Shown: in pieces, positions 1 through 64,000 of the stretch | Layout of the letters: each line of letters starts with the position of its first letter | Numbering within the stretch: the stretch's first letter is position 1 | Source: a bacterium | GTDB lineage: Bacteria > UBA8248 | Length of the DNA: 64,000 nucleotides | Direction of reading: 5' to 3' | Assembly (NCBI GenBank): GCA_965221165.1 | Contig: CBDCRP010000002.1 | Span: forward strand, 1,120,001-1,184,000 | Translations under genes and position numbers: made by a program | The notes under the pieces: generated by a model | What the model saw: the letters and a program-made list of their open reading frames with translations, nothing else | Told to the model about the DNA's origin: nothing | Databases searched by the model: none

Positions 1-450
1 CGGCGGGGTGTAATTATGCGTGACGATGCAGCGCTCGGGATTCTTCGTTCGCGCGGAAATATCCGTCATCCCCAGGCCCGAGGTCTCGCTCGCCAATATC
101 ACGTCGGGCGGGGATATTTCGTCCATCTTCTCGAAAATTTCCTGCTTGAGCGATAAAATTTCACTCACCGCCTCGACGACGAAGTCACCGCCTCGCACGG
201 CTTCTTGGAAGTCCTGTGTCAGTGTGATGCGCTCCAAAATATCGCGCGCCTCCCCTGCACCCAACGCATCCGCGTCAATGAGTATATCGAGGCTTTTTTC
301 TATTTCAGCGCGTGCGCGAGCCGCGCTCCCGGAGCTTCGGTTGAACATTTGAACGCGAAAATTCGCCTGGGCGAACTGCAGCGCCACGCCCCGGCCCACG
401 TATCCACCCCCGATGACCGCGACGTTTCGAATATCGCTTGTCTCGCGCAT
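1..450 (-). CDS. 3-hydroxyacyl-CoA dehydrogenase family protein (5' part; runs off the window)
   Basis: Not in the ORF track. My minus-strand translation from ATG at 450 gives MRETSDIRNVAVIGGGYVGRGVALQFAQ...DFVVEAVSEILSLKQEIFEKMD...ILASETSGL, with Rossmann GxGxxG and EAVxE/ASxTS motifs. AGGAG RBS upstream. Confidence 0.85.
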   Translation of the reverse strand, partial: MRETSDIRNVAVIGGGYVGRGVALQFAQANFRVQMFNRSSGSAARARAEIEKSLDILIDADALGAGEARDILERITLTQDFQEAVRGGDFVVEAVSEILSLKQEIFEKMDEISPPDVILASETSGLGMTDISARTKNPERCIVTHNYTPP

Positions 451-564
451 AATGGCTCCTGGTATAGAATGGACTTGAGGTATGAAAAAAATATATCACA
501 GGCGGGTTCCCGAGGCCACGAGGTCATCTGGAGGCCCAAACAGTTCAATCCCAAGGGAGTATTG

Positions 565-1662
565 ATGGGGAAACGAACGATAGTATGTTTTTTGCTCGGT
601 ATCGCCTTGGCCGCCTGTGGCGGTGAGGGGGATTTCTCCTCCACGGGAAACATGAATACCCCCCGGCACGGACATACGGCCACAAAACTCGAGTCAGGCG
701 AAATACTCATCGCCGGCGGACTCACCAAAACTTCTCCGCTCGATGATTTCGAGATATACGATCCGGCCCAGGGAATCTTCAAACCCTACAAGATTCAAGG
801 CTTGTGGGCCCGTGGCTGGCACAAGGCGATCCGCCTGAAAAGCGGGGTGCTGGTTTCCGGGGGCTGGACGAATGGCAGCGAGGCGCTCAGAGACTCATAT
901 CTCATACAACCTAATGGGGGGCTCCGCTCACGCGCTATGATGAAGTATGGCCGCTATGACCACACGATGACGAAGTTGCCCACGGGAGACATACTCCTCG
1001 CCGGCGGAAACGACGGGAAACGCGCCATTCGACATCTGGAAATATATGCGGCCGACAAGAAGCGCTTCATGCCTGCGCGAAGGCCCATGCTCATTACGCG
1101 CCAGCAACACAGCGCCACCCAGTTGCCCGGAGGCGCCGTCCTCATCCTCGGCGGTGCGGAAGGAAAAGGGGCGCGATACGCGGAGCTTTACCTGTCTTCC
1201 CAAGGGAGAACGCGCCTGGTCCGAAGCCTTACGGCGCAAAGGAGCCGCCACAGCGCCACGCGACTGAAGGACGGGAGAGTGCTCATCACAGGCGGCCTGG
1301 GTAAAGACAAAACGCTCGGTAGCGCGGAAATCTTCGATCCGGCGACAGAAAAATTCACGCCGCTAAAAAACAAACTGCGCGTCAAGCGCCAGCAGCATAC
1401 CGCCACATTGCTCCCTGACGGCAGAGTCGTGTTGATCGGCGGATGGGGCGGCGAGGGGCGTACCCTTGCCAGCGCGGAAGTGTTCGAACCCGACAAAGGA
1501 TGTTTCTGGATGGTGGGTGAGATGAAGTTCCCCAGGCGCCTCCATACGGCCACTTCGCTGGGAGGACAGCAAGTTCTCATCGCGGGGGGCGCATCCGATA
1601 ACGAAGTGCTCAAATCAGCGGAAATTCTCACAATCACCCGCGAAAGAAAAAGCGGATGCTGA
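565..1662 (+). CDS. Kelch-repeat beta-propeller lipoprotein
   Basis: Repeated R-x-x-H-[TS]-A-T-x-L-x-x-G-x-[VI]-L-I-x-GG units. The likely start at 565 (MGKRTIVCFLLGIALAAC) gives a lipobox LAAC after a GGGAG RBS. Confidence 0.85.
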   Translation: MGKRTIVCFLLGIALAACGGEGDFSSTGNMNTPRHGHTATKLESGEILIAGGLTKTSPLDDFEIYDPAQGIFKPYKIQGLWARGWHKAIRLKSGVLVSGGWTNGSEALRDSYLIQPNGGLRSRAMMKYGRYDHTMTKLPTGDILLAGGNDGKRAIRHLEIYAADKKRFMPARRPMLITRQQHSATQLPGGAVLILGGAEGKGARYAELYLSSQGRTRLVRSLTAQRSRHSATRLKDGRVLITGGLGKDKTLGSAEIFDPATEKFTPLKNKLRVKRQQHTATLLPDGRVVLIGGWGGEGRTLASAEVFEPDKGCFWMVGEMKFPRRLHTATSLGGQQVLIAGGASDNEVLKSAEILTITRERKSGC

Positions 1663-2044
1663 TATTTCAAGACCTCACCACAAACATAGGCAACAATAAT
1701 ACCTGACCAGACGAGGATACTCCCATGCCGTTGAAACATGTTATATAAAAACAGACAAAAGTGCGAACGTCTTCGATATAATACCTATAAGATATATATT
1801 TCAATACTTTAAAAAGATTCTTGTCCTATGTTTCACCGAAATTCGTACGTTTGCGCGCCCTGTTGCCTGGGCATCAACGATGCGCCGGGTGTGAGGAGCC
1901 GGCGCCATGATGGTGGGAACGGCCGCAGGATTCGCCTCTTCCCGCAGATCGCCGTTTTCAGACGGTGGGGGATTTCCATCAGCTATGAAATCCCGTTATC
2001 CCGTTGATACTTTTGGGGAACATGCATTGTTCCCAATCTCGTTC

Positions 2045-2441
2045 GGAATCCGTCTTCTGCAATATGTAATCAAACCGAAAGCGGATTCATTATAAATTCT
2101 GCGCATCCATGCGAGCGCCTGTCGTGTAAGTGTGTTCGTTCGAGCCGTGACGAAGTGGGCTTTACCGCCGACCGAATCCAGCTTAACGCCGACCTCTATA
2201 AGATGAAGATCGATATTGGAATACTGTCCATGTACCGCAAATGCCCGGAGAGCCTGCAGACTTCGATTGTGGCGAAAGCATTTAGACGGACCAATTACGT
2301 TGGGACAGTACCTCAAACTGCTGCTATCTAGGTGCTGTCATCTCGGTCCGGATGAGCGGTTACGACAAAAACTCGCTGGGATACGCGGAATTTATAATGA
2401 ATCCGCTTTCGTTTTGATTATAGATTGCGGAGGCAGATTCC
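2045..2441. repeat. Imperfect ~70 bp inverted repeat pair (2045-2115 and 2372-2441) enclosing ~255 bp
   Basis: Core GAATTTATAATGAATCCGCTTTCG is on + in the right arm and appears as its reverse complement in the left arm. The flanks align with scattered mismatches. Confidence 0.8.
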
Positions 2442-2985
2442 AGGCAGGATTGAAAAATTATATATTAGAAATAAAATCAATATGATAAACGGATTTTAAG
2501 ACCAATGAAAATCTCCCAATTTATCTAAGAAGATCTTCGCTCTTCCAGGTACCTCAAGGCGAAAGAAGCGGCTTCGCCCTGATGTTCCAAGCCGACATCG
2601 TCGGGGTCTCCACGTCCATCGATCGATGAAGTGCGTCCGCCTACAGGTCGGGTAAGGACGCAACCAATGAAACACAACGCACTGAAGTCATTCAATTCAT
2701 TACGGGCCGGACCCTTAGGCAATTCTTCGTTGAAGAATCGTGAGCCACGGCGTCGTTGGTCGCCTGCTGGACTTCGGCGTCGGTCGCATCCGAGCTGCCA
2801 CGGCGGATGTGCTCAAGGGAACGGCCGTCGAGATGTTTGTGTCTGATCTCGAAGTCGTGTAGATTACCCTCACCTAGTATCCTTAGCGTGGGCTGTTCAT
2901 ACGATTTTGTGGGTCTTGCAGTTAATGCCGGGGGCCGACAATCCAAGCTAGCGGGAATGCCCAATCTACAGAGGAGATTGGAGCA

Positions 2986-4755
2986 ATGTCCTCACGCAGA
3001 GCCCTGATCGATGTTGCCCTTGGCAATGAACCGGCGGATCTCGCGATAACGAACGGCCGTCTCGTCAATGTACTGACCCGTGAAATCTACAGCGCCGGGG
3101 TCGCGATCAAGGCCGACCGGATCGCGGCGGTCGGCGACATCGATTATGCGATCGATGAGAACACGGAAGTGATCGACGCGGAGAATCGCTATGTGACACC
3201 CGGCCTGATCGACGGCCACCTCCATATGTATCACTCCTACCTGGGCGTTAACGAGTTCGTCGAGGGGATGCTGCGCCATGGCGTCACCGCCTACGCAGAC
3301 GGCTTCTATGGCCAGGGGATCGTCGGCGGTCGGGACGCGATCCGATTTTTCAAGGGTGCGCTCGAGGCCACCCCTCTCAGGCTTATATTCTTGGTCCCCA
3401 CTCTCGCGCACCTGCAGAACCGAGAACTCGGCCTCGAGCCCACACCAGGCATCAGCGTCGAAGAGATGAACGAGATGCTCGACTGGGAAGGCTGTGTGGG
3501 CCTGGAGGAGCCGCCGTTCTTGCCGATCTGCGAGAAGTGGGACGATTATTTGGACCTCTTCGACCGGTGCTTGGAGCAACGCAAAACGATTACGGGGCAT
3601 GGCGCCGGCGCCAATTGGCGCCAGATGCAAGCATATGCCGCGGTCGGAACCAGTACCGACCACGAGGCCATTGCGGCCGACGAGGCGGTCGACAAGGCCC
3701 GGGCCGGCTTTCGCCTGCTCATGCGCCTCGGGTCAGGCGCGATTGACGTGCCGGAGCTCGTCAAGGCGTATGTTGAGCACAAGATCGATCCGAGAACGCT
3801 TGCCATGTGCGCTGATCTTGCATCGCCTGAGAAACTGCTGCGCGAGGGCGGGGTCGACGCAAATATCCGCTTGGCCATTCGAAATGGCGTGTCACCCGAT
3901 CTCGCGGTTCAGATGGCGACCATCAATGTTGCCGAGGCCTTCTATTTGCAGAGGGAAATGGGGGCGGTTGCACCTGGCCGCTACGCTGACATCCTGTTCG
4001 TCGACGACCTGTCCACGTTTGATATCACCCGCGTATTCGTCGGCGGGGAGACCGTAGTCCTGGACGGCGAGTTTCTGGCGGATCTGACCCCCATCGAGTA
4101 TCCAAGCGACTTCCGTGGGACGGTCAAGATCGAGCGTGAGATCACCGCAGGCTATCTCGAACCACGGACCGATGCCAAGGGCCCAGTGACCGTTCGAGTG
4201 ATCGGCGTGACGGACGGCAGCCTCGTAACCGATGACGGAAGAGCGGTCCTCAACGTCGAAGACGGCGTGATACAACCGGATATCGTCAACGACGTCCTGC
4301 CGCTGACGATGGCCGATCGGTTCGGCAAGGGAGGGGGGCGCATCGGTAACGGCTTCGTCCGCGGCTTCGGACTAAAGCGCGGGGCGATTGCTTCGACTGT
4401 CAACGCCGTCTGCGAGAATCTGGTTGCGGTCGGCGCGAGCACATCCGATATGGCATTCGCCATGAACAAGCTCGCCGAGATCGGTGGCGGGAAGATCGTC
4501 GTTGCCGATGGTGAGATCCTCGCGCTGGTGGAGTTGCCCCTTCTCGGGCTTTTGTCCGAAGAACCGACGGGAACGGTTGCGGCGAAGTTCGATAAGGTTT
4601 TCGACGCCATACGCGAACTCGGGTGCGATCTTGCGAGCCCGTTCTCACAGCTTGAGTTCAGCTTCGCCTGCGGCGAAATCGGCGACCTACGACTTTCTGA
4701 CGAAGGATTGTTGCGGGTCGACCCACCGGAGATGGTGTCGTTGGTCGTAACATGA
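2986..4755 (+). CDS. ade: Adenine deaminase family amidohydrolase
   Basis: 589 aa. PGLIDGHLH metal motif, TDHEA, MATINVAE, GAVAPGRYADI, and a C-terminal GFVRGFGLKRGAIAST domain typical of adenine deaminases. Confidence 0.8.
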   Translation: MSSRRALIDVALGNEPADLAITNGRLVNVLTREIYSAGVAIKADRIAAVGDIDYAIDENTEVIDAENRYVTPGLIDGHLHMYHSYLGVNEFVEGMLRHGVTAYADGFYGQGIVGGRDAIRFFKGALEATPLRLIFLVPTLAHLQNRELGLEPTPGISVEEMNEMLDWEGCVGLEEPPFLPICEKWDDYLDLFDRCLEQRKTITGHGAGANWRQMQAYAAVGTSTDHEAIAADEAVDKARAGFRLLMRLGSGAIDVPELVKAYVEHKIDPRTLAMCADLASPEKLLREGGVDANIRLAIRNGVSPDLAVQMATINVAEAFYLQREMGAVAPGRYADILFVDDLSTFDITRVFVGGETVVLDGEFLADLTPIEYPSDFRGTVKIEREITAGYLEPRTDAKGPVTVRVIGVTDGSLVTDDGRAVLNVEDGVIQPDIVNDVLPLTMADRFGKGGGRIGNGFVRGFGLKRGAIASTVNAVCENLVAVGASTSDMAFAMNKLAEIGGGKIVVADGEILALVELPLLGLLSEEPTGTVAAKFDKVFDAIRELGCDLASPFSQLEFSFACGEIGDLRLSDEGLLRVDPPEMVSLVVT

Positions 4756-4783
4756 CGCAAACCGGAAATACGAGGGCGAGATC

Positions 4784-5545
4784 ATGAGTAATGGAAAGCT
4801 GGCGGGCCGAGTCGCAATCGTGACCGGTGGATCGCGGGGGCTTGGACAGGCGATTGCGTGGGAATTCGCGAATGAGGGTGCTGACGTGGCAGTGGTCGGC
4901 CGAGACGAAGGCGCCCTTGCTGAAACGGTTGAGGGCATCGAGCAGCGTGGCGGAAAGGCCGTCGCTATCGCGGCGGAACTCCGTGAAGTCGCCTCGATTC
5001 CAGGGGTCTTCGACAAAGCCGAGAAGGAACTCGGCGAGTCGACGATCCTTGTCAATAGTGCGGGCTTACAGGGGGATCGTCCTGCGCTCGATGTCACTGA
5101 GGACCAGTATGACGAGGTAGCCGATACCAACATGAAGGCGCTGTTCTTCTGCTGCCAGGAGGTCGGCAAGCGGTGGATCGATCGCAAGAGTGGAGGGCGC
5201 ATCATCAACCTCGGTTCTATTTTCGCCGTCGTCGGGATGCCCAATTTCTCGGTCTATTGTTCAACAAAAGGCGGCGTGCTGCTGCTTTCCAAAGCTCTCG
5301 CGATCGAGTGGGGGAAACACGGAATTAACGTCAACCTGATCGGCCCCTGCGCCACGATGACAGACATGGTAAGGCCGCTGTTCGACGACCCCGCATTCAA
5401 GGCAGCGTACATGCCGAGGGTGCCCGCTGGCGCCCTGCCTGATCCCTTGGATATCGGCAGAGCAGCCGTCTTCTTAGCCTCGGACGACGCACGGATGATT
5501 CATGGACACCATCTACTCGTCGACTCCGGCTATACGACCAACTAA
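4784..5545 (+). CDS. Short-chain dehydrogenase/reductase
   Basis: TGGSRGLG, NSAG and catalytic YCSTK (YxxxK). Confidence 0.9.
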   Translation: MSNGKLAGRVAIVTGGSRGLGQAIAWEFANEGADVAVVGRDEGALAETVEGIEQRGGKAVAIAAELREVASIPGVFDKAEKELGESTILVNSAGLQGDRPALDVTEDQYDEVADTNMKALFFCCQEVGKRWIDRKSGGRIINLGSIFAVVGMPNFSVYCSTKGGVLLLSKALAIEWGKHGINVNLIGPCATMTDMVRPLFDDPAFKAAYMPRVPAGALPDPLDIGRAAVFLASDDARMIHGHHLLVDSGYTTN

Positions 5546-5562
5546 TCGAGGTTCGGGGGGCT

Positions 5563-6666
5563 GTGACCCTGGTGACTGACCAGAGCGAAACACCAGGTGG
5601 TCCTGCAACAGGCGACCATTTCGGGAACGATCCCCAACCGGAAACGACTTGGGCCGTCGGCGCTTTGGAACGAACGCGTGGTCTTCTGCGTCACGAGGTG
5701 CAGTTGCTACTCGCCCTCGTCCTCCTCTACCTCGGGTTTTCGATCGTAGAACCCGACATCTTTATTTCCGTTAGGACCATTGAGAATCTCGCCAGACAGG
5801 CGGGGGTGCTGCTGGTCGCCAGCGTTGGGCAGATGCTGGTGCTTGTCGTGGGTGGTTTCGACATCTCGGTCGGCGCGACTGCGGGATTCGCCTCCACAGC
5901 GCTCGCGCTGCTCGTTGACGATTTCGGTTTGTACGGGGCCGTCACGGCGGCGTTGGCGCTTGGAGCCGTTGTTGGATCCGTCAACGGTCTTGTTATCGCG
6001 TATCTGGGGGTCAATCCCTTCGTGGCTACTTTGGCGATGCTGACGTTCCTGACCGGATTGTCAAACGAACTGAGCAGCGGTGCTTCGGTTCCGATTACCG
6101 ACCGGGGAATGAGTGCGTTCGGGGCGGACGAGTGGGGGCCGCTGCCGGGTACAATGGGCGTCGGACTGGTTGTCGTATTCATTGCGTACCTGCTTCTCAA
6201 CCACGTCAGGGCGGGTCTCTACATCTATGCGATCGGGGGGGCTCGTGAGACGGCGCGTCTGTCGGGAATTTCGGTCGCCCGTTACGAGGTTCTCGCCTAT
6301 GCGATGTGTGGCCTTTTTGCGGCCGTCGCCGGGGTCATGCTCGCATCCAGGGTCACGCTTGGACAGGCAAGCCTCGGGGCTGGTCTGGAACTTGAATCTA
6401 TCGCCGCGGCGGTGATTGGGGGCGCCGCGATCGGCGGCGGAGTCGGTCGGCTGCTTGGCGCTGCGATGGGGGTGGGGATCCTGACGGTACTCACCAGCGG
6501 TCTCGAGATCGTCGGTGTTTCGGAGTTCGCGCGTCAGATGGTTACCGGCGTCGTGCTGGTCGTAGCGGTCGCCTTCAACCAACGAGGACGGCTGGGTGAA
6601 TGGGCGATCTTCAAGCGAGCTATATTACTGCTTCGCGGCCGCGGCGCAAGGTCCAGCGGTCCTTGA
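5563..6666 (+). CDS. Sugar/nucleoside ABC transporter permease (RbsC-like)
   Basis: GGFDISVG, PFVATL, YAIGG..ETARLSGI and ELESIAAAVIGG motifs; hydrophobic. Confidence 0.9.
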   Translation: MTLVTDQSETPGGPATGDHFGNDPQPETTWAVGALERTRGLLRHEVQLLLALVLLYLGFSIVEPDIFISVRTIENLARQAGVLLVASVGQMLVLVVGGFDISVGATAGFASTALALLVDDFGLYGAVTAALALGAVVGSVNGLVIAYLGVNPFVATLAMLTFLTGLSNELSSGASVPITDRGMSAFGADEWGPLPGTMGVGLVVVFIAYLLLNHVRAGLYIYAIGGARETARLSGISVARYEVLAYAMCGLFAAVAGVMLASRVTLGQASLGAGLELESIAAAVIGGAAIGGGVGRLLGAAMGVGILTVLTSGLEIVGVSEFARQMVTGVVLVVAVAFNQRGRLGEWAIFKRAILLLRGRGARSSGP

Positions 6667-6702
6667 CGCAACATATCGTTTCCACTGCCAAAGGAGAACG
6701 CC

Positions 6703-7824
6703 ATGCGTATGAAATCTTTGATTGCCATGCTGAGTCTCGTCACGTTTATGCTTATGTTCTGGGGAGGGAACGAGGTTAGCGCCCAAGCCATCAAAATCAG
6801 TCCCAACGATAAAGCCTATGCGAAGTATCAGGCGCTTTCGACGGCGAAGAAGTTGCATTCGAATCTTCCCTGCACGGTTTCTCCTACCCCAGAGGAAGCC
6901 GCGGCGTACCGCGCGCCAAAGGCGAAGCGCAGATACACAATCGGCTTTATGGAGCCCACGTTGGCGGGACACTATTACCAGGCAGGTTCCAGCGGCGCGG
7001 TTAAGGCTGCTGCCGAAGCGGGCGTGAAGCTTGAGTTCGTTTCGGCGGGTACCGGATACGCGTCGCCCGAGCAGCAGTTCAAACAGGCCGAGCGGCTCCT
7101 GCTGAAAAGTGTAGACGCAGTCGCAGTCATCCCGACCGATATTCAGGGTGGCGTCGCAATCACCAATCTTTTCCTCCGCGAGAAAATTCCGGTTGTGATC
7201 GTGGCCACTGAGTCCAGCTCGCCGGATGCATACATGGTTATGCAGGACGACTACCAGATGGGTCGTGATTCGGCTGACCTCCTGGTGAAAGAGACCGGCC
7301 CAAATGCCGGTAAGGGCATCGTGATCGCCGGGCCGGCCAACGCCACCTGGTCGGCCAAACGGGCAGCCGGTTTCGCGGATCGGGTTAAAGAACGATACCC
7401 GGGTGTCAAGATCGCCGTCTCGGCGACGCAGAATGTCGATCCTGCCCAAGGGCTGAAATCATTCGAGAACGCGGTTCAGGCCCATCCTGATATCAAATGG
7501 GTGTATTCGGTCTTTAACCTGCTGCTTGATCCCGACTCGCTGCCGGCGCGGTACAAGAACGTGGCTTTCATCACGAACGGTCTGGACCCTGCCTCCATTC
7601 AGGATTTGAAAGAGGGTCAATACTCGACGATCATAGGCATTACACCGACTCCGATGGGGTATCAGGGGGTCGGTCACGCCGTGTCGATCCTGAATGGCGA
7701 TCAAAACGTGCCCGCCTTGGTGTGCATCCCGCTGACGCGGTACACCGCAAAAGACATGCCGCCCGACAAAACTGCGGTGACGTTGGAGCTTGTCCAGAAA
7801 GGGTTTGAGGTCTCGGCTAAATAA
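6703..7824 (+). CDS. Sugar/nucleoside ABC transporter substrate-binding protein (RbsB-like)
   Basis: Signal peptide, type-1 periplasmic binding protein pattern (VMQDDYQMG, KRAAGF), operon context. Confidence 0.85.
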   Translation: MRMKSLIAMLSLVTFMLMFWGGNEVSAQAIKISPNDKAYAKYQALSTAKKLHSNLPCTVSPTPEEAAAYRAPKAKRRYTIGFMEPTLAGHYYQAGSSGAVKAAAEAGVKLEFVSAGTGYASPEQQFKQAERLLLKSVDAVAVIPTDIQGGVAITNLFLREKIPVVIVATESSSPDAYMVMQDDYQMGRDSADLLVKETGPNAGKGIVIAGPANATWSAKRAAGFADRVKERYPGVKIAVSATQNVDPAQGLKSFENAVQAHPDIKWVYSVFNLLLDPDSLPARYKNVAFITNGLDPASIQDLKEGQYSTIIGITPTPMGYQGVGHAVSILNGDQNVPALVCIPLTRYTAKDMPPDKTAVTLELVQKGFEVSAK

Positions 7825-7870
7825 TGACCAACCAGCAGCGCTACTCTTGCAAGCTTGGTGGTCACAGAGG

Positions 7871-9409
7871 ATGGAATTGCTGAATTTACCGGTCGCAGAA
7901 CGCCGTGTCCCTGCCATCAGGATGCAGAACGTCACCAAAACGTTCCCCGGCGTAAAGGCCCTGGATCGCGTCAGTTTTGATGTCGACCACGGTGAGATAC
8001 ACGCGCTGGTCGGAGAGAATGGGTCGGGAAAGTCCACACTTCTGAAGTTGATGGTGGGCGCTTTCCCGATGAACTCCGGGCTGATCCACATCAATGGGGA
8101 TGAGGTTCGGCTGCGCTCACCGCGTGAAGCCAGGAAGCGATACGGTATCAAGATGATGCCGCAGGATGTCGAGTTGTGCGGACAACTGATTACCGGTCGC
8201 AACATCATGCTGGGCCTCGAGGGAGCGCTTGTCGACCGAAATAGACTGTCGCGCCGCGAGCGAGCAATAACGACGGAAGTGCTCCGCCTGATCGGTGCTC
8301 ACGTGGATCCCCAGATCAGAGCGGAGGATTTAAGTACACCGGAGGCTCGATTTATCCAGATCGCTCACGCGCTCTTGCCTCCGGTGAGCATGGTCCTTTG
8401 CGACGAGCCGACGGCGGTACTCTCCGCAGTGGATACCGAGGCGCTTCTGGCCACCTTGACCAGGATTCGGAGCGAGGCAGGTACGGCCATTGTATATGTC
8501 AGCCACCGGATCGGTGAGGTCCTTCAGATAGCTGACCGCATCACGATCCTGCGCGACGGCCGCAGCGTCGGTACGTTTCGACGCGACGAGATCAACCGAC
8601 AACAAATGATTGAACTGATGACCAAGTCCGCGCGCGTCGGCAAGCAAGGGGCGCCGGCTCAAGACGCTGCCCAGAGCGCAGTGAAAGGAGGAAAGCTGGC
8701 GGTTAAGGCGCTTGGGCTCGGTCGAAGCTTTTCAGACGTTTCGTTCGAAGTAGCGGCGGGACAAATTGTGGGAATCGCCGGCGCGCAAGGTGCGGGATTT
8801 GGTCCGCTGCTCGCCGCAATTGCGGGCCGTATCATATACGACGTCGGCACTGTCGAGCTGGACGAGGTCATCATTCCGCCCGGCTCGACCACGAAAGCGT
8901 ACAAGCTTGGGATCGCGCTGGTTCCTGCCGATCGGCGGCAAGCGGGTATCGTCTCAACGCTCACGGTTCGGGAGAACATCGCCTTGCCCGTTACAGGATC
9001 GCTTGGACGATACGGTTTCCGGCTTCGACGGGCCGAGCGAGAGACGAGCCGAAAGTTCGCTGAGGTATTCGATATCAGGGGAGCCGGGCTTAACACCAAG
9101 GCCGGAAATCTGAGCGGCGGCAACCAACAGAAACTAGCGATCGCTCGATCCCTTCAGGGGGACCCCAAGTTTCTTCTACTCGAAGAACCCACGCAAGGCA
9201 TCGATATTGGCGCCAAGACCGAGATCCGTCATCACATCAGCCAACTCGTTCGTAACGAAGGAATGGGCGTGTTGGTTGCAAGCTCCGAGTTTGAAGATCT
9301 AATCGGCTTTTCGGATGTCCTTCATGTGATGCGTCTGGGCCGGATTGTCGCAACATTAGACGGGAAGACGGCGACCTACTCGCAGATCCTTCACGCGGCG
9401 CTCCCTTAG
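7871..9409 (+). CDS. Sugar ABC transporter ATP-binding protein (RbsA-like, two ABC domains)
   Basis: GENGSGKST Walker A, CDEPT, LSGGNQQK, LEEPTQGID. Start taken at ATG 7871 after GAGG. Confidence 0.9.
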   Translation: MELLNLPVAERRVPAIRMQNVTKTFPGVKALDRVSFDVDHGEIHALVGENGSGKSTLLKLMVGAFPMNSGLIHINGDEVRLRSPREARKRYGIKMMPQDVELCGQLITGRNIMLGLEGALVDRNRLSRRERAITTEVLRLIGAHVDPQIRAEDLSTPEARFIQIAHALLPPVSMVLCDEPTAVLSAVDTEALLATLTRIRSEAGTAIVYVSHRIGEVLQIADRITILRDGRSVGTFRRDEINRQQMIELMTKSARVGKQGAPAQDAAQSAVKGGKLAVKALGLGRSFSDVSFEVAAGQIVGIAGAQGAGFGPLLAAIAGRIIYDVGTVELDEVIIPPGSTTKAYKLGIALVPADRRQAGIVSTLTVRENIALPVTGSLGRYGFRLRRAERETSRKFAEVFDIRGAGLNTKAGNLSGGNQQKLAIARSLQGDPKFLLLEEPTQGIDIGAKTEIRHHISQLVRNEGMGVLVASSEFEDLIGFSDVLHVMRLGRIVATLDGKTATYSQILHAALP

Positions 9410-9510
9410 GCGTCGGCGCTGAGGCTGCGGCGAACGGCGCAGCGTTAAACTCCGGTGATATTGCAGTTGCACTTATTGTCGGGGTACAGCAGCCCTCTCT
9501 CATCTGCGTT

Positions 9511-9528
9511 CAGATGGTATACCAACTG
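9511..9528. promoter_or_regulatory. Palindrome resembling a GntR/FadR-family operator
   Basis: CAGATGGTATACCAACTG, a near-perfect dyad around TGGTATACCA. Confidence 0.35.
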
Positions 9529-9697
9529 ACATTGCTGAATGCTGGCGCGCAGTGGCGGCTCGACGCGAATGCCTCTCTCAACCATGCCGGCACGCGGCGC
9601 GAGCGCGAGGACGGCGAGGAGCACGAGCTCATGTTGCAGGCGATTCTGCGCTGGTAGCGGCCGAGGTTCGCATACCGCTCACGGGTTGCTTCTCCAG

Positions 9698-10366
9698 CCC
9701 GCGCTTGGGCTGCTTCTGGGGCACCTTGAGCCCCTCCTGCCGCCAGATGCGCTCGACCCGCTTGTGGTTCACCCGCCAGCCCTCATGCCTCAGGAGCGCT
9801 GTGACGCGCCGGTACCCATAGCGCCCGTATAGACTGGCCAGCTGGGTGATTCGATCGGTAAGCCTCCTCTCATCATCGCTCAGACACAGAGGGCGCCTTT
9901 GCGTTGAGCGGGGCTGTGCCAGCACCCGGCAGGCCCGCCGCTCAGATACCCGGAACCTCTCGCGTACATGCACCGCCGCCCGCCTTCTCTTTGGCGGGCT
10001 CAGAAGTTTCCCGAGGCGACCTCCTTGAGAATCGCCATGTCCAGGGCCTGGTCAGCTACGTGCTTCTTGAGGCAGCCGTTCTCACGCTCGAGTTCCTTGA
10101 GCCGCTTGGCCTGATCGAGCCTGAGGCCTCCGTACTCCTTCCTCCAGCGATAATAGGTCTGCTCGGATACTTCGATCTGCTTGCGGGCCTCAGGGACGGT
10201 CTGTCCCTGAGAGAGCAGAACCTCGGCTTCTCTCAACTTGCCGATAATCTGCTCAGGCGTATGACGCTTCCTGGACATGAAAAATTCCCCCGGATCGGGC
10301 GGCCCGGCCGAAAGAGTACCGAAAATCCTCTCATTCAGCATGGACCGATGTGAGGGGGGCACATCA
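9698..10366 (-). mobile_element. Truncated IS3-family element (orfA 10000-10278 intact; orfB cut after ...QKQPKRG)
   Basis: Left end TGATGTGCCCCCC at 10366. orfA MSRKRHTPEQII...VASGNF. The orfB start matches the full copy at 20.4-21.7 kb but lacks the DDE domain. Confidence 0.9.
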
Positions 10367-11219
10367 CATGAAAATTGAAGTTGTTGTTGATGAATTCGGA
10401 CCGCAATTCGAAATCTGAAGGCAACAAATTGCCCACAAAAATGGATTTTCCGATGCCACCTGCGCCTTTCAGAATGGGAATGTAATCCATTTTGGTTCCA
10501 GGATTGAACATCCTCTCGATCCCGCCGAGATAGATATATCTCCCCACAGCCCGATTGTATTCGTTATCCTCCACACCGAAGCAATCGAGCAGGCATCTCT
10601 CATGATACTGATCACCAGATTGGCCCATTTCCTCATAAATGGATTTGATAAACTCAGCCACTACGTTCTTTTTATTATCCAGCGCCAAACTTTCCACGGC
10701 ATCACGCATCATCACATTCGAGAATTCCGCCTCGGAAGAGTCTTTCCCACTACCAAATTTGAACTTCTCTGCTATTTCCGTGCGAAGTTGCAAAACATCG
10801 TCATCACCTAGGCGAGATGTCTCTTCATTTCTTTGAATGTAAATGGTGCCTGAAACGACATCTTTGAATAGATGGACCTTGAGTTGTTGCAGAGCATCTT
10901 TCGCGCCCATGATTTTTTTCTTCAGGACTTGATCGTTATCAATCTCTTTGTTCTCTTTGTTCGTGATTTCTTTCTGATATGTTTCCGCATCAATCCAGAT
11001 TTGCCGTAGTTCTTCATCAGAAAAACACTCATACCCATCAAAATTCTCCTGGTTCAATCTGAGAAACGATGCTTTACACTGATTGAAATTCGCAGGTGGA
11101 ATTTTCCCATCCAGATAGCTCATCCAAGCCTCGTTTGAGAAAGCTTCTAGTTCCGTGCGTAACTCGATTTTCTTGAAGTTTGTTTCGGGGTGTGACTTTG
11201 TTTCTGTGTTGTTCGACAT
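10367..11219 (-). pseudogene. VapE/VirE-like (phage/ICE primase-helicase-associated) P-loop protein, truncated by IS3
   Basis: AT-rich ORF with NPGTKMDYIPILKGAGGIGKS (VapE-type Walker A). The frame runs straight into the IS3 end. Confidence 0.7.
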
Positions 11220-11876
11220 GATTCTTCCTCCTTGATTTGGGTTAAAGTGCTCTGATCTCATTGCTATTGGGTTTTTTTGAGATTGGGGAGTGCGCCCACT
11301 CCCCAAAAACCCAAATCAAAGAAGCCAGAACATGGGTATTTATACGGAGACTCTGACTTTTCTTTGAGGAAAATGAAAAATAGTTATAATTTGCCTCTAG
11401 GCGTGCATATTTCGACGCTGAGAGCACATCTCTCCCATAGCCAGTCCGTTAGCATTGTTTCGTTTTTTGATTTACTTGAGCAGCGTTTCGATGAGTAGGT
11501 TCTTACCGAAGCCAAGGAGAGAAAGCGACAATCGTTTCTTCAGATCAACAATTTACACACGCTATAGATGTGCGAAATTCCATACTTCCACGAATCCCTT
11601 CAAAATAAACATATTCTATTGATTTATAAGGGGTTGTATTGTTTTCAGGAAATCAATAAATGTCAGGGAGTATCTACCCCTTGGTCGATTTTATTTTAGT
11701 AAATTGGCAGAAATGACATTTGTAACTCATTTAGTATCAATAAGTTATTATTTGATTTTCACGTTTCGCAACATTTGTTTTAGTTCTGGAATTTCCTCTG
11801 AGAACTTTTTGGTAAGTATCAAATTGGAGAGCAGTTTACCTAGATAGGAACTTACTCCGAAGCGTCAGAGAACTGC

Positions 11877-12956
11877 ATGCTTGGAACTTACAAGAGGAGA
11901 TGGAAAGCTAGGTACCAACTGCCATCGTTAAGCGAGGAGCTTTACAGGATGGGAACAGCCAGTCGTCACCTGCGCCTAATGCTGGCCTCGGGGGTGACTA
12001 CCATGCGCAACCCCAGCGAGCGCAGTTGGCGCGGCGTGGTGTGCCGGGAAGCGGTTCGTTCGGGGTTCCTCGCGGGCCCCCGCCTCTGGGTGGGCGCGCG
12101 TGGCATCCGGCCCACTCATGGATGGGGACAGAACGCGTTCCCTGTGGATGGAGAGGATTCTTTGCGGCGCTTTGTGCGGGAGAACATCGAGGGAGGCGCA
12201 GATTTCATCAAGATCTACGCGAGCGGGGAGGTCTTTCAGAACACCGCAGAGACGGCCTACATGAGCCGCTTGGAGGTGCGCGCCGTGGCGGAAGAGGCAC
12301 ATCGGGTTGGAAAGAAGGTAGCTGCTCACTGTCATGGCGGGGAGATTCTAAATATTTGCCTCGAGGAAGGGGTGGACTGCATCGAGCACGGCGCCATGTT
12401 GACGGGAGAACACCTTGACCTCTTTAAGACTCACGGCGCTTGGCTCATCTGCACTTTCAATCCTTATCTCCATCCAAGCGCCCTTGAGGGAGAGCGGTCT
12501 TCCGCTCACGTCGAAGGCGTCCGCCGTGCACGCGCAAACATGGAAAAACGCTTCCCGACGGCCTTGCGCTCGGGCATTCGCTTCACAGTAGGTACGGACG
12601 GGCGGCATGGGAATCTGACTTTTGAGCTTGAGTGCTTGGTGCGATTTGGTCTCTCGCCCCTTGAAGCCATTCAGGCCGCCACGCGTGACGCTGCAGAAGC
12701 GTGTGAGATGGGAGACCAGGTTGGTACCCTGGAGCCTGGAAAGCTCGCTGACCTCATCGCTACCGAGGGAAACCCATTGCAGGACATTTCTGCGCTTCAC
12801 CGGGTGCGGGTGGTGATGAAGGAAGGCCTCCTGTACGAGAACCTTGTCCAATCTTGGGAGTCCAGGGACTTGGAACCCGGGCCAGCATCTCAGGAGGGCA
12901 CGTCACTCGGGGTCGCTACGCCTCGCCCTCCGGCCATATTGGGGGGACTCTCATAG
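11877..12956 (+). pseudogene. Amidohydrolase-family (prolidase-like) protein, N-terminally truncated
   Basis: GVTTMR, GADFIKIYASG, VAAHCHG, IEHG, GTDG and GTLEPGKLADLI are present. The N-terminal beta domain and DxHxH metal motif are missing, and upstream DNA is unrelated AT-rich sequence. Confidence 0.7.
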
Positions 12957-13240
12957 GGAGTGGTAAAGCTATCTGGGATAGATTCAAGCCAGAGGAGTGT
13001 CCTGAGGATATCTTTCGGTGGACTTAATTGCCTTCTCCGCGAGAGACACCGCCGAGGAAGGAAAATTAGGCCGGATTTTGCTGGATTAAGAGTGTTGCCG
13101 CATAATTCTGGCAAAAAGAGAAAACGCCGCTTTGAGGCCCGTGTTTTGGCCTGAGGAGGTGCCTCACATGGCGGCTTCTGCTAAACATGGTGAACTCTTT
13201 ACGAGAAAGACGGTCGAATGGCGAGCCAATGGCGCGAAAC

Positions 13241-13269
13241 TTGAGAACGGGCGGCGGTTGCCGTATAAT
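13241..13269 (+). promoter_or_regulatory. sigma70-type promoter upstream of the ABC substrate-binding gene
   Basis: TTGAGA-N17-TATAAT about 110 bp before ATG 13382. Confidence 0.6.
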
Positions 13270-13381
13270 TTCAGAGTATATGGGAAATTTCGGTTGAAGG
13301 GACTTCGGGTGCTCGGGGATGGGGGAGGCCAAAAAGTGGCCTCGCACTTCGGTGTTGTTCCACTTCGTGGAGGAAAATAAA

Positions 13382-14410
13382 ATGAAGAATTGGGCGATCA
13401 GGTACCTTGGCATCGTGATTTGTACGGCAGCGATAGGAACAGCTCCTGCTATTGGTTCGGAGTATCCTCCCGAACTCGTTTCCGCCGCGAAGAAGGAAGG
13501 CAAGCTCGTTATCTACTGCTCTCACCGGCGCAAGATCATGATCCCGGCGAGCAAGGAGTTTGAAAGATTGTTCGGCATCAAGGTGGATCACACGCGGAAG
13601 TCGAGCAAGGGTGTCATCCGGATAGTCGAAGCCGAGCGCATGGCGGGACGGCAAAGGGTCGATATCATTTGCATCGGCGACAGGACGGCGCTGATCCGGT
13701 GGGGGAAAGAGAAGGAAGTGATCCCTTATCAACCGAAAAACAAAAGCATGATGGACCCCATCTTGCGACCGAGGGAAAACTTCATCAACGACAAGTATGT
13801 TCTTAATATGGCCATCACCTACAACACCAAGAAGGTGGCCAAGTCGGAAGTGCCGAAAACTTGGAAAGACCTTTTGGACCCCAAATGGAAGGACCGGATC
13901 GTCATGGCAGCTCCTTCAACGGGATCGGGGCTCGCCACTTTCGGCGTCTTATTAAAGAAATACGGTTGGAATTACTACAAAAAACTCGCGAGGAACCGTC
14001 CTCTGATCGTTATGCAGAGTAAGGCCGGCGAGGTTACGATCATTCGGGGAGAGCGGGATATCGGACCTGGCGTCGTCAGCGTAGCGAATAAGCTCAGGAG
14101 GAAGGGGGAACCCATCGGGATAGCATTAATGGAAGATGTCACGCCGATGTTTCTTGGCGGCTCCGTAATCTGGAAACACGGCGGCCACCCCAACGCGGCA
14201 AAGCTGTGGATGGAATTCGAGCTCAGCAAATTCTATCAGAATCTCATAGTCCAACAAAGTTATTTTGGGGTTCGCAAAGATATGCCTTTGCCCAAAGGGG
14301 CACCGTCCCTCAGCGGGTTGAATCGGGAAACGCCGGATTATAAATGGCTGCTGGCAAACAAGACGAAACTGCTGAAAAAGTTTGATAAAATCATGGGGAA
14401 ACACAAATGA
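13382..14410 (+). CDS. ABC transporter substrate-binding protein (FbpA/AfuA/thiamine-like type 2)
   Basis: Signal peptide; AAKKEGKLVIY, PKTWKDLLDPKWKD, HPNAAKLWMEF. GGAGG RBS. Confidence 0.9.
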   Translation: MKNWAIRYLGIVICTAAIGTAPAIGSEYPPELVSAAKKEGKLVIYCSHRRKIMIPASKEFERLFGIKVDHTRKSSKGVIRIVEAERMAGRQRVDIICIGDRTALIRWGKEKEVIPYQPKNKSMMDPILRPRENFINDKYVLNMAITYNTKKVAKSEVPKTWKDLLDPKWKDRIVMAAPSTGSGLATFGVLLKKYGWNYYKKLARNRPLIVMQSKAGEVTIIRGERDIGPGVVSVANKLRRKGEPIGIALMEDVTPMFLGGSVIWKHGGHPNAAKLWMEFELSKFYQNLIVQQSYFGVRKDMPLPKGAPSLSGLNRETPDYKWLLANKTKLLKKFDKIMGKHK

Positions 14411-14469
14411 GTAAAATGAATAACAGTAGATCCATCTGATATGTCGAACCACTTTGAGGAGGGTTTCAA

Positions 14470-15762
14470 TTGACGCATGAAACTCGCGAGCAGAGGATCC
14501 GCCGTATCAAGGAGAAGTTAAGCCGGGACCGCGGCCGGCCCAACGATGGCGTTCTCTTCGGGGTGGAGGTGGACCCCGATTATTTCGAGGCGTTCTCCCA
14601 GGTGGGCTGGGGCTTCTTCAATCGGGATAAGCCCCGCCATGTGCCCGAAAAGATGCGGGCGATTCTCGCCGCGATCGTCACATGCTCGGTCCTCTGGAAG
14701 AAGGATCCAACGGAACCTGGCGCTACACTCCACTGCGAGAGGGCGCTGGAGCATGGCGCCACCATGGAGGAGATTTTGGAGGCGTTCGAGGTTGCCGGCT
14801 TCGCGGGGGGACACCCGCTTCTCCTGATGGGCCTGAGAGTTCTCAAGGAAATCGCCGGCAAAAAGGGCGGACTGAAAGAGCCCGGGAACGGGTTAGAGAG
14901 TCCACGCGCTGGAGCCTCCTCGGAGACTCGCGAGGAAAGGGTCCGCCGCATTACCGAGAAGATGGATCGGGACCGGGGCTATACCGACGAGGCCCTAGGC
15001 TTTGGCGCCCGACTGGACCCGGATTACTTCGAACCGTACTCCGAGATAGGCTGGGGCTTCTTCAATCCGGATAGACCTCGCCACCTGCCCCAGAAGAATC
15101 GGGAAATCATCGCCGTCGTCGTCGTGGCTCTCAGGGGGAGCGAGGAGGACGCCTACCACCACTGCAAAAGGGCGCTCCAGCATGGCTCCACCATGGAGGA
15201 AGTCCTGGAGGCGTTCGAGGTGAGTGGCCTCCCCGGGGGAACTCCGCACCTACTGAGGGGCCTGAGGATCCTCAAACGGATTGCCGACGAAGGGGGAGGA
15301 CTGAAAGATCCAATTGGTGGGCCTGGGGGCCCTCGCGGAAAAAGAATCCGCCGTATCACCGAGAAGATGAGCCGGGACCAAGGCCGGATCGACGAGGCCC
15401 TAGGCTTTGGCGCCCGACTGGACCCGGATTACTTCGAACCGTACTCCGAGATAGGCTGGGGCTTCTTCAATCCGGACAAGCCCGGCCGCTTCTTGCCCCA
15501 CAAGACGCGCGAAACAATTGCCGCGGCCCTGATGGCCTTCAGGACGGACGAGGAGGGCGTCGCCATCCACTGCAAGAGGGCGCTGGAGTACGGCGCCACC
15601 ATCGAAGAAATGGTAGAGGTGTTCGAAGTGTGTCTCGTCCCCGCGGGAGCCGGGGCCCAATTATTTGGGCTGAGGGCCCTTAAGCGCATCGTTGAGAGGG
15701 CGGGTGCGTCATGTGATGGAGGTTCTTGGATGAGTGAGCTGAAAGAGGAGGTTCTTGAATGA
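14470..15762 (+). CDS. Three-repeat carboxymuconolactone decarboxylase (CMD/AhpD)-family protein
   Basis: Three ~135 aa repeats, each with DPDYFE...GWGFFN...K.R...HC[EK]RAL.[HY]G.T.EE..E.FEV. Confidence 0.8.
   Translation: MTHETREQRIRRIKEKLSRDRGRPNDGVLFGVEVDPDYFEAFSQVGWGFFNRDKPRHVPEKMRAILAAIVTCSVLWKKDPTEPGATLHCERALEHGATMEEILEAFEVAGFAGGHPLLLMGLRVLKEIAGKKGGLKEPGNGLESPRAGASSETREERVRRITEKMDRDRGYTDEALGFGARLDPDYFEPYSEIGWGFFNPDRPRHLPQKNREIIAVVVVALRGSEEDAYHHCKRALQHGSTMEEVLEAFEVSGLPGGTPHLLRGLRILKRIADEGGGLKDPIGGPGGPRGKRIRRITEKMSRDQGRIDEALGFGARLDPDYFEPYSEIGWGFFNPDKPGRFLPHKTRETIAAALMAFRTDEEGVAIHCKRALEYGATIEEMVEVFEVCLVPAGAGAQLFGLRALKRIVERAGASCDGGSWMSELKEEVLE
14985..15476 (+). repeat. 87 bp identical direct repeat inside the CMD gene (14985-15071 and 15390-15476)
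   Basis: CGACGAGGCCCTAGGC...TTCAATCCGGA occurs twice, offset 405 bp. Confidence 0.9.
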
Positions 15763-15775
15763 GCGAGCTGAAAGA
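15718..15775 (+). repeat. 29 bp tandem duplication of RBS plus start codon region
   Basis: GGAGGTTCTTGGATGAGTGAGCTGAAAGA and GGAGGTTCTTGAATGAGCGAGCTGAAAGA, 2 mismatches. Confidence 0.9.
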
Positions 15776-16409
15776 GCCCATCGTGGTGGTGAAGTATTCC
15801 GATTTCACCTGACCCTACTGCTATGTGGCCACCGTCGGTGGAATCCCGATTCTGGAGCAGGATCCGGACGTGGAGGTCGAGTGGGTGAGCTGGGAGGGAA
15901 GGCCGCCCGGCGCCCCGTTCAAGTCCTTCACGCCGGAGGAGCGGCAGGAAGTCTACCAGAAGGTGCACAAGCCCCTAGCGGACAAGTACGGAGTGGATAT
16001 CATCGTCGTCTCAAAGAACAGCTACCGCACCACGAACGCCCACATGACCTCCTTCTACGCCCGGGACATGGGCAAGTTCGTGGGGTTCCGGGACCGGGTG
16101 TACCAGGCCCTCTGGGTGGACAACCTCGACCTGGAGAGCCCCGACGTGCTCGCCCGGCTCGGGGAGGATGTGGGCCTCGACGGGGATGAGATCCGGAAGG
16201 TGATCGAGGAGAAGCGCTACTTCGGCGCGCTCCAGAGCCAGCGCGCCCAGGGAAAGAGTCTCGGGATCTTCGGCATCCCCTGCTTCGTGGTGGAGGGCAA
16301 GATATTCTGGGGAAAAGACGTGATCGACGATCTAAAAGAGGAGGTCGCGCGGCTGAAAAAAGAGAAGCTCGCCGAGCAGGTAAAAGAGGAATGGGGCTGT
16401 CCTAGCTAA
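15759..16409 (+). CDS. DsbA/FrnE-like thioredoxin-fold protein with in-frame TGA; probable selenoprotein (UxxC)
   Basis: ATG 15759 (GGAGG RBS, ATGA overlap with the CMD stop) reads MSELKEPIVVVKYSDFT-TGA(15810-12)-PYCYVATV... in frame with ORF 15825-16409, which carries the cis-Pro loop GIFGIPCFVV..FWG. Confidence 0.85.
15829..15841 (+). promoter_or_regulatory. SECIS-like hairpin downstream of the UGA
   Basis: CCACC-GTC-GGTGG, with loop GU 22-23 nt after the UGA. Confidence 0.55.
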
Positions 16410-17112
16410 GCGGCTTGTTTAGTCTAGGATGGCGTGATGTACGAGAGGAAAAGCCGGCTCAGTGATTGGAAGCGCGGTCGTCTGATTGAGCACTTCGTTG
16501 CCGGTACGACGGCTCGGGCGGCAGCCGAACTGGTTGGCGTCCACCGGAACACGGCGGTCTCATTTTATACTCGGCTTCGCAAGGTGATTGCCGAGGCAAT
16601 GGAGAAAGCCTCGCCTTTTGCCGGAGAGATCGAGGTTGATGAGAGTTATTTTGGCGGCCGCCGCAAAGGCAAGCGGGGTCGAGGCGCTGGCGGAAAAGTC
16701 CCGGTTTTCGGGCTTTTGAAGCGAGGTGGGAAGGTCTACACGGCGATGATCCCCAATGCCCGGACTGCCACGTTGATGCCGATTATGGAGCGTATGATCC
16801 GGCCTGACAGCATCGTCTATACGGACGGTTTTTCGAGCTATGATGCCCTGGACGTTTCGGACTTCCACCATGTTCGGATCAATCACTCGGAGCGGTTCGT
16901 CGATGAGCGGAGCCATATCAACGGGACCGAGAACTTCTGGAACCAGGCGAAGCGGCATTTACGGCGCTTCAATGGCGTCCCGAAACAGAGCTTTCACCTG
17001 TTCCTGAAGGAGTGCGAATGGCGGTTCAACGGAGGTGATCACCGAGAACTGCTTAACCAATTGAAGACATGGATCATTTTGAGACAGAAACGTACTTAGC
17101 TAGGACAGCCCC
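16393..17112 (+). mobile_element. IS1595-family (IS1016-like) element, complete
   Basis: Perfect 18 bp terminal inverted repeats GGGGCTGTCCTAGCTAAG / CTTAGCTAGGACAGCCCC. Flanking (A)AGAGGAA duplication. Confidence 0.93.
16434..17099 (+). CDS. IS1595-family transposase
   Basis: EVDESYFGG, VYTDG, HINGTENFW, LKECEWRFN motifs. Confidence 0.93.
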   Translation: MMYERKSRLSDWKRGRLIEHFVAGTTARAAAELVGVHRNTAVSFYTRLRKVIAEAMEKASPFAGEIEVDESYFGGRRKGKRGRGAGGKVPVFGLLKRGGKVYTAMIPNARTATLMPIMERMIRPDSIVYTDGFSSYDALDVSDFHHVRINHSERFVDERSHINGTENFWNQAKRHLRRFNGVPKQSFHLFLKECEWRFNGGDHRELLNQLKTWIILRQKRT

Positions 17113-17235
17113 AAGAGGAAAGCTAAGCGCAACTTCGTGCTTAAATGGACAGAGAGATCTATTCGTTAAAGCCGCGTTAGAGCAGACACAATGAGGGGAG
17201 AAATGAGCTAGTACAAAAGCGAAATTCGAGGCGGC

Positions 17236-17481
17236 ATGCGCATCGACTGGGACGTTCCGCTCGAAATTGACGATGACGTAGTTCTGCGTGCCGACGTCTT
17301 TCGGCCCGTCGAGGAGAGGAATATTCACAAAGACAGAGGCTTCGTCTACGATGTTTTGGGTTTCGGCGCCCAGCTCGACTCCGACTCTTTCGAAGTCTAC
17401 TCCCAGATGCACTACGGCTTTTTCAAAGAAGAACCTCGCAACCTCGATCCCAAGACCCGCGAGCTGATCGAGAATCAATAG
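17236..17481 (+). pseudogene. Chimeric remnant: CocE/NonD hydrolase N-terminus fused to a CMD-repeat fragment
   Basis: MRIDWDVPLEIDDDVVLRADVFRP (CocE-like start) followed by DRGFVYDVLGFGAQLDSDSFEVYSQMHYGFF...LDPKTRELI, which resembles the repeats in 14470-15762. Confidence 0.6.
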
Positions 17482-17498
17482 AAATTTAAGGAAATGGT

Positions 17499-19235
17499 AT
17501 GGCGGTAGCAACGTCAAGTCGCGGTTCTCTCTGGTTGGGCCTCGTGGGGGCAGTGCGCGGCTGGCGCCATGAAGCCCTTCGCTCGCTTATTTTTCTCGCC
17601 ACCGCCATTATCCTCGGATTTTTTGTCCTCTACCCTCTTGGAATTTTGTTCAAGCGAAGCCTGTACGACTACGACGTACAAGTGTGGACCCTGAACAACT
17701 ACAGGACCTTTTTCTCTGATCCGGAACTTCTCGATGCTTTCTGGACCACGATCAAGCTTGCAATCGGGACATCCATATTTTCCCTCGTTGTAGCGCTTCC
17801 GATGGCGTGGGGAGTTTCCCGGACGGACATGCCTTTCCGGGGATTCATCCGCTCCATGGTGGTGCTCACCTTCGCCACCCCGAGCTTCCTGGGGGCGATT
17901 GGATGGATTGTCCTGCTCGGTCCCCGGGCGGGCATATTGAACAAGGCATTCATGTGGATTTTCTCGACCGACACACCGCTGTTCAACATCTTCAGTTTCG
18001 CCGGGATGACCTTCGTAATGGGGTTGTTCGTCTATCCTTTCCTTTTCTTCTCGGTCGTCTCGGCGCTCGACAACATGGACCCGAGCTACGAGCAGTCCGC
18101 CCGGATCCTGGGTTCCAACAACTTCCGGGTGATGCGGACCGTGACCCTTCCCATTGTCACCCCGGCTATCCTGTCAGGGCTCATACTCGTAATTTTGGAG
18201 AGTTTTGTCGTTTTCGGAGCGCCGGCCATTGTGGGAAACCCTGTCCATATCCAGACCCTATCGACCCAGGTCTATACCCTGTTTTCGAACGATCCGCCCC
18301 AATTCCACATGGCCGCGACGGCAGCGACGCCGATTGTCATCGTGACCGCAATCTTGCTGGTCCTCCAGCGCTTTTATCTGGGGCGGAAGCAATACGTCAC
18401 CATCACCGGCAAATCTCCTCAGCCCCAATTGGTGGATATCGGCCAGTGGAAATATGCTCTCGGGGCATATTCGTTCGGCATCGTCTTCGTGAGCATCATT
18501 CTCCCGATGCTGGCGCTTTTCGAGTCCTCCATCCTGCGCATCTGGGGCGCTCCGCTTTCATTTTCCAATCTCACTTTCGAGAACTACATCAACCTGTTCA
18601 CCACCTCGGACGTCGTGGTGCGCGCGTTCACGAACAGTTTCAAGCTCGCTGTCGGCGCCGCCTTTGTCTGTATCGGGTTTACCTTTGTCATGGCGTGGAT
18701 CGTCGAGCGAACGAATGTGCCCGGAAAGGAGGGCCTCGCGCTGCTTTCGATGATCGGAATGGCGTTTCCCGGGGTCGCCCTCGGGGTGGCGCTCGTGCTC
18801 GCGTTCGCGGGCGGCCCGCTCCCGCTCTACGGCACCCTTTGGCTGTTCCTCATCGGCTACTTCGTCAAGGGAACGCCCATCGCCTTCATGTTCGCCCGGG
18901 CCTCCCTGAAGCAGATTCACGAGGAGCTTGAGCAGAGCTCGCGCGTCCTCGGGGCGCACTGGGCCAAGACGATGAAGGACATCACCCTTCCTCTCATGAA
19001 GAAGGCGTTGCTCTCCGTCGGAACGATCATTTTCTGCCTGAAATTCCGCGAAATGGCGACTTCCATCATGCTCTACACGGGCGGGCTCGAGGTGATCTCG
19101 ATCCTCATCTTCGAATACATCGAAGAGGCGGAGATGGGAACCCTGGGCGCCCTGACGTTCCTCGTATTTTGCGTTAATCTGACTCTTATCGGGCTTTCCC
19201 GCAGAATCGTGGGAAAGGGCGCGTTCGAGATGTGA
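17499..19235 (+). CDS. ABC transporter permease (FbpB-like, two TM domains)
   Basis: Two EAA-like loops (YEQSARILG, LEQSSRVLGA); 578 aa, hydrophobic. Confidence 0.92.
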   Translation: MAVATSSRGSLWLGLVGAVRGWRHEALRSLIFLATAIILGFFVLYPLGILFKRSLYDYDVQVWTLNNYRTFFSDPELLDAFWTTIKLAIGTSIFSLVVALPMAWGVSRTDMPFRGFIRSMVVLTFATPSFLGAIGWIVLLGPRAGILNKAFMWIFSTDTPLFNIFSFAGMTFVMGLFVYPFLFFSVVSALDNMDPSYEQSARILGSNNFRVMRTVTLPIVTPAILSGLILVILESFVVFGAPAIVGNPVHIQTLSTQVYTLFSNDPPQFHMAATAATPIVIVTAILLVLQRFYLGRKQYVTITGKSPQPQLVDIGQWKYALGAYSFGIVFVSIILPMLALFESSILRIWGAPLSFSNLTFENYINLFTTSDVVVRAFTNSFKLAVGAAFVCIGFTFVMAWIVERTNVPGKEGLALLSMIGMAFPGVALGVALVLAFAGGPLPLYGTLWLFLIGYFVKGTPIAFMFARASLKQIHEELEQSSRVLGAHWAKTMKDITLPLMKKALLSVGTIIFCLKFREMATSIMLYTGGLEVISILIFEYIEEAEMGTLGALTFLVFCVNLTLIGLSRRIVGKGAFEM

Positions 19236-19247
19236 GGCGGGAAACCG

Positions 19248-20333
19248 ATGCCGGATCTATCCATTAACGGCCTGACGAAGGCCTTCGGCGAGACCATCGC
19301 CGTCAATGACCTTTCGCTCGAATTCAAAGAGGGCGAATCGGTGGTGCTGCTCGGCCCGAGTGGGTGCGGAAAGACCACGCTCCTCAAGCTGATCGCGGGT
19401 TTCCTCCAGCCAGGCGCGGGCGAGATCGCCATTGGCGGCCGGGTCATCTCGACCCGCCACGAGATGCTTCCCCCGGACCACAGGAAAATGTCGATGGTGT
19501 TCCAGTCCTACGCCATCTGGCCGCACAAGTCGGTGTTCCAGAACGTGGCCTACGGGCTCGAAGTGCGGAAGATTAAAAAGGCCGAGATCGAAAGGAAAGT
19601 GATGAACGCCCTTTCCCTCGTCCAACTCGACGGCCTCGAGGGCCGCTACTCCACCGAGCTCTCGGGCGGACAGCAGCAGCGCGTGGCCCTGGCGCGAGCG
19701 ATCGTGGTCGAACCCTCCCTTCTTCTGCTGGACGAGCCTCTCTCGAACCTCGACGCCAACCTCAGGGTTGAGATGCGCGGGGAGCTGGCCGACCTCCACG
19801 ACCGGCTGGGCATCACGTTCATCTACGTCACCCACGATCAGGCCGAGGCGATGGTCCTGGGGGATCGGGTCGTTTTGATGAATCAGGGAGTCATGGTCCA
19901 GCAGGGCCCGCCCGAGGAGATCTACGAGACCCCAAAGACCCGTTTCGCGGCGAATTTCATAGGGACCTCGAACATTTTCACCGGGTCGGTGGCCAGCGGG
20001 GCCGGTGCCAACGGCGCGATCCGGGTGGACACGAAGTTCGGGCCGGTCGCCGTGGCGCTGGGCGCCAGGCAGGCCCCCCCCACGGGGGAGGAGGCGCACT
20101 TCTGCATCCGGTCCGAACTCGTTCAGATTCATCCGGGCGCGCCTTCTCCCGAGTCCAACCGGTATACGGCACGGATCCTCAAGCGGCAGTACTACGGCAA
20201 GCACGTTCAGTACGTCATGGATCTCGCGGGCGAGGAGCTTCAGGTGGAGTCTTTATCGGACATGAACGTCTCGGCGGGATCGGAAGTGACTATCGAATTA
20301 CCTCCGGAGCATTGTGTGTTCCTGGAGGAGTAA
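19248..20333 (+). CDS. ABC transporter ATP-binding protein (FbpC/PotA-like)
   Basis: [27 protein letters not shown], and a C-terminal TOBE-like region. Confidence 0.93.
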
Positions 20334-20381
20334 CCGGAAACCACTCGGTGCATCGGCACACATCACACAGGGGAGAACATC

Positions 20382-20441
20382 ATGGGTAGAAAGCTGTTTG
20401 TCATCGTGGCGGCCGCGGCTTTTGCGGCGGCGGGGTTGCCG
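20382..20441 (+). pseudogene. 5' stub (signal peptide) of a secreted protein cut by IS3
   Basis: GGGGAG RBS, then MGRKLFVIVAAAAFAAAGLP, ending exactly at the IS terminal repeat. Confidence 0.6.
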
Positions 20442-21714
20442 TGACCTGCCCCCGATAGTTGTACCACTCCCTATGAGAGTCCTGGAACCATGGCCGGAGG
20501 GCGAAGCGGAGCGAAGCCCGGAGGCCATGGTTCATTCGTTTCAGGTGCCGGGGGCCGATAGCCCAGTGAACTGTGCGGCCTGATTCTGTTGTACACATGC
20601 CTCCAGCGCTCCACCAATACTTTTGCTTCATATAGCGTATCGAATCTCTCCAGATTCAGAAGTTCATCCCGCATCTTCCCGTTAAAAGATTCGACATATC
20701 CATTCTCCCAGGGGCTTCCAGGCTCGATGAAGAGCGTCTTCACGCCCAGGCGGGAGAGCCACTCTCTCACGCGTTTCGACGTAAACTCAGGGCCGTTGTC
20801 CGAACGAATGTGCTCGGGGAGCCCCCGCTTTACAAACAACTCGGTCAGCCGGTCTACTACATCCTCTGACTTGAGCTTTCTGCCCACATCAATCGATAAA
20901 CACTCACGCGTGAACTCATCCACCACCACGAGCATCCGAAGAGGGCGCCCATCGCGGGTTCTGTCGGCACAGAAGTCATACGCCCATACATGATTCGGGT
21001 GCTCTGGCCGCCTTCTCACGCAGGAGCCATCATTCAACCACAATCGCCCGCGCTTGGGCTGCTTCTGGGGCACCTTGAGCCCCTCCTGCCGCCAGATGCG
21101 CTCGACTCCTTTGTAGTTCACCCGCCAGCCGTCCAGCCACAACAGCCTAGTCACCCGGCGATACCCATAGCGCCCATACAGGCTCGCCAGCTCCACCACA
21201 CGGGCGGTGAGCCTCTCCTCATCGTCCCTGCAACGGGGCTGGTAGCGCTGTGTCGAGCGAGCTTGCCTCACGACACGGCAGGCATGCCGCTCGGACACGC
21301 GAAAGCGCTCATATACACGCTCCACAGCCCGCCTCCTCTTGGGCGGGCTCAGAAGTTTCCCGAGGCGACCTCCTTGAGAATGGCATTGTCCAGTGCCTGG
21401 TCAGCCACGAGCTTCTTGAGGCGGCCGTTCTCGCGCTCGAGTTCCTTGAGGCGCTTGGCTTGATCGAGGCGAAGCCCCCCGTACTCTTTCCTCCAGCGGT
21501 AATACGTCTGCTCGGAAACTTCGATCTTCTTGCAGGCTTCAGGGACACTCCGCCCTTGGGAAAGCAGGATCTCAGCTTCTCTCAGCTTGCCGATAATCTG
21601 CTCTGCGGTGTGGCGCTTCTTGCTCATGTAAATCCCCCCGATACGGGCGATCATACCGAAAGAGTACCGAAAATCCTCTCATTCAGCATGGACCGGTTTG
21701 AGGGGGGCAGATCA
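20442..21714 (-). mobile_element. IS3-family element, complete (orfA 21349-21627, orfB 20471-21325)
   Basis: Ends TGATCTGCCCCCC / TGACCTGCCCCC. orfB has the rve DDE motifs (WAYDF, SDNGPEF, ENGYVESFNG). A G-GGA-AAC slippery motif lies at the orfA end. No target duplication visible. Confidence 0.93.
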
Positions 21715-21808
21715 GTATTGTATTCAGCGGTCGACCCGGTAAATCAAGATTGATTTCAGAATTTAAGACACAAGCCGTTCGGTTGTAAAGCGTATAATCC
21801 TGAGAGAA

Positions 21809-22027
21809 GACTGGACCGAGCGCTATCGCACCACCCCCGTGCTCATTGAGACCTTCGTCGAGACCCCGCGCTACACCGTCGCCGTCTACAGGGCATCGGG
21901 CTGGAGCCACGTCGGTACGACCCAGGGACGCGGACGCTACGACAGGCGCAAACGCTACGACAAGCCCAAGAAGGACATCTGGCTGCAGCCGCTGCGGAGA
22001 AACTGGAAGCATATCCTCAATCGCTGA
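21809..22027 (+). pseudogene. C-terminal fragment of a DUF4338 (DruA-like, IS-associated) protein
   Basis: DWTERY..PVLIETFVE...YRASGW..VGTTQGRGRYD...KKDIWLQPL pattern; no 5' part. Confidence 0.65.
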
Positions 22028-22534
22028 AATACCTGCCATCACCCCGCGACTGAATGTTTACCCCGACAAGCGCGGACATGTCGTGCCTGGATATTGATCA
22101 AATCCGGTTGCAAAACGATTACGCTACCTGGCAAGACATAATCAGGCGGGTTGCGGTGAGCACTGATAAAGAATTGAAAAATAAATAGATAAACGATATT
22201 TGAGAGCGTGGAAATTCCCTGGAACTGCACAAGAACGACGCAGGTCGTGAAGCCGCACGTCATGAAGGCCCGCCCGCGCCCGGATGCGTTGCCAGGGATG
22301 GTCGATCTGGCGCATGTGCGTCCCCGGCTTCCTGCCGGGTATGACCCATGAATTGACCTACCACCGAAGAACGGAGAAAGAATTTTTCGATACCCTTGAT
22401 CGCATTCTGATGTTCGCCCTTTGCCACGACGAATTCCCCCGCTCGATATTTTGGGTATAAATCAAGCGATCAAAATCGATAAGAACCGCTTGCGGTTTCG
22501 CGGCGGAGTTCGCAAACAAAGCTGGCGTGCGCCG

Positions 22535-22864
22535 TCAGCCTGGATTCGCCATCACCGCATCTTTACCTTGCCGCCCGTCAACATGGAGCGTGACCCGCAG
22601 ACCGCCGTCGAGGGCAGCAAGCATCTTCATCAGCCGGTCCAGCGTAAACCGCCCCAGGTCCGCGTTGCGAATGCGCGAGAAATCGGCCGCGGCGAAGCGG
22701 GTCAGGGCGGCGGCCTTTCTCACCGAAAGCCCGCGGTCGTCCAGCACCGCGATGATCCGGGCCGCGAGAATCGCCTTGGCCTGTTTCAGGTCCGCAAGCG
22801 GATCGTCGAGGTCGCGAAACACATTACCGCTTCCCTCGATTAGTTCGAAATCGCTTTCACTCAT
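22535..22864 (-). CDS. XRE-family HTH antitoxin (HigA-like)
   Basis: GSGNVFRDL start and HTH (LSVRKAA...ADFSRIRNA...FTLDRL). ATGA overlap with the toxin gene. Confidence 0.88.
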   Translation of the reverse strand: MSESDFELIEGSGNVFRDLDDPLADLKQAKAILAARIIAVLDDRGLSVRKAAALTRFAAADFSRIRNADLGRFTLDRLMKMLAALDGGLRVTLHVDGRQGKDAVMANPG

Positions 22865-23211
22865 GGCAACAACTCCCTTTTCAGTCGCCCCAGCCGGTCC
22901 CTCACCAGATCGATCTCGGCCTTCGGAGTCTTAATCCCCGTTTTCGATTTCTTCCGGAACGCGTGGATCACCCATAGCCGTCCCGCAACTTCCGTCACGT
23001 AGACGACCCGCCAAGCATCGGTCCGGTACCGCACGGCGATTTCCATGACACCCGGCCCGAGACCCTTCAGCGGTTTCACGATGTCCGCTTTGCCGCCTTC
23101 AGCCGCAATCGTCAGCGCCGTGTTGACGCGATCCCGAACGGTCACGGGGAACGTCTCGAAAACCTTTCGCGCAGCCCTGACCCAGCCGATCGGCCTCGTA
23201 TTGTGGTTCAT
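22861..23211 (-). CDS. RelE/HigB-like (Gp49-type) toxin
   Basis: VKPLKGLGPGVMEI...WRVVY...VIHAFRKKSKTGIKTPKAEIDL; toxin-first order. Confidence 0.88.
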   Translation of the reverse strand: MNHNTRPIGWVRAARKVFETFPVTVRDRVNTALTIAAEGGKADIVKPLKGLGPGVMEIAVRYRTDAWRVVYVTEVAGRLWVIHAFRKKSKTGIKTPKAEIDLVRDRLGRLKRELLP

Positions 23212-23580
23212 TCCGGATGTTGTCATTATTGACTACACATGTCAAGCAAGCTAGGCGAGGTGACGCGGGATAGCGGATTCCTACCCCGGACACGGCTGCC
23301 GGGCCGCGCGCAAAACCCGACGGTGCACACTTCCGGCACCGACCCTCGCGGCACGCGACACCTCATTTCCGGTACCCCGACAGGAAATCGGCTGCAATAC
23401 TGTCGCCGAACCGTTCCGCCGACTCCCGCACCGAATCCTGCGCTAGGTGCGCATGCATCGCGGTCGTTTCTACCTGCGTGTGACCGAACAGCCGGCCGAG
23501 CATCATCGGATGGCTTTCGGCCTGCGCCAGCGTCCCTCGACGCGCAGCCGTGGCTTAAATTGCGTTCGCATTACCCTTTT

Positions 23581-24700
23581 TCATATCACAGCGGTTTCGG
23601 CGGTAGCGTCCACGTTCATCAAGGCATCGATCCTGTCGGCGATGCGCTGTGAGGGTTCGCGGAGCTGCTCCACGGTCCAGTCGGCGGCGTAGCCTTCGGT
23701 GATGTCATCATCACGGGCATGGTTGACCAGCCGTTTGGTCAGCGAGCGCGGCAGCATCAGTTCGCGCTCCGCCACCGTGATGAAGACATTGCGCAGGCCG
23801 TGGAACCAGAACCGGGTCCCGGCGGCGCGCCCGATATCGACGTAATACTGGTGAATGCCGCCGAGATGGCCCGTCGAACTCATGGAGGACGGGAACACCC
23901 AGCCGTCCGGGTCCTCTCCGTCCGCCCGGCGGCGCTCGAAGATCGCCGCCAGCTGCCGGGTCATGGGAAGCTCCAGCGGTTCCCCGGTCTTGGTCTCATC
24001 GACCCGCAGGATACGCCGCTCCAGTTCCAGGCGCTCCCATCTGAGGGAGACGATCTCGCCCAGGCGCATGCCGGTGTAGACCCCGACCAGGAAGATGTCG
24101 CGGTGCGCGGGCGGAAGCCCGACGGCATCCACACCGGCTCGCCAGCGCGGCAGCACCTCGGAAGGGGCGGAGATGCGCCGCCGCCGCTTGGGGTGGTAGC
24201 GCCCGCCCCCGGCGAGCCAGAGTTCCACCGGGTTGAGCAAGCCCTCGTGATCGACGCAGGACCGGCGGTAGATGGAACGCAGCAGTGAAATCGTCTGATT
24301 GGCGCCCGCCCAGCCGTGCTCCTCGGTGATGAGGTTGAACCGCCCCTCGATGTCCCTCCGGGTAATGGCGTCGAGCGGACGGTTGTGCCAGCCGTGGAGA
24401 TTGATCCGCATGTTCTGGTGGTAGCGCTCCACCGTCCTTGCCTTGCGGTTGGGGTTGGCGGCCATGTAGTCATCGAACGCTTCTCGGAGGGTCGGCATTC
24501 TCCGCGCTTCTACGCGTTCTGAGGCGGGGTCGTCCCCTCCGGCGACGCGGCCGAGCAGTTCCTGGGCCATGCGCCGCGCCTTGTCGGGGGTTATGCGTCC
24601 GTAGCGCCCGAGGGTGACGCGCTTGTTGGGCACCTTGCGCCCGCCGTCTCCGGCGCGGTAGTTGACGACGAAGGTCCTGGTGCCCGAAGGCTGGACGCGA
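23581..24700 (-). pseudogene. Tyrosine integrase with arm-DNA-binding domain, 5' end apparently lost
   Basis: Catalytic TGMRLGEI, HGLR, NH..., Y. The upstream frame gives RVQPSGTRTFVVNYR (arm domain), preceded a few codons earlier by a stop with no start codon. Confidence 0.75.
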
Positions 24701-24945
24701 AGTCTTGCCGCTGCTCAAGGATGTGGAACCGGTTATTTTGGCTGATCCCCGAGAAAGCGAGTGAAAAACATTCTTTGGCATGTCATTTTCTTGTGGCGAC
24801 AGAACAAGGAGAATGGGTGGGGTATGGGATGAATAGAACATTCCCGCGCGATGAGCGAACAAATGCGCAACTGCAAAATTTAATCGAGGTTCTCGTTTTC
24901 GCCGATCCCGTATCGGGCGATGAAAATCCATAAAAGGAGGTTGGA

Positions 24946-26208
24946 ATGCCAGGCTATCCCGTAAACAGCAACTTGGAGCCCACCACCGAGCACTGGAGGA
25001 TATCGCAGCATTGTTTCTCCGAGGAAATCCGCTCGCAGATGACGCTTTCAGATGAATTTCAGCTTTGCGACATCACCTTGAGAGAAGGCAGGCAGTTGCC
25101 CGGCGTGTCCCTGAGGCGAGATGAAGTCATCCGCATTGCCGATGCGCTCGTCGACGCCGGCGTGAGCATGGTGCAGATGCACCACGACGATCCCCTGGAA
25201 ATGGAGGAGGTGAAAAAACGACACCCGGACCTCATCGTGGAAGCCCTCGTGCACCCCACCGCCGTCCTGAACCCCGAACTCGCCAAGGTGGAAGTCGACC
25301 TGAACGTGAACCACGGCGCGGATTACACGACCCTTTGTTTTTCCTTCTCGCCGAACCAGATGTGCCTGTTCGAATCGATGGCCGGAGACCCGGACATCAC
25401 CATCGAGCAAGCCATCGAACGCGCCTGCGGCTCCGTGGCCTACGCCCGGGAGAAATCCGGCCCCGACAAGAAAGTGGGCTGCCTGATCCAGGACTGCACG
25501 CGCATCCCCATCGAACGCCTGGCCGAAGTATGCGGCAAGCTCGTGGACGCAGGCGCCGACATGATCAAGCTCGACGACATCAACGGCATGGCCATCACGC
25601 CGGTATACACGTACGTCGTCCGCGAGATGAAGCGCCTGCTGCCCGGCACGCAAATCGGCCTCCACACCCACAACGACATCGGCATGGCGTGCGCCGCCTT
25701 GTATGCGGGTCTCGAAGGCGGCGCGGATTTGATCGACGCCTGCGTGAACGGGCTGGGCGAGCGCGCGCACATCGCGCCCCTGGCCGAAGTCGCCGCCGTG
25801 ATTCAGATTTATTACGGCATCGACTGCGGGATTAAACTCGATAAAATGTATGAGCTTTCCAGGCTCGTCTCCGACATCATGAAATGGCCCATGACGGACA
25901 CCATGCCCTTCGTCGGCAAAATGGCGTTCTCACACCTGGTCGAGGTGCACTATTGCGTGCCCGACACGGAAGAAGGCTTTTGGGCCTATTCGTGCATGAA
26001 GCCCGGGATTTTCGGAAACGGCATGCACAATCTTTTAGGACACTATTCCGGCAACTGGGCCATACGCACCAAGGCGCGGGAGTTGGGCCTCGATCTCCCG
26101 CAAGAGAAAGAAAAAGACGTGGTCGAGCGGGTTCGCACGGAGATCCGCTGGCGCAAGCGACAATTGGAGAATGAGGAATTCGAAGCCATCGTCCGGGAAG
26201 TTTGCTGA
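24946..26208 (+). CDS. LeuA/homocitrate synthase-like DRE-TIM metallolyase
   Basis: DITLREGRQ, HTHNDIGMA, NGLGERA. AGGAGG RBS. Confidence 0.85.
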   Translation: MPGYPVNSNLEPTTEHWRISQHCFSEEIRSQMTLSDEFQLCDITLREGRQLPGVSLRRDEVIRIADALVDAGVSMVQMHHDDPLEMEEVKKRHPDLIVEALVHPTAVLNPELAKVEVDLNVNHGADYTTLCFSFSPNQMCLFESMAGDPDITIEQAIERACGSVAYAREKSGPDKKVGCLIQDCTRIPIERLAEVCGKLVDAGADMIKLDDINGMAITPVYTYVVREMKRLLPGTQIGLHTHNDIGMACAALYAGLEGGADLIDACVNGLGERAHIAPLAEVAAVIQIYYGIDCGIKLDKMYELSRLVSDIMKWPMTDTMPFVGKMAFSHLVEVHYCVPDTEEGFWAYSCMKPGIFGNGMHNLLGHYSGNWAIRTKARELGLDLPQEKEKDVVERVRTEIRWRKRQLENEEFEAIVREVC

Positions 26209-26275
26209 GAAAAAGCGCTTTTTCGACGAAATACGCATAGTACCTCAGAGTTTATTCACCAAGTAAGGAGAAAGC

Positions 26276-27051
26276 ATGAAACTCGAAGGCAAAGTCGCAT
26301 TCATTACGGGCGCATCCGGCGGCATCGGCGGCGCCGTCGCGCGCACTTTCGCAAGCGAGGGGGCAAATCTCGCTCTGGCCGCCCGCTCCGTGGATAAACT
26401 CGAAGCGCTCGCCGAGGAGATAGAGGCCATGGGGCGAAGAGCCCTCGTCTGCCCGTGCGACGTCATGAAGGACGAGGACATTCTCGATTCGCTGCGCAAA
26501 ACGGCCAGTGCGCTCGGCCCCATCGACATCCTGGTGAACAACGCAGGCATCGTGAGCTTCGAGGCGGTGCACGAGCTTCCCGACGCGGTATGGGAGCGCA
26601 CCATGCAAATCAACGCGAAGGCGCCGTTCACGGCGATTCGTGAAGTCCTGCCCTCGATGCTGGAGCGAAAATCCAGAAAGATCATCAACGTGGCGTCGGT
26701 TTCGGGCAAAATCGGTCTGGCCTATCGGAGCGCCTACGCGGCGTCGAAACACGCCGTTTTGGGCCTCACCAAAGCGCTCTCCGCCGAAGTCGCCCCGTTC
26801 GGCATCACGGCGAACTGCATCTGCCCTACTTTCGCTCTACCGGCATGTTCGAGGAAAGCATCCAGAAGTGGGCCGACGAAACGGGCAAGACCTTTGAGGA
26901 ACAGGCGGAGGAGTTGAGAAACAGGGTGCCGATGAAGCGCTTCATCGATTCGGAAGAATGCGCCCCGCTGGCGCTTCTGCTGGCGTGTGACGATTCAGGC
27001 GGCATCACCGGCCAGGCAATCAACGTGGACGGCGGTTTCGTTCAATTCTAA
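26276..27051 (+). pseudogene. SDR oxidoreductase with a frameshift near 26835
   Basis: Frame 1 has TGASGGIG, NNAG, YAASK up to CICPTF. The C-terminus (TGMFEES...ITGQAINVDGG) is in another frame ending at 27051. Confidence 0.8.
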
Positions 27052-27064
27052 AACGAGAGACCAA

Positions 27065-27152
27065 ATGCGTCTGAGGGATAAGGTAGCCATTATCACGGGA
27101 ACGGGAAGCGGTTTGGGCGAGGCCACGGCCAGGCGCTTCGCGTCCGAGGGCT
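27065..27152 (+). pseudogene. 5' stub of a second SDR
   Basis: MRLRDKVAIITGTGSGLGEATARRFASEG, then unrelated sequence. Confidence 0.7.
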
Positions 27153-27225
27153 TCCCGACTAAACGGTGGGAGTTGGTCTGTCCAATACCGGACATTGTCG
27201 GGTCGGATACCCCGAGGCCCAAACA

Positions 27226-27906
27226 TCAAGGCTTATCCTCAAGCGGATGAAAAACACCCGTATCCGGATTCGCCGCCCACAAATGACCGGTATCAAGATC
27301 GAACCACCATCCGTGCAAAGCAAGGTCACCTCCATCGACCCGCTGTCGGATCCAAGGATAAGAGCGAAGATTGGTCAAGGAATTTAGAATGGAACGCTGC
27401 TCGACTAATGGAGCAATCTCAGCCGCTCCGCCGATCTCCTCCTTCGAGATGCAGGATAAAACCTCACGACAAACAGTATCTGCAGTCGCCAGCCAAGGGC
27501 CGAAAAACTCGAACTCCGGCAAGTCGACACCTAGAGCCGCGTCGATCGCCGCCGCGATCCCGCCGCAATGAGCATGACCAAAAACCACTATATGCGAAAC
27601 CGCAAGCGATTTTACCCCATACTCGACCGCCGCCATGATCCCTGCCCCGTGCATGGGCGCTTCGCGGGGACGATAGGGCGGCACCAGATTAGCGACGTTG
27701 CGGACAGTGAAAAGCTCGCCCGGACGGGCGCCCCAGAGCAACGCAGGATCTACGCGCGAATCACTACATCCGATTACCAGAATTTGAGGATTCTGTCCGA
27801 CGGCTAACTCCGGCATGAGGGACTCGTCGCCCTCATATTCCCTCTTGCGGAAAGCCTGCGCCCCTTTAACTAGGATAGACATGCAGTTGACGTTTAAATC
27901 GTTCAA
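27226..27906 (-). CDS. Beta-class carbonic anhydrase
   Basis: CSDSRV, RNVAN, HAHCGG zinc motifs, LHGWWFD. The start may be at 27882. Confidence 0.92.
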   Translation of the reverse strand: MNDLNVNCMSILVKGAQAFRKREYEGDESLMPELAVGQNPQILVIGCSDSRVDPALLWGARPGELFTVRNVANLVPPYRPREAPMHGAGIMAAVEYGVKSLAVSHIVVFGHAHCGGIAAAIDAALGVDLPEFEFFGPWLATADTVCREVLSCISKEEIGGAAEIAPLVEQRSILNSLTNLRSYPWIRQRVDGGDLALHGWWFDLDTGHLWAANPDTGVFHPLEDKP

Positions 27907-28250
27907 CTCGCGCTTCCGTTTAAGTGTGTTTTGAGAGTAAGGATTTCACGAACTTTATATCCGATGTTCAGAAACCCATGCAAGCTGTTCAACGGGCCTA
28001 CCACTCTCGCCTCTACTTTCATCTCTTTCGTTTCCATCCAGCCGAAACGCTGCGGCCTCAAAACGCTCCGCTTGCATTTTTCCGTCCTGCATGACACCCT
28101 TTTCTGCTCATGAATTACTGTTCGACCGATGTTTGAGACAGCGTATTCTCCGCCGCTTCATTCACTTTTCAGGAGATAAGCATCTGTATGTTCTCGACAT
28201 GAAATCAGAAAACTGAATCCGAGATGTCACATATTGGAGAGGAAACCGCC

Positions 28251-29408
28251 ATGAACCTGCCCTTTGATGAAGATAAGCTCAGCGTCTTGATGGAAGACGA
28301 GGGCGCGGACGTCGTTCTCGCCTCCTCGAAGGAAAACGTCCAGTACCTGCTCGGCGGCTACAAATTCTTTTTCTTCGCCCACAAGGACGCCATCGGCGTC
28401 AGCCGCTACCAGCCGTTGGTAGGCCTGCCGAAGGGCGCTTCCGATAAAGCATTCTATATCGGAAACATCATGGAAGGCTGGCAGCAGGAAGTCGAACCTC
28501 TATGGGTGCCCGAGAAGAAAAACAACCATTGGCACAGCGAACAAGCCGGCAAGGACGCGGCCGATTGCATCCGCAGGCTGGGTCATGAGAAAGGCACCGT
28601 GGCGGTGGAGAAATGCTTTCTTCCGGCGGATGCGTACGAGGCGCTTCAGGAAGAGCTGCCCGACGCCAGATTTATCGACGCCGTCTACCTGCTCGAAGAA
28701 CTCAGAGCCGTGAAGCAACCCCACGAACTCACCTTGCTGAAAGAGGCGTCCGAAACCATCGTCGAATGTATGCTCGACGTCATGAAGAGCACGCCTCCGG
28801 GCACCACCATGTACGAGGTCGCCGATGAGATGAAAAAACTCGAAACCCAAAGAGGACTCGATTTCGAGTACTGCCTCACCTGCACGGGGCCGAGCTACAA
28901 TCGCGCGCCTTCGAACGCCACGTGGGATGAGGGAAACATCCTCTCGCTCGATTCGGGCGGGAACAAGCAGGGATATCTGGGCGATCTGTGCCGCATGGCC
29001 GTCATGGGAGAACCCACGCCGCTCATGGAGGATTTGCTCGGTGAAATCCAGGCGGTGCAGACGGCCGCGCGCGCCGTGGTGCGCCCGGGCGTCACGGGAC
29101 AGGAAATCTACGAAGCCGCCCTCGCCGAGCAGGCCAGATGCGAGCACGACGAGGAGATGGTATTCCTCGCGCACGGCATGGGCATCATCCAGCACGAGGC
29201 GCCGCACCTCACCTCCTCGGGCGTCGTGCCCTACCCCGCCACCTATGAGACCAAGGGCCTCGAACCCGGAATGGTGGTGTCCATCGAAACCGACATCAAA
29301 AACCCCGAAGTCGGCTTCGTGAAACTCGAGGACACCGTGGTCGTCACCGAAGACGGCTCGGAAGGTTACGGTGACGAAGGACGGGGCTGGAACAGAGGCG
29401 GCGCGTAG
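28251..29408 (+). CDS. M24 (Xaa-Pro peptidase/creatinase/ectoine hydrolase-like) family protein
   Basis: LRAVK, DSGG...YLGDLCR, HGMG...HEAP, IET, KLEDTVVVT. Confidence 0.85.
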   Translation: MNLPFDEDKLSVLMEDEGADVVLASSKENVQYLLGGYKFFFFAHKDAIGVSRYQPLVGLPKGASDKAFYIGNIMEGWQQEVEPLWVPEKKNNHWHSEQAGKDAADCIRRLGHEKGTVAVEKCFLPADAYEALQEELPDARFIDAVYLLEELRAVKQPHELTLLKEASETIVECMLDVMKSTPPGTTMYEVADEMKKLETQRGLDFEYCLTCTGPSYNRAPSNATWDEGNILSLDSGGNKQGYLGDLCRMAVMGEPTPLMEDLLGEIQAVQTAARAVVRPGVTGQEIYEAALAEQARCEHDEEMVFLAHGMGIIQHEAPHLTSSGVVPYPATYETKGLEPGMVVSIETDIKNPEVGFVKLEDTVVVTEDGSEGYGDEGRGWNRGGA

Positions 29409-29440
29409 ATTCCATTTCGTGAAAGGTAAGGAACAAGCAG

Positions 29441-30616
29441 GTGGATTTTCGTATCAACCCTGAAAATGAAGATTTGCTCGAACGCGCGAAAATCTACGCC
29501 AAGGAAATCCTGGCCCCGAGAGCCGAAAAAATCGACCAGGAGGGGATTTTTCCCCGCGAGAATTTCAACGATTTGGCGAAGGAAGGCTTTACCTCCCTGA
29601 CGCTTCCGAAAGACCAGGGCGGTAGAGACCTCTATGAGGACACCGCCACCTACTCGATGGTCCTCTACGAGTTGTCCAAGGGCTGTACGAACACGGCCAT
29701 GCTCTTCCACATGCACAGTTCCATCTCGCACGTGATTACCTATCTGGGAACGGATGAGCAAAAGCGCAGATACAGCGAAATCATACGGAGTGGAAAAATC
29801 ATCGCGAGTTATGCGAGCGAGAACACCTCGAGCCTTCACGGCGTGTGGCGCATGGAGACGAAGGCGATCCGGGACGGCGACGTCTACAGGATCAACGGCA
29901 GGAAATACTTTTGCTCCATGGCCGGCGAGGCGGATTATTACGTGCTTTGGGTGCAGCTTGAAGACGAGGAAGACCTCACGAAAAGCCTGGGGTTGCTCAT
30001 CGCGCCCTCGGACAACCCCGGCTTCAAGATAGATCAGGAGTGGAACGCCTTCGCCATGCGCGGAACGATGAGCCACTCGATGATATACGACGACGTAAAA
30101 ATACCGGTGGAGGATCTGGTGGGCCGGGGCGGAGACCCGATACGCCCCGACGTTCTGCCCAAGTTCGGTTTCGGCTACTCCGCCGTCTACCTGGGCGCGG
30201 GCGGAGGCGCCTTCGATTGGGTGGTCAACTACGCGCAAACCCGAAAGCTCATGCCCGACAACGTGCCCATCGCCTCATATCCCGCCATACAGCGCCAGAT
30301 AGGGGAGATGAAGATAGCGCTCGAGGGCGCGATTCTCATGCTCCAGAGAGCGGGCTGGATGATCAACGCCCACGGAGCGGACAGTGCCTACGGCTCCATC
30401 AACGAGGCGAAATACGTTTGCGCGGAAGCGTCGGCCTTCATCACGGAAAAAGCGCTCAAGGTGGCCGGCGGCCCGGGGCTGTTCCGGCATAATCCGCTCC
30501 AGCGCTTTCACCGCGAAGCGAGAGCAGGCCTCATCATGCCGCCCAACACGGAAAAATGCCTGGAACTCACCGCCAAAACCGTGTTGGAGGGCAGCGCGAA
30601 CGTGCTGGGCTCATAA
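29441..30616 (+). CDS. Acyl-CoA dehydrogenase-family flavoprotein 1
   Basis: INGRKYFCS, MRGTMSH, ALKVAGG, LQRFHREARA. Confidence 0.88.
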   Translation: MDFRINPENEDLLERAKIYAKEILAPRAEKIDQEGIFPRENFNDLAKEGFTSLTLPKDQGGRDLYEDTATYSMVLYELSKGCTNTAMLFHMHSSISHVITYLGTDEQKRRYSEIIRSGKIIASYASENTSSLHGVWRMETKAIRDGDVYRINGRKYFCSMAGEADYYVLWVQLEDEEDLTKSLGLLIAPSDNPGFKIDQEWNAFAMRGTMSHSMIYDDVKIPVEDLVGRGGDPIRPDVLPKFGFGYSAVYLGAGGGAFDWVVNYAQTRKLMPDNVPIASYPAIQRQIGEMKIALEGAILMLQRAGWMINAHGADSAYGSINEAKYVCAEASAFITEKALKVAGGPGLFRHNPLQRFHREARAGLIMPPNTEKCLELTAKTVLEGSANVLGS

Positions 30617-30636
30617 ACAATGGAGGAACACCGCCG

Positions 30637-32211
30637 ATGAGTGAAAGCGTACATCTTCCTCCCTATTTCCGCCCCCCGCTCGAATATCCCGATTGCGCCC
30701 TCCACGAACTGCTCAAGATGACGTGCGCGCGCCGCCCGGACGCTACAGCCCTGGTGGATGGGGATGTCCACATGAGTTTCCGGGAACTCGACGTGCTCTC
30801 GAACGCCTGTGCGCGCGCCATGCTCGCCGAGGGTATAGGAATCGGGGATCGCGTCGGCCTGTTCCTGCCCAATTCGGTCGAATTCGAAATCGCCGTCTTC
30901 GGCGCATCGAAGATAGGGGCCGTTTTCACGCCGATGAACCCCGCCTATAAAGAAAACGAAGCCGCGTATCAACTCAACGATTCGGGCGCGAAGATTCTGA
31001 TCACCACGGCGGCGGGCGCCGCCCTGGTTCAAGGAGTGCGGAAAGACCTCACGACGCTCGAAACCATTATCGTGACGGACGATGGCGCACAGGGAGACAT
31101 CTGCTTCGAGGATTGGATAGGCGCGCACTCGCCGGAGAGCCTCCCCGAACCGGAGATCGATTTCGCCCAGGATTTAATCGCCCTGCCCTATTCGAGCGGC
31201 ACGACGGGTCTTCCAAAAGGCGTGATGCTCACCCACAAGAATCTGGTGTCGAACTACCACCAGTGCGTGGCGAATCATCAAGTTACGGACCGGGATGCGG
31301 GCCTCTTGTTCCTGCCGCTCTATCACATCTACGGAACCATGATCATGGGCGCGCTGATTCTCGCCGGCGCCACACAGGTGCTGATGAAGCGATTCACGGT
31401 GGATGACGCCCTGCGTCTCGTGCAAGAGCACGAGCTCACGCTCTTCTATGGCGTGCCGCCCGCGCTCTTGGCCATCGCGCACCATGAGAACCTGGGCGAA
31501 TACGATCTCTCCTCCCTGCGGTACATCATGAGCGGGGCCGCGCCCCTTCCGCCCGAGGTGAGGCGCCTCGTGCAGGAGAGAACGGGCGTGCTCACCTTCA
31601 TGGGCTACGGCCTCACCGAAGCCTCGCCCCTCACGCACATGAACCCTCCCGTGGAGGCTCTCATCAGAGAGGAATCCATAGGACCTCCCATCTCCGATCA
31701 GGAGCAAAAAATCGTCGACGTGGAAACCGGAAAAACGGAATTGCCCGTGGGCGAGGTGGGCGAGCTCATCGTGCGGGGACCCCACGTCATGAAAGGCTAT
31801 TGGAACGCGCCCGAGGCCACGGCCGAAGCGTTGCGCGACGGCTGGCTCCATACGGGCGACATCGGGCGGGTGGACGAGCAGGGCTACGTCTATCTGATGG
31901 ACAGGAAAAAGGAGATGATCAAGTACAAGGGCTTCGCCGTTGCGCCCGCCGAGCTCGAAGCGCGCCTGCACTTACACCCCGATGTCGCGGACGCGGCCGT
32001 CGTCCCCCGGGCGGACCCCGAGGCGGGCGAGATACCCATGGCCTTCGTTGTTCCCAGAGAAGGCGTCCAGATCGACGAAGAGGCCCTGATGGATTTCGTG
32101 AACGAAAAAATAGCGGGCTACAAGCACGTTCGCGCGGTGGCCTTCATCGACGCCATCCCGAAATCGGGCAGCGGGAAAATACTGCGCCGGTTGCTGAAAG
32201 AACAAGTGTAA
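30637..32211 (+). CDS. Acyl-CoA synthetase (4-coumarate/long-chain CoA ligase-like)
   Basis: YSSGTTGLPKG, GYGLTE, GWLHTGD, DRKKEMIKYKG, PKSGSGKILRR. Confidence 0.93.
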   Translation: MSESVHLPPYFRPPLEYPDCALHELLKMTCARRPDATALVDGDVHMSFRELDVLSNACARAMLAEGIGIGDRVGLFLPNSVEFEIAVFGASKIGAVFTPMNPAYKENEAAYQLNDSGAKILITTAAGAALVQGVRKDLTTLETIIVTDDGAQGDICFEDWIGAHSPESLPEPEIDFAQDLIALPYSSGTTGLPKGVMLTHKNLVSNYHQCVANHQVTDRDAGLLFLPLYHIYGTMIMGALILAGATQVLMKRFTVDDALRLVQEHELTLFYGVPPALLAIAHHENLGEYDLSSLRYIMSGAAPLPPEVRRLVQERTGVLTFMGYGLTEASPLTHMNPPVEALIREESIGPPISDQEQKIVDVETGKTELPVGEVGELIVRGPHVMKGYWNAPEATAEALRDGWLHTGDIGRVDEQGYVYLMDRKKEMIKYKGFAVAPAELEARLHLHPDVADAAVVPRADPEAGEIPMAFVVPREGVQIDEEALMDFVNEKIAGYKHVRAVAFIDAIPKSGSGKILRRLLKEQV

Positions 32212-32243
32212 ACAATCATTTTCGAGCACTTCAACGAGAATTC

Positions 32244-33419
32244 ATGGACCTTCGTCTGACTCCGAAAAACGAGGCTTTGATCGCACAGGCCGGGGAACTC
32301 GCCCGAAACGCACTGGCCGCCCACGCGGACATCTGCGACCAGGAACAGCGTTTCCCGAGAGAGAGTTTCGACGCCTTGATTCGGGAGGGGTTCATGCGCC
32401 TCACGCTGCCAGAGTCCCATGGCGGGCGGGAGCTCTGGCGCGACCCCGTCTGCTACGCCATGGTGTTTCACGAACTGGGCAAGGGCTGCGCGAACACCGC
32501 CATGACGCTGCACATGCACAGCACGATTCTATACTTTCTCCTCACACTCTCGGATGAAGAGCAAAAGCACCGCTTCGCCGAGGCGGCCCAAAACGGGGCC
32601 ATCTTCGGCAGCCACGCAGGCGAAGCGGGCTCCAGCCCCCAGTGGAACCGCACCATCACCACGCGCGCGCGCAAGGAGGGCGATGAATACGTCATCAACG
32701 GCCAGAAGTATTTTTGCTCCATGGCCGGGGAGGCGGATTATTACGTGCTCTGGTGTCTGCTCGAGGGGGTCGAGGAGCTCAAGACCGGCCTCCGCTGGGC
32801 GGTGGTGGATAAAAACCTCGAGGGCATCACCATCCCGATCCGCTGGAACGCCTTCGCCATGCGGGGCACGGCCAGCCACGCGCTCGCCTATGAGGACGTG
32901 AGGGTTCCGGCGCGCAACATCGTGGGCTCGGGCGAGGACATCCTCCAACCCGACTTCGTGCCCAGGTTCGGCCTGGGCTACGCCGCCGTCTATCTGGGCG
33001 CGGGCGCCGCCGCACTGGACTGGATTGTGGACTACGCGCTGAAGCGCAAACTCCTGCCCGACAACGTACCCATCGCGAGCTACCCTGCGATTCAGCGCCA
33101 GATAGGCGAAATGAAAATCGCTCTCGAAACCGCGCTCATCACGATCCAGAAAGCCGCCTGGGTGCTGGAGACCCAGGGCGCCACCAAGGCCATTCCCTTC
33201 ATCAACGAGGCGAAATACACCGCTTCCGAGGCGGCGGCTTCCATGACGGAAAAAGCCCTGAAAATCGCGGGTGGACCCGGCCTGCTGAACGACAAGCCGC
33301 TCCAGCGGTTTCATCGCGACGCCAGAGCCGCGCTGGTGATGCCGCCCAGCACGGAGAAGTGCCTGCAAATGGCGTCGAACTTCGTTTTGAGTCAGAATGA
33401 GGCAGCATCCATCTTCTAA
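32244..33419 (+). CDS. Acyl-CoA dehydrogenase-family flavoprotein 2 (paralog of 29441-30616)
   Basis: Same motifs. Long shared peptides such as KYFCSMAGEADYYVLW and PDNVPIASYPAIQRQIGEMKIALE. Confidence 0.88.
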   Translation: MDLRLTPKNEALIAQAGELARNALAAHADICDQEQRFPRESFDALIREGFMRLTLPESHGGRELWRDPVCYAMVFHELGKGCANTAMTLHMHSTILYFLLTLSDEEQKHRFAEAAQNGAIFGSHAGEAGSSPQWNRTITTRARKEGDEYVINGQKYFCSMAGEADYYVLWCLLEGVEELKTGLRWAVVDKNLEGITIPIRWNAFAMRGTASHALAYEDVRVPARNIVGSGEDILQPDFVPRFGLGYAAVYLGAGAAALDWIVDYALKRKLLPDNVPIASYPAIQRQIGEMKIALETALITIQKAAWVLETQGATKAIPFINEAKYTASEAAASMTEKALKIAGGPGLLNDKPLQRFHRDARAALVMPPSTEKCLQMASNFVLSQNEAASIF

Positions 33420-33449
33420 GTCTAAAAAATTTCTCGTGAGGGAGAGCGC

Positions 33450-35123
33450 ATGAATAGCGGAAACGGCTCGGACCTGTTTTTGGAAACACTCATCGACGAG
33501 GGTGTCGGCTGCATGTTCGGCAACCCGGGCACCACCGAACTGCCCCTCATGGACGCGCTGGTGAACGAGAGCAGGCTCGATTACATCCTCTGCCTCCAAG
33601 AGTCCGTCACCATCGGCGCAGCCGAGGGCTACGCCTACGCCACGGGCGGCGTGGGTGTGGTGAACCTCCACGTCGCGCCGGGTCTCGGCAACGCCATGGG
33701 CATGCTGTACAACATCAAGCGAGCCGGCACCCCCCTCCTCGTCACGGCGGGCAACCAGGGCCAGCGCGGGCAACTCTCGGAACCCGTGCTCTGGGACGAT
33801 TTGCCGCGCATGGCGGAGCCGCTCACCAAATGGTCCCACGAAGTGCGCAGGGTGGAGGACTTGGAGCAAAGCGTCCGCCGGGCGATTAAATACGCGCTCA
33901 CCCCTCCTACGGGCCCGGTTTTCCTCTCGTTGCCCGGCGACGTCATGCTCGCCGAGACGGGAGGCCCCACGGGCCGTCCCACGCGGCTTTCGAGCGCCTT
34001 TCCCGCGCCTGCCGAATCCATCGAACGCGCGGCCGAAATGCTCGCCGAAGCGGAGAACCCCTACATCGTCACCGGCTCGCGCGTCACCCGCTCGGGCGCG
34101 GTGGGCGAAGTCGCCCGGTTGGCGGAGCGCATCGGGGCGAAGGTGTTTTCCGACAACCGCCCGAATTCCCTCTCGTTCTCCCTCACCCATCCCCTGTACG
34201 CGGGAGAACTCCTGAACACGATCGCGCCGCTGCTGGATCAGATAGAGGACGCGGACGTCGTGTTCTTCATCGGTACGGAAACCTACATCTTCTCCTTCCC
34301 GCCGGAAATTCCGCTGGCGCCGCGCGGCGCGCGAATCATTCATCTGGACTTGGACCCCTGGGAAATCGGCAAGAACTTCCCCGTCGAGGTCGCCATGCTG
34401 GGAGACCCCAAGGCCACGCTTCCAGAACTCACCAAGGCGGTGGAGAAGAAACAGGGAGAATCGGGCGCTCAAAGCGCGGGGGAGCGCCGCGCGTGGGTCG
34501 AGAGAGAACTTGCGGCTTCGAGAAAAGAGATCGCCCCCAAAGCCGGTGACGATGGAGGCCCTCTGACGAAAGAGGCCTTTCAGGCCGCATTCGGGGACGC
34601 CCTCCCCCCGGGGACGGCGCTGGTGGATGAATCCCTCACCATGGGGCACGGCGGCGGCCTCAAAAGCGCGGTCGCCGGTAAGATAGATTCCATCTTCGGC
34701 ATGAAGGGAGGGGGCATCGGCCTGGGCCTGCCCAGCGCGCTGGGGGTGAAAAAAGCCTTGCCCGAGTCCCCCGTGGTCTGCCTTTCGGGAGACGGCTCCG
34801 CCATGTACGCCATTCAGGCGCTCTGGAGCGCCGCGAAATACGATCTGGACGCCGTGTTCGTGATTCTGAACAACAAGAGCTACCGGATTCTCAAGGAGAG
34901 AGTCTTGAGGCTCGACGGCAAAACGCAGGAACACCGGCAATTCGTCGCCATGGATTTCAAGGAGCCGGAACTCGATTTCATCCAGATGGCGAATTCCATG
35001 GGCGTGGACGCCATCAGGGCGAAAACGCCCGCGGAACTGAAAGAGACCATGAAAAAAGGATTGTCCTGCGGCAAACCGTATCTAATCGACGCCCATATCG
35101 AATACGAGCGACTGGAGAACTAA
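33450..35123 (+). CDS. TPP-dependent decarboxylase (benzoylformate decarboxylase-like)
   Basis: FGNPGTTELP, NLHVAPGLGNAMG, and GDGSAMY...NN TPP motif. Confidence 0.88.
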   Translation: MNSGNGSDLFLETLIDEGVGCMFGNPGTTELPLMDALVNESRLDYILCLQESVTIGAAEGYAYATGGVGVVNLHVAPGLGNAMGMLYNIKRAGTPLLVTAGNQGQRGQLSEPVLWDDLPRMAEPLTKWSHEVRRVEDLEQSVRRAIKYALTPPTGPVFLSLPGDVMLAETGGPTGRPTRLSSAFPAPAESIERAAEMLAEAENPYIVTGSRVTRSGAVGEVARLAERIGAKVFSDNRPNSLSFSLTHPLYAGELLNTIAPLLDQIEDADVVFFIGTETYIFSFPPEIPLAPRGARIIHLDLDPWEIGKNFPVEVAMLGDPKATLPELTKAVEKKQGESGAQSAGERRAWVERELAASRKEIAPKAGDDGGPLTKEAFQAAFGDALPPGTALVDESLTMGHGGGLKSAVAGKIDSIFGMKGGGIGLGLPSALGVKKALPESPVVCLSGDGSAMYAIQALWSAAKYDLDAVFVILNNKSYRILKERVLRLDGKTQEHRQFVAMDFKEPELDFIQMANSMGVDAIRAKTPAELKETMKKGLSCGKPYLIDAHIEYERLEN

Positions 35124-35129
35124 AGGCGC

Positions 35130-36380
35130 TCAGGCCACGCCCATCTTCTCGCCATAGGCTTCAAGCGCCTGCTCGAAGCAGGCGAGCGGCGCGCGGACCA
35201 CGCCCGCGCCGACCTGGCCGACGCCGGGTTCCTTGTGCGCGATGCCCGTGTTGATGACGGGCGCGACGCCGAGCTTCACCACCTTCGTGATGTCGACCCC
35301 CGTGGGAACCCCCTGAAAATCAAGAGCGGGAATCGTCCACTCGGGGTTCCGGCCCTGGGTGATCTCATACATGGCGCGCGAATAATTCAGCGCGTCCGCC
35401 GCACTCCCCGCCCCCACGAACCCGACGACGGCGGGGGCCGCGGCCATGGCGAATCCCCCCAACCCCATCGTCTCGATAATCGTGGAATCACCCATGTCCG
35501 GATTGGCGTCATCCTCGCTAAAGCCTGGAAAATACAACCCTTCGAGCATCTCCACAGGCGCCGTAAACCACGCATCCCCCGTTGCGCTCACCCGGATGCC
35601 GAAGTCCGTTCCATTGCGGCTCATTGCCGTGACGATGCTCGACGCCTCGATATCGCGCACCGGGTCCATCACGGCCTTTCCCGTAGCCATCGCGACGTTC
35701 AGGAAAAACTGATCGTTACCACCGATGAAGGACAACACCTCCTCCAGCGCTTCTCTCTCGCTCACGGAGCGCGCAAGGGCGGGGGCCATCTCGCGCATGA
35801 AGAGACTCGTACACGCCACGTTGCGCTGGTGCATTTCATCTCCCATCGAAAGCCCCCGCGCGATGATGCTCTTGAGCGGCACGCCCCCCATCGCCTGGAG
35901 GGCGCCTGAGAGCGCGGGCGCCAGGCAATCCGCCAGCCAGCGAAGCCGGTTCAGCACCTCCTCGTCGTTTCCGCCGAAGCGCATCACCTTCCCCAAGCCC
36001 TCGTTCAGGGTGCAGTACGCCTGGTTTCCGAATTTCCTGTTCTCCACGATCATCACCGGCATCGAACGCGTGGTGATGCCCGTCATGGGGCCGACGGCGT
36101 CGAAATGATGATTCGGGTGGAAGGCGATGCCGCCCGAGGCGGCGAGCGCTTCGCCCGAGGTCAAATCATCCGCCCAGCCTTCCAAAACGGCAGCTCCCGC
36201 GATAGCCCCGCGCAGGGGGCCGCACATGCGTTCCCATTCGATCGGCGGGCCTGCATGCAGGAGAACGCCATCTTTCAAACCCGGTATCACCTCGCCCGCC
36301 GGACGCACGTCCACCAAAACGGGTTCGGCTTGGGTGATGCGGGAGAGCGCCTCCGCGTTCGCGTCCGTGATCACGCCCAT
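35130..36380 (-). CDS. DUF1116 / YlbE(AllG)-like protein
   Basis: LLHAGPPIEW, GLGKVMRFG, MGDEMHQRN, RNGTDFGI, DMGDSTI.ET, INTGIAHK. Confidence 0.85.
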   Translation of the reverse strand: MGVITDANAEALSRITQAEPVLVDVRPAGEVIPGLKDGVLLHAGPPIEWERMCGPLRGAIAGAAVLEGWADDLTSGEALAASGGIAFHPNHHFDAVGPMTGITTRSMPVMIVENRKFGNQAYCTLNEGLGKVMRFGGNDEEVLNRLRWLADCLAPALSGALQAMGGVPLKSIIARGLSMGDEMHQRNVACTSLFMREMAPALARSVSEREALEEVLSFIGGNDQFFLNVAMATGKAVMDPVRDIEASSIVTAMSRNGTDFGIRVSATGDAWFTAPVEMLEGLYFPGFSEDDANPDMGDSTIIETMGLGGFAMAAAPAVVGFVGAGSAADALNYSRAMYEITQGRNPEWTIPALDFQGVPTGVDITKVVKLGVAPVINTGIAHKEPGVGQVGAGVVRAPLACFEQALEAYGEKMGVA

Positions 36381-37640
36381 TTAGTCCACCTCCCGCCAGG
36401 TCGTCTCCGAGACGTTCTTCACGATGGGACGCCCGCCCTTCACCACGAATCTCTTCTCGGGCTGATCGATGAGGATATCGTCGAAATTGCCTGAATCGAG
36501 AACCACGAAATCGGCCGCGCAGCCCTCTCGCAGACCGTAGCCCTCCTCCACCCCCAACGCCTTAGCGCCGTTGGTCGTGAAAAGATCGGGAACCACGCCC
36601 CTTTCCGATGCACCGCTCATGTGGAGCGCGTGGGCAAGGAGAAGGCCTATTTCGAGCAAATCGCCGCGCCCCGAGGGCGTGAAGGCGTTCCTGATGTTGT
36701 TCGATGCGATGGCGACGTTGACGCCCGCGCTCAGTAAGTCCTTGACGGGGGCGAGGCTTCTGAAACGAGGCGGCTCCTCCCCCCTGCCGCCCAGGAACAA
36801 ATCCGTCGCCGGCAAGGGCAGGACGGAAATGCCCGCCTCCAGGATTTTCTCGATTATCGGCGCGGCCTCATCCCGCGCCATGGCGCCCAGGGAGGTGAGA
36901 TGACCCACGGCCACCCTGCCCTGCAAACCGGCGGCTATCGTGCGGGCGGCCACGGATTCGATTCTCCTCACCTCGGGGGTGTCCGCGAAATCGAGATGAA
37001 AATCCAGGCCGCAGCCACACGCCTCGGCCATCGCGAAAACGATGTCCAGATGCCGCTCGGGGTCCAGGTCGTTATACGGGATTCCGCCCACCAAATCCCC
37101 GCCCATCCGCATCGCCTCGCGCATCAACTCCTCCGTGCCCGGCTGCTGCTCGATGCCCTCTTGCGGAAAAACGACGAGTTGAAAATCCGCCAGGCCGGCG
37201 TATTTTTCCTTGAGCGCCAGGGCGACTTCCATTCCTTTCAGTCCGACGATGGGGTCGACCTCCACCTGCGCCCGAAACCAGGTGGCGCCATGCCGAATGC
37301 ACATGCGCAGGGCGCGCTCGGCGCGCTCCATGATGTCGTGTTTCGTCACGCTTCTCTTCAAGGCGAGCGTGATGGATATGGCGTCCTCGAGCGTGGCGGA
37401 ACGATTGGGCTCGCGCTCCTCTAAAAACGCCTTGTCCAGATGGATGTGGCTCTCCACGAACGCAGGCAAAACGACGCGAGCGCCCAAGTCGATTTCCTCG
37501 CAACCGGACTCATTCTCAAGACCCGGCGATATCCTCGAGAATCGGCCCCCGGCGACGCACAAATCAACAAGGGGACCGCTTAAGTCGATTCTAGCGTTTC
37601 TGAAAATTCTATCGTCCGTCATATCGGCGCTCATGACCAT
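36381..37640 (-). CDS. Cytosine deaminase (CodA)-like amidohydrolase
   Basis: ESHIHLDK, VFPQEG, DFHLD, GHLTSL, LPATDL. Confidence 0.85.
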   Translation of the reverse strand: MVMSADMTDDRIFRNARIDLSGPLVDLCVAGGRFSRISPGLENESGCEEIDLGARVVLPAFVESHIHLDKAFLEEREPNRSATLEDAISITLALKRSVTKHDIMERAERALRMCIRHGATWFRAQVEVDPIVGLKGMEVALALKEKYAGLADFQLVVFPQEGIEQQPGTEELMREAMRMGGDLVGGIPYNDLDPERHLDIVFAMAEACGCGLDFHLDFADTPEVRRIESVAARTIAAGLQGRVAVGHLTSLGAMARDEAAPIIEKILEAGISVLPLPATDLFLGGRGEEPPRFRSLAPVKDLLSAGVNVAIASNNIRNAFTPSGRGDLLEIGLLLAHALHMSGASERGVVPDLFTTNGAKALGVEEGYGLREGCAADFVVLDSGNFDDILIDQPEKRFVVKGGRPIVKNVSETTWREVD

Positions 37641-37935
37641 TTAACCGCAATGAAATGCCCCCTTAACAGAAACGAAACGCGCATCGCCCATAGTGGCAAA
37701 ATGGAGAAACTCGACATTGCGAACTCTATCTTTCCGCGCGAATTTACGCCAGCGAAAAAGGAGGAAGCGAGAAAAACCCCGTTTCCCGTCAGCTTGACCC
37801 ATATCTGGAATCGTGAACATAATGAGGGATTCAGGGTCATATTTCATCTCGGTTCTCACGTGGCTTGACGACCCGGTGACGCGAGGTGGCGTTTGATCGC
37901 GCGGCGCGCCATTCCAGGACTAAAGAGAGACTTGC

Positions 37936-39033
37936 ATGACCACTCTGAGTTTCACGAATATCCTCGTTCTCAGCTATAACTCCCTCTCCTACGCCGCGAT
38001 TCTTTTTCTCCTGGCGAGCGGACTCTCGCTCATCTTCGGCGTGATGCGCATCGTGAACCTCGCGCACGCCGCTTTTTTCCTCTTCGCCGGCTATCTCGCC
38101 CTGGAATTCTACAACATCATTTTCGGCTCCCTGAGCCTGATGCCGCGAATCATCCAGATCGTTTCGTGGGGCCTGCTATATCTCGCATGGCGGGGACTCA
38201 CGGGATACGTCGCTCCCAAGCACGCCGCGCTGGCGCTGCTCCTCGCCTACGTCGTCGCCGAAGCCCTGAGCGGCCTGATTGGGGGCTTCAAATTCTTCGA
38301 ACTCTTCTTCCCGCACGTGCCCGTCAAGCCTGTCGACAAGATCAACTTCGCGGCCATGATGGCCGCCATCGTTTTCGCGCTTTCCATCGCGGCGCTGTGC
38401 GGGATGTTCATCGAGCGCTTTTTTCTGCGCCGCCTCGGGCAGGACACGCTGGCGCAGGTGCTGGTGACCATCGGTTTCGCTTTCATCTTACAAGACGGCT
38501 CTCTCTACACCTGGGGCGGGGACAACTTCATGCTCAAACAACCCTGGCCCCTCAACTACAGCGCCGTGGTATGGGGCCTATCGCTGCCGCAGTACCGCGG
38601 CTTCATGATCGTCACCGCCGTCGTGGTGGCCGTGGCCCTGTTCCTGGGGATAGAGCGCACCCGTCTCGGCGCCATCATGCGCGCGGCGGTGGACGACCCC
38701 GAGATGGCGCGCGGCATCGGCATCAACACCAACGTCGTGCAAATGGCGATATTCGCCATCGGGGCGCTGCTGGCCGCCACGGGAGGCGTGGTGGGCGGCG
38801 CGTTCTTCGGCGTCTATCCGGGGCTTGATTTCGAGATACTACCCTATGCGTTCGCCGTGGTGATCATCGGGGGCCTCGGCAGTCTGGGCGGCGCCGTCCT
38901 GGGCAGCATCGTGGTCGGCTTCATCGAGAACTTCGGGACCGCGCTGTTTCCCGAACTCTCCTATTTCGCGCTCTTCGCGCCCATGGCCATCATTCTGGCG
39001 ATCAAGCCGACCGGCCTGTTCGGAAAGGGTTAA
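37936..39033 (+). CDS. Branched-chain amino acid-type ABC permease (LivH-like)
   Basis: ASGLSLIFGVMRIVNLAH, TRLGAIMRA, VIIGGLGS. Confidence 0.92.
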   Translation: MTTLSFTNILVLSYNSLSYAAILFLLASGLSLIFGVMRIVNLAHAAFFLFAGYLALEFYNIIFGSLSLMPRIIQIVSWGLLYLAWRGLTGYVAPKHAALALLLAYVVAEALSGLIGGFKFFELFFPHVPVKPVDKINFAAMMAAIVFALSIAALCGMFIERFFLRRLGQDTLAQVLVTIGFAFILQDGSLYTWGGDNFMLKQPWPLNYSAVVWGLSLPQYRGFMIVTAVVVAVALFLGIERTRLGAIMRAAVDDPEMARGIGINTNVVQMAIFAIGALLAATGGVVGGAFFGVYPGLDFEILPYAFAVVIIGGLGSLGGAVLGSIVVGFIENFGTALFPELSYFALFAPMAIILAIKPTGLFGKG

Positions 39034-39036
39034 GCC

Positions 39037-40062
39037 ATGGCGGAGAACCTGGCGGAGAAAAGAAGGGTGCTCATCGTGCTGGGCGCCTTCGTCGCTCTCG
39101 GTATCATCACGCCGTTTCTGGACCTTTTCATGCAGAGTCTGGTGACGGAGATTCTCGTCTTCGGCATCCTGGCCATGAGCCTGGACCTTCTCCTGGGATT
39201 CACGGGACTGGCCTCTCTGGGACACGCCGCCTATTTCGGCGTCGCCTCCTACACCACGGCCATCATCATGACGAAAGAAGACTGGACGTGGACCTACGCC
39301 GCCTTCCAGTGGACGGACTCGCTGGGTCTGGGCCTTTTCTACATCTTCATCTTCGCGCTCGTCGTGGCCATGGCCTTCGCCGCGTTCTTCGGTTTTCTGG
39401 CCATCCGCGCCGTGGGGGTGTATTTTCTGATGATCACCCTCTCTCTCGCCATGGTCGTCTGGGGCTTGGCGTATCGCTGGAGCGCCGTGACGGAAGGAGA
39501 CAACGGAATCAACGTCCTGGGCAGGCCCTCGCTGTTCGGAATATCGCTGGAATCGGAAATGCCGTTCTTCTACTTCACGCTCGCGGTGTTTCTCATCTGT
39601 CTGGGCCTGATGTACATGTTCGTGAGAAGCCCCTTCGGAAAAACGCTGGTCGGCATCAGGGAGCGCGAGGAGCGCATGGAAATGCTCGGCTACAACATCT
39701 GGCTCCACAAATACCTCGCGTTCATCATCGCAGGCGTTTTCAGCGGCGTTTCGGGCGTGATGTGGACGCTGTTCAACCTCTTCGTGAGTCCGCCGGACAT
39801 CGAACTCATCACCTCGGCCGAAGCCCTTTTCATGGTGGCCCTCGGTGGTCCCGCCACGCTCGTCGGCCCGGTCATCGGTTCGGCCATCATCCGCTCGCTG
39901 CAACAATTCATCAGCATCTACGTGGAGCGATGGCCGCTGATTCTGGGCGCCATTTACATCATCACCATCATGTTGGGACGCCTCTACGGCGTCGAAGGAA
40001 TTCTCGGATTGTTCGGCAAGTTCCGCAAACCCGCCGCCCCGTCTGAAACCCCCGAGGGTTGA
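39037..40062 (+). CDS. Branched-chain amino acid-type ABC permease (LivM-like)
   Basis: LLLGFTGLASLGHAAYFG, YFLMITL, SPFGKTLVGIRE. Confidence 0.92.
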   Translation: MAENLAEKRRVLIVLGAFVALGIITPFLDLFMQSLVTEILVFGILAMSLDLLLGFTGLASLGHAAYFGVASYTTAIIMTKEDWTWTYAAFQWTDSLGLGLFYIFIFALVVAMAFAAFFGFLAIRAVGVYFLMITLSLAMVVWGLAYRWSAVTEGDNGINVLGRPSLFGISLESEMPFFYFTLAVFLICLGLMYMFVRSPFGKTLVGIREREERMEMLGYNIWLHKYLAFIIAGVFSGVSGVMWTLFNLFVSPPDIELITSAEALFMVALGGPATLVGPVIGSAIIRSLQQFISIYVERWPLILGAIYIITIMLGRLYGVEGILGLFGKFRKPAAPSETPEG

Positions 40063-40114
40063 GGACGGCGCGGCCCCGCGTCTCTTATGCGAGACGAAAT
40101 GAGGGAGGAAAAAC

Positions 40115-41368
40115 ATGAAACGTAAACTCATCACCATCATCGCAGCGCTCGGCATCGCCTTTACCGCCGGACTCGGCGGCGCCCAGGCCGCCGAGGTGCG
40201 CATCGGGTTCATCGCGCCGATGACGGGCATCTTCGCCCAGATCGGCAAGGACATGAGCAACGGCTTCAAGATGTACCTGGCGCACACCAAAAACAAGATG
40301 GGTCCCCTGGACGTGAAGTTCATCCTCGAGGACTCGACCGGCAAGCCGGCCGTGAACGTGCGCAAGGCGCTCAAGCTCATCAAGCGCGACAAGGTGCACA
40401 TGTTCATAGGCGGCCTGCTGGCCAGCACGGGGTATGCGCTCGCGCCGGTGTCCAACCGCTTCAAGGTACCCTACATCTCGCCCGTGCCGGCGGCGGACGA
40501 CCTCACGCAGCGCAAACTCTTCAAGCATTTCCTGCGCAGCGGCTTCACGAGCAGCCAGAACAGCCACCCCCTCGGCGAGTGGGCCTACGACCAGGGCTAC
40601 CGCAACGTGGTCACCATCGGCGCGGACTACGCTTTCGGCTACGAGACCGTGGGCGGCTTCCACAAGGCCTTCGAGGCGCGCGGCGGCAAGGTCGTCAAGA
40701 AGATCTGGGCGAAACTCGGCACCAAGGATTTCGGCCCCTATCTGCCGCAGATTCCCAAGGACGCCGACGCCATCTTCACGCTGATGGTCGGCCCCATGTC
40801 CCTGGCCTTCCCGAAACAGTTCCGCGCCGCGGGCTTCAAGATGCCGATGCTCGGCGGCGTGACGAGCGCGGATGAGTTCATCCTCCCCAGCATGGGCGAA
40901 GAGGCGCTCGGCTACGTGACGGCCTCGCAATACAGCGCCGCTCTCTCGACGGACAAGAACAAGGCGTTCGTCAAGGAGTATCAGCAGCGCTACGGGAAGA
41001 TGGCCTCCTACTACTCGGAGTCCTGCTACACCACGGGCCAGTGGGTGGACCTCACGCTCAAGAAAATCGGCTACAAGCCGGGCAACACCGATGCGTTCCT
41101 CAAGGCGTTCAAGACCATCCGCATCAACGCCATCAGGGGACCGGTGTATCTGGACGCATACGGAAACCCGGTGCACAACAGCTACATCCGCCGGGTGACC
41201 CGCGTGAAGGGCGATCGCCTGGGCCTGGGCGTGAAGTCGAACTCGCTCTGGAACCTCGTGATTAAAACCTACCCCGCCGTGGGCCAGTTCTGGAAGTGGC
41301 CGGCGAAGGATTTCCTGAAGGACCCCGTGTACAGCAAGAAGTTCCCGCCGTGCACGCATTGTAAATAA
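40115..41368 (+). CDS. LivJ/LivK-fold substrate-binding protein
   Basis: Signal peptide, RIGFIAPMTG, ADYAFGYE. Confidence 0.92.
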   Translation: MKRKLITIIAALGIAFTAGLGGAQAAEVRIGFIAPMTGIFAQIGKDMSNGFKMYLAHTKNKMGPLDVKFILEDSTGKPAVNVRKALKLIKRDKVHMFIGGLLASTGYALAPVSNRFKVPYISPVPAADDLTQRKLFKHFLRSGFTSSQNSHPLGEWAYDQGYRNVVTIGADYAFGYETVGGFHKAFEARGGKVVKKIWAKLGTKDFGPYLPQIPKDADAIFTLMVGPMSLAFPKQFRAAGFKMPMLGGVTSADEFILPSMGEEALGYVTASQYSAALSTDKNKAFVKEYQQRYGKMASYYSESCYTTGQWVDLTLKKIGYKPGNTDAFLKAFKTIRINAIRGPVYLDAYGNPVHNSYIRRVTRVKGDRLGLGVKSNSLWNLVIKTYPAVGQFWKWPAKDFLKDPVYSKKFPPCTHCK

Positions 41369-41370
41369 AG

Positions 41371-41422
41371 GGCGAATTTCCCGCCGTCCGGACCTCCCCG
41401 GTCCGGGCGGCGGATTCGCGCC
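41371..41422 (+). terminator. GC-rich intercistronic stem-loop after the substrate-binding gene
   Basis: CCGCCGTCCGGACC-loop-GGTCCGGGCGGCGG. No strong U-tract, so more likely an mRNA-stabilising or partial terminator. Confidence 0.5.
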
Positions 41423-41451
41423 GGTGGATTTTCCGTAGGAGCAACCAGGTT

Positions 41452-42210
41452 TTGACGAACGGGCAGCAACCAGGGCTGGAACTGGAAAGCGTCACCAAGC
41501 ATTTCGGCGGCCTACACGCCGTCGAGGACGTGAACCTGCGCCTGAACCTCGGTGAGCGGCGGGGAATCCTGGGGCCGAACGGAGCGGGAAAGACCACGCT
41601 CTTTCACCTCATAACGGGCGTGCTTCCGCTCACCTCGGGCCGCATCCGCCTTTTCGGGCAGGATGTATCGGGGTGGGCCACCCACAAGCGCGTGGCCTTG
41701 GGGATGGCGCGCACCTTTCAGATCACCAGCCTGTTTCCCAAGCTCACCGTGCTCGAGAACGTTCTGCTCGCCGTGCAGGGCTTGCGGAAGATGAAGATGG
41801 TGATGCTCAAACCTCTTTCCAAGTACAAGGACGTGTATGAAAAAGCAGAAAAGCTGCTCAGCGACGTGAACTTCTGGCATTTGAAGGATCAGGAAGTCCG
41901 CAATCTCTCCCACGGGGAGCAGCGCCAACTCGAGATCGTCCTCGCCCTGGCGAGCGACCCGAAGGTTTTGCTTCTCGACGAACCCTCCGCCGGCCTAGCC
42001 ACGGGAGAATCCCACGAGATGGCCGATTTCCTGAAATCACTCGACCCCGGTATAGCCATTCTCCTCATCGAGCACGACCTGGACGTCATATTCGAAGTGG
42101 TCTCTCACATCTGCGTTCTGCACTACGGCGAAGTTCTCGCCGAGGGACCCAGCGACGACATCCGCAACGACCCCAAAGTGCAGGAAATCTACCTCGGAAA
42201 GGCAGAGTGA
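41452..42210 (+). CDS. ABC ATP-binding protein (LivG-like)
   Basis: GPNGAGKTT, ARTFQ, LSHGEQR, LLDEPSAG. Confidence 0.92.
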   Translation: MTNGQQPGLELESVTKHFGGLHAVEDVNLRLNLGERRGILGPNGAGKTTLFHLITGVLPLTSGRIRLFGQDVSGWATHKRVALGMARTFQITSLFPKLTVLENVLLAVQGLRKMKMVMLKPLSKYKDVYEKAEKLLSDVNFWHLKDQEVRNLSHGEQRQLEIVLALASDPKVLLLDEPSAGLATGESHEMADFLKSLDPGIAILLIEHDLDVIFEVVSHICVLHYGEVLAEGPSDDIRNDPKVQEIYLGKAE

Positions 42211-42211
42211 C

Positions 42212-42922
<711 letters not shown>

Positions 42923-43157
42923 AAAATCCCCTCGCGCAATAGCATATATTCATAGTATTTTATGTGGTGGTGATGGAAAGTTACCCACTAAACGAAGAGG
43001 TGGCTCCAAGAGGACATTCTCTGAGCTTCATTCAAGGAAATGAGTCCGGACTCCGGCGCTCCTCTCCGCATCACCCGAAGAAAACCAGGCCGCGGCGACA
43101 GCGCCGCGCGCCCGAATTGGTGAGCCTGCCGCCGTACTCAACCGTGATGCCAAGGCG

Positions 43158-45449
43158 ATGACTCCCGTGCAATTGGACCGCTATATCAACGCCATTCTTC
43201 GCCATCGGTGGCCGGCAGTCGCGCTCGCCACGCTGCTCTTGCTGATCACGGGAGCGGGCGTGCGCTTCATCACCTTCACGAACGACTACCGCATCATGTT
43301 CGGCGAAGATAACCCACAGCTCGCCGCTTTCAACGCGCTGGAGAACACCTTCTCCACATCCAACATGGCGCTCATCGCCGTCGCGCCCCGAGGGGGCTCG
43401 GTGTTCACCAAGAAGGCGCTCGTCGCGCTCGAGGAGTTGACAAATTCCGCGTGGAAGACGCCGCACTCGATCCGGGTCGACTCCCTCACGAACTATACCC
43501 ACAGCCGGGCGGAGGGGGATGACTTGATCGTCGAGCCGCTCGTCGATGACGCAAGCGCGCTCCGTGACGCCGACGTCGCGAGAATCCGGAAAATCGCGCT
43601 CAGCGCCACAGAAATCGCCGGGCGCCTCGTCTCCCGCGACGGGCGCGTGGGCGGGCTGGCGATCACTTTCGTCCTGCCCGACAACATGGACGCCGCAGTG
43701 ATCGAGATAACCGATTATCTGAACGGCCTTTTGAAGAAGGCTCGCGTGAAACACCCGGACATCGCCTACTACCTGAGCGGCGACGTGATCCTGAATCGCG
43801 CCTTCGCCGAGGCAACCTACGATGATTTCGTCACCCTGGGGCCAATCGTGTTTCTCATGATCATCGTCACCACCACCCTTCTCCTTCGCTCGCTTCTCGG
43901 CACGGTATCCATCATCGCCGTGATCGGGTTCGTCGTCATAAATACGCTGGGGTTCGCGGGCTGGCTCGGCACGGTGTTCAGCCCCGCCAACGCCGGCGTG
44001 CCGACCATCATCATGGCGACATGCGTCGCCCATTCGGTCCACATCATCACGACCACTCTGCTGGGCATGGGCCATGGGCGGAGCAAGAATGCGGCGATTG
44101 CCGAATCGCTTCGCAGCAACGCCTGGCCGGTGTTTCTGACCTCGCTCACGACCGCTATCGGATTCTTGAGTCTGAACTACTCGGATTCGCCTCCCTTTCG
44201 CATTCTGGGCAATCTCGTGGCGCTCGGCGTGCTGTGCGCCTTCGTCTACTCGATGACCCTGCTGCCGGCGCTGCTTTCGATTCTGCCGTTGCGCGTGCGC
44301 CGAATTCCCTCCGATAAATCCCTCTTCTTCGATCGCTTCGGCGCTTTTGTGGTCAAACGCCGCGCGTTTCTCCTCTGGTTCGTCGCCATCCTGACGGCTG
44401 TTCTCATCACCGGCATTCCCCGCAACGAGTTGACGCACAGATGGGCGAACTATTTCGACGAGCGCTACCAGTTCCGGCGCGATGCGGATTTCATCTTTGA
44501 AAACCTGACCAGCCTGAATTTCCTGGAATACGCGCTGAAAGCGGGGCGCGAAGGCGGCATCACCGACCCCGAATACCTGAAAAAAGTCGAGACCTTCGCC
44601 GGATGGTTCCGGGAACAACCCGAAGTGAGCCACGTCCGGGCTTTTTCGGACATCATGAAGCGTCTGAACAAGAACATGCACGGCGATAACCCGGCTTTCT
44701 ACAAAGTGCCTGAGAATCCCGAGCTCGCCGCGCAATATCTGCTGCTTTACGAATTCTCGCTTCCATTCGGAAGCGACTTGAACAACCGCATCGACGTCGC
44801 CAAATCCACGACGAGGATGAGCGTCGTGGTCCGCAGCCGCTCCTCCCGGGACCAACGCGAACTCGACGAGCGCGCCCAAGCCTGGCTCCGCGCCAACATA
44901 CCTGAATTCGCGGCCGAAGCGTCGGGCATCACCATGATCTTCGCCCACCTCACCCTGCGAAACATCCACGGCATGCTGCGCGGCACGATCATGGCCATGC
45001 TGCTGATCTCTTTCCTTCTGATCTGGGTTTTCAAAAGCGTTCGCCTCGGCCTCATCAGCCTCGTGCCGAACTTCATTCCCGCCGCCATGACCTTCGGACT
45101 GTGGGGCTATCTGGTCGGCCAGGTGGGTCTCGCCGGCTCGGTGATGACCGCCATCGCGTTCGGAATCATCGTGGACGATACGATTCACTTTATGAGCAGA
45201 TATCTGAAAGCCCGCCGTTTGGGTCTCCCGGCACCCGATGCCGTGCGCGCCGCCTTTCGAATCGTAGGCCAGGCGCTATGGACGACGACTGCGGTCTTGT
45301 CGCTGAGCTTCCTGGTGTTCGCCTCATCGGGATTCGAGGTCAGTTGGGCGCTCGGCCTGATGGTGTCGATCACGATTATCTTCGCGCTCTTGACTGATTT
45401 TCTGCTTCTGCCGACTCTACTGATGGCCATCGATCGGAAGGACCAATGA
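43158..45449 (+). CDS. MMPL/RND-superfamily transporter, copy 1
   Basis: 763 aa, two halves. LTSLTTAIGFLSL and GIIVDDTIHF RND transmembrane motifs. Confidence 0.92.
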   Translation: MTPVQLDRYINAILRHRWPAVALATLLLLITGAGVRFITFTNDYRIMFGEDNPQLAAFNALENTFSTSNMALIAVAPRGGSVFTKKALVALEELTNSAWKTPHSIRVDSLTNYTHSRAEGDDLIVEPLVDDASALRDADVARIRKIALSATEIAGRLVSRDGRVGGLAITFVLPDNMDAAVIEITDYLNGLLKKARVKHPDIAYYLSGDVILNRAFAEATYDDFVTLGPIVFLMIIVTTTLLLRSLLGTVSIIAVIGFVVINTLGFAGWLGTVFSPANAGVPTIIMATCVAHSVHIITTTLLGMGHGRSKNAAIAESLRSNAWPVFLTSLTTAIGFLSLNYSDSPPFRILGNLVALGVLCAFVYSMTLLPALLSILPLRVRRIPSDKSLFFDRFGAFVVKRRAFLLWFVAILTAVLITGIPRNELTHRWANYFDERYQFRRDADFIFENLTSLNFLEYALKAGREGGITDPEYLKKVETFAGWFREQPEVSHVRAFSDIMKRLNKNMHGDNPAFYKVPENPELAAQYLLLYEFSLPFGSDLNNRIDVAKSTTRMSVVVRSRSSRDQRELDERAQAWLRANIPEFAAEASGITMIFAHLTLRNIHGMLRGTIMAMLLISFLLIWVFKSVRLGLISLVPNFIPAAMTFGLWGYLVGQVGLAGSVMTAIAFGIIVDDTIHFMSRYLKARRLGLPAPDAVRAAFRIVGQALWTTTAVLSLSFLVFASSGFEVSWALGLMVSITIIFALLTDFLLLPTLLMAIDRKDQ

Positions 45450-45659
45450 CGCATGCTCATCTAGCCGGAGCAAAGGGAAGATCACGCGTGAATCCTCGCC
45501 GGAGGAACGGAGGGCGAACGAGGAAAGCAGAAAAATCCATCCGGGGATCGGCTGAAATGCATATTGCACTGATGAACGAATTTGATAAGATGTCAAGGAA
45601 ATGGGAAGAAGTCGTAAGGAGCCGTGAAACAAATATTTGCAGGTACGCATTTAAGAGGG

Positions 45660-45923
45660 TATCTTAACGGCTTTTCGAAAGAATGCCCGGAAAGAAGGGC
45701 TTTCGTCGCCCGAGACCGTGCGTTCGGTCTTTCGCACCATAGGTCATGCGTTATGTATGACAACCGCTGTTTTTGCCCTGGGTTTCATGGCTTTCGCCGC
45801 ATGGGATTGACAAATAACAGGGCGCTCGGCCTCCTGTTCGGGATAACGATTGTTATCGCGCTCCTGGCCGATTTTCTGCTTCTGCCGACCCTGCTGATGG
45901 CCATCGACCGGAGGGAACCATGA
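45660..45923 (+). pseudogene. 3' remnant of a third MMPL paralog
   Basis: Frameshifted ETVRSVFRTIGHAL...ALGLLFGITIVIALLADFLLLPTLLMAIDRREP, overlapping the next ATG. Confidence 0.75.
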
Positions 45924-46738
45924 TGCGCGCTCGTCTCGCCCGCTCGATTCTCCCGCTTCTCGCGCTTTGCGCGCTTATTCTGGTCCACCTGCCCGCCCCG
46001 CCGAGCGCCGAGGGCGCGACGCCCGAGGAAAAAGGGCTCCGGATCGCGCGCGAGACCCGCGAGAAAGCGAAAGGCTTCGGGAATTTCACGGCCGAGCAGA
46101 GCATGGCGCTGCGCAACAAGCACGGGCAGGAGAGCCGGCGCCGGCTCCGCGTGAAGGTGCTCGAGACGGACGGAGGAGGCAACAAGAGCCTGTTCGTCTT
46201 CGACCGCCCGCGCGACGTCAAGGGCACCGCGCTCCTCGTCCACACCCACAAGAAGAAGAACGACGACCAATGGCTCTTCCTGCCCGCTCTCAAACGGGTC
46301 AAGCGCATCAGTTCGTCGAACCAGTCCGGCTCCTTCATGGGAAGCGAATTCGCCTATGAGGACATGGGCACCCGGGAGGTGGAGAAATACACCTACCGCT
46401 ACCTGCGAGAGGAGCCTTGCGGCAAGCTGACGTGTACGGTCGTCGAACGCTTCCCGGTGAGCAAGAGGTCGGGCTACCGGCGCCAGATCGTCTGGCAGGA
46501 CAAGGGCGAGCTTCGCGCCTGGAAGGTGTGGTACTACGACCGTAAGAACGCTCACCTGAAGACGCTCACGCTGGGGAAATACAAGCAGTATCTGGGCAAG
46601 TACTGGCAGGCCGGCGAAATGAAGATGGTGAACCACCTGACGGGCAAGAGCACCGTGCTGCGCTGGAAGGACTACAAGTTCCGCACCAGACTCAAAGACC
46701 GCGACTTCACACGGACCGGGCTGAAACGGGTGCGCTGA
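45920..46738 (+). CDS. LolA-like outer membrane lipoprotein-sorting family protein, copy 1
   Basis: Signal peptide; P.DVKGTALL, DDQWLFLPALKRVKRI, SFMGSEFAYED. Confidence 0.88.
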   Translation: MMRARLARSILPLLALCALILVHLPAPPSAEGATPEEKGLRIARETREKAKGFGNFTAEQSMALRNKHGQESRRRLRVKVLETDGGGNKSLFVFDRPRDVKGTALLVHTHKKKNDDQWLFLPALKRVKRISSSNQSGSFMGSEFAYEDMGTREVEKYTYRYLREEPCGKLTCTVVERFPVSKRSGYRRQIVWQDKGELRAWKVWYYDRKNAHLKTLTLGKYKQYLGKYWQAGEMKMVNHLTGKSTVLRWKDYKFRTRLKDRDFTRTGLKRVR

Positions 46739-47994
46739 TGCCGCTGCGCGCCGCCCTTCACCGCACGGTGCTCTTCGCCGTCTTGATATCGGCCGTGCTC
46801 CTTCTCACCGGGGCGAGCCACGGGGCCGAAAGCATCGAGCACGAAATTTCCGGCAGCCTGGACCTCGAGAGCCGGTGGTATCCCCAAAAAGGCGCTCATG
46901 CCGAACAGCGCGCACACGCGAGCGGTTTCGTCGCGGAGCCGAAACTCCATCTCAAAGGCGAGGGCGACTGGAGTCTCACGATCGCGCCGTTTTTTCGCTA
47001 CGACGGGGCGGACTCGCGCCGCACCCACGCCGATTTGCGCGAAGCCTACTTTCTGGCGTTCGGTGAAATCGGCGACGGGGAATGGGAGCTCCGCCTGGGC
47101 GTGGACCGCGTGTTCTGGGGAGTCACCGAATCGCAACACTTGGTCGACATCATCAACCAGACCGACTTAGTCGAGCATCCGAACAAAGAAAGCAAACTGG
47201 GCCAACCCATGGCCCACCTCACCTGGTCGGCGGAGTGGGGCATCCTGGAATTCTTCACCCTGACCTATCACCGCGCGCGCATCTTCCCGGGCCGCCATGG
47301 CCGTCTGCGCTCCTCGATTCTCATAGACGACGAGCACGTTTCATACGAAAGCGCCGCCGGGGAATGGCGCATGGACCTCGCCGCCCGCTACAGCCACAGC
47401 TTCGGACCTTTCGACATTGGCCTGAGCGTATTCGACGGCACCAGCCGGGAGCCTTTTTTCATGCCGCACATGGACTCTCGCGGCGCGGTGACCTTAAGCC
47501 AGCACTACGAGCAGATCCGCCAGTTCAGCGTGGACGCACAGCTTACCGTGGAGTCCTGGTTGTTCAAACTCGAGGCCCTTCAGCGCGAAGGCGCCCGAAA
47601 TCTCCTGGGCGTGAAAGAGGACTACACCGCTTTCGTCATGGGCGGCGAATACACCTTCAACTCCATCTGGGGCTCGGCCGCCGACCTCGGCCTGCTCGCC
47701 GAATGGAATTACGACGAGCGGGGACTGCGTTCGACCAATGAATTCCAGAACGACCTCTTTTTCGCCGTTCGCCTGGCGCTGAACGACACCCAGAGCACGG
47801 AAATCATCGCCGGCGTTCTCGCGGACGCGGATCATACCACGCGCACCCTGAACATCGAATTGAGACGCCGCCTCTCGGACCGGTGGTCTCTGAAGCTCGA
47901 GGCGCTCGCTCTCATGGACGTCGACGAAGAGGACACCGTCTATGAGACTCGGCGAGACAGCTTCTTGGCGCTGAACGTGACGTACAATTTCTAG
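46738..47994 (+). CDS. Probable outer-membrane beta-barrel protein
   Basis: Signal peptide, amphipathic strand pattern (DLREAY, VFWGVTES..LVDIINQ), and a C-terminal beta-signal VTYNF. Confidence 0.75.
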   Translation: MPLRAALHRTVLFAVLISAVLLLTGASHGAESIEHEISGSLDLESRWYPQKGAHAEQRAHASGFVAEPKLHLKGEGDWSLTIAPFFRYDGADSRRTHADLREAYFLAFGEIGDGEWELRLGVDRVFWGVTESQHLVDIINQTDLVEHPNKESKLGQPMAHLTWSAEWGILEFFTLTYHRARIFPGRHGRLRSSILIDDEHVSYESAAGEWRMDLAARYSHSFGPFDIGLSVFDGTSREPFFMPHMDSRGAVTLSQHYEQIRQFSVDAQLTVESWLFKLEALQREGARNLLGVKEDYTAFVMGGEYTFNSIWGSAADLGLLAEWNYDERGLRSTNEFQNDLFFAVRLALNDTQSTEIIAGVLADADHTTRTLNIELRRRLSDRWSLKLEALALMDVDEEDTVYETRRDSFLALNVTYNF

Positions 47995-48417
47995 AGCAGA
48001 TATTTCTTGCCTCTGTGCCCTATTGAGTTGCCCCGTTTCGGTGGGCGCCTTCAGACTGTGCGCAGGAGGTGTTCAGATGCCGAAAACCCATCTCGCCTGA
48101 GGAAAAGGACTGAAACTCACGAGTGAATCCTCGCCGGGGAATTGCGGGCGAACGAGGAAGCCGGAAAACCCATCCGGGAATCGGCTGAAAAATCTCACAG
48201 AAAAAAATAGATTGATGGTATATTGAACAAACTGTAAAGAAATGATAAGGAAAACTTGAACAAACGAGTGCAGGCTCTACCTTCACGAGGGCATTCTCTG
48301 AGTTATATCTACGCTGACGAGTTCACGATCTTGACTTTTTGCAAGACGGATTCATATTTCTAAAGTATTGTAGATTCGTGAACTCATGGAGCTAACCTTC
48401 GGAGAGGGTCTGATAAG

Positions 48418-49584
48418 ATGACGGAAGTCCCATCGGCATACGTTGAGGGTTACGAGAAGAAGGTTCTTCCCCACGATAAAGCCGCGGCCGACAACTATAT
48501 CAAGCACACCATGATTGGCGACCCCGTGATGGACGAGCTCATGGAGGAACTCTCCTCGTTGCCTCCCAGGAACCTGCATCGGTTCGTCGAGGCCGGCATA
48601 GAACAACAGGATGAGACTCTGGCGGTTGCGCCAAAAATCCTGCGCGATTTCTTCAACAACTTCGAAGAACCTCCCTGGCTCGACTACAAAGCCTTCCAGC
48701 CGGGGATTCGCTCCTTTAACGTAAACGTAGACCTCATGCTCACCGCATTCGTTACGGGAGTGCTGGTGGAGGGCTTCTCGACGCTTATCGCCAAGTCTTT
48801 CTCGATTACCGGGCGAGTGGCGATGACCAAAAGACGCCTCCAGCAGAACAACCGCCACATGATGGAGATATTTTTCCCGGGCGGCATGCTGAGAAACGGC
48901 GATGGATGGAAGCTGTCCATGCGGATTCGCTTCATTCATGCCCGAATAAGGCACTTGCTGAATCAATCCGAGGATTGGGACCACGGAGCCTGGGGCGCGC
49001 CGGTGAGCTCGGCGCACCTGGGTTTCGCCATCTCCGTCTTCTCCATGCGCCTGTTGGAATACTCGATGGCGGTGGGCGCGCGCTACAACGAGGAAGAACA
49101 AGAAAGCGTTCTCGCCATTTGGCGCTACGCCGGCTATCTCATGGGGATACCCGAAACCATCCTCTATACCACCAGCGCAGAGGCGCAAAAAACATACGAG
49201 ATCGGCTATATGTGCGAACCCCGGGCGGACGCCGACTCGGTAGCCGTGGCGAATACTTTGATCACGTCCATTCCGATAGTCGCGGGCGTAGCGGATCCGG
49301 ATGAGCAGAAAGAGTTGACGAATCTGGCCTACCGCCTTTCGCGGTCGTTGATTGGAAAAGACCTCGCCGAACAGTTCGAATTTCCGAAGTTCTCTTTCTT
49401 TGAAAACGCGACGACCCTGTTGAGTTTCCGGCTGAAACAACGCATCCAGCGATTTCTGAAAAACAAACAGTTCGTCAGATCACAAAATTTTTCCCAGCTG
49501 ATCCAAATCTCGGTGTACGACGAAGGCGGGCTGAGTTACAAGATGCCCGACCACGTATACACGGCAAAATCAAGCGACTGGTAA
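48418..49584 (+). CDS. MpaB/Lcp (rubber oxygenase, DUF2236)-family haem oxygenase
   Basis: GDPVMD, PPWLD, RIRFIHARIR (RxxHAxxR haem-His motif), WGAPVS, WRYAGYLMGI. Confidence 0.8.
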   Translation: MTEVPSAYVEGYEKKVLPHDKAAADNYIKHTMIGDPVMDELMEELSSLPPRNLHRFVEAGIEQQDETLAVAPKILRDFFNNFEEPPWLDYKAFQPGIRSFNVNVDLMLTAFVTGVLVEGFSTLIAKSFSITGRVAMTKRRLQQNNRHMMEIFFPGGMLRNGDGWKLSMRIRFIHARIRHLLNQSEDWDHGAWGAPVSSAHLGFAISVFSMRLLEYSMAVGARYNEEEQESVLAIWRYAGYLMGIPETILYTTSAEAQKTYEIGYMCEPRADADSVAVANTLITSIPIVAGVADPDEQKELTNLAYRLSRSLIGKDLAEQFEFPKFSFFENATTLLSFRLKQRIQRFLKNKQFVRSQNFSQLIQISVYDEGGLSYKMPDHVYTAKSSDW

Positions 49585-49702
49585 GCGATGCCCTTGTTGT
49601 GGCGCGCCCGTTTCCATCCGTCAAAGGAAAGCCTGGTCGCGTCGATGGCGCCGCGCGCTCGAATCGGTGAGCCCCTAGCCGCACCCTGCCCGTGATACCC
49701 AA

Positions 49703-52000
49703 GTGACGACTCTCGTGCCATTGGACCGCTATATAGACGCCATTCTGCGCCATCGGTGGCTGGTCGTCGCGCTCGCCACGCTGCTCATGCTGATCACGGC
49801 GGGGGGCGGGCGCTTCATCAAGACCACGAACGATTACCGCATCATGTTCGGCGAAAACAATCCGCAACTCGCCGCTTTCAACGCGCTCGAGAACACCTTC
49901 TCCACGTCCGACACGGCGCTCATCGCCATCGCGCCCCGAAAAGGATCGGTGTTCACCAAAGAGGCGCTCGGCGCCATCGAGGATCTGACCGATGCCGCGT
50001 GGAAAACGCCGCATTCCAGCCGGGTCGACTCCCTCACCAACTATTCCCACAGCCGGGCGGAGGGGGATGATCTGATCGTCGAGCCGCTCGTAGACGACGC
50101 GAGCGCGCTTACAGACGCCGACCTCGGGCGAATCGGGAAAATCGCGCTCGGCGCAAGCGAAATCGCCGGGCGCCTCGTCTCCCGCGATGGACGCGTGGGA
50201 GCTCTGGCCGTCACTTTCATCCTGCCTGACAACCTAGACGCCGCGGTGATCGAGATAAACGACTATCTGAACGCCGTTTTGAAGGTGGCGCGCGCGAAAC
50301 ATCCGGACATCGCCTATTACCTGACCGGCGACGTCGTCATGCACCGCGCCTTCTCCGACGCCACGAAAGACGATCTCGAAATCCTCACGCCGATCGTGTT
50401 CGTCATCATCGTAGCCACCACCATACTCCTCCTGCGATCCGTGCTCGGCACCTTGTCCATCATCATCGCGCTCGTGTTCATCGTCATGAACACCATGGGG
50501 GTCGCAGGCTGGCTCGGCACGGTGTTCAGCCCCGCCAATTCCGGCGTACCGATCATTATTATGGCGGTCTCCGTCGCCCATTCGGTCCATATCGTCACGG
50601 CCACGCTGATGGGCATGGGCAATGGTCTGGACAGGAACGCGGCGATCGCGGAATCGTTTCGAGAGAACGTCTGGCCCGTGTTCCTGACCTCGATCACGAC
50701 CATGATCGGATTTTTGAGCCTGAACGCCTCGGATTCGCCGCCTTTTCACGTCCTCGGCAATTTCGTGGCGTTCGGCGTGCTGTGCGCCTTCGTCTACTCC
50801 ATGACGCTTCTGCCGGCATTGCTTTCCATCCTGCCGCTGCGCGCGCCTCGCCGCCGCGCCGAGGGGTCCGGCTTTTTCGATCGCTTCGGCACTTTCGTCG
50901 TCGAGCGCCGCACGCCTCTGCTCTGGTTCGTCGCCATTCTGACGATTGTTCTCATCAGCGGCATTCCCCGCAACGAGTTGACCGACAGATGGGCGCACTA
51001 TTTCGACGAGCGCTACGAGTTCCGGCGCGATACGGATTTCGTCATCAAAAACCTGACCGGCGTGGATTCGCTGGAATACGCGCTGAAAGCGGGACGCGAA
51101 GGCGGCATCACCGACCCCGCATACCTAAAAAAAGTCGACGCCTTCGCAGAATGGTACAGGAAGCAGCCCCAAGTGAGCCACGTCCGGGCCTTCCCGGACA
51201 TCATGAAGCGCCTGAACAAGAACATGCACGGGGATAATCCGAAATTCTACCGGATACCGGACAACCCCAGACTCGCCGCGCAATACCTGTTGCTCTATGA
51301 ATTCTCGCTTCCCTTCGGCAGCGACTTGAACAACCGCATCGACGTCGCCAAATCCACGACGAGGATGAGCGTCGTGGTCCGCAGCATATCCTCCCGGGAC
51401 CACCGCGATCTCGACGCGCGCGCCCAAGCCTGGCTCCGCGCCAACATACCCGAATTCGCTACCGAAGCTTCGGGCATCAGCATGATCTTCGCCCACCTTT
51501 CCCAACGAAACATCCACAGCATGCTGCGCGGCACGATTATCGCCATGGCCCTTATTTCGTTCATTTTGATACTGGTTTTCAAAAGCGTTCGCCTGGGCCT
51601 CATCAGCCTCGTGCCCAACTTCATTCCCGCCGCCATGAGCTTCGGCCTGTGGGGTCATCTGGTCGGCCGGGTAGGTATCGCCTCCTCGGTCGTCGTCGCC
51701 ATCGCCTTCGGGATCATCGTGGACGACACGATTCATTTTCTAAGCAAATATCTGAAATGCCGCCGTGAGGAGGGTCTCTCCCCGCCTGATGCAGTACGCG
51801 CCACCTTCAACACCGTAGGTCATGCGCTGTGGACTACGACCGCGGTTTTATCGTTGGGCTTTCTGGTGTTTGCTTTCTCGGGATTCGAACTCAGTTGGTC
51901 ACTCGGCCTTCTGGTCGGGATCACGCTCGTCTTCGCGCTCCTGGCCGATTTTCTGCTTCTGCCGACCCTGCTGATGGCCATCGACCGGAGGGAACCATGA
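49703..52000 (+). CDS. MMPL/RND-superfamily transporter, copy 2
   Basis: Close paralog of 43158-45449, with the same motifs. Confidence 0.92.
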   Translation: MTTLVPLDRYIDAILRHRWLVVALATLLMLITAGGGRFIKTTNDYRIMFGENNPQLAAFNALENTFSTSDTALIAIAPRKGSVFTKEALGAIEDLTDAAWKTPHSSRVDSLTNYSHSRAEGDDLIVEPLVDDASALTDADLGRIGKIALGASEIAGRLVSRDGRVGALAVTFILPDNLDAAVIEINDYLNAVLKVARAKHPDIAYYLTGDVVMHRAFSDATKDDLEILTPIVFVIIVATTILLLRSVLGTLSIIIALVFIVMNTMGVAGWLGTVFSPANSGVPIIIMAVSVAHSVHIVTATLMGMGNGLDRNAAIAESFRENVWPVFLTSITTMIGFLSLNASDSPPFHVLGNFVAFGVLCAFVYSMTLLPALLSILPLRAPRRRAEGSGFFDRFGTFVVERRTPLLWFVAILTIVLISGIPRNELTDRWAHYFDERYEFRRDTDFVIKNLTGVDSLEYALKAGREGGITDPAYLKKVDAFAEWYRKQPQVSHVRAFPDIMKRLNKNMHGDNPKFYRIPDNPRLAAQYLLLYEFSLPFGSDLNNRIDVAKSTTRMSVVVRSISSRDHRDLDARAQAWLRANIPEFATEASGISMIFAHLSQRNIHSMLRGTIIAMALISFILILVFKSVRLGLISLVPNFIPAAMSFGLWGHLVGRVGIASSVVVAIAFGIIVDDTIHFLSKYLKCRREEGLSPPDAVRATFNTVGHALWTTTAVLSLGFLVFAFSGFELSWSLGLLVGITLVFALLADFLLLPTLLMAIDRREP

Positions 52001-52815
52001 TGCGCGCTCGTCTCGCCCGCTCGATTCTCCCGCTTCTCGCGCTTTGCGCGCTTATTCTGGTCCACCTGCCCGCCCCGCCGAGCGCCGAGGGCGCGACGCC
52101 CGAGGAAAAAGGGCTCCGGATCGCGCGCGAGACCCGCGAGAAAGCGAAAGGCTTCGGGAATTTCACGGCCGAGCAGAGCATGGCGCTGCGCAACAAGCAC
52201 GGGCAGGAGAGCCGGCGCCGGCTCCGCGTGAAGGTGCTCGAGACGGACGGAGGAGGCAACAAGAGCCTGTTCGTCTTCGACCGCCCGCGCGACGTCAAGG
52301 GCACCGCGCTCCTCGTCCACACCCACAAGAAGAAGAACGACGACCAATGGCTCTTCCTGCCCGCTCTCAAACGGGTCAAGCGCATCAGTTCGTCGAACCA
52401 GTCCGGCTCCTTCATGGGAAGCGAATTCGCCTATGAGGACATGGGCACCCGGGAGGTGGAGAAATACACCTACCGCTACCTGCGAGAGGAGCCTTGCGGC
52501 AAGCTGACGTGTACGGTCGTCGAACGCTTCCCGGTGAGCAAGAGGTCGGGCTACCGGCGCCAGATCGTCTGGCAGGACAAGGGCGAGCTTCGCGCCTGGA
52601 AGGTGTGGTACTACGACCGTAAGAACGCTCACCTGAAGACGCTCACGCTGGGGAAATACAAGCAGTATCTGGGCAAGTACTGGCAGGCCGGCGAAATGAA
52701 GATGGTGAACCACCTGACGGGCAAGAGCACCGTGCTGCGCTGGAAGGACTACAAGTTCCGCACCAGACTCAAAGACCGCGACTTCACACGGACCGGGCTG
52801 AAACGGGTGCGCTGA
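51997..52815 (+). CDS. LolA-like protein, copy 2
   Basis: Protein identical to 45920-46738. Confidence 0.88.
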   Translation: MMRARLARSILPLLALCALILVHLPAPPSAEGATPEEKGLRIARETREKAKGFGNFTAEQSMALRNKHGQESRRRLRVKVLETDGGGNKSLFVFDRPRDVKGTALLVHTHKKKNDDQWLFLPALKRVKRISSSNQSGSFMGSEFAYEDMGTREVEKYTYRYLREEPCGKLTCTVVERFPVSKRSGYRRQIVWQDKGELRAWKVWYYDRKNAHLKTLTLGKYKQYLGKYWQAGEMKMVNHLTGKSTVLRWKDYKFRTRLKDRDFTRTGLKRVR

Positions 52816-52878
52816 TGCCGCTGCGCGCCGCCCTTCACCGCACGATGCTCTTCGCCGCCTCGATATCGGCCGTGCTCC
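52815..52878 (+). pseudogene. 5' stub of a second beta-barrel gene copy
   Basis: MPLRAALHRTMLFAASISAVL, then similarity stops before the convergent Xdh-family gene. Confidence 0.75.
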
Positions 52879-52919
52879 GTGTCAATCGGTAGTGGGGAAC
52901 AAACAACAAACTCACGCAA

Positions 52920-55220
52920 TCACGCACGCGCCTTCAAAAGCGCCATCGCGACTCTATCCGGCGTCAAGGGCAAATTATGGAACCGGACGCCCGTGGCGTC
53001 GTAAACCGCATTGGCGATGGCGGCCGCCGTGGGCACGTTCACCTGCTCGCCGACCCCTTTCGCCCCGTAAGGGCCGTTCGAATAGGAATCCTCCACGATG
53101 ACGGACGCCACCCGGTCCGGCACGTCCTCCACCGTCGGAGCGAGGTAGCCGTGCATGTCGGGGTTTTGCATCAAACCCTCCCGCTGAACGACTTCCTCCA
53201 TCATGCAAAAGCCGATGCCCATGTAGACGCCGCCTTCGATCTGCTGCTCCACGCCCATGGGGCTTATCGCCCGGCCCACGTCGTGCGCGGCCCAAACGCC
53301 GGTGATCTCCACTTCTCCGGTCTCTTCGTCCACCAGCACCTCGGCCACCTGGCTGCCGAACCCATAGACTTCATACGGCTCGCCCAGGCCCGTTTCTGAA
53401 TCAATCTTCGCAGGCGGCGGTATGCTGTCCGCAGCGGCCAATTGCTTGAGTTCATCGGCCACATACGCCTTTGCAATTTCGGGAAGGGTGATCCGGGTTT
53501 CCTCATGTGAGCGCGATTGAACCACGCCGCCTCGCAGTTCCAGATCCTCAGGGTCCACCTCCAGCAGAATTCCGCCCAGGCGCAACAGCTCGGCCCGGGC
53601 CTCCAGCGAAGCGTTGTAGACCGCCTTTCCGCCCTGCATGGTGATTCGCGAACTCGAACTGGTGCCGCCGAACGGATCGATGGCGGTGTCCACGCTCTCC
53701 ATCAAAAACTCCGAATACGGGATATCCAGCGTTTCGGAGGCGATTTGGCACAAGACCGTTTTGCTGCCCTGGCCGAAATCCACGACGCCGGCGGCCACCT
53801 GCACCTTGCCGTCCGCCCTGAGAAAAACATGCGCCTCGGCCGGAGAGTAGGCGTTGCCCGTTCCATACAGACAACTCGCCACCCCGCGCCCGCGCAAGCG
53901 GCCATCTTCGTGTCTTCGGTTTCCATTGCCCTCTCTTCCCCAGGATGAGGCCTCCTCCACCTCTCTCAGCGTATCCAGAAAACCGACGCTCTCGGGCAAA
54001 TGCTGGTTCCAGGCCGTTCGGGAACCGACCCGCAGCCCGTTGATGCGCCTGATCTCGATGGGGTCGATCCCCAAAACCCTGGCGATCTCATCGATTTGCT
54101 GCTCGCCCGCGAAGTGGACCTGGGGACATCCCGGCCCGCGCATCTGGCCTCCATAGGGATGGTTCGTGTGCACGCAGTGCACGTCCACCTTCGCGTTGGG
54201 CACCTGATAGGGACCTGCGGCATGGTAGGTAGCGCGCTTGAACGCGGGCGGATTGTCCCCTCCGTTGGCCGCATACGCTCCCTTGTCCAGCCATACTTCC
54301 ACCTCGACGGCCACGAGGCGTCCGTCTTTCGTCGCTCCCGTTTTGGAGCGAATGAACGTGGCGTGACGCTTCGAGGAGGCGATCATGCTTTCCTCGCGCG
54401 AATACACGAGTTTCACGGGCCTGCCGGCGGCATGGGCGAGAGCTGCGGCGCGCAGGCACACATCGAGACTCGCTTCGCTCTTTCCGCCGAAAGCCCCGCC
54501 CGTTATCGTCTGGACGAAACGAACCGAACCCTCGCCCTTGAGCCCCAGCATCCGGGCGACGTTTTGTCTCACGAGAAAAGGCTGCTGGGTCGAACCCCAG
54601 ATTTGAATCCCGCCGCCGGGGTGCGGACTCGCACAAGCCGCCTCCACCTCGAGATAGAGATGATCGACGGAGGGAGTCGAATATTCACTCTCGACAATCA
54701 CGTCGGCTTTCTCGAAGCCGACGCCGACGTCTCCTTTCCGTATCTTCGCCTGGTTGAGGACGTTTCCACCGGGAAAGAGTTTTTCCGCCCCTCTCTTCAT
54801 CGCCTCGCGCGGATCGGAAACGACGGGCAGGGGGCGGTATTCGACCCTTATCAACCGCATCGCCTCCTCCGCCGCCTCGGGCGTCTCCGCCGCGATGAGT
54901 GCGACCACCTCGCCCATGTAGCGCACCTTGTCGTAGGCGATGACGGGCATGGCCCGCTCGTGGGGAATGATGTGGGGATGATTCGGCAAGTCATCGCCCG
55001 TGAGAACGGCGACGACGCCGGAGACCCGCAGAGCCTCGCGCGCCTCGACGAAAAGTATCTCGGCGTGCGCGTATTCGCTGCGAAGCGCCTTGCCCGTCAA
55101 CATTCCCGGAAGCTGGAGATCGTCAAGGTAATCCGCAGCGCCCGTCGCCTTTTCGGGATCATCCAAAAAGGGTAGAGATTCGCCGATTACGGCGCCGCCC
55201 ATGTCTTTGGCTTCCGCCAT
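52920..55220 (-). CDS. Xanthine dehydrogenase/CoxL-family molybdopterin-binding subunit
   Basis: KATGAADY, TGGAFGGK, MRGPG.PQ, DFGQGSKT, SSRIT, QQIEGG, GAKGVGE. Confidence 0.92.
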   Translation of the reverse strand: MAEAKDMGGAVIGESLPFLDDPEKATGAADYLDDLQLPGMLTGKALRSEYAHAEILFVEAREALRVSGVVAVLTGDDLPNHPHIIPHERAMPVIAYDKVRYMGEVVALIAAETPEAAEEAMRLIRVEYRPLPVVSDPREAMKRGAEKLFPGGNVLNQAKIRKGDVGVGFEKADVIVESEYSTPSVDHLYLEVEAACASPHPGGGIQIWGSTQQPFLVRQNVARMLGLKGEGSVRFVQTITGGAFGGKSEASLDVCLRAAALAHAAGRPVKLVYSREESMIASSKRHATFIRSKTGATKDGRLVAVEVEVWLDKGAYAANGGDNPPAFKRATYHAAGPYQVPNAKVDVHCVHTNHPYGGQMRGPGCPQVHFAGEQQIDEIARVLGIDPIEIRRINGLRVGSRTAWNQHLPESVGFLDTLREVEEASSWGREGNGNRRHEDGRLRGRGVASCLYGTGNAYSPAEAHVFLRADGKVQVAAGVVDFGQGSKTVLCQIASETLDIPYSEFLMESVDTAIDPFGGTSSSSRITMQGGKAVYNASLEARAELLRLGGILLEVDPEDLELRGGVVQSRSHEETRITLPEIAKAYVADELKQLAAADSIPPPAKIDSETGLGEPYEVYGFGSQVAEVLVDEETGEVEITGVWAAHDVGRAISPMGVEQQIEGGVYMGIGFCMMEEVVQREGLMQNPDMHGYLAPTVEDVPDRVASVIVEDSYSNGPYGAKGVGEQVNVPTAAAIANAVYDATGVRFHNLPLTPDRVAMALLKARA

Positions 55221-55560
55221 GCCATACTCCCGGATGAAAAGGTGAATTCGAACAAACCGAAAACGATGAATGAGCCGTCAATCTACATGCTCGGGCGGCT
55301 CTTGTCCACGAAATCGGGGGTTCAGCGTCCGAGGCTTTCCCCTCCGATCGTCTGAACTGGATTGGCTCTTTCCGACCGGTCGGGAATGATACATGATGGG
55401 GTAACCCTTAAATGAGGGGCGCACAATCCCTCCCTCCCCGGTCGGGAAACCGCAATCGCTCCTTCATCAGTCGCGATTGACCCCGCATTTGCCGTGGCGG
55501 GATAAGGAGAGAGCGCGGGTATGGTGGCGCGGCGAGCCGCTTCGTTCGGCGTCGGGGGAA

Positions 55561-55620
55561 TATCTAAAAAAAAGTGAAAATAGGGGAAAAATAGGAAAAA
55601 TATCTGAAAATATCCGAAAA
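55561..55620. other. Six A-tracts phased at 10 bp (candidate intrinsically curved DNA)
   Basis: tatctAAAAA aaagtgAAAA taggggAAAA ataggAAAAA tatctgAAAA tatccgAAAA. Confidence 0.6.
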
Positions 55621-55830
55621 TTTAACCTTTTGATATATATATGGTTATGCGCAAATTTCCCCCTTTGGAGGCGCTATGGGGGGGCTATCCCCTGCGAAGG
55701 GAAGGCCTTTCGCCGCGAAAAGGGATTTCTGAAAGATATGAGAAAAATTCGATAATTTGACGATGTTTTCCTGAAAATTTTTTCGACCGATTCATGCCTC
55801 ATCACGCGCTCGGGCAGAGGAGTCCAGACG

Positions 55831-56502
55831 ATGGAGAAACAAGAAAATTCGGCGCGTTCGCTTTTCCCTGAATTCCCGCAAGTCGTTGAACTGTTTGCGC
55901 AAGAAACCGGCGGCCTGCCCGAGGAAATATTGGAGAGAGTCAGAGAGGAGAAGAGTTGGGGCTTGTGGTCCATTCGTGATCAGGTGAGCCACATGGCCTC
56001 CCTGCCCTATCGATGGCTGCTGATTCGCTGGGGGGACATCCTCTTCGGCGACCATCTGCCGCGTGACAAAGAATTGCTTGAGAGGTTCGATGGACGAATG
56101 ATGAAAAACGAATATTATCCCCAAGTCCAAGATCTTATCGACGCCATGCGGGATTCGTTCGCCCTCGCCTGGGAGGTGCTTGGCTCGGAATCGCCCGAAT
56201 CGATTCGGGATGAGCGAAAGATTTCCGAGCGCGTGCCACGGGGCATGATACGGCCCGGAACCGGTGAGGATGTCCGCAAATGGCGTGAAAACATCACTCT
56301 CAAGGCGCATCGAAACGGCGTATGGATTGACCCGGACGACACGGAGCTATTTCATTTCAACCTGGAATACACGTTTCGCCACATGCTCTGGGAGGCGTAT
56401 GCACATCTAAAAACAATCCAGATGCACAAAAAAGAGGAAAACATGGAACCGCTCATCCAGGTTCCGCAAGGGGGTTACGTCTCCGTGTTGAGGTGGGACT
56501 GA
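55831..56502 (+). CDS. DinB/YfiT-superfamily protein
   Basis: WSIRDQVSHM and C-terminal HMLWEAYAHL His motifs. Confidence 0.65.
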   Translation: MEKQENSARSLFPEFPQVVELFAQETGGLPEEILERVREEKSWGLWSIRDQVSHMASLPYRWLLIRWGDILFGDHLPRDKELLERFDGRMMKNEYYPQVQDLIDAMRDSFALAWEVLGSESPESIRDERKISERVPRGMIRPGTGEDVRKWRENITLKAHRNGVWIDPDDTELFHFNLEYTFRHMLWEAYAHLKTIQMHKKEENMEPLIQVPQGGYVSVLRWD

Positions 56503-56568
56503 TACCCATATAAATCATAATTTACGAGAATAAACCATTTTCGTCCAAACCTTGGGAGACAAACAAAC

Positions 56569-57138
56569 ATGGTGGAAAGTCCAAATTACCCCTGGCATGA
56601 GAGCACCGTGCCTGGCGAGAGACCGATCGATAAACCCGAGCTTCCGAAAGACGGTTATGAAATCACCATGCTCGCAAAGACGGAGACGATGGACGATGGA
56701 CAACTGAAAATCGGGCGATTCCGGCATTTTGAAGTTTTTAGCGACGAACCGCCCCGCATCGGAGGAGAGGACAGGTATCCGCAACCTCTCACATACATCG
56801 CCATGGGGGTTGGTTTCTGACTGTTGACCCAGCTTGGGCGGTACGCCCATATGACGAAAACTACTTTCGAGAAAGCCACCTGCCTCGTCGAATTCGATTA
56901 TTTTCTGAAAGGCTCCGTTCTCAGGGGCGACGTAAATTCAGGGTGCAGAAGGGTGCGTACACATTTCAAGGTGGAATCGAGCGAACCAAAAGAACAAATC
57001 CTGCATATCATCCAATTGGCGAAACAAGGCTGCTACGCCGAGCAAATGGTTCAAACGGCGGTTCCGCTCACGAGCACTGTTGAACTAAACGGAAAAAATA
57101 TCGAATTGAAGGGGATTACAAATTCAGACAACCGCTAA
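56569..57138 (+). CDS. OsmC/Ohr-family peroxiredoxin-like protein with in-frame TGA; probable selenoprotein
   Basis: SDEPPRIGGEDRYPQPLTYIAMGVGF-TGA(56818-20)-LLTQLGRYA...AKQGCYAEQ. The two track ORFs are in one frame, separated only by the TGA at the first catalytic Cys position. Confidence 0.88.
56835..56849 (+). promoter_or_regulatory. SECIS-like hairpin downstream of the UGA
   Basis: TGGGCG-GTA-CGCCCA, with loop GU 21-22 nt after the UGA. Confidence 0.65.
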
Positions 57139-57209
57139 CGGATAGTCCCGCCAGTTGAAGCCGGGACACTGACGCAAACTAATTTATTGACCAAGCCTAT
57201 TCCTCTTGA

Positions 57210-57285
<76 letters not shown>

Positions 57286-57478
57286 AGTATGTGGAACAAT
57301 CCTCAAACAACCAAGGATTGTTCCTTATCGGCCCATTTCCCTGAAAGGCAAGTATTTCCATGCCTTTACCGGAAAGACAGGGATTCTAAAACGCTCTATC
57401 TCGGGCGTCAACATTGAAACGCATTGCGCTCTCGATATCCGGCTTGATGTTGCTGAATCCCCCAATTATTGTAAGAGA

Positions 57479-58492
57479 ATGACGAATAAATCTTCATTCC
57501 CCGTGGGTAAACTTCCGCCGGACGTGCTGGACACTTTACTCAAAAACGCGAATCCTCACCCGCGCCTCATCGTTGGTCCACAGGTTGGAGAAGACGCAGC
57601 CGTTATCGATATGGGAGAGTGTTATCTCGTCGCGAAATCAGACCCTATTACGTTTGTCGAAAACGGCATAGGGCGCTATGCAGTTCACGTGAACGCAAAC
57701 GATATCGCTTGTATGGGCGCTATCCCTCTATGGTTTCTGATGACTCTGCTCCTGCCGGAAGGACGCACCAACGAGGCGATAATAAACCGCATTTGGAAAG
57801 ATGTGGGAGATACTTGCGCCGATTTGGGCATCACCTTATGCGGTGGACATACGGAGATTACATCGGGATTGGAATTTCCGATTCTTTCGGGCCATATGTT
57901 GGGGGAAGTATCCAAGGAGAATTTGATACGAGGCGCGGACGCTTGTACGGATGACTTGATTCTGCTTACGCGCCCCATACCTGTTGAAGGAACTGCGATC
58001 CTGGCGGATGCAAAATACGATTTTCTGAAAAGCATCATGGATATCGAGATACTGGAGAATGCAAAAAGATATCTGGTTTCTCCCGGCATCAGTATAGTGT
58101 CGCAAGCTCTGGCGGCAGCCGGAACAGGCCGCGTGCACGCGATGCACGACCCGACCGAGGGCGGTCTCGCCACAGGAATTCACGAATTGGCGGAAGCCGC
58201 AGGCTTGGGGGCAATCGTGGAGGAGAGTCAAATCCCCATCTCTTTTGAAGGGGAAAAGATTTGCGAAGCATTGGGACTCGACCCCTTGGGCGTCATTACA
58301 TCGGGAGCGCTTTTGTTGGCGGTTCCGGCAGAAGGAGAAGAAATCGTGCGGGAAACGCTCATAGCGACGGGCGCGATGGGTGTTCGTATCGGCAAATTAT
58401 GCCCGCCTGAATCTGGTGTGATGATTCAACGCGGCGGGAAAACCTCTCCGCTTCAACGATTTGATTCCGATGAAATTTCAAAAGCGCTGTGA
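57479..58492 (+). CDS. AIR synthase-related (PurM/HypE superfamily) protein
   Basis: GKLP, GEDAAVID, SDPITF, NANDIA, GGHTE, MHDPTEGG. Confidence 0.85.
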   Translation: MTNKSSFPVGKLPPDVLDTLLKNANPHPRLIVGPQVGEDAAVIDMGECYLVAKSDPITFVENGIGRYAVHVNANDIACMGAIPLWFLMTLLLPEGRTNEAIINRIWKDVGDTCADLGITLCGGHTEITSGLEFPILSGHMLGEVSKENLIRGADACTDDLILLTRPIPVEGTAILADAKYDFLKSIMDIEILENAKRYLVSPGISIVSQALAAAGTGRVHAMHDPTEGGLATGIHELAEAAGLGAIVEESQIPISFEGEKICEALGLDPLGVITSGALLLAVPAEGEEIVRETLIATGAMGVRIGKLCPPESGVMIQRGGKTSPLQRFDSDEISKAL

Positions 58493-58502
58493 GGAAGCAA
58501 AT

Positions 58503-59087
58503 ATGAAACGAGCCATGGAGGGTGTGTTGTTGGATTTTGATGGCACACTCACGAAACCCGCCTTTGACTGGCCCACGATGAAAGAGGAGATGGGATTGGT
58601 CGATGGGGACATTTCTATTCTGGATCACCTCCCCACACTCTCTCCCGAACGTGCGCATGAAATATCGAATATCCTTGAAATACATGAACTTAAAGCCGCC
58701 GACATGGCCGAAGCCAACGACGGCGCGCACGAGTTGGTTGCGTATCTGCGAACGAAAAGAATCCCCTTCGGGGTCGTGACGAACAACGCGGAGCGGCATG
58801 TTCTGAAAATGGCGGAAAAAATCAATATCTCGTTCGATGTTCTGATCACCCGGGATATGGGTTATTGGAAGCCGGACCCGAGGCCCCTGCTCGCAGGCGC
58901 CGAGGCAATCGGCGTATCGCCCGAAAAATGCATCGTCATCGGGGACGGCAAATACGATATGATGGCCGCCAAGACGGCCGGAATGTTGTCGGTTCATCTG
59001 TCGGAATATTCCTTCATTCCTAGCGATATGACCCTTCCGTCCTTACTGGAAGCGCCGGCCCTGCTCGAACAACTCCTTGATAAATAA
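58503..59087 (+). CDS. HAD-superfamily hydrolase
   Basis: DFDGTL, VTNN, KPDP, IGDGKYD. Confidence 0.9.
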   Translation: MKRAMEGVLLDFDGTLTKPAFDWPTMKEEMGLVDGDISILDHLPTLSPERAHEISNILEIHELKAADMAEANDGAHELVAYLRTKRIPFGVVTNNAERHVLKMAEKINISFDVLITRDMGYWKPDPRPLLAGAEAIGVSPEKCIVIGDGKYDMMAAKTAGMLSVHLSEYSFIPSDMTLPSLLEAPALLEQLLDK

Positions 59088-59089
59088 AG

Positions 59090-59258
59090 ACTAGGGGCAC
59101 GCCCCTAAGGACATGCCCCATTTTGGAAGGAATTCGCTCAAAAACAGCGAATCATTCGGCGAGATGTCAGTGAATCAGCATCGGGGGACCCTTCAACTGA
59201 CCACCGGGGAGAAAAGGCTCCTATGCTAAAGGCGCCCATGAGGGCATGAAATTCACAC
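59090..59258 (-). ncRNA. Candidate sigma54-dependent small RNA
   Basis: Lies between a minus-strand -24/-12 motif and a hairpin that pairs fully only on the minus strand. No credible ORF. Confidence 0.4.
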
Positions 59259-59268
59259 CCTCAAAAGC

Positions 59269-59285
59269 AGCACGAATCATGCCAA
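59269..59285 (-). promoter_or_regulatory. sigma54 (-24/-12) promoter motif
   Basis: TTGGCATGATTCGTGCT: GG-N10-GC. Confidence 0.55.
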
Positions 59286-59514
59286 ACCAGAGACCTTGCC
59301 GCCTCAAAATCAGCGACTCTCATAACAAAAGGCATATCAGTGAGATATAAGACGCGCTCGGAACGGAAAAGCCAGGAAGAGCGTTCTGGATTCCGGCGCA
59401 CTACGTCATGCTTTGACTATTTTTCGGAAATGTATGGCGTGAATATGACAAAATGTCAATCTTAGGCCTAGGTGAATAGCTTTCACAGCTTAAAATAATG
59501 GTAATACTACAAAA

Positions 59515-59550
59515 TCGCCTTCCGAACTCATCCGGAAGGCGAGAGTTTTT
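59515..59550. terminator. Intrinsic terminator downstream of nuoN (possibly bidirectional)
   Basis: TCGCCTTCCG-loop-CGGAAGGCGA flanked by A and T runs. Confidence 0.65.
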
Positions 59551-59587
59551 TGTGCTTTTTTTAATAATATACGCGCTTTTTTATTCT

Positions 59588-61090
59588 CTATATGAACCCG
59601 GCGACGGTGCCCTTCGCCGCGTCGAGGAAGCTGCCAGGGAAGATGCCCAGCAGCAGGGTCGCCACCACCAGCACCACCAGCGCGAAGAAAAGCGAAGGCG
59701 CGCTCGAAAGACTCATCACCTCCTGGCTCTCTCCCCTGTTCTCCATGAACATCACCATCATGATGCGCCCGTAGTAGTACATCGAAACCGCGCTCATGAG
59801 GAGCCCGATGGCGGCGAGCCAGTAATACTCGTTCTGCACCGCCGCGGCGAACAGGTAGAGCTTGCCGACGAAACCGGCCGTCGGCGGAATGCCGCCGAGC
59901 GAGAGCAGGAACACCACGAAGGCCATCCCCGCCCAGGGGTGCGCCTGCCCGATTCCCCTCCAGTCCTCGATGTTGTCTCCCCGGTAGCCCTCCCGGCACA
60001 CGAGAACCAACATGCCGAAGGCCCCCAGGTTGGTGAACAGGTAGGCGAGAAGGTAAAAAGTCACCGCGCTGATGCCGATGGAAGTAAACGTCACCTTGCC
60101 GTCCACGACGCTCATGGTGGCCACCACGCCCATCAGCACGTAGCCCGCATGTCCGATGCTCGAGTACGCCAGCATCCTCTTGAGGCTCGTCTGGGCGATG
60201 GCCGCCACGTTTCCCCACACCAGCGTGAACGCCGTGAGCGCCCACAACAAGGTGTTCCACCTATCGGCCATGGCCGGGAACGCCACGAAGAATATCCGCA
60301 TCAGGGCGGCCACGGTCGCGAATTTGACGGCCACGGACATGAAGCCCGTAATCGGGGTCGGAGCGCCCGTGTAGGCGTCGGGCAGCCACATGTGAAAAGG
60401 CGCCATCGCCAGCTTGAACCCAAAACCCGCGACCAGGAGAATCAGGCCGAAAATCATCAACGGGTTCTGCGCGATGGCCGCGCCCCCGGAACCGGAGAAC
60501 GCCGCCGCTATTCCGCGAATCGAGGTCGTTCCGGTGAATCCGTACGTCAGGGCCATGCCGTAGAGGAGAACGCCGGAGGCGAAAGCGCCCATGAGGAAAT
60601 ACTTGAGGCCCGCCTCCCGGCTCAAGGGGTCGTGCCGCATGAACGCCACGAGCACGTAGATGCTGATGCTCATGGTCTCGAGACCCAGATAGACCGTTAT
60701 CAAATCGTTGCCCGATGCCATCACGAGCATGCCGAACACCGAGAAGAGCAGCATGGCGTACAATTCGCCGAAATTGATCTTCTCCACCTTGGCGTATTGA
60801 AGCAGCAGCAGAATGGAAATGGCCGTGCAGAGAAGCACGCACACCTTGACGAACACGCTCAGATTATCGACCACGTAAAAGCCGCTGAACGTCGTTCTCG
60901 CGCCCTCGCCCCATTGCCCGAAGGCGACCAGCCCCAGAATCACGACTCCCACGAACGCCACGACGCCCACGCGCGATTTGTTCTCGATCGACACGAACAG
61001 GTCGAGGATGAGAACCGCACAGACGAGGACGGCCAGTCCTATTTCGGGAGCCGCCAGGGATAAGGCGATATCGGGAATCACCACTTGCAT
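59588..61090 (-). CDS. nuoN: NADH-quinone oxidoreductase subunit N
   Basis: EAGLKYF, FKLAMAPFHMWLPDAYTGAP, KRMLAYSSI, GIPPTAGFVGK. Confidence 0.96.
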   Translation of the reverse strand: MQVVIPDIALSLAAPEIGLAVLVCAVLILDLFVSIENKSRVGVVAFVGVVILGLVAFGQWGEGARTTFSGFYVVDNLSVFVKVCVLLCTAISILLLLQYAKVEKINFGELYAMLLFSVFGMLVMASGNDLITVYLGLETMSISIYVLVAFMRHDPLSREAGLKYFLMGAFASGVLLYGMALTYGFTGTTSIRGIAAAFSGSGGAAIAQNPLMIFGLILLVAGFGFKLAMAPFHMWLPDAYTGAPTPITGFMSVAVKFATVAALMRIFFVAFPAMADRWNTLLWALTAFTLVWGNVAAIAQTSLKRMLAYSSIGHAGYVLMGVVATMSVVDGKVTFTSIGISAVTFYLLAYLFTNLGAFGMLVLVCREGYRGDNIEDWRGIGQAHPWAGMAFVVFLLSLGGIPPTAGFVGKLYLFAAAVQNEYYWLAAIGLLMSAVSMYYYGRIMMVMFMENRGESQEVMSLSSAPSLFFALVVLVVATLLLGIFPGSFLDAAKGTVAGFI

Positions 61091-61124
61091 GAGAAAGACT
61101 CCATCAAATCAAGCGAAATCTCGT

Positions 61125-62675
61125 TTATTTTTTCTCGAGCTTCGTCATTTTGCCGACCACGGCCTTTTGCGGAACTGCCGCCACGTTCACCATCTTCACG
61201 ACTTTCTTCACGCTCGCCTCCATCCTTCCGAGGAACGGCTTGGGATACAGGCCAATCCAGAACATCAGGATGACCAGCGGCAGAAGGTAGAGAACCTCGC
61301 GCGCGTTGCAGTCGGTGAGTTCCTCGTTCTTGGGATTATCCAGATTTCCGAAGAAAACCCGCTGGAACAGCCATAGCATGTACGCCGCACCCAGGACGAT
61401 GCCCACCACGGCGAACGCGGCGTATATATAGCTCTTCTTGAACGCGCCGATGAGAATAAGAAACTCGCCCACGAACCCGTTCAGCCCCGGCAGCCCGATG
61501 CTGCTCAGCATCGTGATGGCGAAGATCACCGTGTAGACCGGCACGACTTTCGAGAGGCCGCCGTACTCCGAGATGAGACGCGTATGGCGCCTTTCGTAAA
61601 CGACGCCCACCAGAAGGAACAAGGCGCCCGTGCTGATTCCGTGGTTGATCATCTGAAGCTGCCCGCCGAGCACGCCCTGCTCGTTCAGGGCGAACACGCC
61701 GAGCATCACGAAGCCCAGGTGACTCACGGAAGAATAGGCCACCAGTTTCTTGATGTCGGTCTGCGCCATGGCCACCAGCGCCCCGTAGATGATGCCGATA
61801 ATGGAGAGAAGCATCATGAAGGGCACGAACACATGACTCGCCTGAGGCAGCAGGGGCAGGGCGAAGCGCACGAACCCGTAGGTTCCCATTTTCAACAGGA
61901 TGCCCGCCAGTATCACGCTGCCCGCCGTGGGGGCTTCCACGTGCGCGTCCGGCAGCCAGGTGTGGAAGGGGAACATCGGAACCTTGATGGCGAAGCCGAT
62001 GAAGAACGCCAAGAATATCCATACCTGGAGCGAAAGCGGTATCTTCGGCCCCACGGCGTACAACTCGACCAGATCGAACGTGAGGGTTCCGGTTCCCATT
62101 TTGAAGTTGGCGAAGTAGAACGCCAGAATTCCCAACAGCATCAACACGCTGCCGAACAGCGTATAGAGGAAGAACTTGATCGCCGCGTAGAGCTTCCTCG
62201 GCCCGCCCCACACGCCGATGAGGAAATACATCGGCACCAGGGTGATCTCGAAAAACACGTAGAAGAGGAAAATATCGAGAGCGACGAAGGTGCCCAGCAT
62301 GCCGGTCGCCAGCAAAAGGAGACAGACGTAGTATTCCTTTTCACGCTCCTCGATGGCGGTGAACGAGCACAAGACCCCCACGATCATCGTCAGCGTCGTG
62401 AGCAGGACGAGCAGCACGCTGATTCCGTCGATGCCGACGAAATAGCTCACGCCGATGGTGGGTATCCAACTCACCTTCTCCACGAACTGAAATCCGGCTT
62501 CGGCCTTGTCGAAACGGAACCACAGGGGAAGTGAAATCAGGAAGTCCAAGACCGCCACCGCCGTGGCGAAACCCTTGATGGCTTTCGTCTGCTCTTTCTT
62601 CATGAAGAGCATGATAATCACCGCACCCGCCGCGGGCAGGAAGGTGATCAGCGTAAGAAGCGGCATGTTACTCAT
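61125..62675 (-). CDS. nuoM: NADH-quinone oxidoreductase subunit M
   Basis: GIDGIS, KVPMFPFHTWLPDAHVEAPT, LLKMGTYG, GLPGLNGFVGE. Confidence 0.96.
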   Translation of the reverse strand: MSNMPLLTLITFLPAAGAVIIMLFMKKEQTKAIKGFATAVAVLDFLISLPLWFRFDKAEAGFQFVEKVSWIPTIGVSYFVGIDGISVLLVLLTTLTMIVGVLCSFTAIEEREKEYYVCLLLLATGMLGTFVALDIFLFYVFFEITLVPMYFLIGVWGGPRKLYAAIKFFLYTLFGSVLMLLGILAFYFANFKMGTGTLTFDLVELYAVGPKIPLSLQVWIFLAFFIGFAIKVPMFPFHTWLPDAHVEAPTAGSVILAGILLKMGTYGFVRFALPLLPQASHVFVPFMMLLSIIGIIYGALVAMAQTDIKKLVAYSSVSHLGFVMLGVFALNEQGVLGGQLQMINHGISTGALFLLVGVVYERRHTRLISEYGGLSKVVPVYTVIFAITMLSSIGLPGLNGFVGEFLILIGAFKKSYIYAAFAVVGIVLGAAYMLWLFQRVFFGNLDNPKNEELTDCNAREVLYLLPLVILMFWIGLYPKPFLGRMEASVKKVVKMVNVAAVPQKAVVGKMTKLEKK

Positions 62676-62698
62676 AGTTCCTCCAAAACCTCATCGCA

Positions 62699-64000
62699 TC
62701 AGCGGAAAAGGTACGCGCTCAGCATCACGAAGATGCCCAGTAGCATCACGAAAAGATAATTCTGAACCATTCCGGACTGCAGATATTTGAATACCTGGGA
62801 AAAAAAACGGATGAAGCTCGCCGTGCCGTTCACTGCGCCGTCCACCGTCCGTAGGTCGAAAATACCCGAAAAGCGGCTCGTCACGACGGTGATGAGCGAA
62901 CTGCCGTTCACCGCGCCGTCCACCACCTTCGCATCGAAGGTCCACAAGCCGCGCATGAGCTTGTAAGTCGGCTCGACGATGCAGGCTTGGTAAATCTCGT
63001 CGATATGGTATTTGCCCAGGAGCAGATAATATATGCCCGGCATGCGTCTGTATAAGCGCCTCGGCGCCTCGGTGTCCTTCACGTACATCATCCACGCCAG
63101 GGCGATGCCGCCCAGGGCGATGGCGATGGCCAGGATGATCAGGAACACCGCCGCCGGCCCGCCGTGCCCGCCGCCATCGGTCGCGGCGTTCATCAGGCGC
63201 ACCCCCTGGTCCATGGCGTGGCCGCCGGCCGGCATCTTCGCCAGCGAGGGCGCCAAGAAGCGGTGTATCCAGCCGCCCTCGGGCGGGAAACCGGGTATTA
63301 CGCCGCCAATCACGCTCAAGACCGCCAGGATGACGAGCGGAACCGTCATCGTGGCGGGAGATTCGTGAATATGCTCGCGGGCGTGATGATCGACGCGCAT
63401 CTCGCCGTGGAACGTCATGAAGATGAGCCGGAACATGTAGAAGGCCGTCATGAAGGCCGCAACGCAGCCCATGACCCAGACCGTGTAGTGCCCCGTGAAG
63501 AATGCGTTCGCCAGAATCTCGTCCTTGCTCCAGAAACCCGCCAGCGGCGGTACGCCCGCGATGGCGATGGCGCCTATCAGGAACGTCCAGTACGTCACGG
63601 GCATCTTGTCCTTCAAGCCGCCCATGTAGCGCATGTCCTGTTGCTGTTCCTCGGGCGCATGGTGAAGCGCGTGGATGACGCTGCCGCTTCCCAAAAAGAG
63701 CAGGCCCTTGAAGAAGGCGTGGGTCATCAGATGGAAGATGGCGGCCGTGAAGGCGCCCACGCCCAGCGCCATGAACATGAAGCCGAGCTGGCTCACCGTG
63801 CTGTAGGCGAGCACGCGCTTGATGTCGTTTTGCACCAGTCCGATGCTCGCGGCGAAAAGGCCCGTGAGCGCGCCGACGATGGCGATGACGCTCATCGCGT
63901 CCGGCCCCATGACGTAGATGGGGCTCGTGCGCGCGACCATGTAGACGCCCGCCGTCACCATGGTGGCGGCGTGGATGAGAGCGCTCACCGGCGTCGGTCC
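62699..64000 (-). CDS. nuoL: NADH-quinone oxidoreductase subunit L (3' part; start outside the window)
   Basis: GPTPVSALIHAATMVTAG, DIKRVLAYSTVSQLG, HAFFKGLLFL, GFWSKD. Confidence 0.96.
   Translation of the reverse strand, partial: GPTPVSALIHAATMVTAGVYMVARTSPIYVMGPDAMSVIAIVGALTGLFAASIGLVQNDIKRVLAYSTVSQLGFMFMALGVGAFTAAIFHLMTHAFFKGLLFLGSGSVIHALHHAPEEQQQDMRYMGGLKDKMPVTYWTFLIGAIAIAGVPPLAGFWSKDEILANAFFTGHYTVWVMGCVAAFMTAFYMFRLIFMTFHGEMRVDHHAREHIHESPATMTVPLVILAVLSVIGGVIPGFPPEGGWIHRFLAPSLAKMPAGGHAMDQGVRLMNAATDGGGHGGPAAVFLIILAIAIALGGIALAWMMYVKDTEAPRRLYRRMPGIYYLLLGKYHIDEIYQACIVEPTYKLMRGLWTFDAKVVDGAVNGSSLITVVTSRFSGIFDLRTVDGAVNGTASFIRFFSQVFKYLQSGMVQNYLFVMLLGIFVMLSAYLFR

What the first reader, a model, noticed from the sequence alone, without database searches (positions are those of the whole stretch)
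15759..16409. Hidden selenoprotein 1: DsbA/FrnE-like with UPYC active site
Seen: the ORF caller starts downstream of the active site. Extending upstream gives an RBS, an ATG and SDFT-TGA-PYCY, matching the family's D-x-x-C-P-[WYF]-C-Y motif. A CCACC-GTC-GGTGG hairpin follows. Established: bacterial Sec insertion uses a stem-loop just 3' of the UGA (E. coli fdhF has GU in the loop about 20 nt downstream), and UxxC thioredoxin-fold selenoproteins are known. Inference: UGA = Sec. No signal peptide is visible, so it is probably cytoplasmic.
Basis: partly seen in the sequence, partly recalled or inferred. Interest (0 to 1): 0.78.

Follow-up and report, generated by a model that had tools for sequence, protein, structure and literature searches.

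The report
Mis-called DsbA/FrnE-like selenoprotein gene
This is a real but ordinary selenoprotein gene: a cytoplasmic DsbA/FrnE-type redox enzyme whose catalytic residue is selenocysteine encoded by an in-frame TGA, so gene callers cut off its active site.

Summary
ATG 15759, TGA 15810-15812 (codon 18) and TAA 16407-16409 frame a 216-residue protein. Its Pfam DSBA domain spans the TGA, giving U-P-Y-C where relatives have C-P-x-C.

The Sec reading is strongly supported:
- All 39 related loci that include the 5' end keep TGA at codon 18, with a start codon and an SD-like site.
- All 19 distant homologs I aligned have Cys there.
- The 17 codons before the TGA are under purifying selection.
- The hairpin 15 nt downstream is conserved. 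Synonymous sites are frozen in its stem but free in its GUN loop.
- A second gene in the window (OsmC-related, 56569-57135) has its own TGA/Cys pair and the same kind of hairpin.

Weak points:
- No selA, selB, selD or tRNA-Sec lies in the window or the fetched loci, and the rest of the genome could not be scanned.
- The hairpin shows no covariation and no unusual folding energy.

The closest solved structure is Deinococcus FrnE. DsbA-like UxxC selenoproteins were described in 2005, and this lineage (Nitrospinota/UBA8248) is already listed as selenoprotein-rich. It is therefore a new member of a known kind, and mainly an annotation fix. An IS1595-family element has rewritten the last codons.

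The parts
15747..15751 (+). Shine-Dalgarno-like GGAGG, 7 nt before the ATG
   Evidence: Read. An SD-like GGAG/GAGG/AGGA lies at -18..-4 in 39 of 39 related loci.
15759..16409 (+). Full coding sequence of the DsbA/FrnE-like selenoprotein: 216 residues with TGA read as Sec, stop TAA 16407-16409
   Evidence: Translation. Pfam DSBA E 8.4e-29 over residues 10-196. AlphaFold2 model with mean pLDDT 96.1. FrnE is the best PDB match.
15810..15812 (+). In-frame TGA, codon 18, read as selenocysteine; first residue of the U-P-Y-C redox motif (15810-15821)
   Evidence: TGA at this codon in 39 of 39 loci. Cys at the aligned column in 19 of 19 distant homologs. In the model it sits just before helix 19-33.
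15825..15844 (+). SECIS-like hairpin. Core stem CCACC/GGUGG (15829-15833 with 15837-15841) and loop GUC (15834-15836). Possible outer pairs are G15825-U15844 and U15826-A15843. G15828 and A15842 are mismatched in this copy but form G-C in most relatives.
   Evidence: Conserved in all 39 loci. Third-position entropy at stem codons A24, T25, G27 and G28 is 0.00, 0.18, 0.00 and 0.70 bits; loop codon V26 has 1.54; the mean over 49 sites is 1.24.
15825..16409 (+). The truncated ORF (GTG start, 194 aa) that standard gene calling reports; it lacks the active site
   Evidence: 45 of the 46 database homologs with at least 58% identity are truncated in the same way.
15718..15775 (+). Tandem 29-bp duplication (93% identical copies) of the SD site, the ATG and the first five codons. 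The first copy forms the C-terminal tail of the upstream gene.
   Evidence: Family D2; sequence.
14470..15762 (+). Upstream gene of three carboxymuconolactone-decarboxylase (CMD/AhpD-like) repeats. Its TGA stop overlaps the selenoprotein ATG (ATGA).
   Evidence: Pfam CMD E 2.4e-31 with 3 stretches. This neighbour is found in none of the other 39 loci.
16392..17113 (+). IS1595-family insertion sequence (transposase ORF 16434-17099) inserted into the last codons of the selenoprotein gene. The final residues WGCPS and the stop are encoded by its left inverted repeat.
   Evidence: Perfect 19-nt inverted repeats at 16392-16410 and 17095-17113. AGAGGAA lies on both flanks. Pfam DDE_Tnp_IS1595 E 1e-33.
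56569..57135 (+). Second selenoprotein gene in the window: OsmC-related, TGA 56818-56820 (codon 84, motif U-L-L-T), hairpin 56835-56849 (UGGGCG-GUA-CGCCCA)
   Evidence: Pfam OsmC spans the TGA. NCBIfam NF041052 'OsmC-related (seleno)protein' scores 159.9 bits against a cutoff of 95. Cys in 8 of 8 homologs. Hairpin.

Best explanation
The gene at 15759-16409 encodes a cytoplasmic thioredoxin-fold thiol-disulfide oxidoreductase of the DsbA family, FrnE-like. The first, nucleophilic residue of its redox motif is selenocysteine (U18-P-Y-C21).

Shown by comparison:
- The UGA at 15810-15812 is a conserved sense codon.
- It is followed 15 nt later by a conserved GC-rich hairpin with a GUN triloop.

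Inferred from the established bacterial mechanism:
- SelB with GTP and Sec-tRNA(Sec) binds this hairpin on the translating mRNA and delivers Sec to the UGA. Translation therefore continues from the ATG at 15759 and does not terminate.
- Sec18 sits at the N-terminus of helix 1, opposite the cis-proline loop (G-I-P174).
- Sec18 attacks substrate disulfides. Cys21 resolves the mixed selenenylsulfide into an internal Se-S bond.
- A cellular reductase system then re-reduces that bond.

The natural substrate is unknown.
For: 1. Pfam DSBA covers residues 10-196 and so spans the TGA.
2. All 39 related loci that include the 5' end have TGA at codon 18. They come from Nitrospinota, 'Tectomicrobia' and unclassified MAGs, at 58-100% identity to the window protein. 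One is a paralog in the same chromosome (L023). They have 38 ATG and 1 GTG starts, and 39 of 39 have an SD-like site.
3. All 19 distant full-length homologs I aligned (26-33% identity) have Cys at that column, and the second Cys is at least 90% conserved. I chose these 19 from the 150 listed.
4. dN/dS between the window copy and relatives was computable for 8 of 9 comparisons and is 0.13-0.34. The 17 codons before the TGA have dN 0.00-0.08 with dS 0.5-1.6 in the 7 comparisons where that dS is not saturated. They are therefore translated.
5. Among 49 conserved four-fold-degenerate codons in 37 coding sequences, mean third-position entropy is 1.24 bits. The four stem codons score 0.00, 0.18, 0.00 and 0.70, and the loop codon scores 1.54.
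6. Twenty-eight of the 51 longest ORFs in the window end at TGA. Reading through TGA extended a Pfam domain in only 1 of 95 other candidates. TGA is therefore normally a stop here.
7. That one candidate is an OsmC-related gene above the cutoff of a curated (seleno)protein model. It has Cys in 8 of 8 homologs and a 6-bp stem with a GUA loop 14 nt after its UGA.
8. Only 3 of 2025 TGA triplets in the window have such a hairpin.
9. The AlphaFold2 model has pLDDT 96.1 and places residue 18 at the N-cap of helix 19-33. The best PDB matches are FrnE of D. radiodurans: sequence E 6e-14 and TM 0.78-0.79.
10. Published lists include DsbA-like UxxC selenoproteins (PMC1088965; PMC13188914). The isolate of locus L002 is listed with 54 selenoprotein genes (PMC13326102).
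Against: - No tRNA-Sec and no selA, selB or selD was found in the window. No tRNA-Sec was found in the 40 loci.
- The only AIR-synthase-family gene in the window scores below the selD cutoff: 89.5 against 125 bits.
- The rest of the chromosome could not be scanned.
- The hairpin is short, at 5 bp in this copy with a G-A mismatch at its base.
- Its folding energy is no better than shuffled sequence (z = -0.03).
- It shows no compensatory change in the 6-bp core. There is one compensatory cell in the 9-pair version, whose covariation score is reached by 38 of 500 shuffles.
- Rfam gave no match here.
- One relative (L022) has a hard stop at codon 57.
- The window copy has an IS in its last codons and is the non-syntenic second copy in its genome.
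- Nothing here is experimental.
Confidence: 0.9

Rival explanations
1. The TGA is a true stop. The gene is an N-terminally truncated DsbA-fold protein translated from GTG 15825, or a pseudogene, that lacks the redox motif. Public annotations imply this reading.
For: - Table 11 gives ORF 15825-16409.
- 45 of the 46 close database proteins are annotated in this form, some as 'DsbA family protein' or '2-hydroxychromene-2-carboxylate isomerase'.
- No Sec machinery was seen in the sequence available.
Against: - The 17 codons upstream of the TGA, the ATG and the SD-like site are conserved in 39 of 39 loci. Upstream dN is at most 0.08 while dS is 0.5-1.6.
- A nonsense mutation would not be kept at one codon across 58-100% identity.
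- Cys aligns with it in 19 of 19 distant homologs.
- A start at GTG 15825 would delete strand 1 and the start of helix 1 of the fold.
Confidence: 0.03
2. UGA is read as a standard amino acid (Trp, Gly or Cys), either by genome-wide reassignment or by a suppressor tRNA, and not as Sec.
For: One database protein (P0013, 210 aa) is deposited with W at this position.
Against: - 28 of the 51 longest ORFs in the window stop at TGA. By my hand count, so do 20 of the 34 with a Pfam domain.
- Read-through did not extend a domain in 94 of 95 other candidates.
- The aligned residue in homologs is the catalytic Cys, not Trp or Gly.
- A nearly identical N-terminus in locus L039 has TGA at that site, so the W looks like a choice of translation table.
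- A position-specific hairpin is the signature of Sec insertion, not of reassignment.
Confidence: 0.03
3. The family is a selenoprotein family, but the window's copy is a decaying extra paralog. It has a weakened hairpin base, an IS in its 3' end and a duplicated 5' junction, and it is made poorly or not at all. This reading adds to the main explanation and does not replace it.
For: - The G-A mismatch at the base pair is G-C or G-U in 32 of 36 distinct sequences.
- An IS1595-family element replaces the last codons.
- There is a 29-bp tandem duplication at the start.
- The canonical neighbourhood, with MetX upstream, is held by the other copy, L023.
Against: - The reading frame is intact over 216 codons, and all invariant family residues are present.
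- dN/dS against 8 relatives is 0.13-0.34.
- The five core stem pairs and the GU of the loop are intact.
- The IS changes only the extreme C-terminus, beyond the Pfam domain end at residue 196.
- An identical protein recurs in another dataset (P0002).
Confidence: 0.1

Closest known systems
DsbA-like selenoprotein ('DsbA-like protein form 1', PF01323, UxxC), first reported from the Sargasso Sea metagenome in 2005
   Same: Both have a Pfam DSBA domain, Sec as the first residue of a UxxC motif, widespread Cys homologs, and a small stem-loop with a G in the apical loop just after the UGA. The paper evidence comes from passages and tables of PMC1088965 and the table in PMC13188914.
   Different: Orthology with the 2005 sequences was not tested, because none of them was fetched. 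This clade comes from Nitrospinota/UBA8248-type MAGs. It has the fixed downstream peptide A-T-V-G-G that encodes its hairpin. No NCBIfam model names it: the best hit is 34.5 bits against a cutoff of 190.
FrnE of Deinococcus radiodurans (DR_0659; PDB 5cnw, 5co3, 5cp1, 5xwh), a cytoplasmic DsbA-family disulfide reductase/isomerase
   Same: It is the best sequence match (E 6e-14, with its CPWC aligned to UPYC) and the best fold match (TM 0.78-0.79) among solved structures. Neither has a signal peptide. Both have a thioredoxin fold with a helical insert.
   Different: FrnE has Cys, not Sec. It carries a C-terminal CxxxxC tail that is proposed to regenerate the active site (passages of PMC8945050). 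The window protein and its clade lack that tail. Sequence identity is only about 26%.
E. coli fdhF SECIS with SelB (details recalled from memory, not checked in any call)
   Same: Both have a stem-loop directly 3' of the UGA within the coding sequence and a G-U in the apical loop a little over 20 nt from the UGA. Most relatives of the window gene have one bulged nucleotide below the upper stem.
   Different: The hairpin here is much shorter, with a 5-6 bp core and a 3-nt loop. SelB binding has not been tested.
HCCA isomerase and kappa-class glutathione transferases (PF01323 relatives)
   Same: They have the same fold (PDB 2imd, 3fz5, 1r4w; TM 0.72-0.76). One source names the truncated ORF '2-hydroxychromene-2-carboxylate isomerase'.
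   Different: As I recall, those enzymes lack the dithiol CxxC motif. This protein has UxxC and the cis-Pro loop, which points to redox chemistry and not to isomerase or transferase activity.

Membership tests
Bacterial selenoprotein (Sec encoded by UGA) | In-frame TGA aligned with Cys in homologs (Sec/Cys pair) | tested here: met
   Cys in 19 of 19 distant full-length homologs at the column of codon 18. FrnE Cys22 also aligns there.
Bacterial selenoprotein (Sec encoded by UGA) | TGA and its flanking coding sequence conserved among orthologs | tested here: met
   39 of 39 loci have TGA at codon 18. Upstream 17 codons have dN at most 0.08 with dS 0.5-1.6.
Bacterial selenoprotein (Sec encoded by UGA) | SECIS-like stem-loop immediately 3' of the UGA with a G in a small apical loop | tested here: met
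   A 5-6 bp stem with a GUN loop lies 15 nt after the UGA in 39 of 39 loci. Synonymous sites of the stem are frozen. There is no covariation and no energy signal. bSECISearch itself was not run.
Bacterial selenoprotein (Sec encoded by UGA) | selA, selB, selD and tRNA-Sec in the same genome | not testable with these tools
   None was found in the 64-kb window, and no tRNA-Sec in the 40 loci. Indirect support: a second selenoprotein gene in the window, and the L002 isolate is listed among Sec-utilising bacteria.
Bacterial selenoprotein (Sec encoded by UGA) | Selenium in the protein (75Se labelling or mass spectrometry) | not testable with these tools
   This needs an experiment.
DsbA-like selenoprotein form 1 (PF01323, UxxC) | DSBA Pfam domain with Sec as the first residue of UxxC | tested here: met
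   PF01323 scores 101.2 bits against a cutoff of 25.6, and the domain spans the TGA. The motif is U-P-Y-C.
FrnE subfamily of DsbA family (cd03024 / COG2761) | Cytoplasmic (no signal peptide) DsbA-fold protein with a CP(W/F)C-type active site | tested here: inconclusive
   The fold and the best PDB hits are FrnE, and strand 1 starts at residue 8. The motif is UPYC here and UPFC in many relatives, so it has Y and U where FrnE has W/F and C. No CDD or COG assignment and no signal-peptide predictor could be run.
FrnE subfamily of DsbA family (cd03024 / COG2761) | C-terminal CxxxxC regeneration motif (present in many members, not all) | tested here: not met
   The clade ends in a Lys/Glu-rich helix without Cys. 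The single Cys in the window's tail WGCPS is encoded by the IS. According to PMC8945050, some FrnE proteins also lack this motif.
Rcas_1661 family thioredoxin-like (seleno)lipoprotein (NF041057) | Score above the curated cutoff | tested here: not met
   34.5 bits against a cutoff of 190, and the match covers only residues 92-194.

The most novel reading that the evidence does not exclude
In this genome the extra, non-syntenic copy of the FrnE-like selenoprotein may have been recruited into an ABC-transporter operon. The gene order is binding protein, triple-CMD/AhpD-like protein, selenoprotein, CMD fragment, permease and ATPase.

The selenoprotein ATG overlaps the stop of the triple-CMD gene (ATGA), which suggests translational coupling. 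Together the two proteins could form a selenium-dependent redox relay that acts on an imported substrate.

In one relative (L005) the same selenoprotein sits between a MerB-like lyase, a CopZ-N-terminal metallochaperone and a flavoprotein disulfide reductase. This clade may therefore be a mobile Sec redox module that is plugged into different detoxification or uptake systems.
Probability: 0.1. Interest if true: 0.5.

Novelty: new member of a known kind. Interest (0 to 1): 0.3.

Why it matters
The main value is better annotation.

- In the protein collections I searched, 45 of the 46 close relatives are stored as N-terminally truncated 'DsbA family' proteins without their active site, and one is stored with Trp at the Sec position.
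- No NCBIfam model names this clade.
- The clade supplies a clean, very compact SECIS example: a GCCACC-GUN-GGUGGC hairpin that forces the peptide A-T-V-G-G. An unrelated selenoprotein gene in the same window has the same architecture.
- That shared pattern could help in finding the large selenoproteomes reported for this lineage.

The finding does not change what is known about Sec biology.

Tried and rejected
- **Rfam.** A gathering-threshold scan of the whole window found only tRNA-Phe and no SECIS family.
- **ARAGORN.** It found no tRNA-Sec in the window or in the 40 loci.
- **SelD candidate.** The AIR-synthase-family gene at 57281-58489 scores 89.5 bits for selD (cutoff 125) and 107.3 for hypE (cutoff 251.6). 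I rejected it as SelD.
- **Folding energy.** The 71 nt around the hairpin give z = -0.03.
- **Covariation.** It gave nothing: 0 compensatory pairs in the 6-pair core. The 9-pair version has one compensatory cell, and 38 of 500 shuffles reach its score.
- **Shared neighbourhood.** The window's neighbours (CMD x3, binding protein, permease, ATPase, IS) occur in none of the other 39 loci. The neighbour conserved elsewhere is MetX, in 36 of 40 loci, which suggests no functional link.
- **Motif screen.** A screen of 216 TGA read-through candidates for Cys-near-U motifs listed 34. Apart from the finding itself, none was obviously a selenoprotein, and the screen missed the OsmC gene.
- **Pfam read-through scan.** Filtering left 103 of the 216 candidates. 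I dropped 8 by hand: the finding itself and 7 that overlap or concatenate known genes. The scan of the remaining 95 found the OsmC gene.
- **BSepDB supplement.** A search for the isolate handle of the window's genome, for FO_M_Nitrospinota_01 and for 'DsbA' gave 0 occurrences in the one held file. That file has 3,999,962 characters and is probably cut.
- **Not run.** No complex prediction and no protein-atlas search was run.
Full report
**1. What is in the sequence**

On the + strand an SD-like GGAGG (15747-15751) precedes ATG 15759. The frame runs MSELKEPIVVVKYSDFT, then TGA (15810-15812, codon 18), then PYCYVATVGG and on to TAA 16407-16409.

Under table 11 the only ORF listed is 15825-16409, which starts at GTG, codon 23. 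With TGA read as a residue the product has 216 aa. Pfam DSBA (PF01323, E 8.4e-29) matches residues 10-196 to profile positions 2-190 of 191, so the TGA lies inside the domain at the first Cys of the CxxC motif.

My first translation was one base out of frame; one search is the correct one.

**2. Relatives**

A word-indexed search found 59 proteins with E <= 0.001. Forty-six of them have at least 58% identity.
- 45 of the 46 are 173-192 aa long, cover at most 88% of the query, and begin just after the TGA position.
- The exception, P0013 (210 aa), carries W at that position.
- Sources name the truncated forms 'DsbA family protein' (Nitrospinota) or '2-hydroxychromene-2-carboxylate isomerase'.

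A scan of one genome per species returned 40 loci. L001 is the window's own chromosome. L023 is a 69%-identical paralog on the same chromosome.
- In all 39 loci that include the 5' end, codon 18 is TGA. L038 starts at a contig edge and lacks the 5' end.
- The preceding peptide (EPI[VI]V.KYSD[FY]T) is conserved.
- Thirty-eight start with ATG and one with GTG, and 39 of 39 have an SD-like site at -18..-4.
- One copy (L022) has a hard stop at codon 57.

An exhaustive HMMER search gave 3578 proteins with E <= 0.001. From the 150 listed I picked 19 full-length proteins of about 200 aa whose match starts by query residue 13. All 19 have Cys at the column of codon 18, and at least 90% have the second Cys.

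**3. Is the region upstream of the TGA translated?**

Nei-Gojobori estimates between the window copy and nine relatives are as follows:
- The whole-gene dN/dS could be computed for 8 of the 9 and is 0.13-0.34. In the ninth, dS is saturated.
- For codons 1-17, dS is usable in 7 comparisons. There dN is 0.00-0.08 and dS is 0.5-1.6.

Four-fold sites upstream of the TGA (P7, V10, V11, T17) vary freely at the third position (1.0-1.7 bits) while the amino acids stay fixed. This is the pattern expected of coding sequence, not of a leader before a GTG start.

**4. The hairpin**

In all 39 loci the UGA is followed, after 15 nt, by GCCACC-GUN-GGUGGN. These bases are the codons for A-T-V-G-G.

Third-position entropy was measured over 37 coding sequences at 49 conserved four-fold-degenerate codons. 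The three partial loci were left out.

| Codon | Role | Entropy (bits) |
|---|---|---|
| A24 | stem | 0.00 |
| T25 | stem | 0.18 |
| V26 | loop | 1.54 |
| G27 | stem | 0.00 (GGT in 37 of 37) |
| G28 | stem | 0.70 |
| All 49 sites | mean / median | 1.24 / 1.30 |

Only one other site, P174, falls below 0.5 bits. Stem bases are therefore held at the RNA level while the loop's third base is free.

Results that do not support the structure, or that carry no information:
- The core stem never varies, so there are 0 compensatory changes.
- A longer version with one bulged nucleotide keeps pairs 16-35 and 17-34 in 33 of 36 distinct sequences each and has one A-U compensatory cell. Pair 15-36 holds in only 19 of 36. 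Its covariation score is reached by 38 of 500 shuffles.
- The folding energy of the window's segment equals that of shuffles (z = -0.03).
- In the window copy the basal G-C pair is a G-A mismatch, which leaves 5 bp.

[quoted passage not shown] The comparison with E. coli fdhF is from my memory.

**5. Does this organism decode UGA as Sec?**

No tRNA-Sec, selA, selB or selD is in the window, and no tRNA-Sec is in the loci. The AIR-synthase-family gene at 57281-58489 is below the selD cutoff.

There are four lines of indirect evidence:
- **TGA is the usual stop.** Twenty-eight of the 51 longest non-overlapping ORFs end at TGA.
- **Read-through rarely helps.** I listed 216 TGA read-through candidates. 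Filtering left 103 that are not buried in another gene's frame. I dropped 8 by hand and scanned 95 against Pfam. In only one does a domain span the TGA.
- **That one is a second selenoprotein gene.** It lies at 56569-57135. It scores 159.9 bits on NCBIfam NF041052 'OsmC-related (seleno)protein' against a cutoff of 95. Its motif is U-L-L-T, the UxxT listed for OsmC-like selenoproteins. Cys aligns in 8 of 8 homologs. A UGGGCG-GUA-CGCCCA hairpin lies 14 nt after its UGA.
- **The hairpin pattern is rare.** I defined the pattern after seeing both hairpins: at least 5 bp with at least 4 G-C pairs, and a GTN triloop whose G lies 22-27 nt from the T of TGA. It matches 3 of 2025 TGA triplets in the window: these two and one antisense site at 53397.

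[quoted passage not shown] This is the isolate name of locus L002. According to the passages I read, that study searched only species with at least two Sec-pathway genes. A search of its held supplement for the window's isolate handle found nothing, but the file is probably cut.

**6. What the protein is**

An AlphaFold2 model built from a 49-sequence alignment has mean pLDDT 96.1. Its elements, in order:
- strand 8-14;
- residue 18 at the N-cap of helix 19-33;
- strand 38-44;
- a helical insert at 59-167;
- strands 175-178 and 181-184, following the invariant Pro174;
- a C-terminal helix.

This is the DsbA architecture, and the N-terminus has no room for a signal peptide. No signal-peptide predictor was run.

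The best solved relatives are D. radiodurans FrnE, by sequence (E 6e-14, CPWC aligned on UPYC) and by fold (TM 0.78-0.79). HCCA isomerases, SCO1869 and kappa GSTs follow.

Passages of a review (PMC8945050) describe FrnE as a predicted cytoplasmic DsbA-family oxidoreductase. It has a CP(W/F)C motif, and often a C-terminal CxxxxC that helps regenerate the active site. This clade has no such tail.

Mechanistically I infer a Sec18 nucleophile and a Cys21 resolving residue. The reductant and the substrate are unknown.

**7. Local context**

The window copy is unusual. Its ATG overlaps the TGA stop of a gene of three CMD repeats (14470-15762).

A 29-bp tandem duplication (15718-15746 and 15747-15775, 93% identical) repeats the SD site, the ATG and five codons. 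As a result the upstream protein ends with ...WMSELKEEVLE.

An IS1595-family element has inserted into the last codons:
- It has perfect 19-nt inverted repeats at 16392-16410 and 17095-17113, and a transposase ORF at 16434-17099. AGAGGAA lies on both flanks.
- The tail WGCPS and the stop are IS-encoded.
- The sequence beyond the IS suggests that the original end was ...VKEES.
- Only the extreme C-terminus is affected, past the end of the Pfam domain at residue 196.

The gene lies within an ABC-transporter cluster: binding protein 13319-14410, a CMD fragment 17236-17481, permease 17499-19235 and ATPase 19248-20333. None of these neighbours occurs in the other 39 loci.

In 36 of 40 loci, including the paralog L023, the upstream gene is MetX with a NIL domain. 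In L005 the neighbours are a MerB-like lyase, a CopZ-N-terminal metallochaperone and an FAD disulfide oxidoreductase.

**8. Comparison with what is known, and novelty**

'DsbA-like protein' (COG2761, UxxC, nine sequences) was among the new selenoprotein families of the Sargasso Sea study. A 2026 review lists 'DsbA-like protein form 1, PF01323, UxxC'.

The window gene meets those listed features. I did not test orthology to the published sequences. For all papers I saw search listings and passages or tables found by term, not whole texts.

**Verdict.** This is a new, mis-annotated member of a known selenoprotein family in a lineage already known to be rich in selenoproteins, so interest is modest.

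Noticed in passing
window 56569-57135 (+); TGA 56818-56820; hairpin 56835-56849: This is a second hidden selenoprotein gene. It is OsmC-related with a U-L-L-T motif. It scores above the cutoff of NCBIfam NF041052 '(seleno)protein' and has Cys in 8 of 8 homologs. Its 6-bp stem with a GUA loop has the same design as the hairpin of the DsbA-like gene.
   Followed up: yes
window 16392-17113: An IS1595-family element with perfect 19-nt inverted repeats is inserted in the last codons of the selenoprotein gene, so the protein's tail WGCPS and its stop come from the IS. A 100%-identical metagenome protein (P0002) ends ...EEGLS instead, which suggests a slightly different junction elsewhere.
   Followed up: partly
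window 15718-15775: A tandem 29-bp duplication repeats the ribosome-binding site, the ATG and the first five codons. The first copy is read as the C-terminus of the upstream triple-CMD gene. Its origin is unexplained.
   Followed up: partly
window 13319-20333: This is an ABC-transporter cluster. A protein of three CMD/AhpD-like repeats (each with an H-C-x-R-A-L motif), the selenoprotein, the IS and a further CMD fragment (17236-17481) lie between the binding protein and the permease. The arrangement occurs in none of the other 39 loci.
   Followed up: partly
L005 681-4333: In one relative the DsbA-like selenoprotein gene (2126-2743) lies between a MerB-like lyase (below cutoffs), a CopZ-N-terminal metallochaperone (above cutoff) and an FAD-containing pyridine-nucleotide disulfide oxidoreductase. 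The last of these is a plausible reductase partner.
   Followed up: partly
L022 5659-6276: This copy of the selenoprotein gene has a hard stop at codon 57. It is either a pseudogene or an assembly error.
   Followed up: no
L002, upstream of 6001: The reading frame of the selenoprotein gene stays open for 517 codons upstream of its ATG. It may be in frame with the upstream MetX-like gene.
   Followed up: no
proteins P0064, P0067, P0068, P0072, P0073 and others: Many long proteins (about 340-1200 aa) match the C-terminal half of the DsbA domain (query residues about 93-200) in 3-10 tandem stretches. I did not examine this repeat architecture.
   Followed up: no
window 57281-58489 (+), tRNA-Phe 57210-57285 (-): An AIR-synthase-family gene resembles HypE, SelD and ThiL but scores below all their cutoffs. 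Its listed GTG start overlaps the tRNA-Phe gene, and the real start is probably the ATG near 57490.
   Followed up: partly
window 43158-46783 and 49703-52815: A duplicated two-gene module (MMPL-family transporter plus LolA-like lipoprotein-sorting protein) shows identical peptide stretches in both copies.
   Followed up: no
window 9581-11306 and 20471-24633: These stretches are rich in mobile elements. They hold IS3-type transposase pieces (HTH_Tnp_1, HTH_21, rve), a VapE-like domain protein and a phage-type integrase.
   Followed up: no
window 53397 (+): This is the third TGA followed by a GUN-triloop hairpin. It lies antisense to the xanthine-dehydrogenase-like gene at 52920-55220 and is probably a chance match.
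   Followed up: no

Follow-up and report, generated by a model that had tools for sequence, protein, structure and literature searches.

Positions 56569 to 57138 of the window, a 64,000-nt stretch of DNA corresponding to C2:1120001-1184000 of the source genome, raise the question of whether two short neighboring open reading frames encode two products, or are the two halves of one gene in which an internal UGA codon is read as selenocysteine (Sec). The ORF list made with translation table 11 contains two pieces in the same frame, one of 83 aa (56569-56820) and one of 104 aa (56824-57138). Read directly, the frame begins with ATG 56569 and reaches the TGA at 56818-56820 after 83 codons. The same frame then continues past the TGA with CTG and TTG 56824, the start of the 104-aa ORF, and runs uninterrupted to TAA 57136-57138. 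An earlier note on this DNA had described the two ORFs as a single 189-codon frame split by one TGA at GVGF-[TGA]-LLTQ, with the second OsmC cysteine (QGCY) retained, and this is what is read in the sequence. The features of the locus are as follows:

56554-56559, plus strand: GGGAGA, Shine-Dalgarno-like, 9 nt 5′ of the ATG, read from the sequence, function putative
56569-57138, plus strand: OsmC-related selenoprotein gene, 189 sense codons if TGA is counted as Sec, stop codon TAA at 57136-57138
56818-56820, plus strand: in-frame TGA, predicted Sec84, in the motif U-L-L-T (UxxT) within GVGF-U-LLTQ, at the first conserved OsmC cysteine position
56835-56849, plus strand: SECIS-type hairpin, TGGGCG (56835-56840), loop GTA (56841-56843), CGCCCA (56844-56849)
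57031-57033, plus strand: TGC, Cys155 in QGCY, the second (resolving-position) OsmC cysteine

The protein obtained by reading through the TGA matches the NCBIfam family NF041052, "OsmC-related (seleno)protein", with 159.9 bits (cut-off 95, E 3.6e-47), and residues 44-175 align with profile positions 13-144 of 144. No other NCBIfam family was matched at E ≤ 0.01, and the equivalog and subfamily models of OsmC and Ohr were unmatched. The Pfam OsmC domain (PF02566) is found at residues 66-168 with 42.7 bits (cut-off 27.5), and the TGA lies inside the match. An AlphaFold model of the read-through protein, made with an alignment from a homologue search, has a mean pLDDT of 82.6, and a Foldseek search of the PDB returned 54 matches at E ≤ 0.001 (best E 3.6e-07, probability 1.00). 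Among the matches listed, all are OsmC/Ohr-family, OsmC-like or structural-genomics entries with 11-20% sequence identity; the query-normalised TM-scores are only 0.34-0.53, which fits a model built as a monomer for a family of domain-swapped dimers. The stretch 56569-57138 is one intact gene encoding a 189-residue OsmC-fold redox protein of family NF041052.

The earlier note had placed the TGA at the position of the first OsmC cysteine, and both solved structures and public homologues bear this out. In phmmer alignments, residue 84 corresponds to the first conserved cysteine of 3cje_A, 2opl_A and 2onf_A, i.e., in each of the three matched PDB chains, and Cys155 corresponds to the second cysteine of 3cje_A and 2onf_A. 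A collection of 5.8 billion proteins contained ten homologues, nine of them covering the site, and position 84 is Cys in eight of these full-length proteins and Trp in the ninth (P0010), where a gene caller presumably translated TGA as Trp. Cys105 was considered as a third catalytic cysteine and was rejected: it is Cys in all ten public homologues but in only 26 of 72 aligned genes of the NF041052 family.

Family NF041052 is present in 31 of 41 genomes (this genome and 40 relatives). Each of the 100 matches over the cut-off contains exactly one TGA, and the three matches below the cut-off contain none. Three genes over the cut-off are encoded in this genome, each with one TGA at GF-U-LLTQ, along with two more distant OsmC-fold genes in which a TGA occupies this position; most members of the genus have three NF041052 paralogues. 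An alignment was made of 72 of the 100 over-cut-off genes, with 28 left out. The TGA is at the aligned site in 72/72 genes, whose identity to the window protein extends from 100% down to 32%, residue 87 (T in the window protein) is T or S in 72/72, and residue 155 is Cys in 72/72, although these counts are not independent, as the relatives are phylogenetically close. The protein sequence downstream of the TGA is also conserved among the family genes. Related loci are found in MAGs labelled Nitrospinota or Nitrospinaceae, in some Candidatus Tectomicrobia and, at 54-60% identity, in some Dehalococcoidia/SAR202.

These data bear on two ways of explaining the TGA without recoding. If the UGA terminated translation, an 83-residue N-terminal fragment would be made, perhaps together with a 104-residue product initiated on its own at TTG 56824, as the separate listing of two ORFs under table 11 would have it. 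We regard this as highly improbable: the Pfam and NCBIfam domains span the TGA, either half alone would, according to the model, be half an OsmC fold, the Cys-containing homologues are single full-length proteins, and both the TGA and the frame downstream of it are kept in 72/72 genes at identities as low as 32%. The second explanation is that the gene is a pseudogene or that a Cys codon was turned into TGA by an error of assembly or sequencing. It takes its appeal from the single substitution that separates TGA from TGC or TGT and from the origin of the sequence in a MAG, but the same TGA recurs in 100/100 over-cut-off matches across 31 genomes and, for most genus members, in each of three paralogues, and the protein sequence beyond it is conserved. 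The recurrence of the TGA effectively refutes this explanation.

A perfect 6-bp stem 3′ of the TGA, TGGGCG-GTA-CGCCCA, had also been reported in the earlier note and is read in the sequence at 56835-56849. The stem starts 14 nt after the TGA, and the loop, GUA closed by a G-C pair, occupies nt 21-23. In the text available of a 2026 selenoprotein review, the consensus for bacterial SECIS (bSECIS) elements is given as an apical loop of 3-9 nt, an upper stem of 4-16 bp, a spacing of 16-37 nt, a G within the two initial loop positions with G or U after it, and a minimum free energy ≤ -7.5 kcal/mol (PMC13188914). The window hairpin agrees with all of these, having a 3-nt loop with G, a 6-bp stem, 20 nt between TGA and loop, and an energy of -8.6 kcal/mol. 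Compared with the bSECISearch consensus and the Escherichia coli fdhF prototype, it is short and minimal, and has no bulged U. The loop G and U of the E. coli fdhF SECIS contact SelB.

To assess conservation of the helix, the 45 nt from the TGA onward were compared among 55 distinct sequences in a gap-free alignment, where the helix is formed by columns 18-23 with 27-32. Standard pairs occupy 95.8% of the 330 helix cells, a figure that partly reflects protein constraint because the helix lies within coding sequence, and that comes from related sequences with the helix defined from one of them. Changes on both sides of the helix affect five of its six pairs, in 72 cells, and the covariation score reaches 0.520 versus 0.160 in column shuffles, with 0/500 shuffles attaining the observed value; when the 3′ partner was slid by 1-3 columns, the score was at most 0.113, with 17-61% of cells paired. 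Stem variants include UGGGCG/CGCCCA, UGCGCG/CGCGCA, GAAGCG/CGCUUC, GAGGCA/UGCCUC and CUCGCG/CGCGAG, among others, and the loop bases G24 and U25 are invariant in the 55 sequences. Several compensations combine an amino acid change in one arm with a synonymous change in the other, a combination that protein constraint alone hardly explains. In one of them, the 5′ arm has a Gly/Ala codon change and the 3′ arm a matching Ala codon change that is synonymous. Conservation of the hairpin among TGA-containing homologues had been named in the earlier note as a check on its proposal, and it is found here together with compensatory changes. A search of the whole window with Rfam at the gathering threshold detected tRNA-Phe alone, and the hairpin belongs to no curated RNA family.

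A second check was the presence of the Sec machinery in the genome. Genes for selA, selB, selD and tRNA-Sec were all detected over curated or gathering cut-offs:

C2:1080614-1080706: tRNA-Sec, 75.9 bits (cut-off 47), ARAGORN tRNA-SeC, anticodon TCA
contig C2, the contig of the window: selD, 329.8 bits (cut-off 125), with one in-frame TGA
C3:1580000-1581385: selA, 564.2 bits (cut-off 267.9)
C3:1582325-1584211: selB, 383.8 bits (cut-off 242.25), approximately 0.9 kb from selA

The source genome is a MAG with 8.47% estimated contamination, and the window, the tRNA-Sec gene and selD are on one contig, with the tRNA-Sec gene located approximately 40 kb upstream of the window start. TGA is the commonest stop codon of long ORFs, terminating 1050 of the 2416 ORFs of at least 300 aa, and there is therefore no genome-wide reassignment of this codon. 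It is correspondingly hard to sustain the proposition that near-cognate decoding or a reassigned code places a standard amino acid (Trp, Cys, Gly or Arg) at the UGA. The public homologue predicted with W at the site could be cited in its favor, but besides the use of TGA as an ordinary stop, the genome has the complete Sec machinery, a covarying SECIS-type hairpin is present at the canonical distance, and the site is the catalytic Cys position. We consider decoding as a standard amino acid to be very unlikely, to the same degree as termination.

The machinery, the covarying hairpin and the alignment of the TGA with cysteine together uphold the proposal of real Sec recoding at a Cys position, and we estimate the probability that the window gene is a genuine Sec-encoding gene at approximately 0.93. 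UGA codon 84 would be decoded as Sec, and the hairpin that starts 14 nt further on, with its 6-bp stem and G-U-A apical loop, is predicted to act as a bacterial SECIS. Through putative binding of SelB, the hairpin would bring the SelB-GTP-Sec-tRNA(Sec) complex to the ribosome while the UGA is in the A site, and Sec insertion would then outcompete release factor 2. Incorporation of selenium into the protein and binding of SelB to the window hairpin are what we infer from these components.

The window contains a second TGA-interrupted gene, which was found through the Pfam DSBA model:

15759-16409, plus strand: DsbA-like gene, TGA at 15810-15812 (codon 18), motif FT-U-PYC
15829-15841: hairpin of the DsbA-like gene, CCACC-GTC-GGTGG, loop starting 21 nt after the TGA

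Because its Sec is at codon 18, this gene escaped a motif scan of the window (C..U and U..C with long flanks). The two recoded genes share a short stem with a GUN loop 21-23 nt past the TGA, GTA in one and GTC in the other, as the earlier note had pointed out. The 1050 TGA codons that end ORFs of at least 300 aa as ordinary stops served as a chance control. The strict form of this geometry, defined as at least 5 bp of stem and a GUN triloop whose first base lies 19-23 nt 3′ of the TGA, follows only one of them, and any bSECIS-like hairpin with an energy ≤ -7.5 kcal/mol within 16-37 nt follows 63 (6%).

The genome was then scanned for in-frame TGA codons with coding-like flanks, using a codon log-odds model trained on 1140 ORFs of at least 400 aa, and followed at 13-37 nt by a hairpin whose stem has at least 5 bp and no interruption, whose loop is 3-9 nt long with G in its two initial positions, and whose energy is ≤ -5 kcal/mol. 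The scan yielded 104 candidates, and 15 with a negative upstream coding score and no Cys within three residues of the TGA were dropped. The remaining 89 were translated with TGA as U and compared with NCBIfam, 25 of them also with Pfam, and by our reading 50 have a family match whose best stretch spans the U; most of the other 39 come from frames over-extended at the N-terminus or from pairs of adjacent genes. Supported families include AhpD/YciW-like CxxU proteins, eight UGSC, three deiodinase-like, four DsbA-like, four OsmC-fold, three rhodanese/MST-type, two GrdB-family and two DUF442/TIGR01244-type proteins, as well as Grx-like, ArsC-like, SelW-like, Ogt, DsrE-like, Trx/Prx/ResA-like and SelD proteins. 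A crotonase and a CoA-transferase are unexpected TGA-containing members of the supported set. Four known TGA genes were missed by the scan, namely three DSBA genes and an OsmC paralogue whose stem is bulged. Together with the 50 supported genes they give at least 54 TGA-containing genes, a rough census that is a lower bound owing to the uninterrupted-stem requirement.

Loops in the 50 supported genes are GUA, GUU, GUC, GUG, GGC, GGG, GGA, GGUC, AGGU and others, located at 14-37 nt, and the strict GUN triloop at 19-23 nt after the TGA occurs in 13 of the 50. The earlier note had seen in the shared geometry a SECIS pattern particular to the lineage, and that idea does not survive the census: the GUN triloop is a subset of the general bacterial SECIS consensus. 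As a search pattern it is highly specific (1/1050 ordinary stops), but no more than about a quarter of the selenoproteome would be found with it. The larger selenoproteome that the note held possible is real, with at least 54 genes in this genome; what does not hold is that it had gone unrecorded, as MAGs labelled Nitrospinota or Nitrospinaceae, like the records of the relatives, are already listed with 48-54 selenoprotein genes in the accessible text of BSepDB (PMC13326102).

The neighborhood of the OsmC-like gene was inspected for functional partners. The adjacent features are:

55831-56502, plus strand: upstream neighbor, 223 aa, DinB-superfamily-like, separated from the OsmC-like gene by a 66-nt gap
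57210-57285, minus strand: tRNA-Phe, downstream of the OsmC-like gene
57281-58492: AIR-synthase-family gene, beyond tRNA-Phe, below every equivalog cut-off

The 223-aa neighbor has no Pfam or NCBIfam match, and its nearest ESM Atlas clusters are annotated 'DinB superfamily' (score 0.96, 218/256 features), which is a lead only. It is upstream of the orthologue (at least 84% identity) in 21/21 genus loci and is possibly co-transcribed with the OsmC-like gene. Within positions 55400-57400 a scan detected no terminator-like site and no more promoter-like sites than chance would give, a result that is uninformative on transcription units. The AIR-synthase-family gene was considered as a SelD-like partner and rejected, scoring 107 against a cut-off of 252 for HypE, 89.5 against 125 for SelD, and below the cut-off for ThiL. 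A link between this gene and the OsmC-like gene was likewise rejected, because tRNA-Phe lies between them on the opposite strand and the true selD is located elsewhere. The adjacency is confined to the genus orthologue, where it is seen in 19/21 loci, and it is absent from 42/42 other loci, including those around the paralogues.

A different context surrounds the second NF041052 paralogue of this genome (C3:1702305-1702730), which is followed 47 nt on by a PF04273/TIGR01244 (DUF442, PTP-like) gene. In this sulfurtransferase-type gene, which has a PTP-like C-x5-R motif, the active-site Cys codon is a conserved TGA within VH-U-KxxGRAG. The TGA is present in 47/48 matches from 25 of the 41 genomes, the exception being a 44-residue fragment at a contig end. 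By coordinates, the paralogue is upstream of the DUF442-type gene on the same strand, at a distance of at most 240 nt, in this genome and in 19 of 22 genus-mates; in the three exceptions the distance is 734 nt, the distance is approximately 6.9 kb, or the genome has no row for the paralogue. The DUF442-type TGA family was not found in the main texts of the 2026 selenoprotein review or the BSepDB paper.

What reaction the protein might catalyze can be approached by analogy. Proteins of the OsmC/Ohr family have two cysteines, form an intramolecular disulfide after reducing a hydroperoxide, and are recycled by lipoyl-dependent systems or AhpD, according to the text available of a published account (PMC8945050). 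On this analogy the window protein has about an even chance of being a hydroperoxide reductase. Attack of Sec84 on the hydroperoxide, or on some other oxidised substrate, would yield a selenenic acid, which Cys155 would resolve to a selenenylsulfide, and a dithiol donor would then reduce the selenenylsulfide. The peroxidase assignment is weakened by the lack of a match to the OsmC and Ohr equivalog models, by the published assignment of the OsmC-like selenoproteins to COG1765, which we take to be the YhfA-type branch of the OsmC superfamily, and by the position of a paralogue beside a sulfurtransferase-type gene. YhfA-type proteins keep both cysteines, lack the catalytic Arg and Glu, and are described as biochemically uncharacterised in the same text (PMC8945050).

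The proximity of the paralogue to a Sec-containing sulfurtransferase-type gene is a hint of sulfur rather than peroxide chemistry. It is conceivable, though we think it unlikely, that the NF041052 proteins of this lineage are not peroxidases but selenium-based partners in a sulfur or persulfide relay. If that were true, the window copy, whose upstream neighbor is a DinB-like putative thiol transferase, would take part in a thiol/sulfur-transfer network rewired by Sec-for-Cys replacement, within a bacterium that has at least 54 selenoprotein genes.

The window gene is already known, as a member of a curated selenoprotein family described since 2005. OsmC-like selenoproteins with a UxxT motif were reported in that year from three Sargasso Sea metagenome sequences, under COG1765 and with a figure of the SECIS (Zhang, Fomenko & Gladyshev; PMC1088965, text available in part), and an OsmC-like selenoprotein with UxxT appears in a table of the 2026 review (PMC13188914, likewise). 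Three MAGs that carry the labels Nitrospinota, Nitrospinaceae or Nitrospinae (GTDB UBA8248) are entered in Table 2 of the 2026 BSepDB paper with 54, 50 and 48 selenoprotein genes, which puts them among the ten selenoprotein-richest bacteria (PMC13326102). One such MAG named in BSepDB is the source of locus L120 in our comparison, whose orthologue is 76% identical to the window gene. Since the family has been published and curated and MAGs with these labels have been catalogued, the finding was already known. No new principle is involved: the family, the motif, the SECIS type and the selenium-rich nature of the MAGs so labelled are in print or in curated models.

The value of the result is in annotation. 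Under table 11 this gene is either broken by a gene caller into pieces of 83 and 104 aa or dropped, and about 50 other genes in this genome are treated likewise. Correct reading of these genes changes the view of the redox biology of the organism, with AhpD-like, UGSC, DsbA-like, OsmC-like, deiodinase-like, rhodanese and GrdB-family Sec genes. We found no paper on the biochemical characterisation of an OsmC-like selenoprotein in the literature searched, and the accessible text of the 2026 review states that most such selenoprotein families are uncharacterised (PMC13188914).

Compared with the OsmC and Ohr thiol peroxidases (E. coli OsmC, 1qwi/1nye; Pseudomonas aeruginosa Ohr, 1n2f), the window protein has the common OsmC fold and the two redox positions, but Sec would take the place of the first Cys, identity is only 11-20%, and the equivalog models are unmatched. 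With respect to the YhfA/COG1765 branch, the OsmC-like selenoproteins are filed under COG1765 in the available text of the 2005 paper (PMC1088965). The closest correspondence is with the OsmC-like selenoprotein family of 2005 and NF041052, with which the window protein has in common the fold, a UxxT motif whose Sec occupies the first conserved Cys position, and a SECIS immediately downstream. Nothing essential differs between them; the window protein is one of three NF041052 paralogues in its genome and has an N-terminal extension of about 40 residues outside the NF041052 profile.

At least 54 genes of the source genome (G000, GTDB UBA8248) carry an in-frame TGA that is spanned by a family match, a genome-wide lower bound made up of 50 genes from the scan and four that the scan missed. 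Two of them are GrdB-family reductase B genes. The commonest normal stop codon in this genome is still TGA.

Within the window, the gene that the earlier note counted as its first selenoprotein, upstream of the OsmC-related selenoprotein gene, has the following features:

15759-16409, plus strand: DsbA-like selenoprotein gene (Pfam DSBA, 93.4 bits)
15810-15812, plus strand: its in-frame TGA, in the motif FT-U-PYC, where U is TGA read as selenocysteine
15829-15841, plus strand: its hairpin, CCACC-GTC-GGTGG

A Pfam search of the genome found TGA in six of the eight DSBA matches, and in a seventh (contig C3, 257361-257993) a UxxC motif lies immediately ahead of the matched stretch.

Downstream of the OsmC-related selenoprotein gene lies the following neighbor:

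57281-58492, plus strand: AIR-synthase-family protein gene (PF00586 and PF02769)

The protein scores under the HypE, SelD, and ThiL cut-offs, and no evidence was found tying this gene to the OsmC-related selenoprotein. Translation probably begins downstream of the listed GTG start, which overlaps a tRNA-Phe gene (57210-57285, minus strand). Elsewhere in the window, six-frame listings give near-identical translations for about 45850-46750 and about 51820-52830 (plus strand), stretches that take in the C-terminal part of an RND-type transporter frame together with the frame after it; this similarity suggests that a segment of roughly 0.7-1 kb has been duplicated, with copies about 6 kb apart. 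One of the ten public homologs of the OsmC-related selenoprotein, the protein prediction P0010, has Trp at the selenocysteine position and a divergent C-terminus; its gene call apparently took the TGA as Trp and diverged thereafter.

Two non-redox-looking genes outside the window also contain an in-frame TGA:

Contig C2, 359235-360158, plus strand: CoA-transferase subunit (PF01144 over residues 38-255)
Contig C2, 1289978-1290706, minus strand: crotonase (PF00378 over residues 9-215)

In both, the TGA falls within the domain, at U134 of the CoA-transferase subunit, followed by a hairpin with a 9-bp stem (-13.9 kcal/mol), and at U60 of the crotonase (GAVF-U-AG), with a strong hairpin downstream. 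These could be new selenoprotein forms, or else broken genes.

A further TGA family comprises PF04273/TIGR01244 genes (DUF442, PTP-like C-x5-R sulfurtransferase), of which G000 has two copies:

Contig C3, 1702777-1703235, plus strand: copy 1
Contig C3, 689741-690187, minus strand: copy 2

Neither the 2026 review (PMC13188914) nor the BSepDB paper (PMC13326102) was found to mention this family in its main text. In both copies the active-site Cys codon is TGA (VH-U-KxxGRAG), and 47 of 48 matches, spread over 25 of the 41 related genomes, contain a TGA. Copy 1 begins 47 nt downstream of an OsmC_like_Se paralog, an adjacency retained in 19 of 22 genus-mates.
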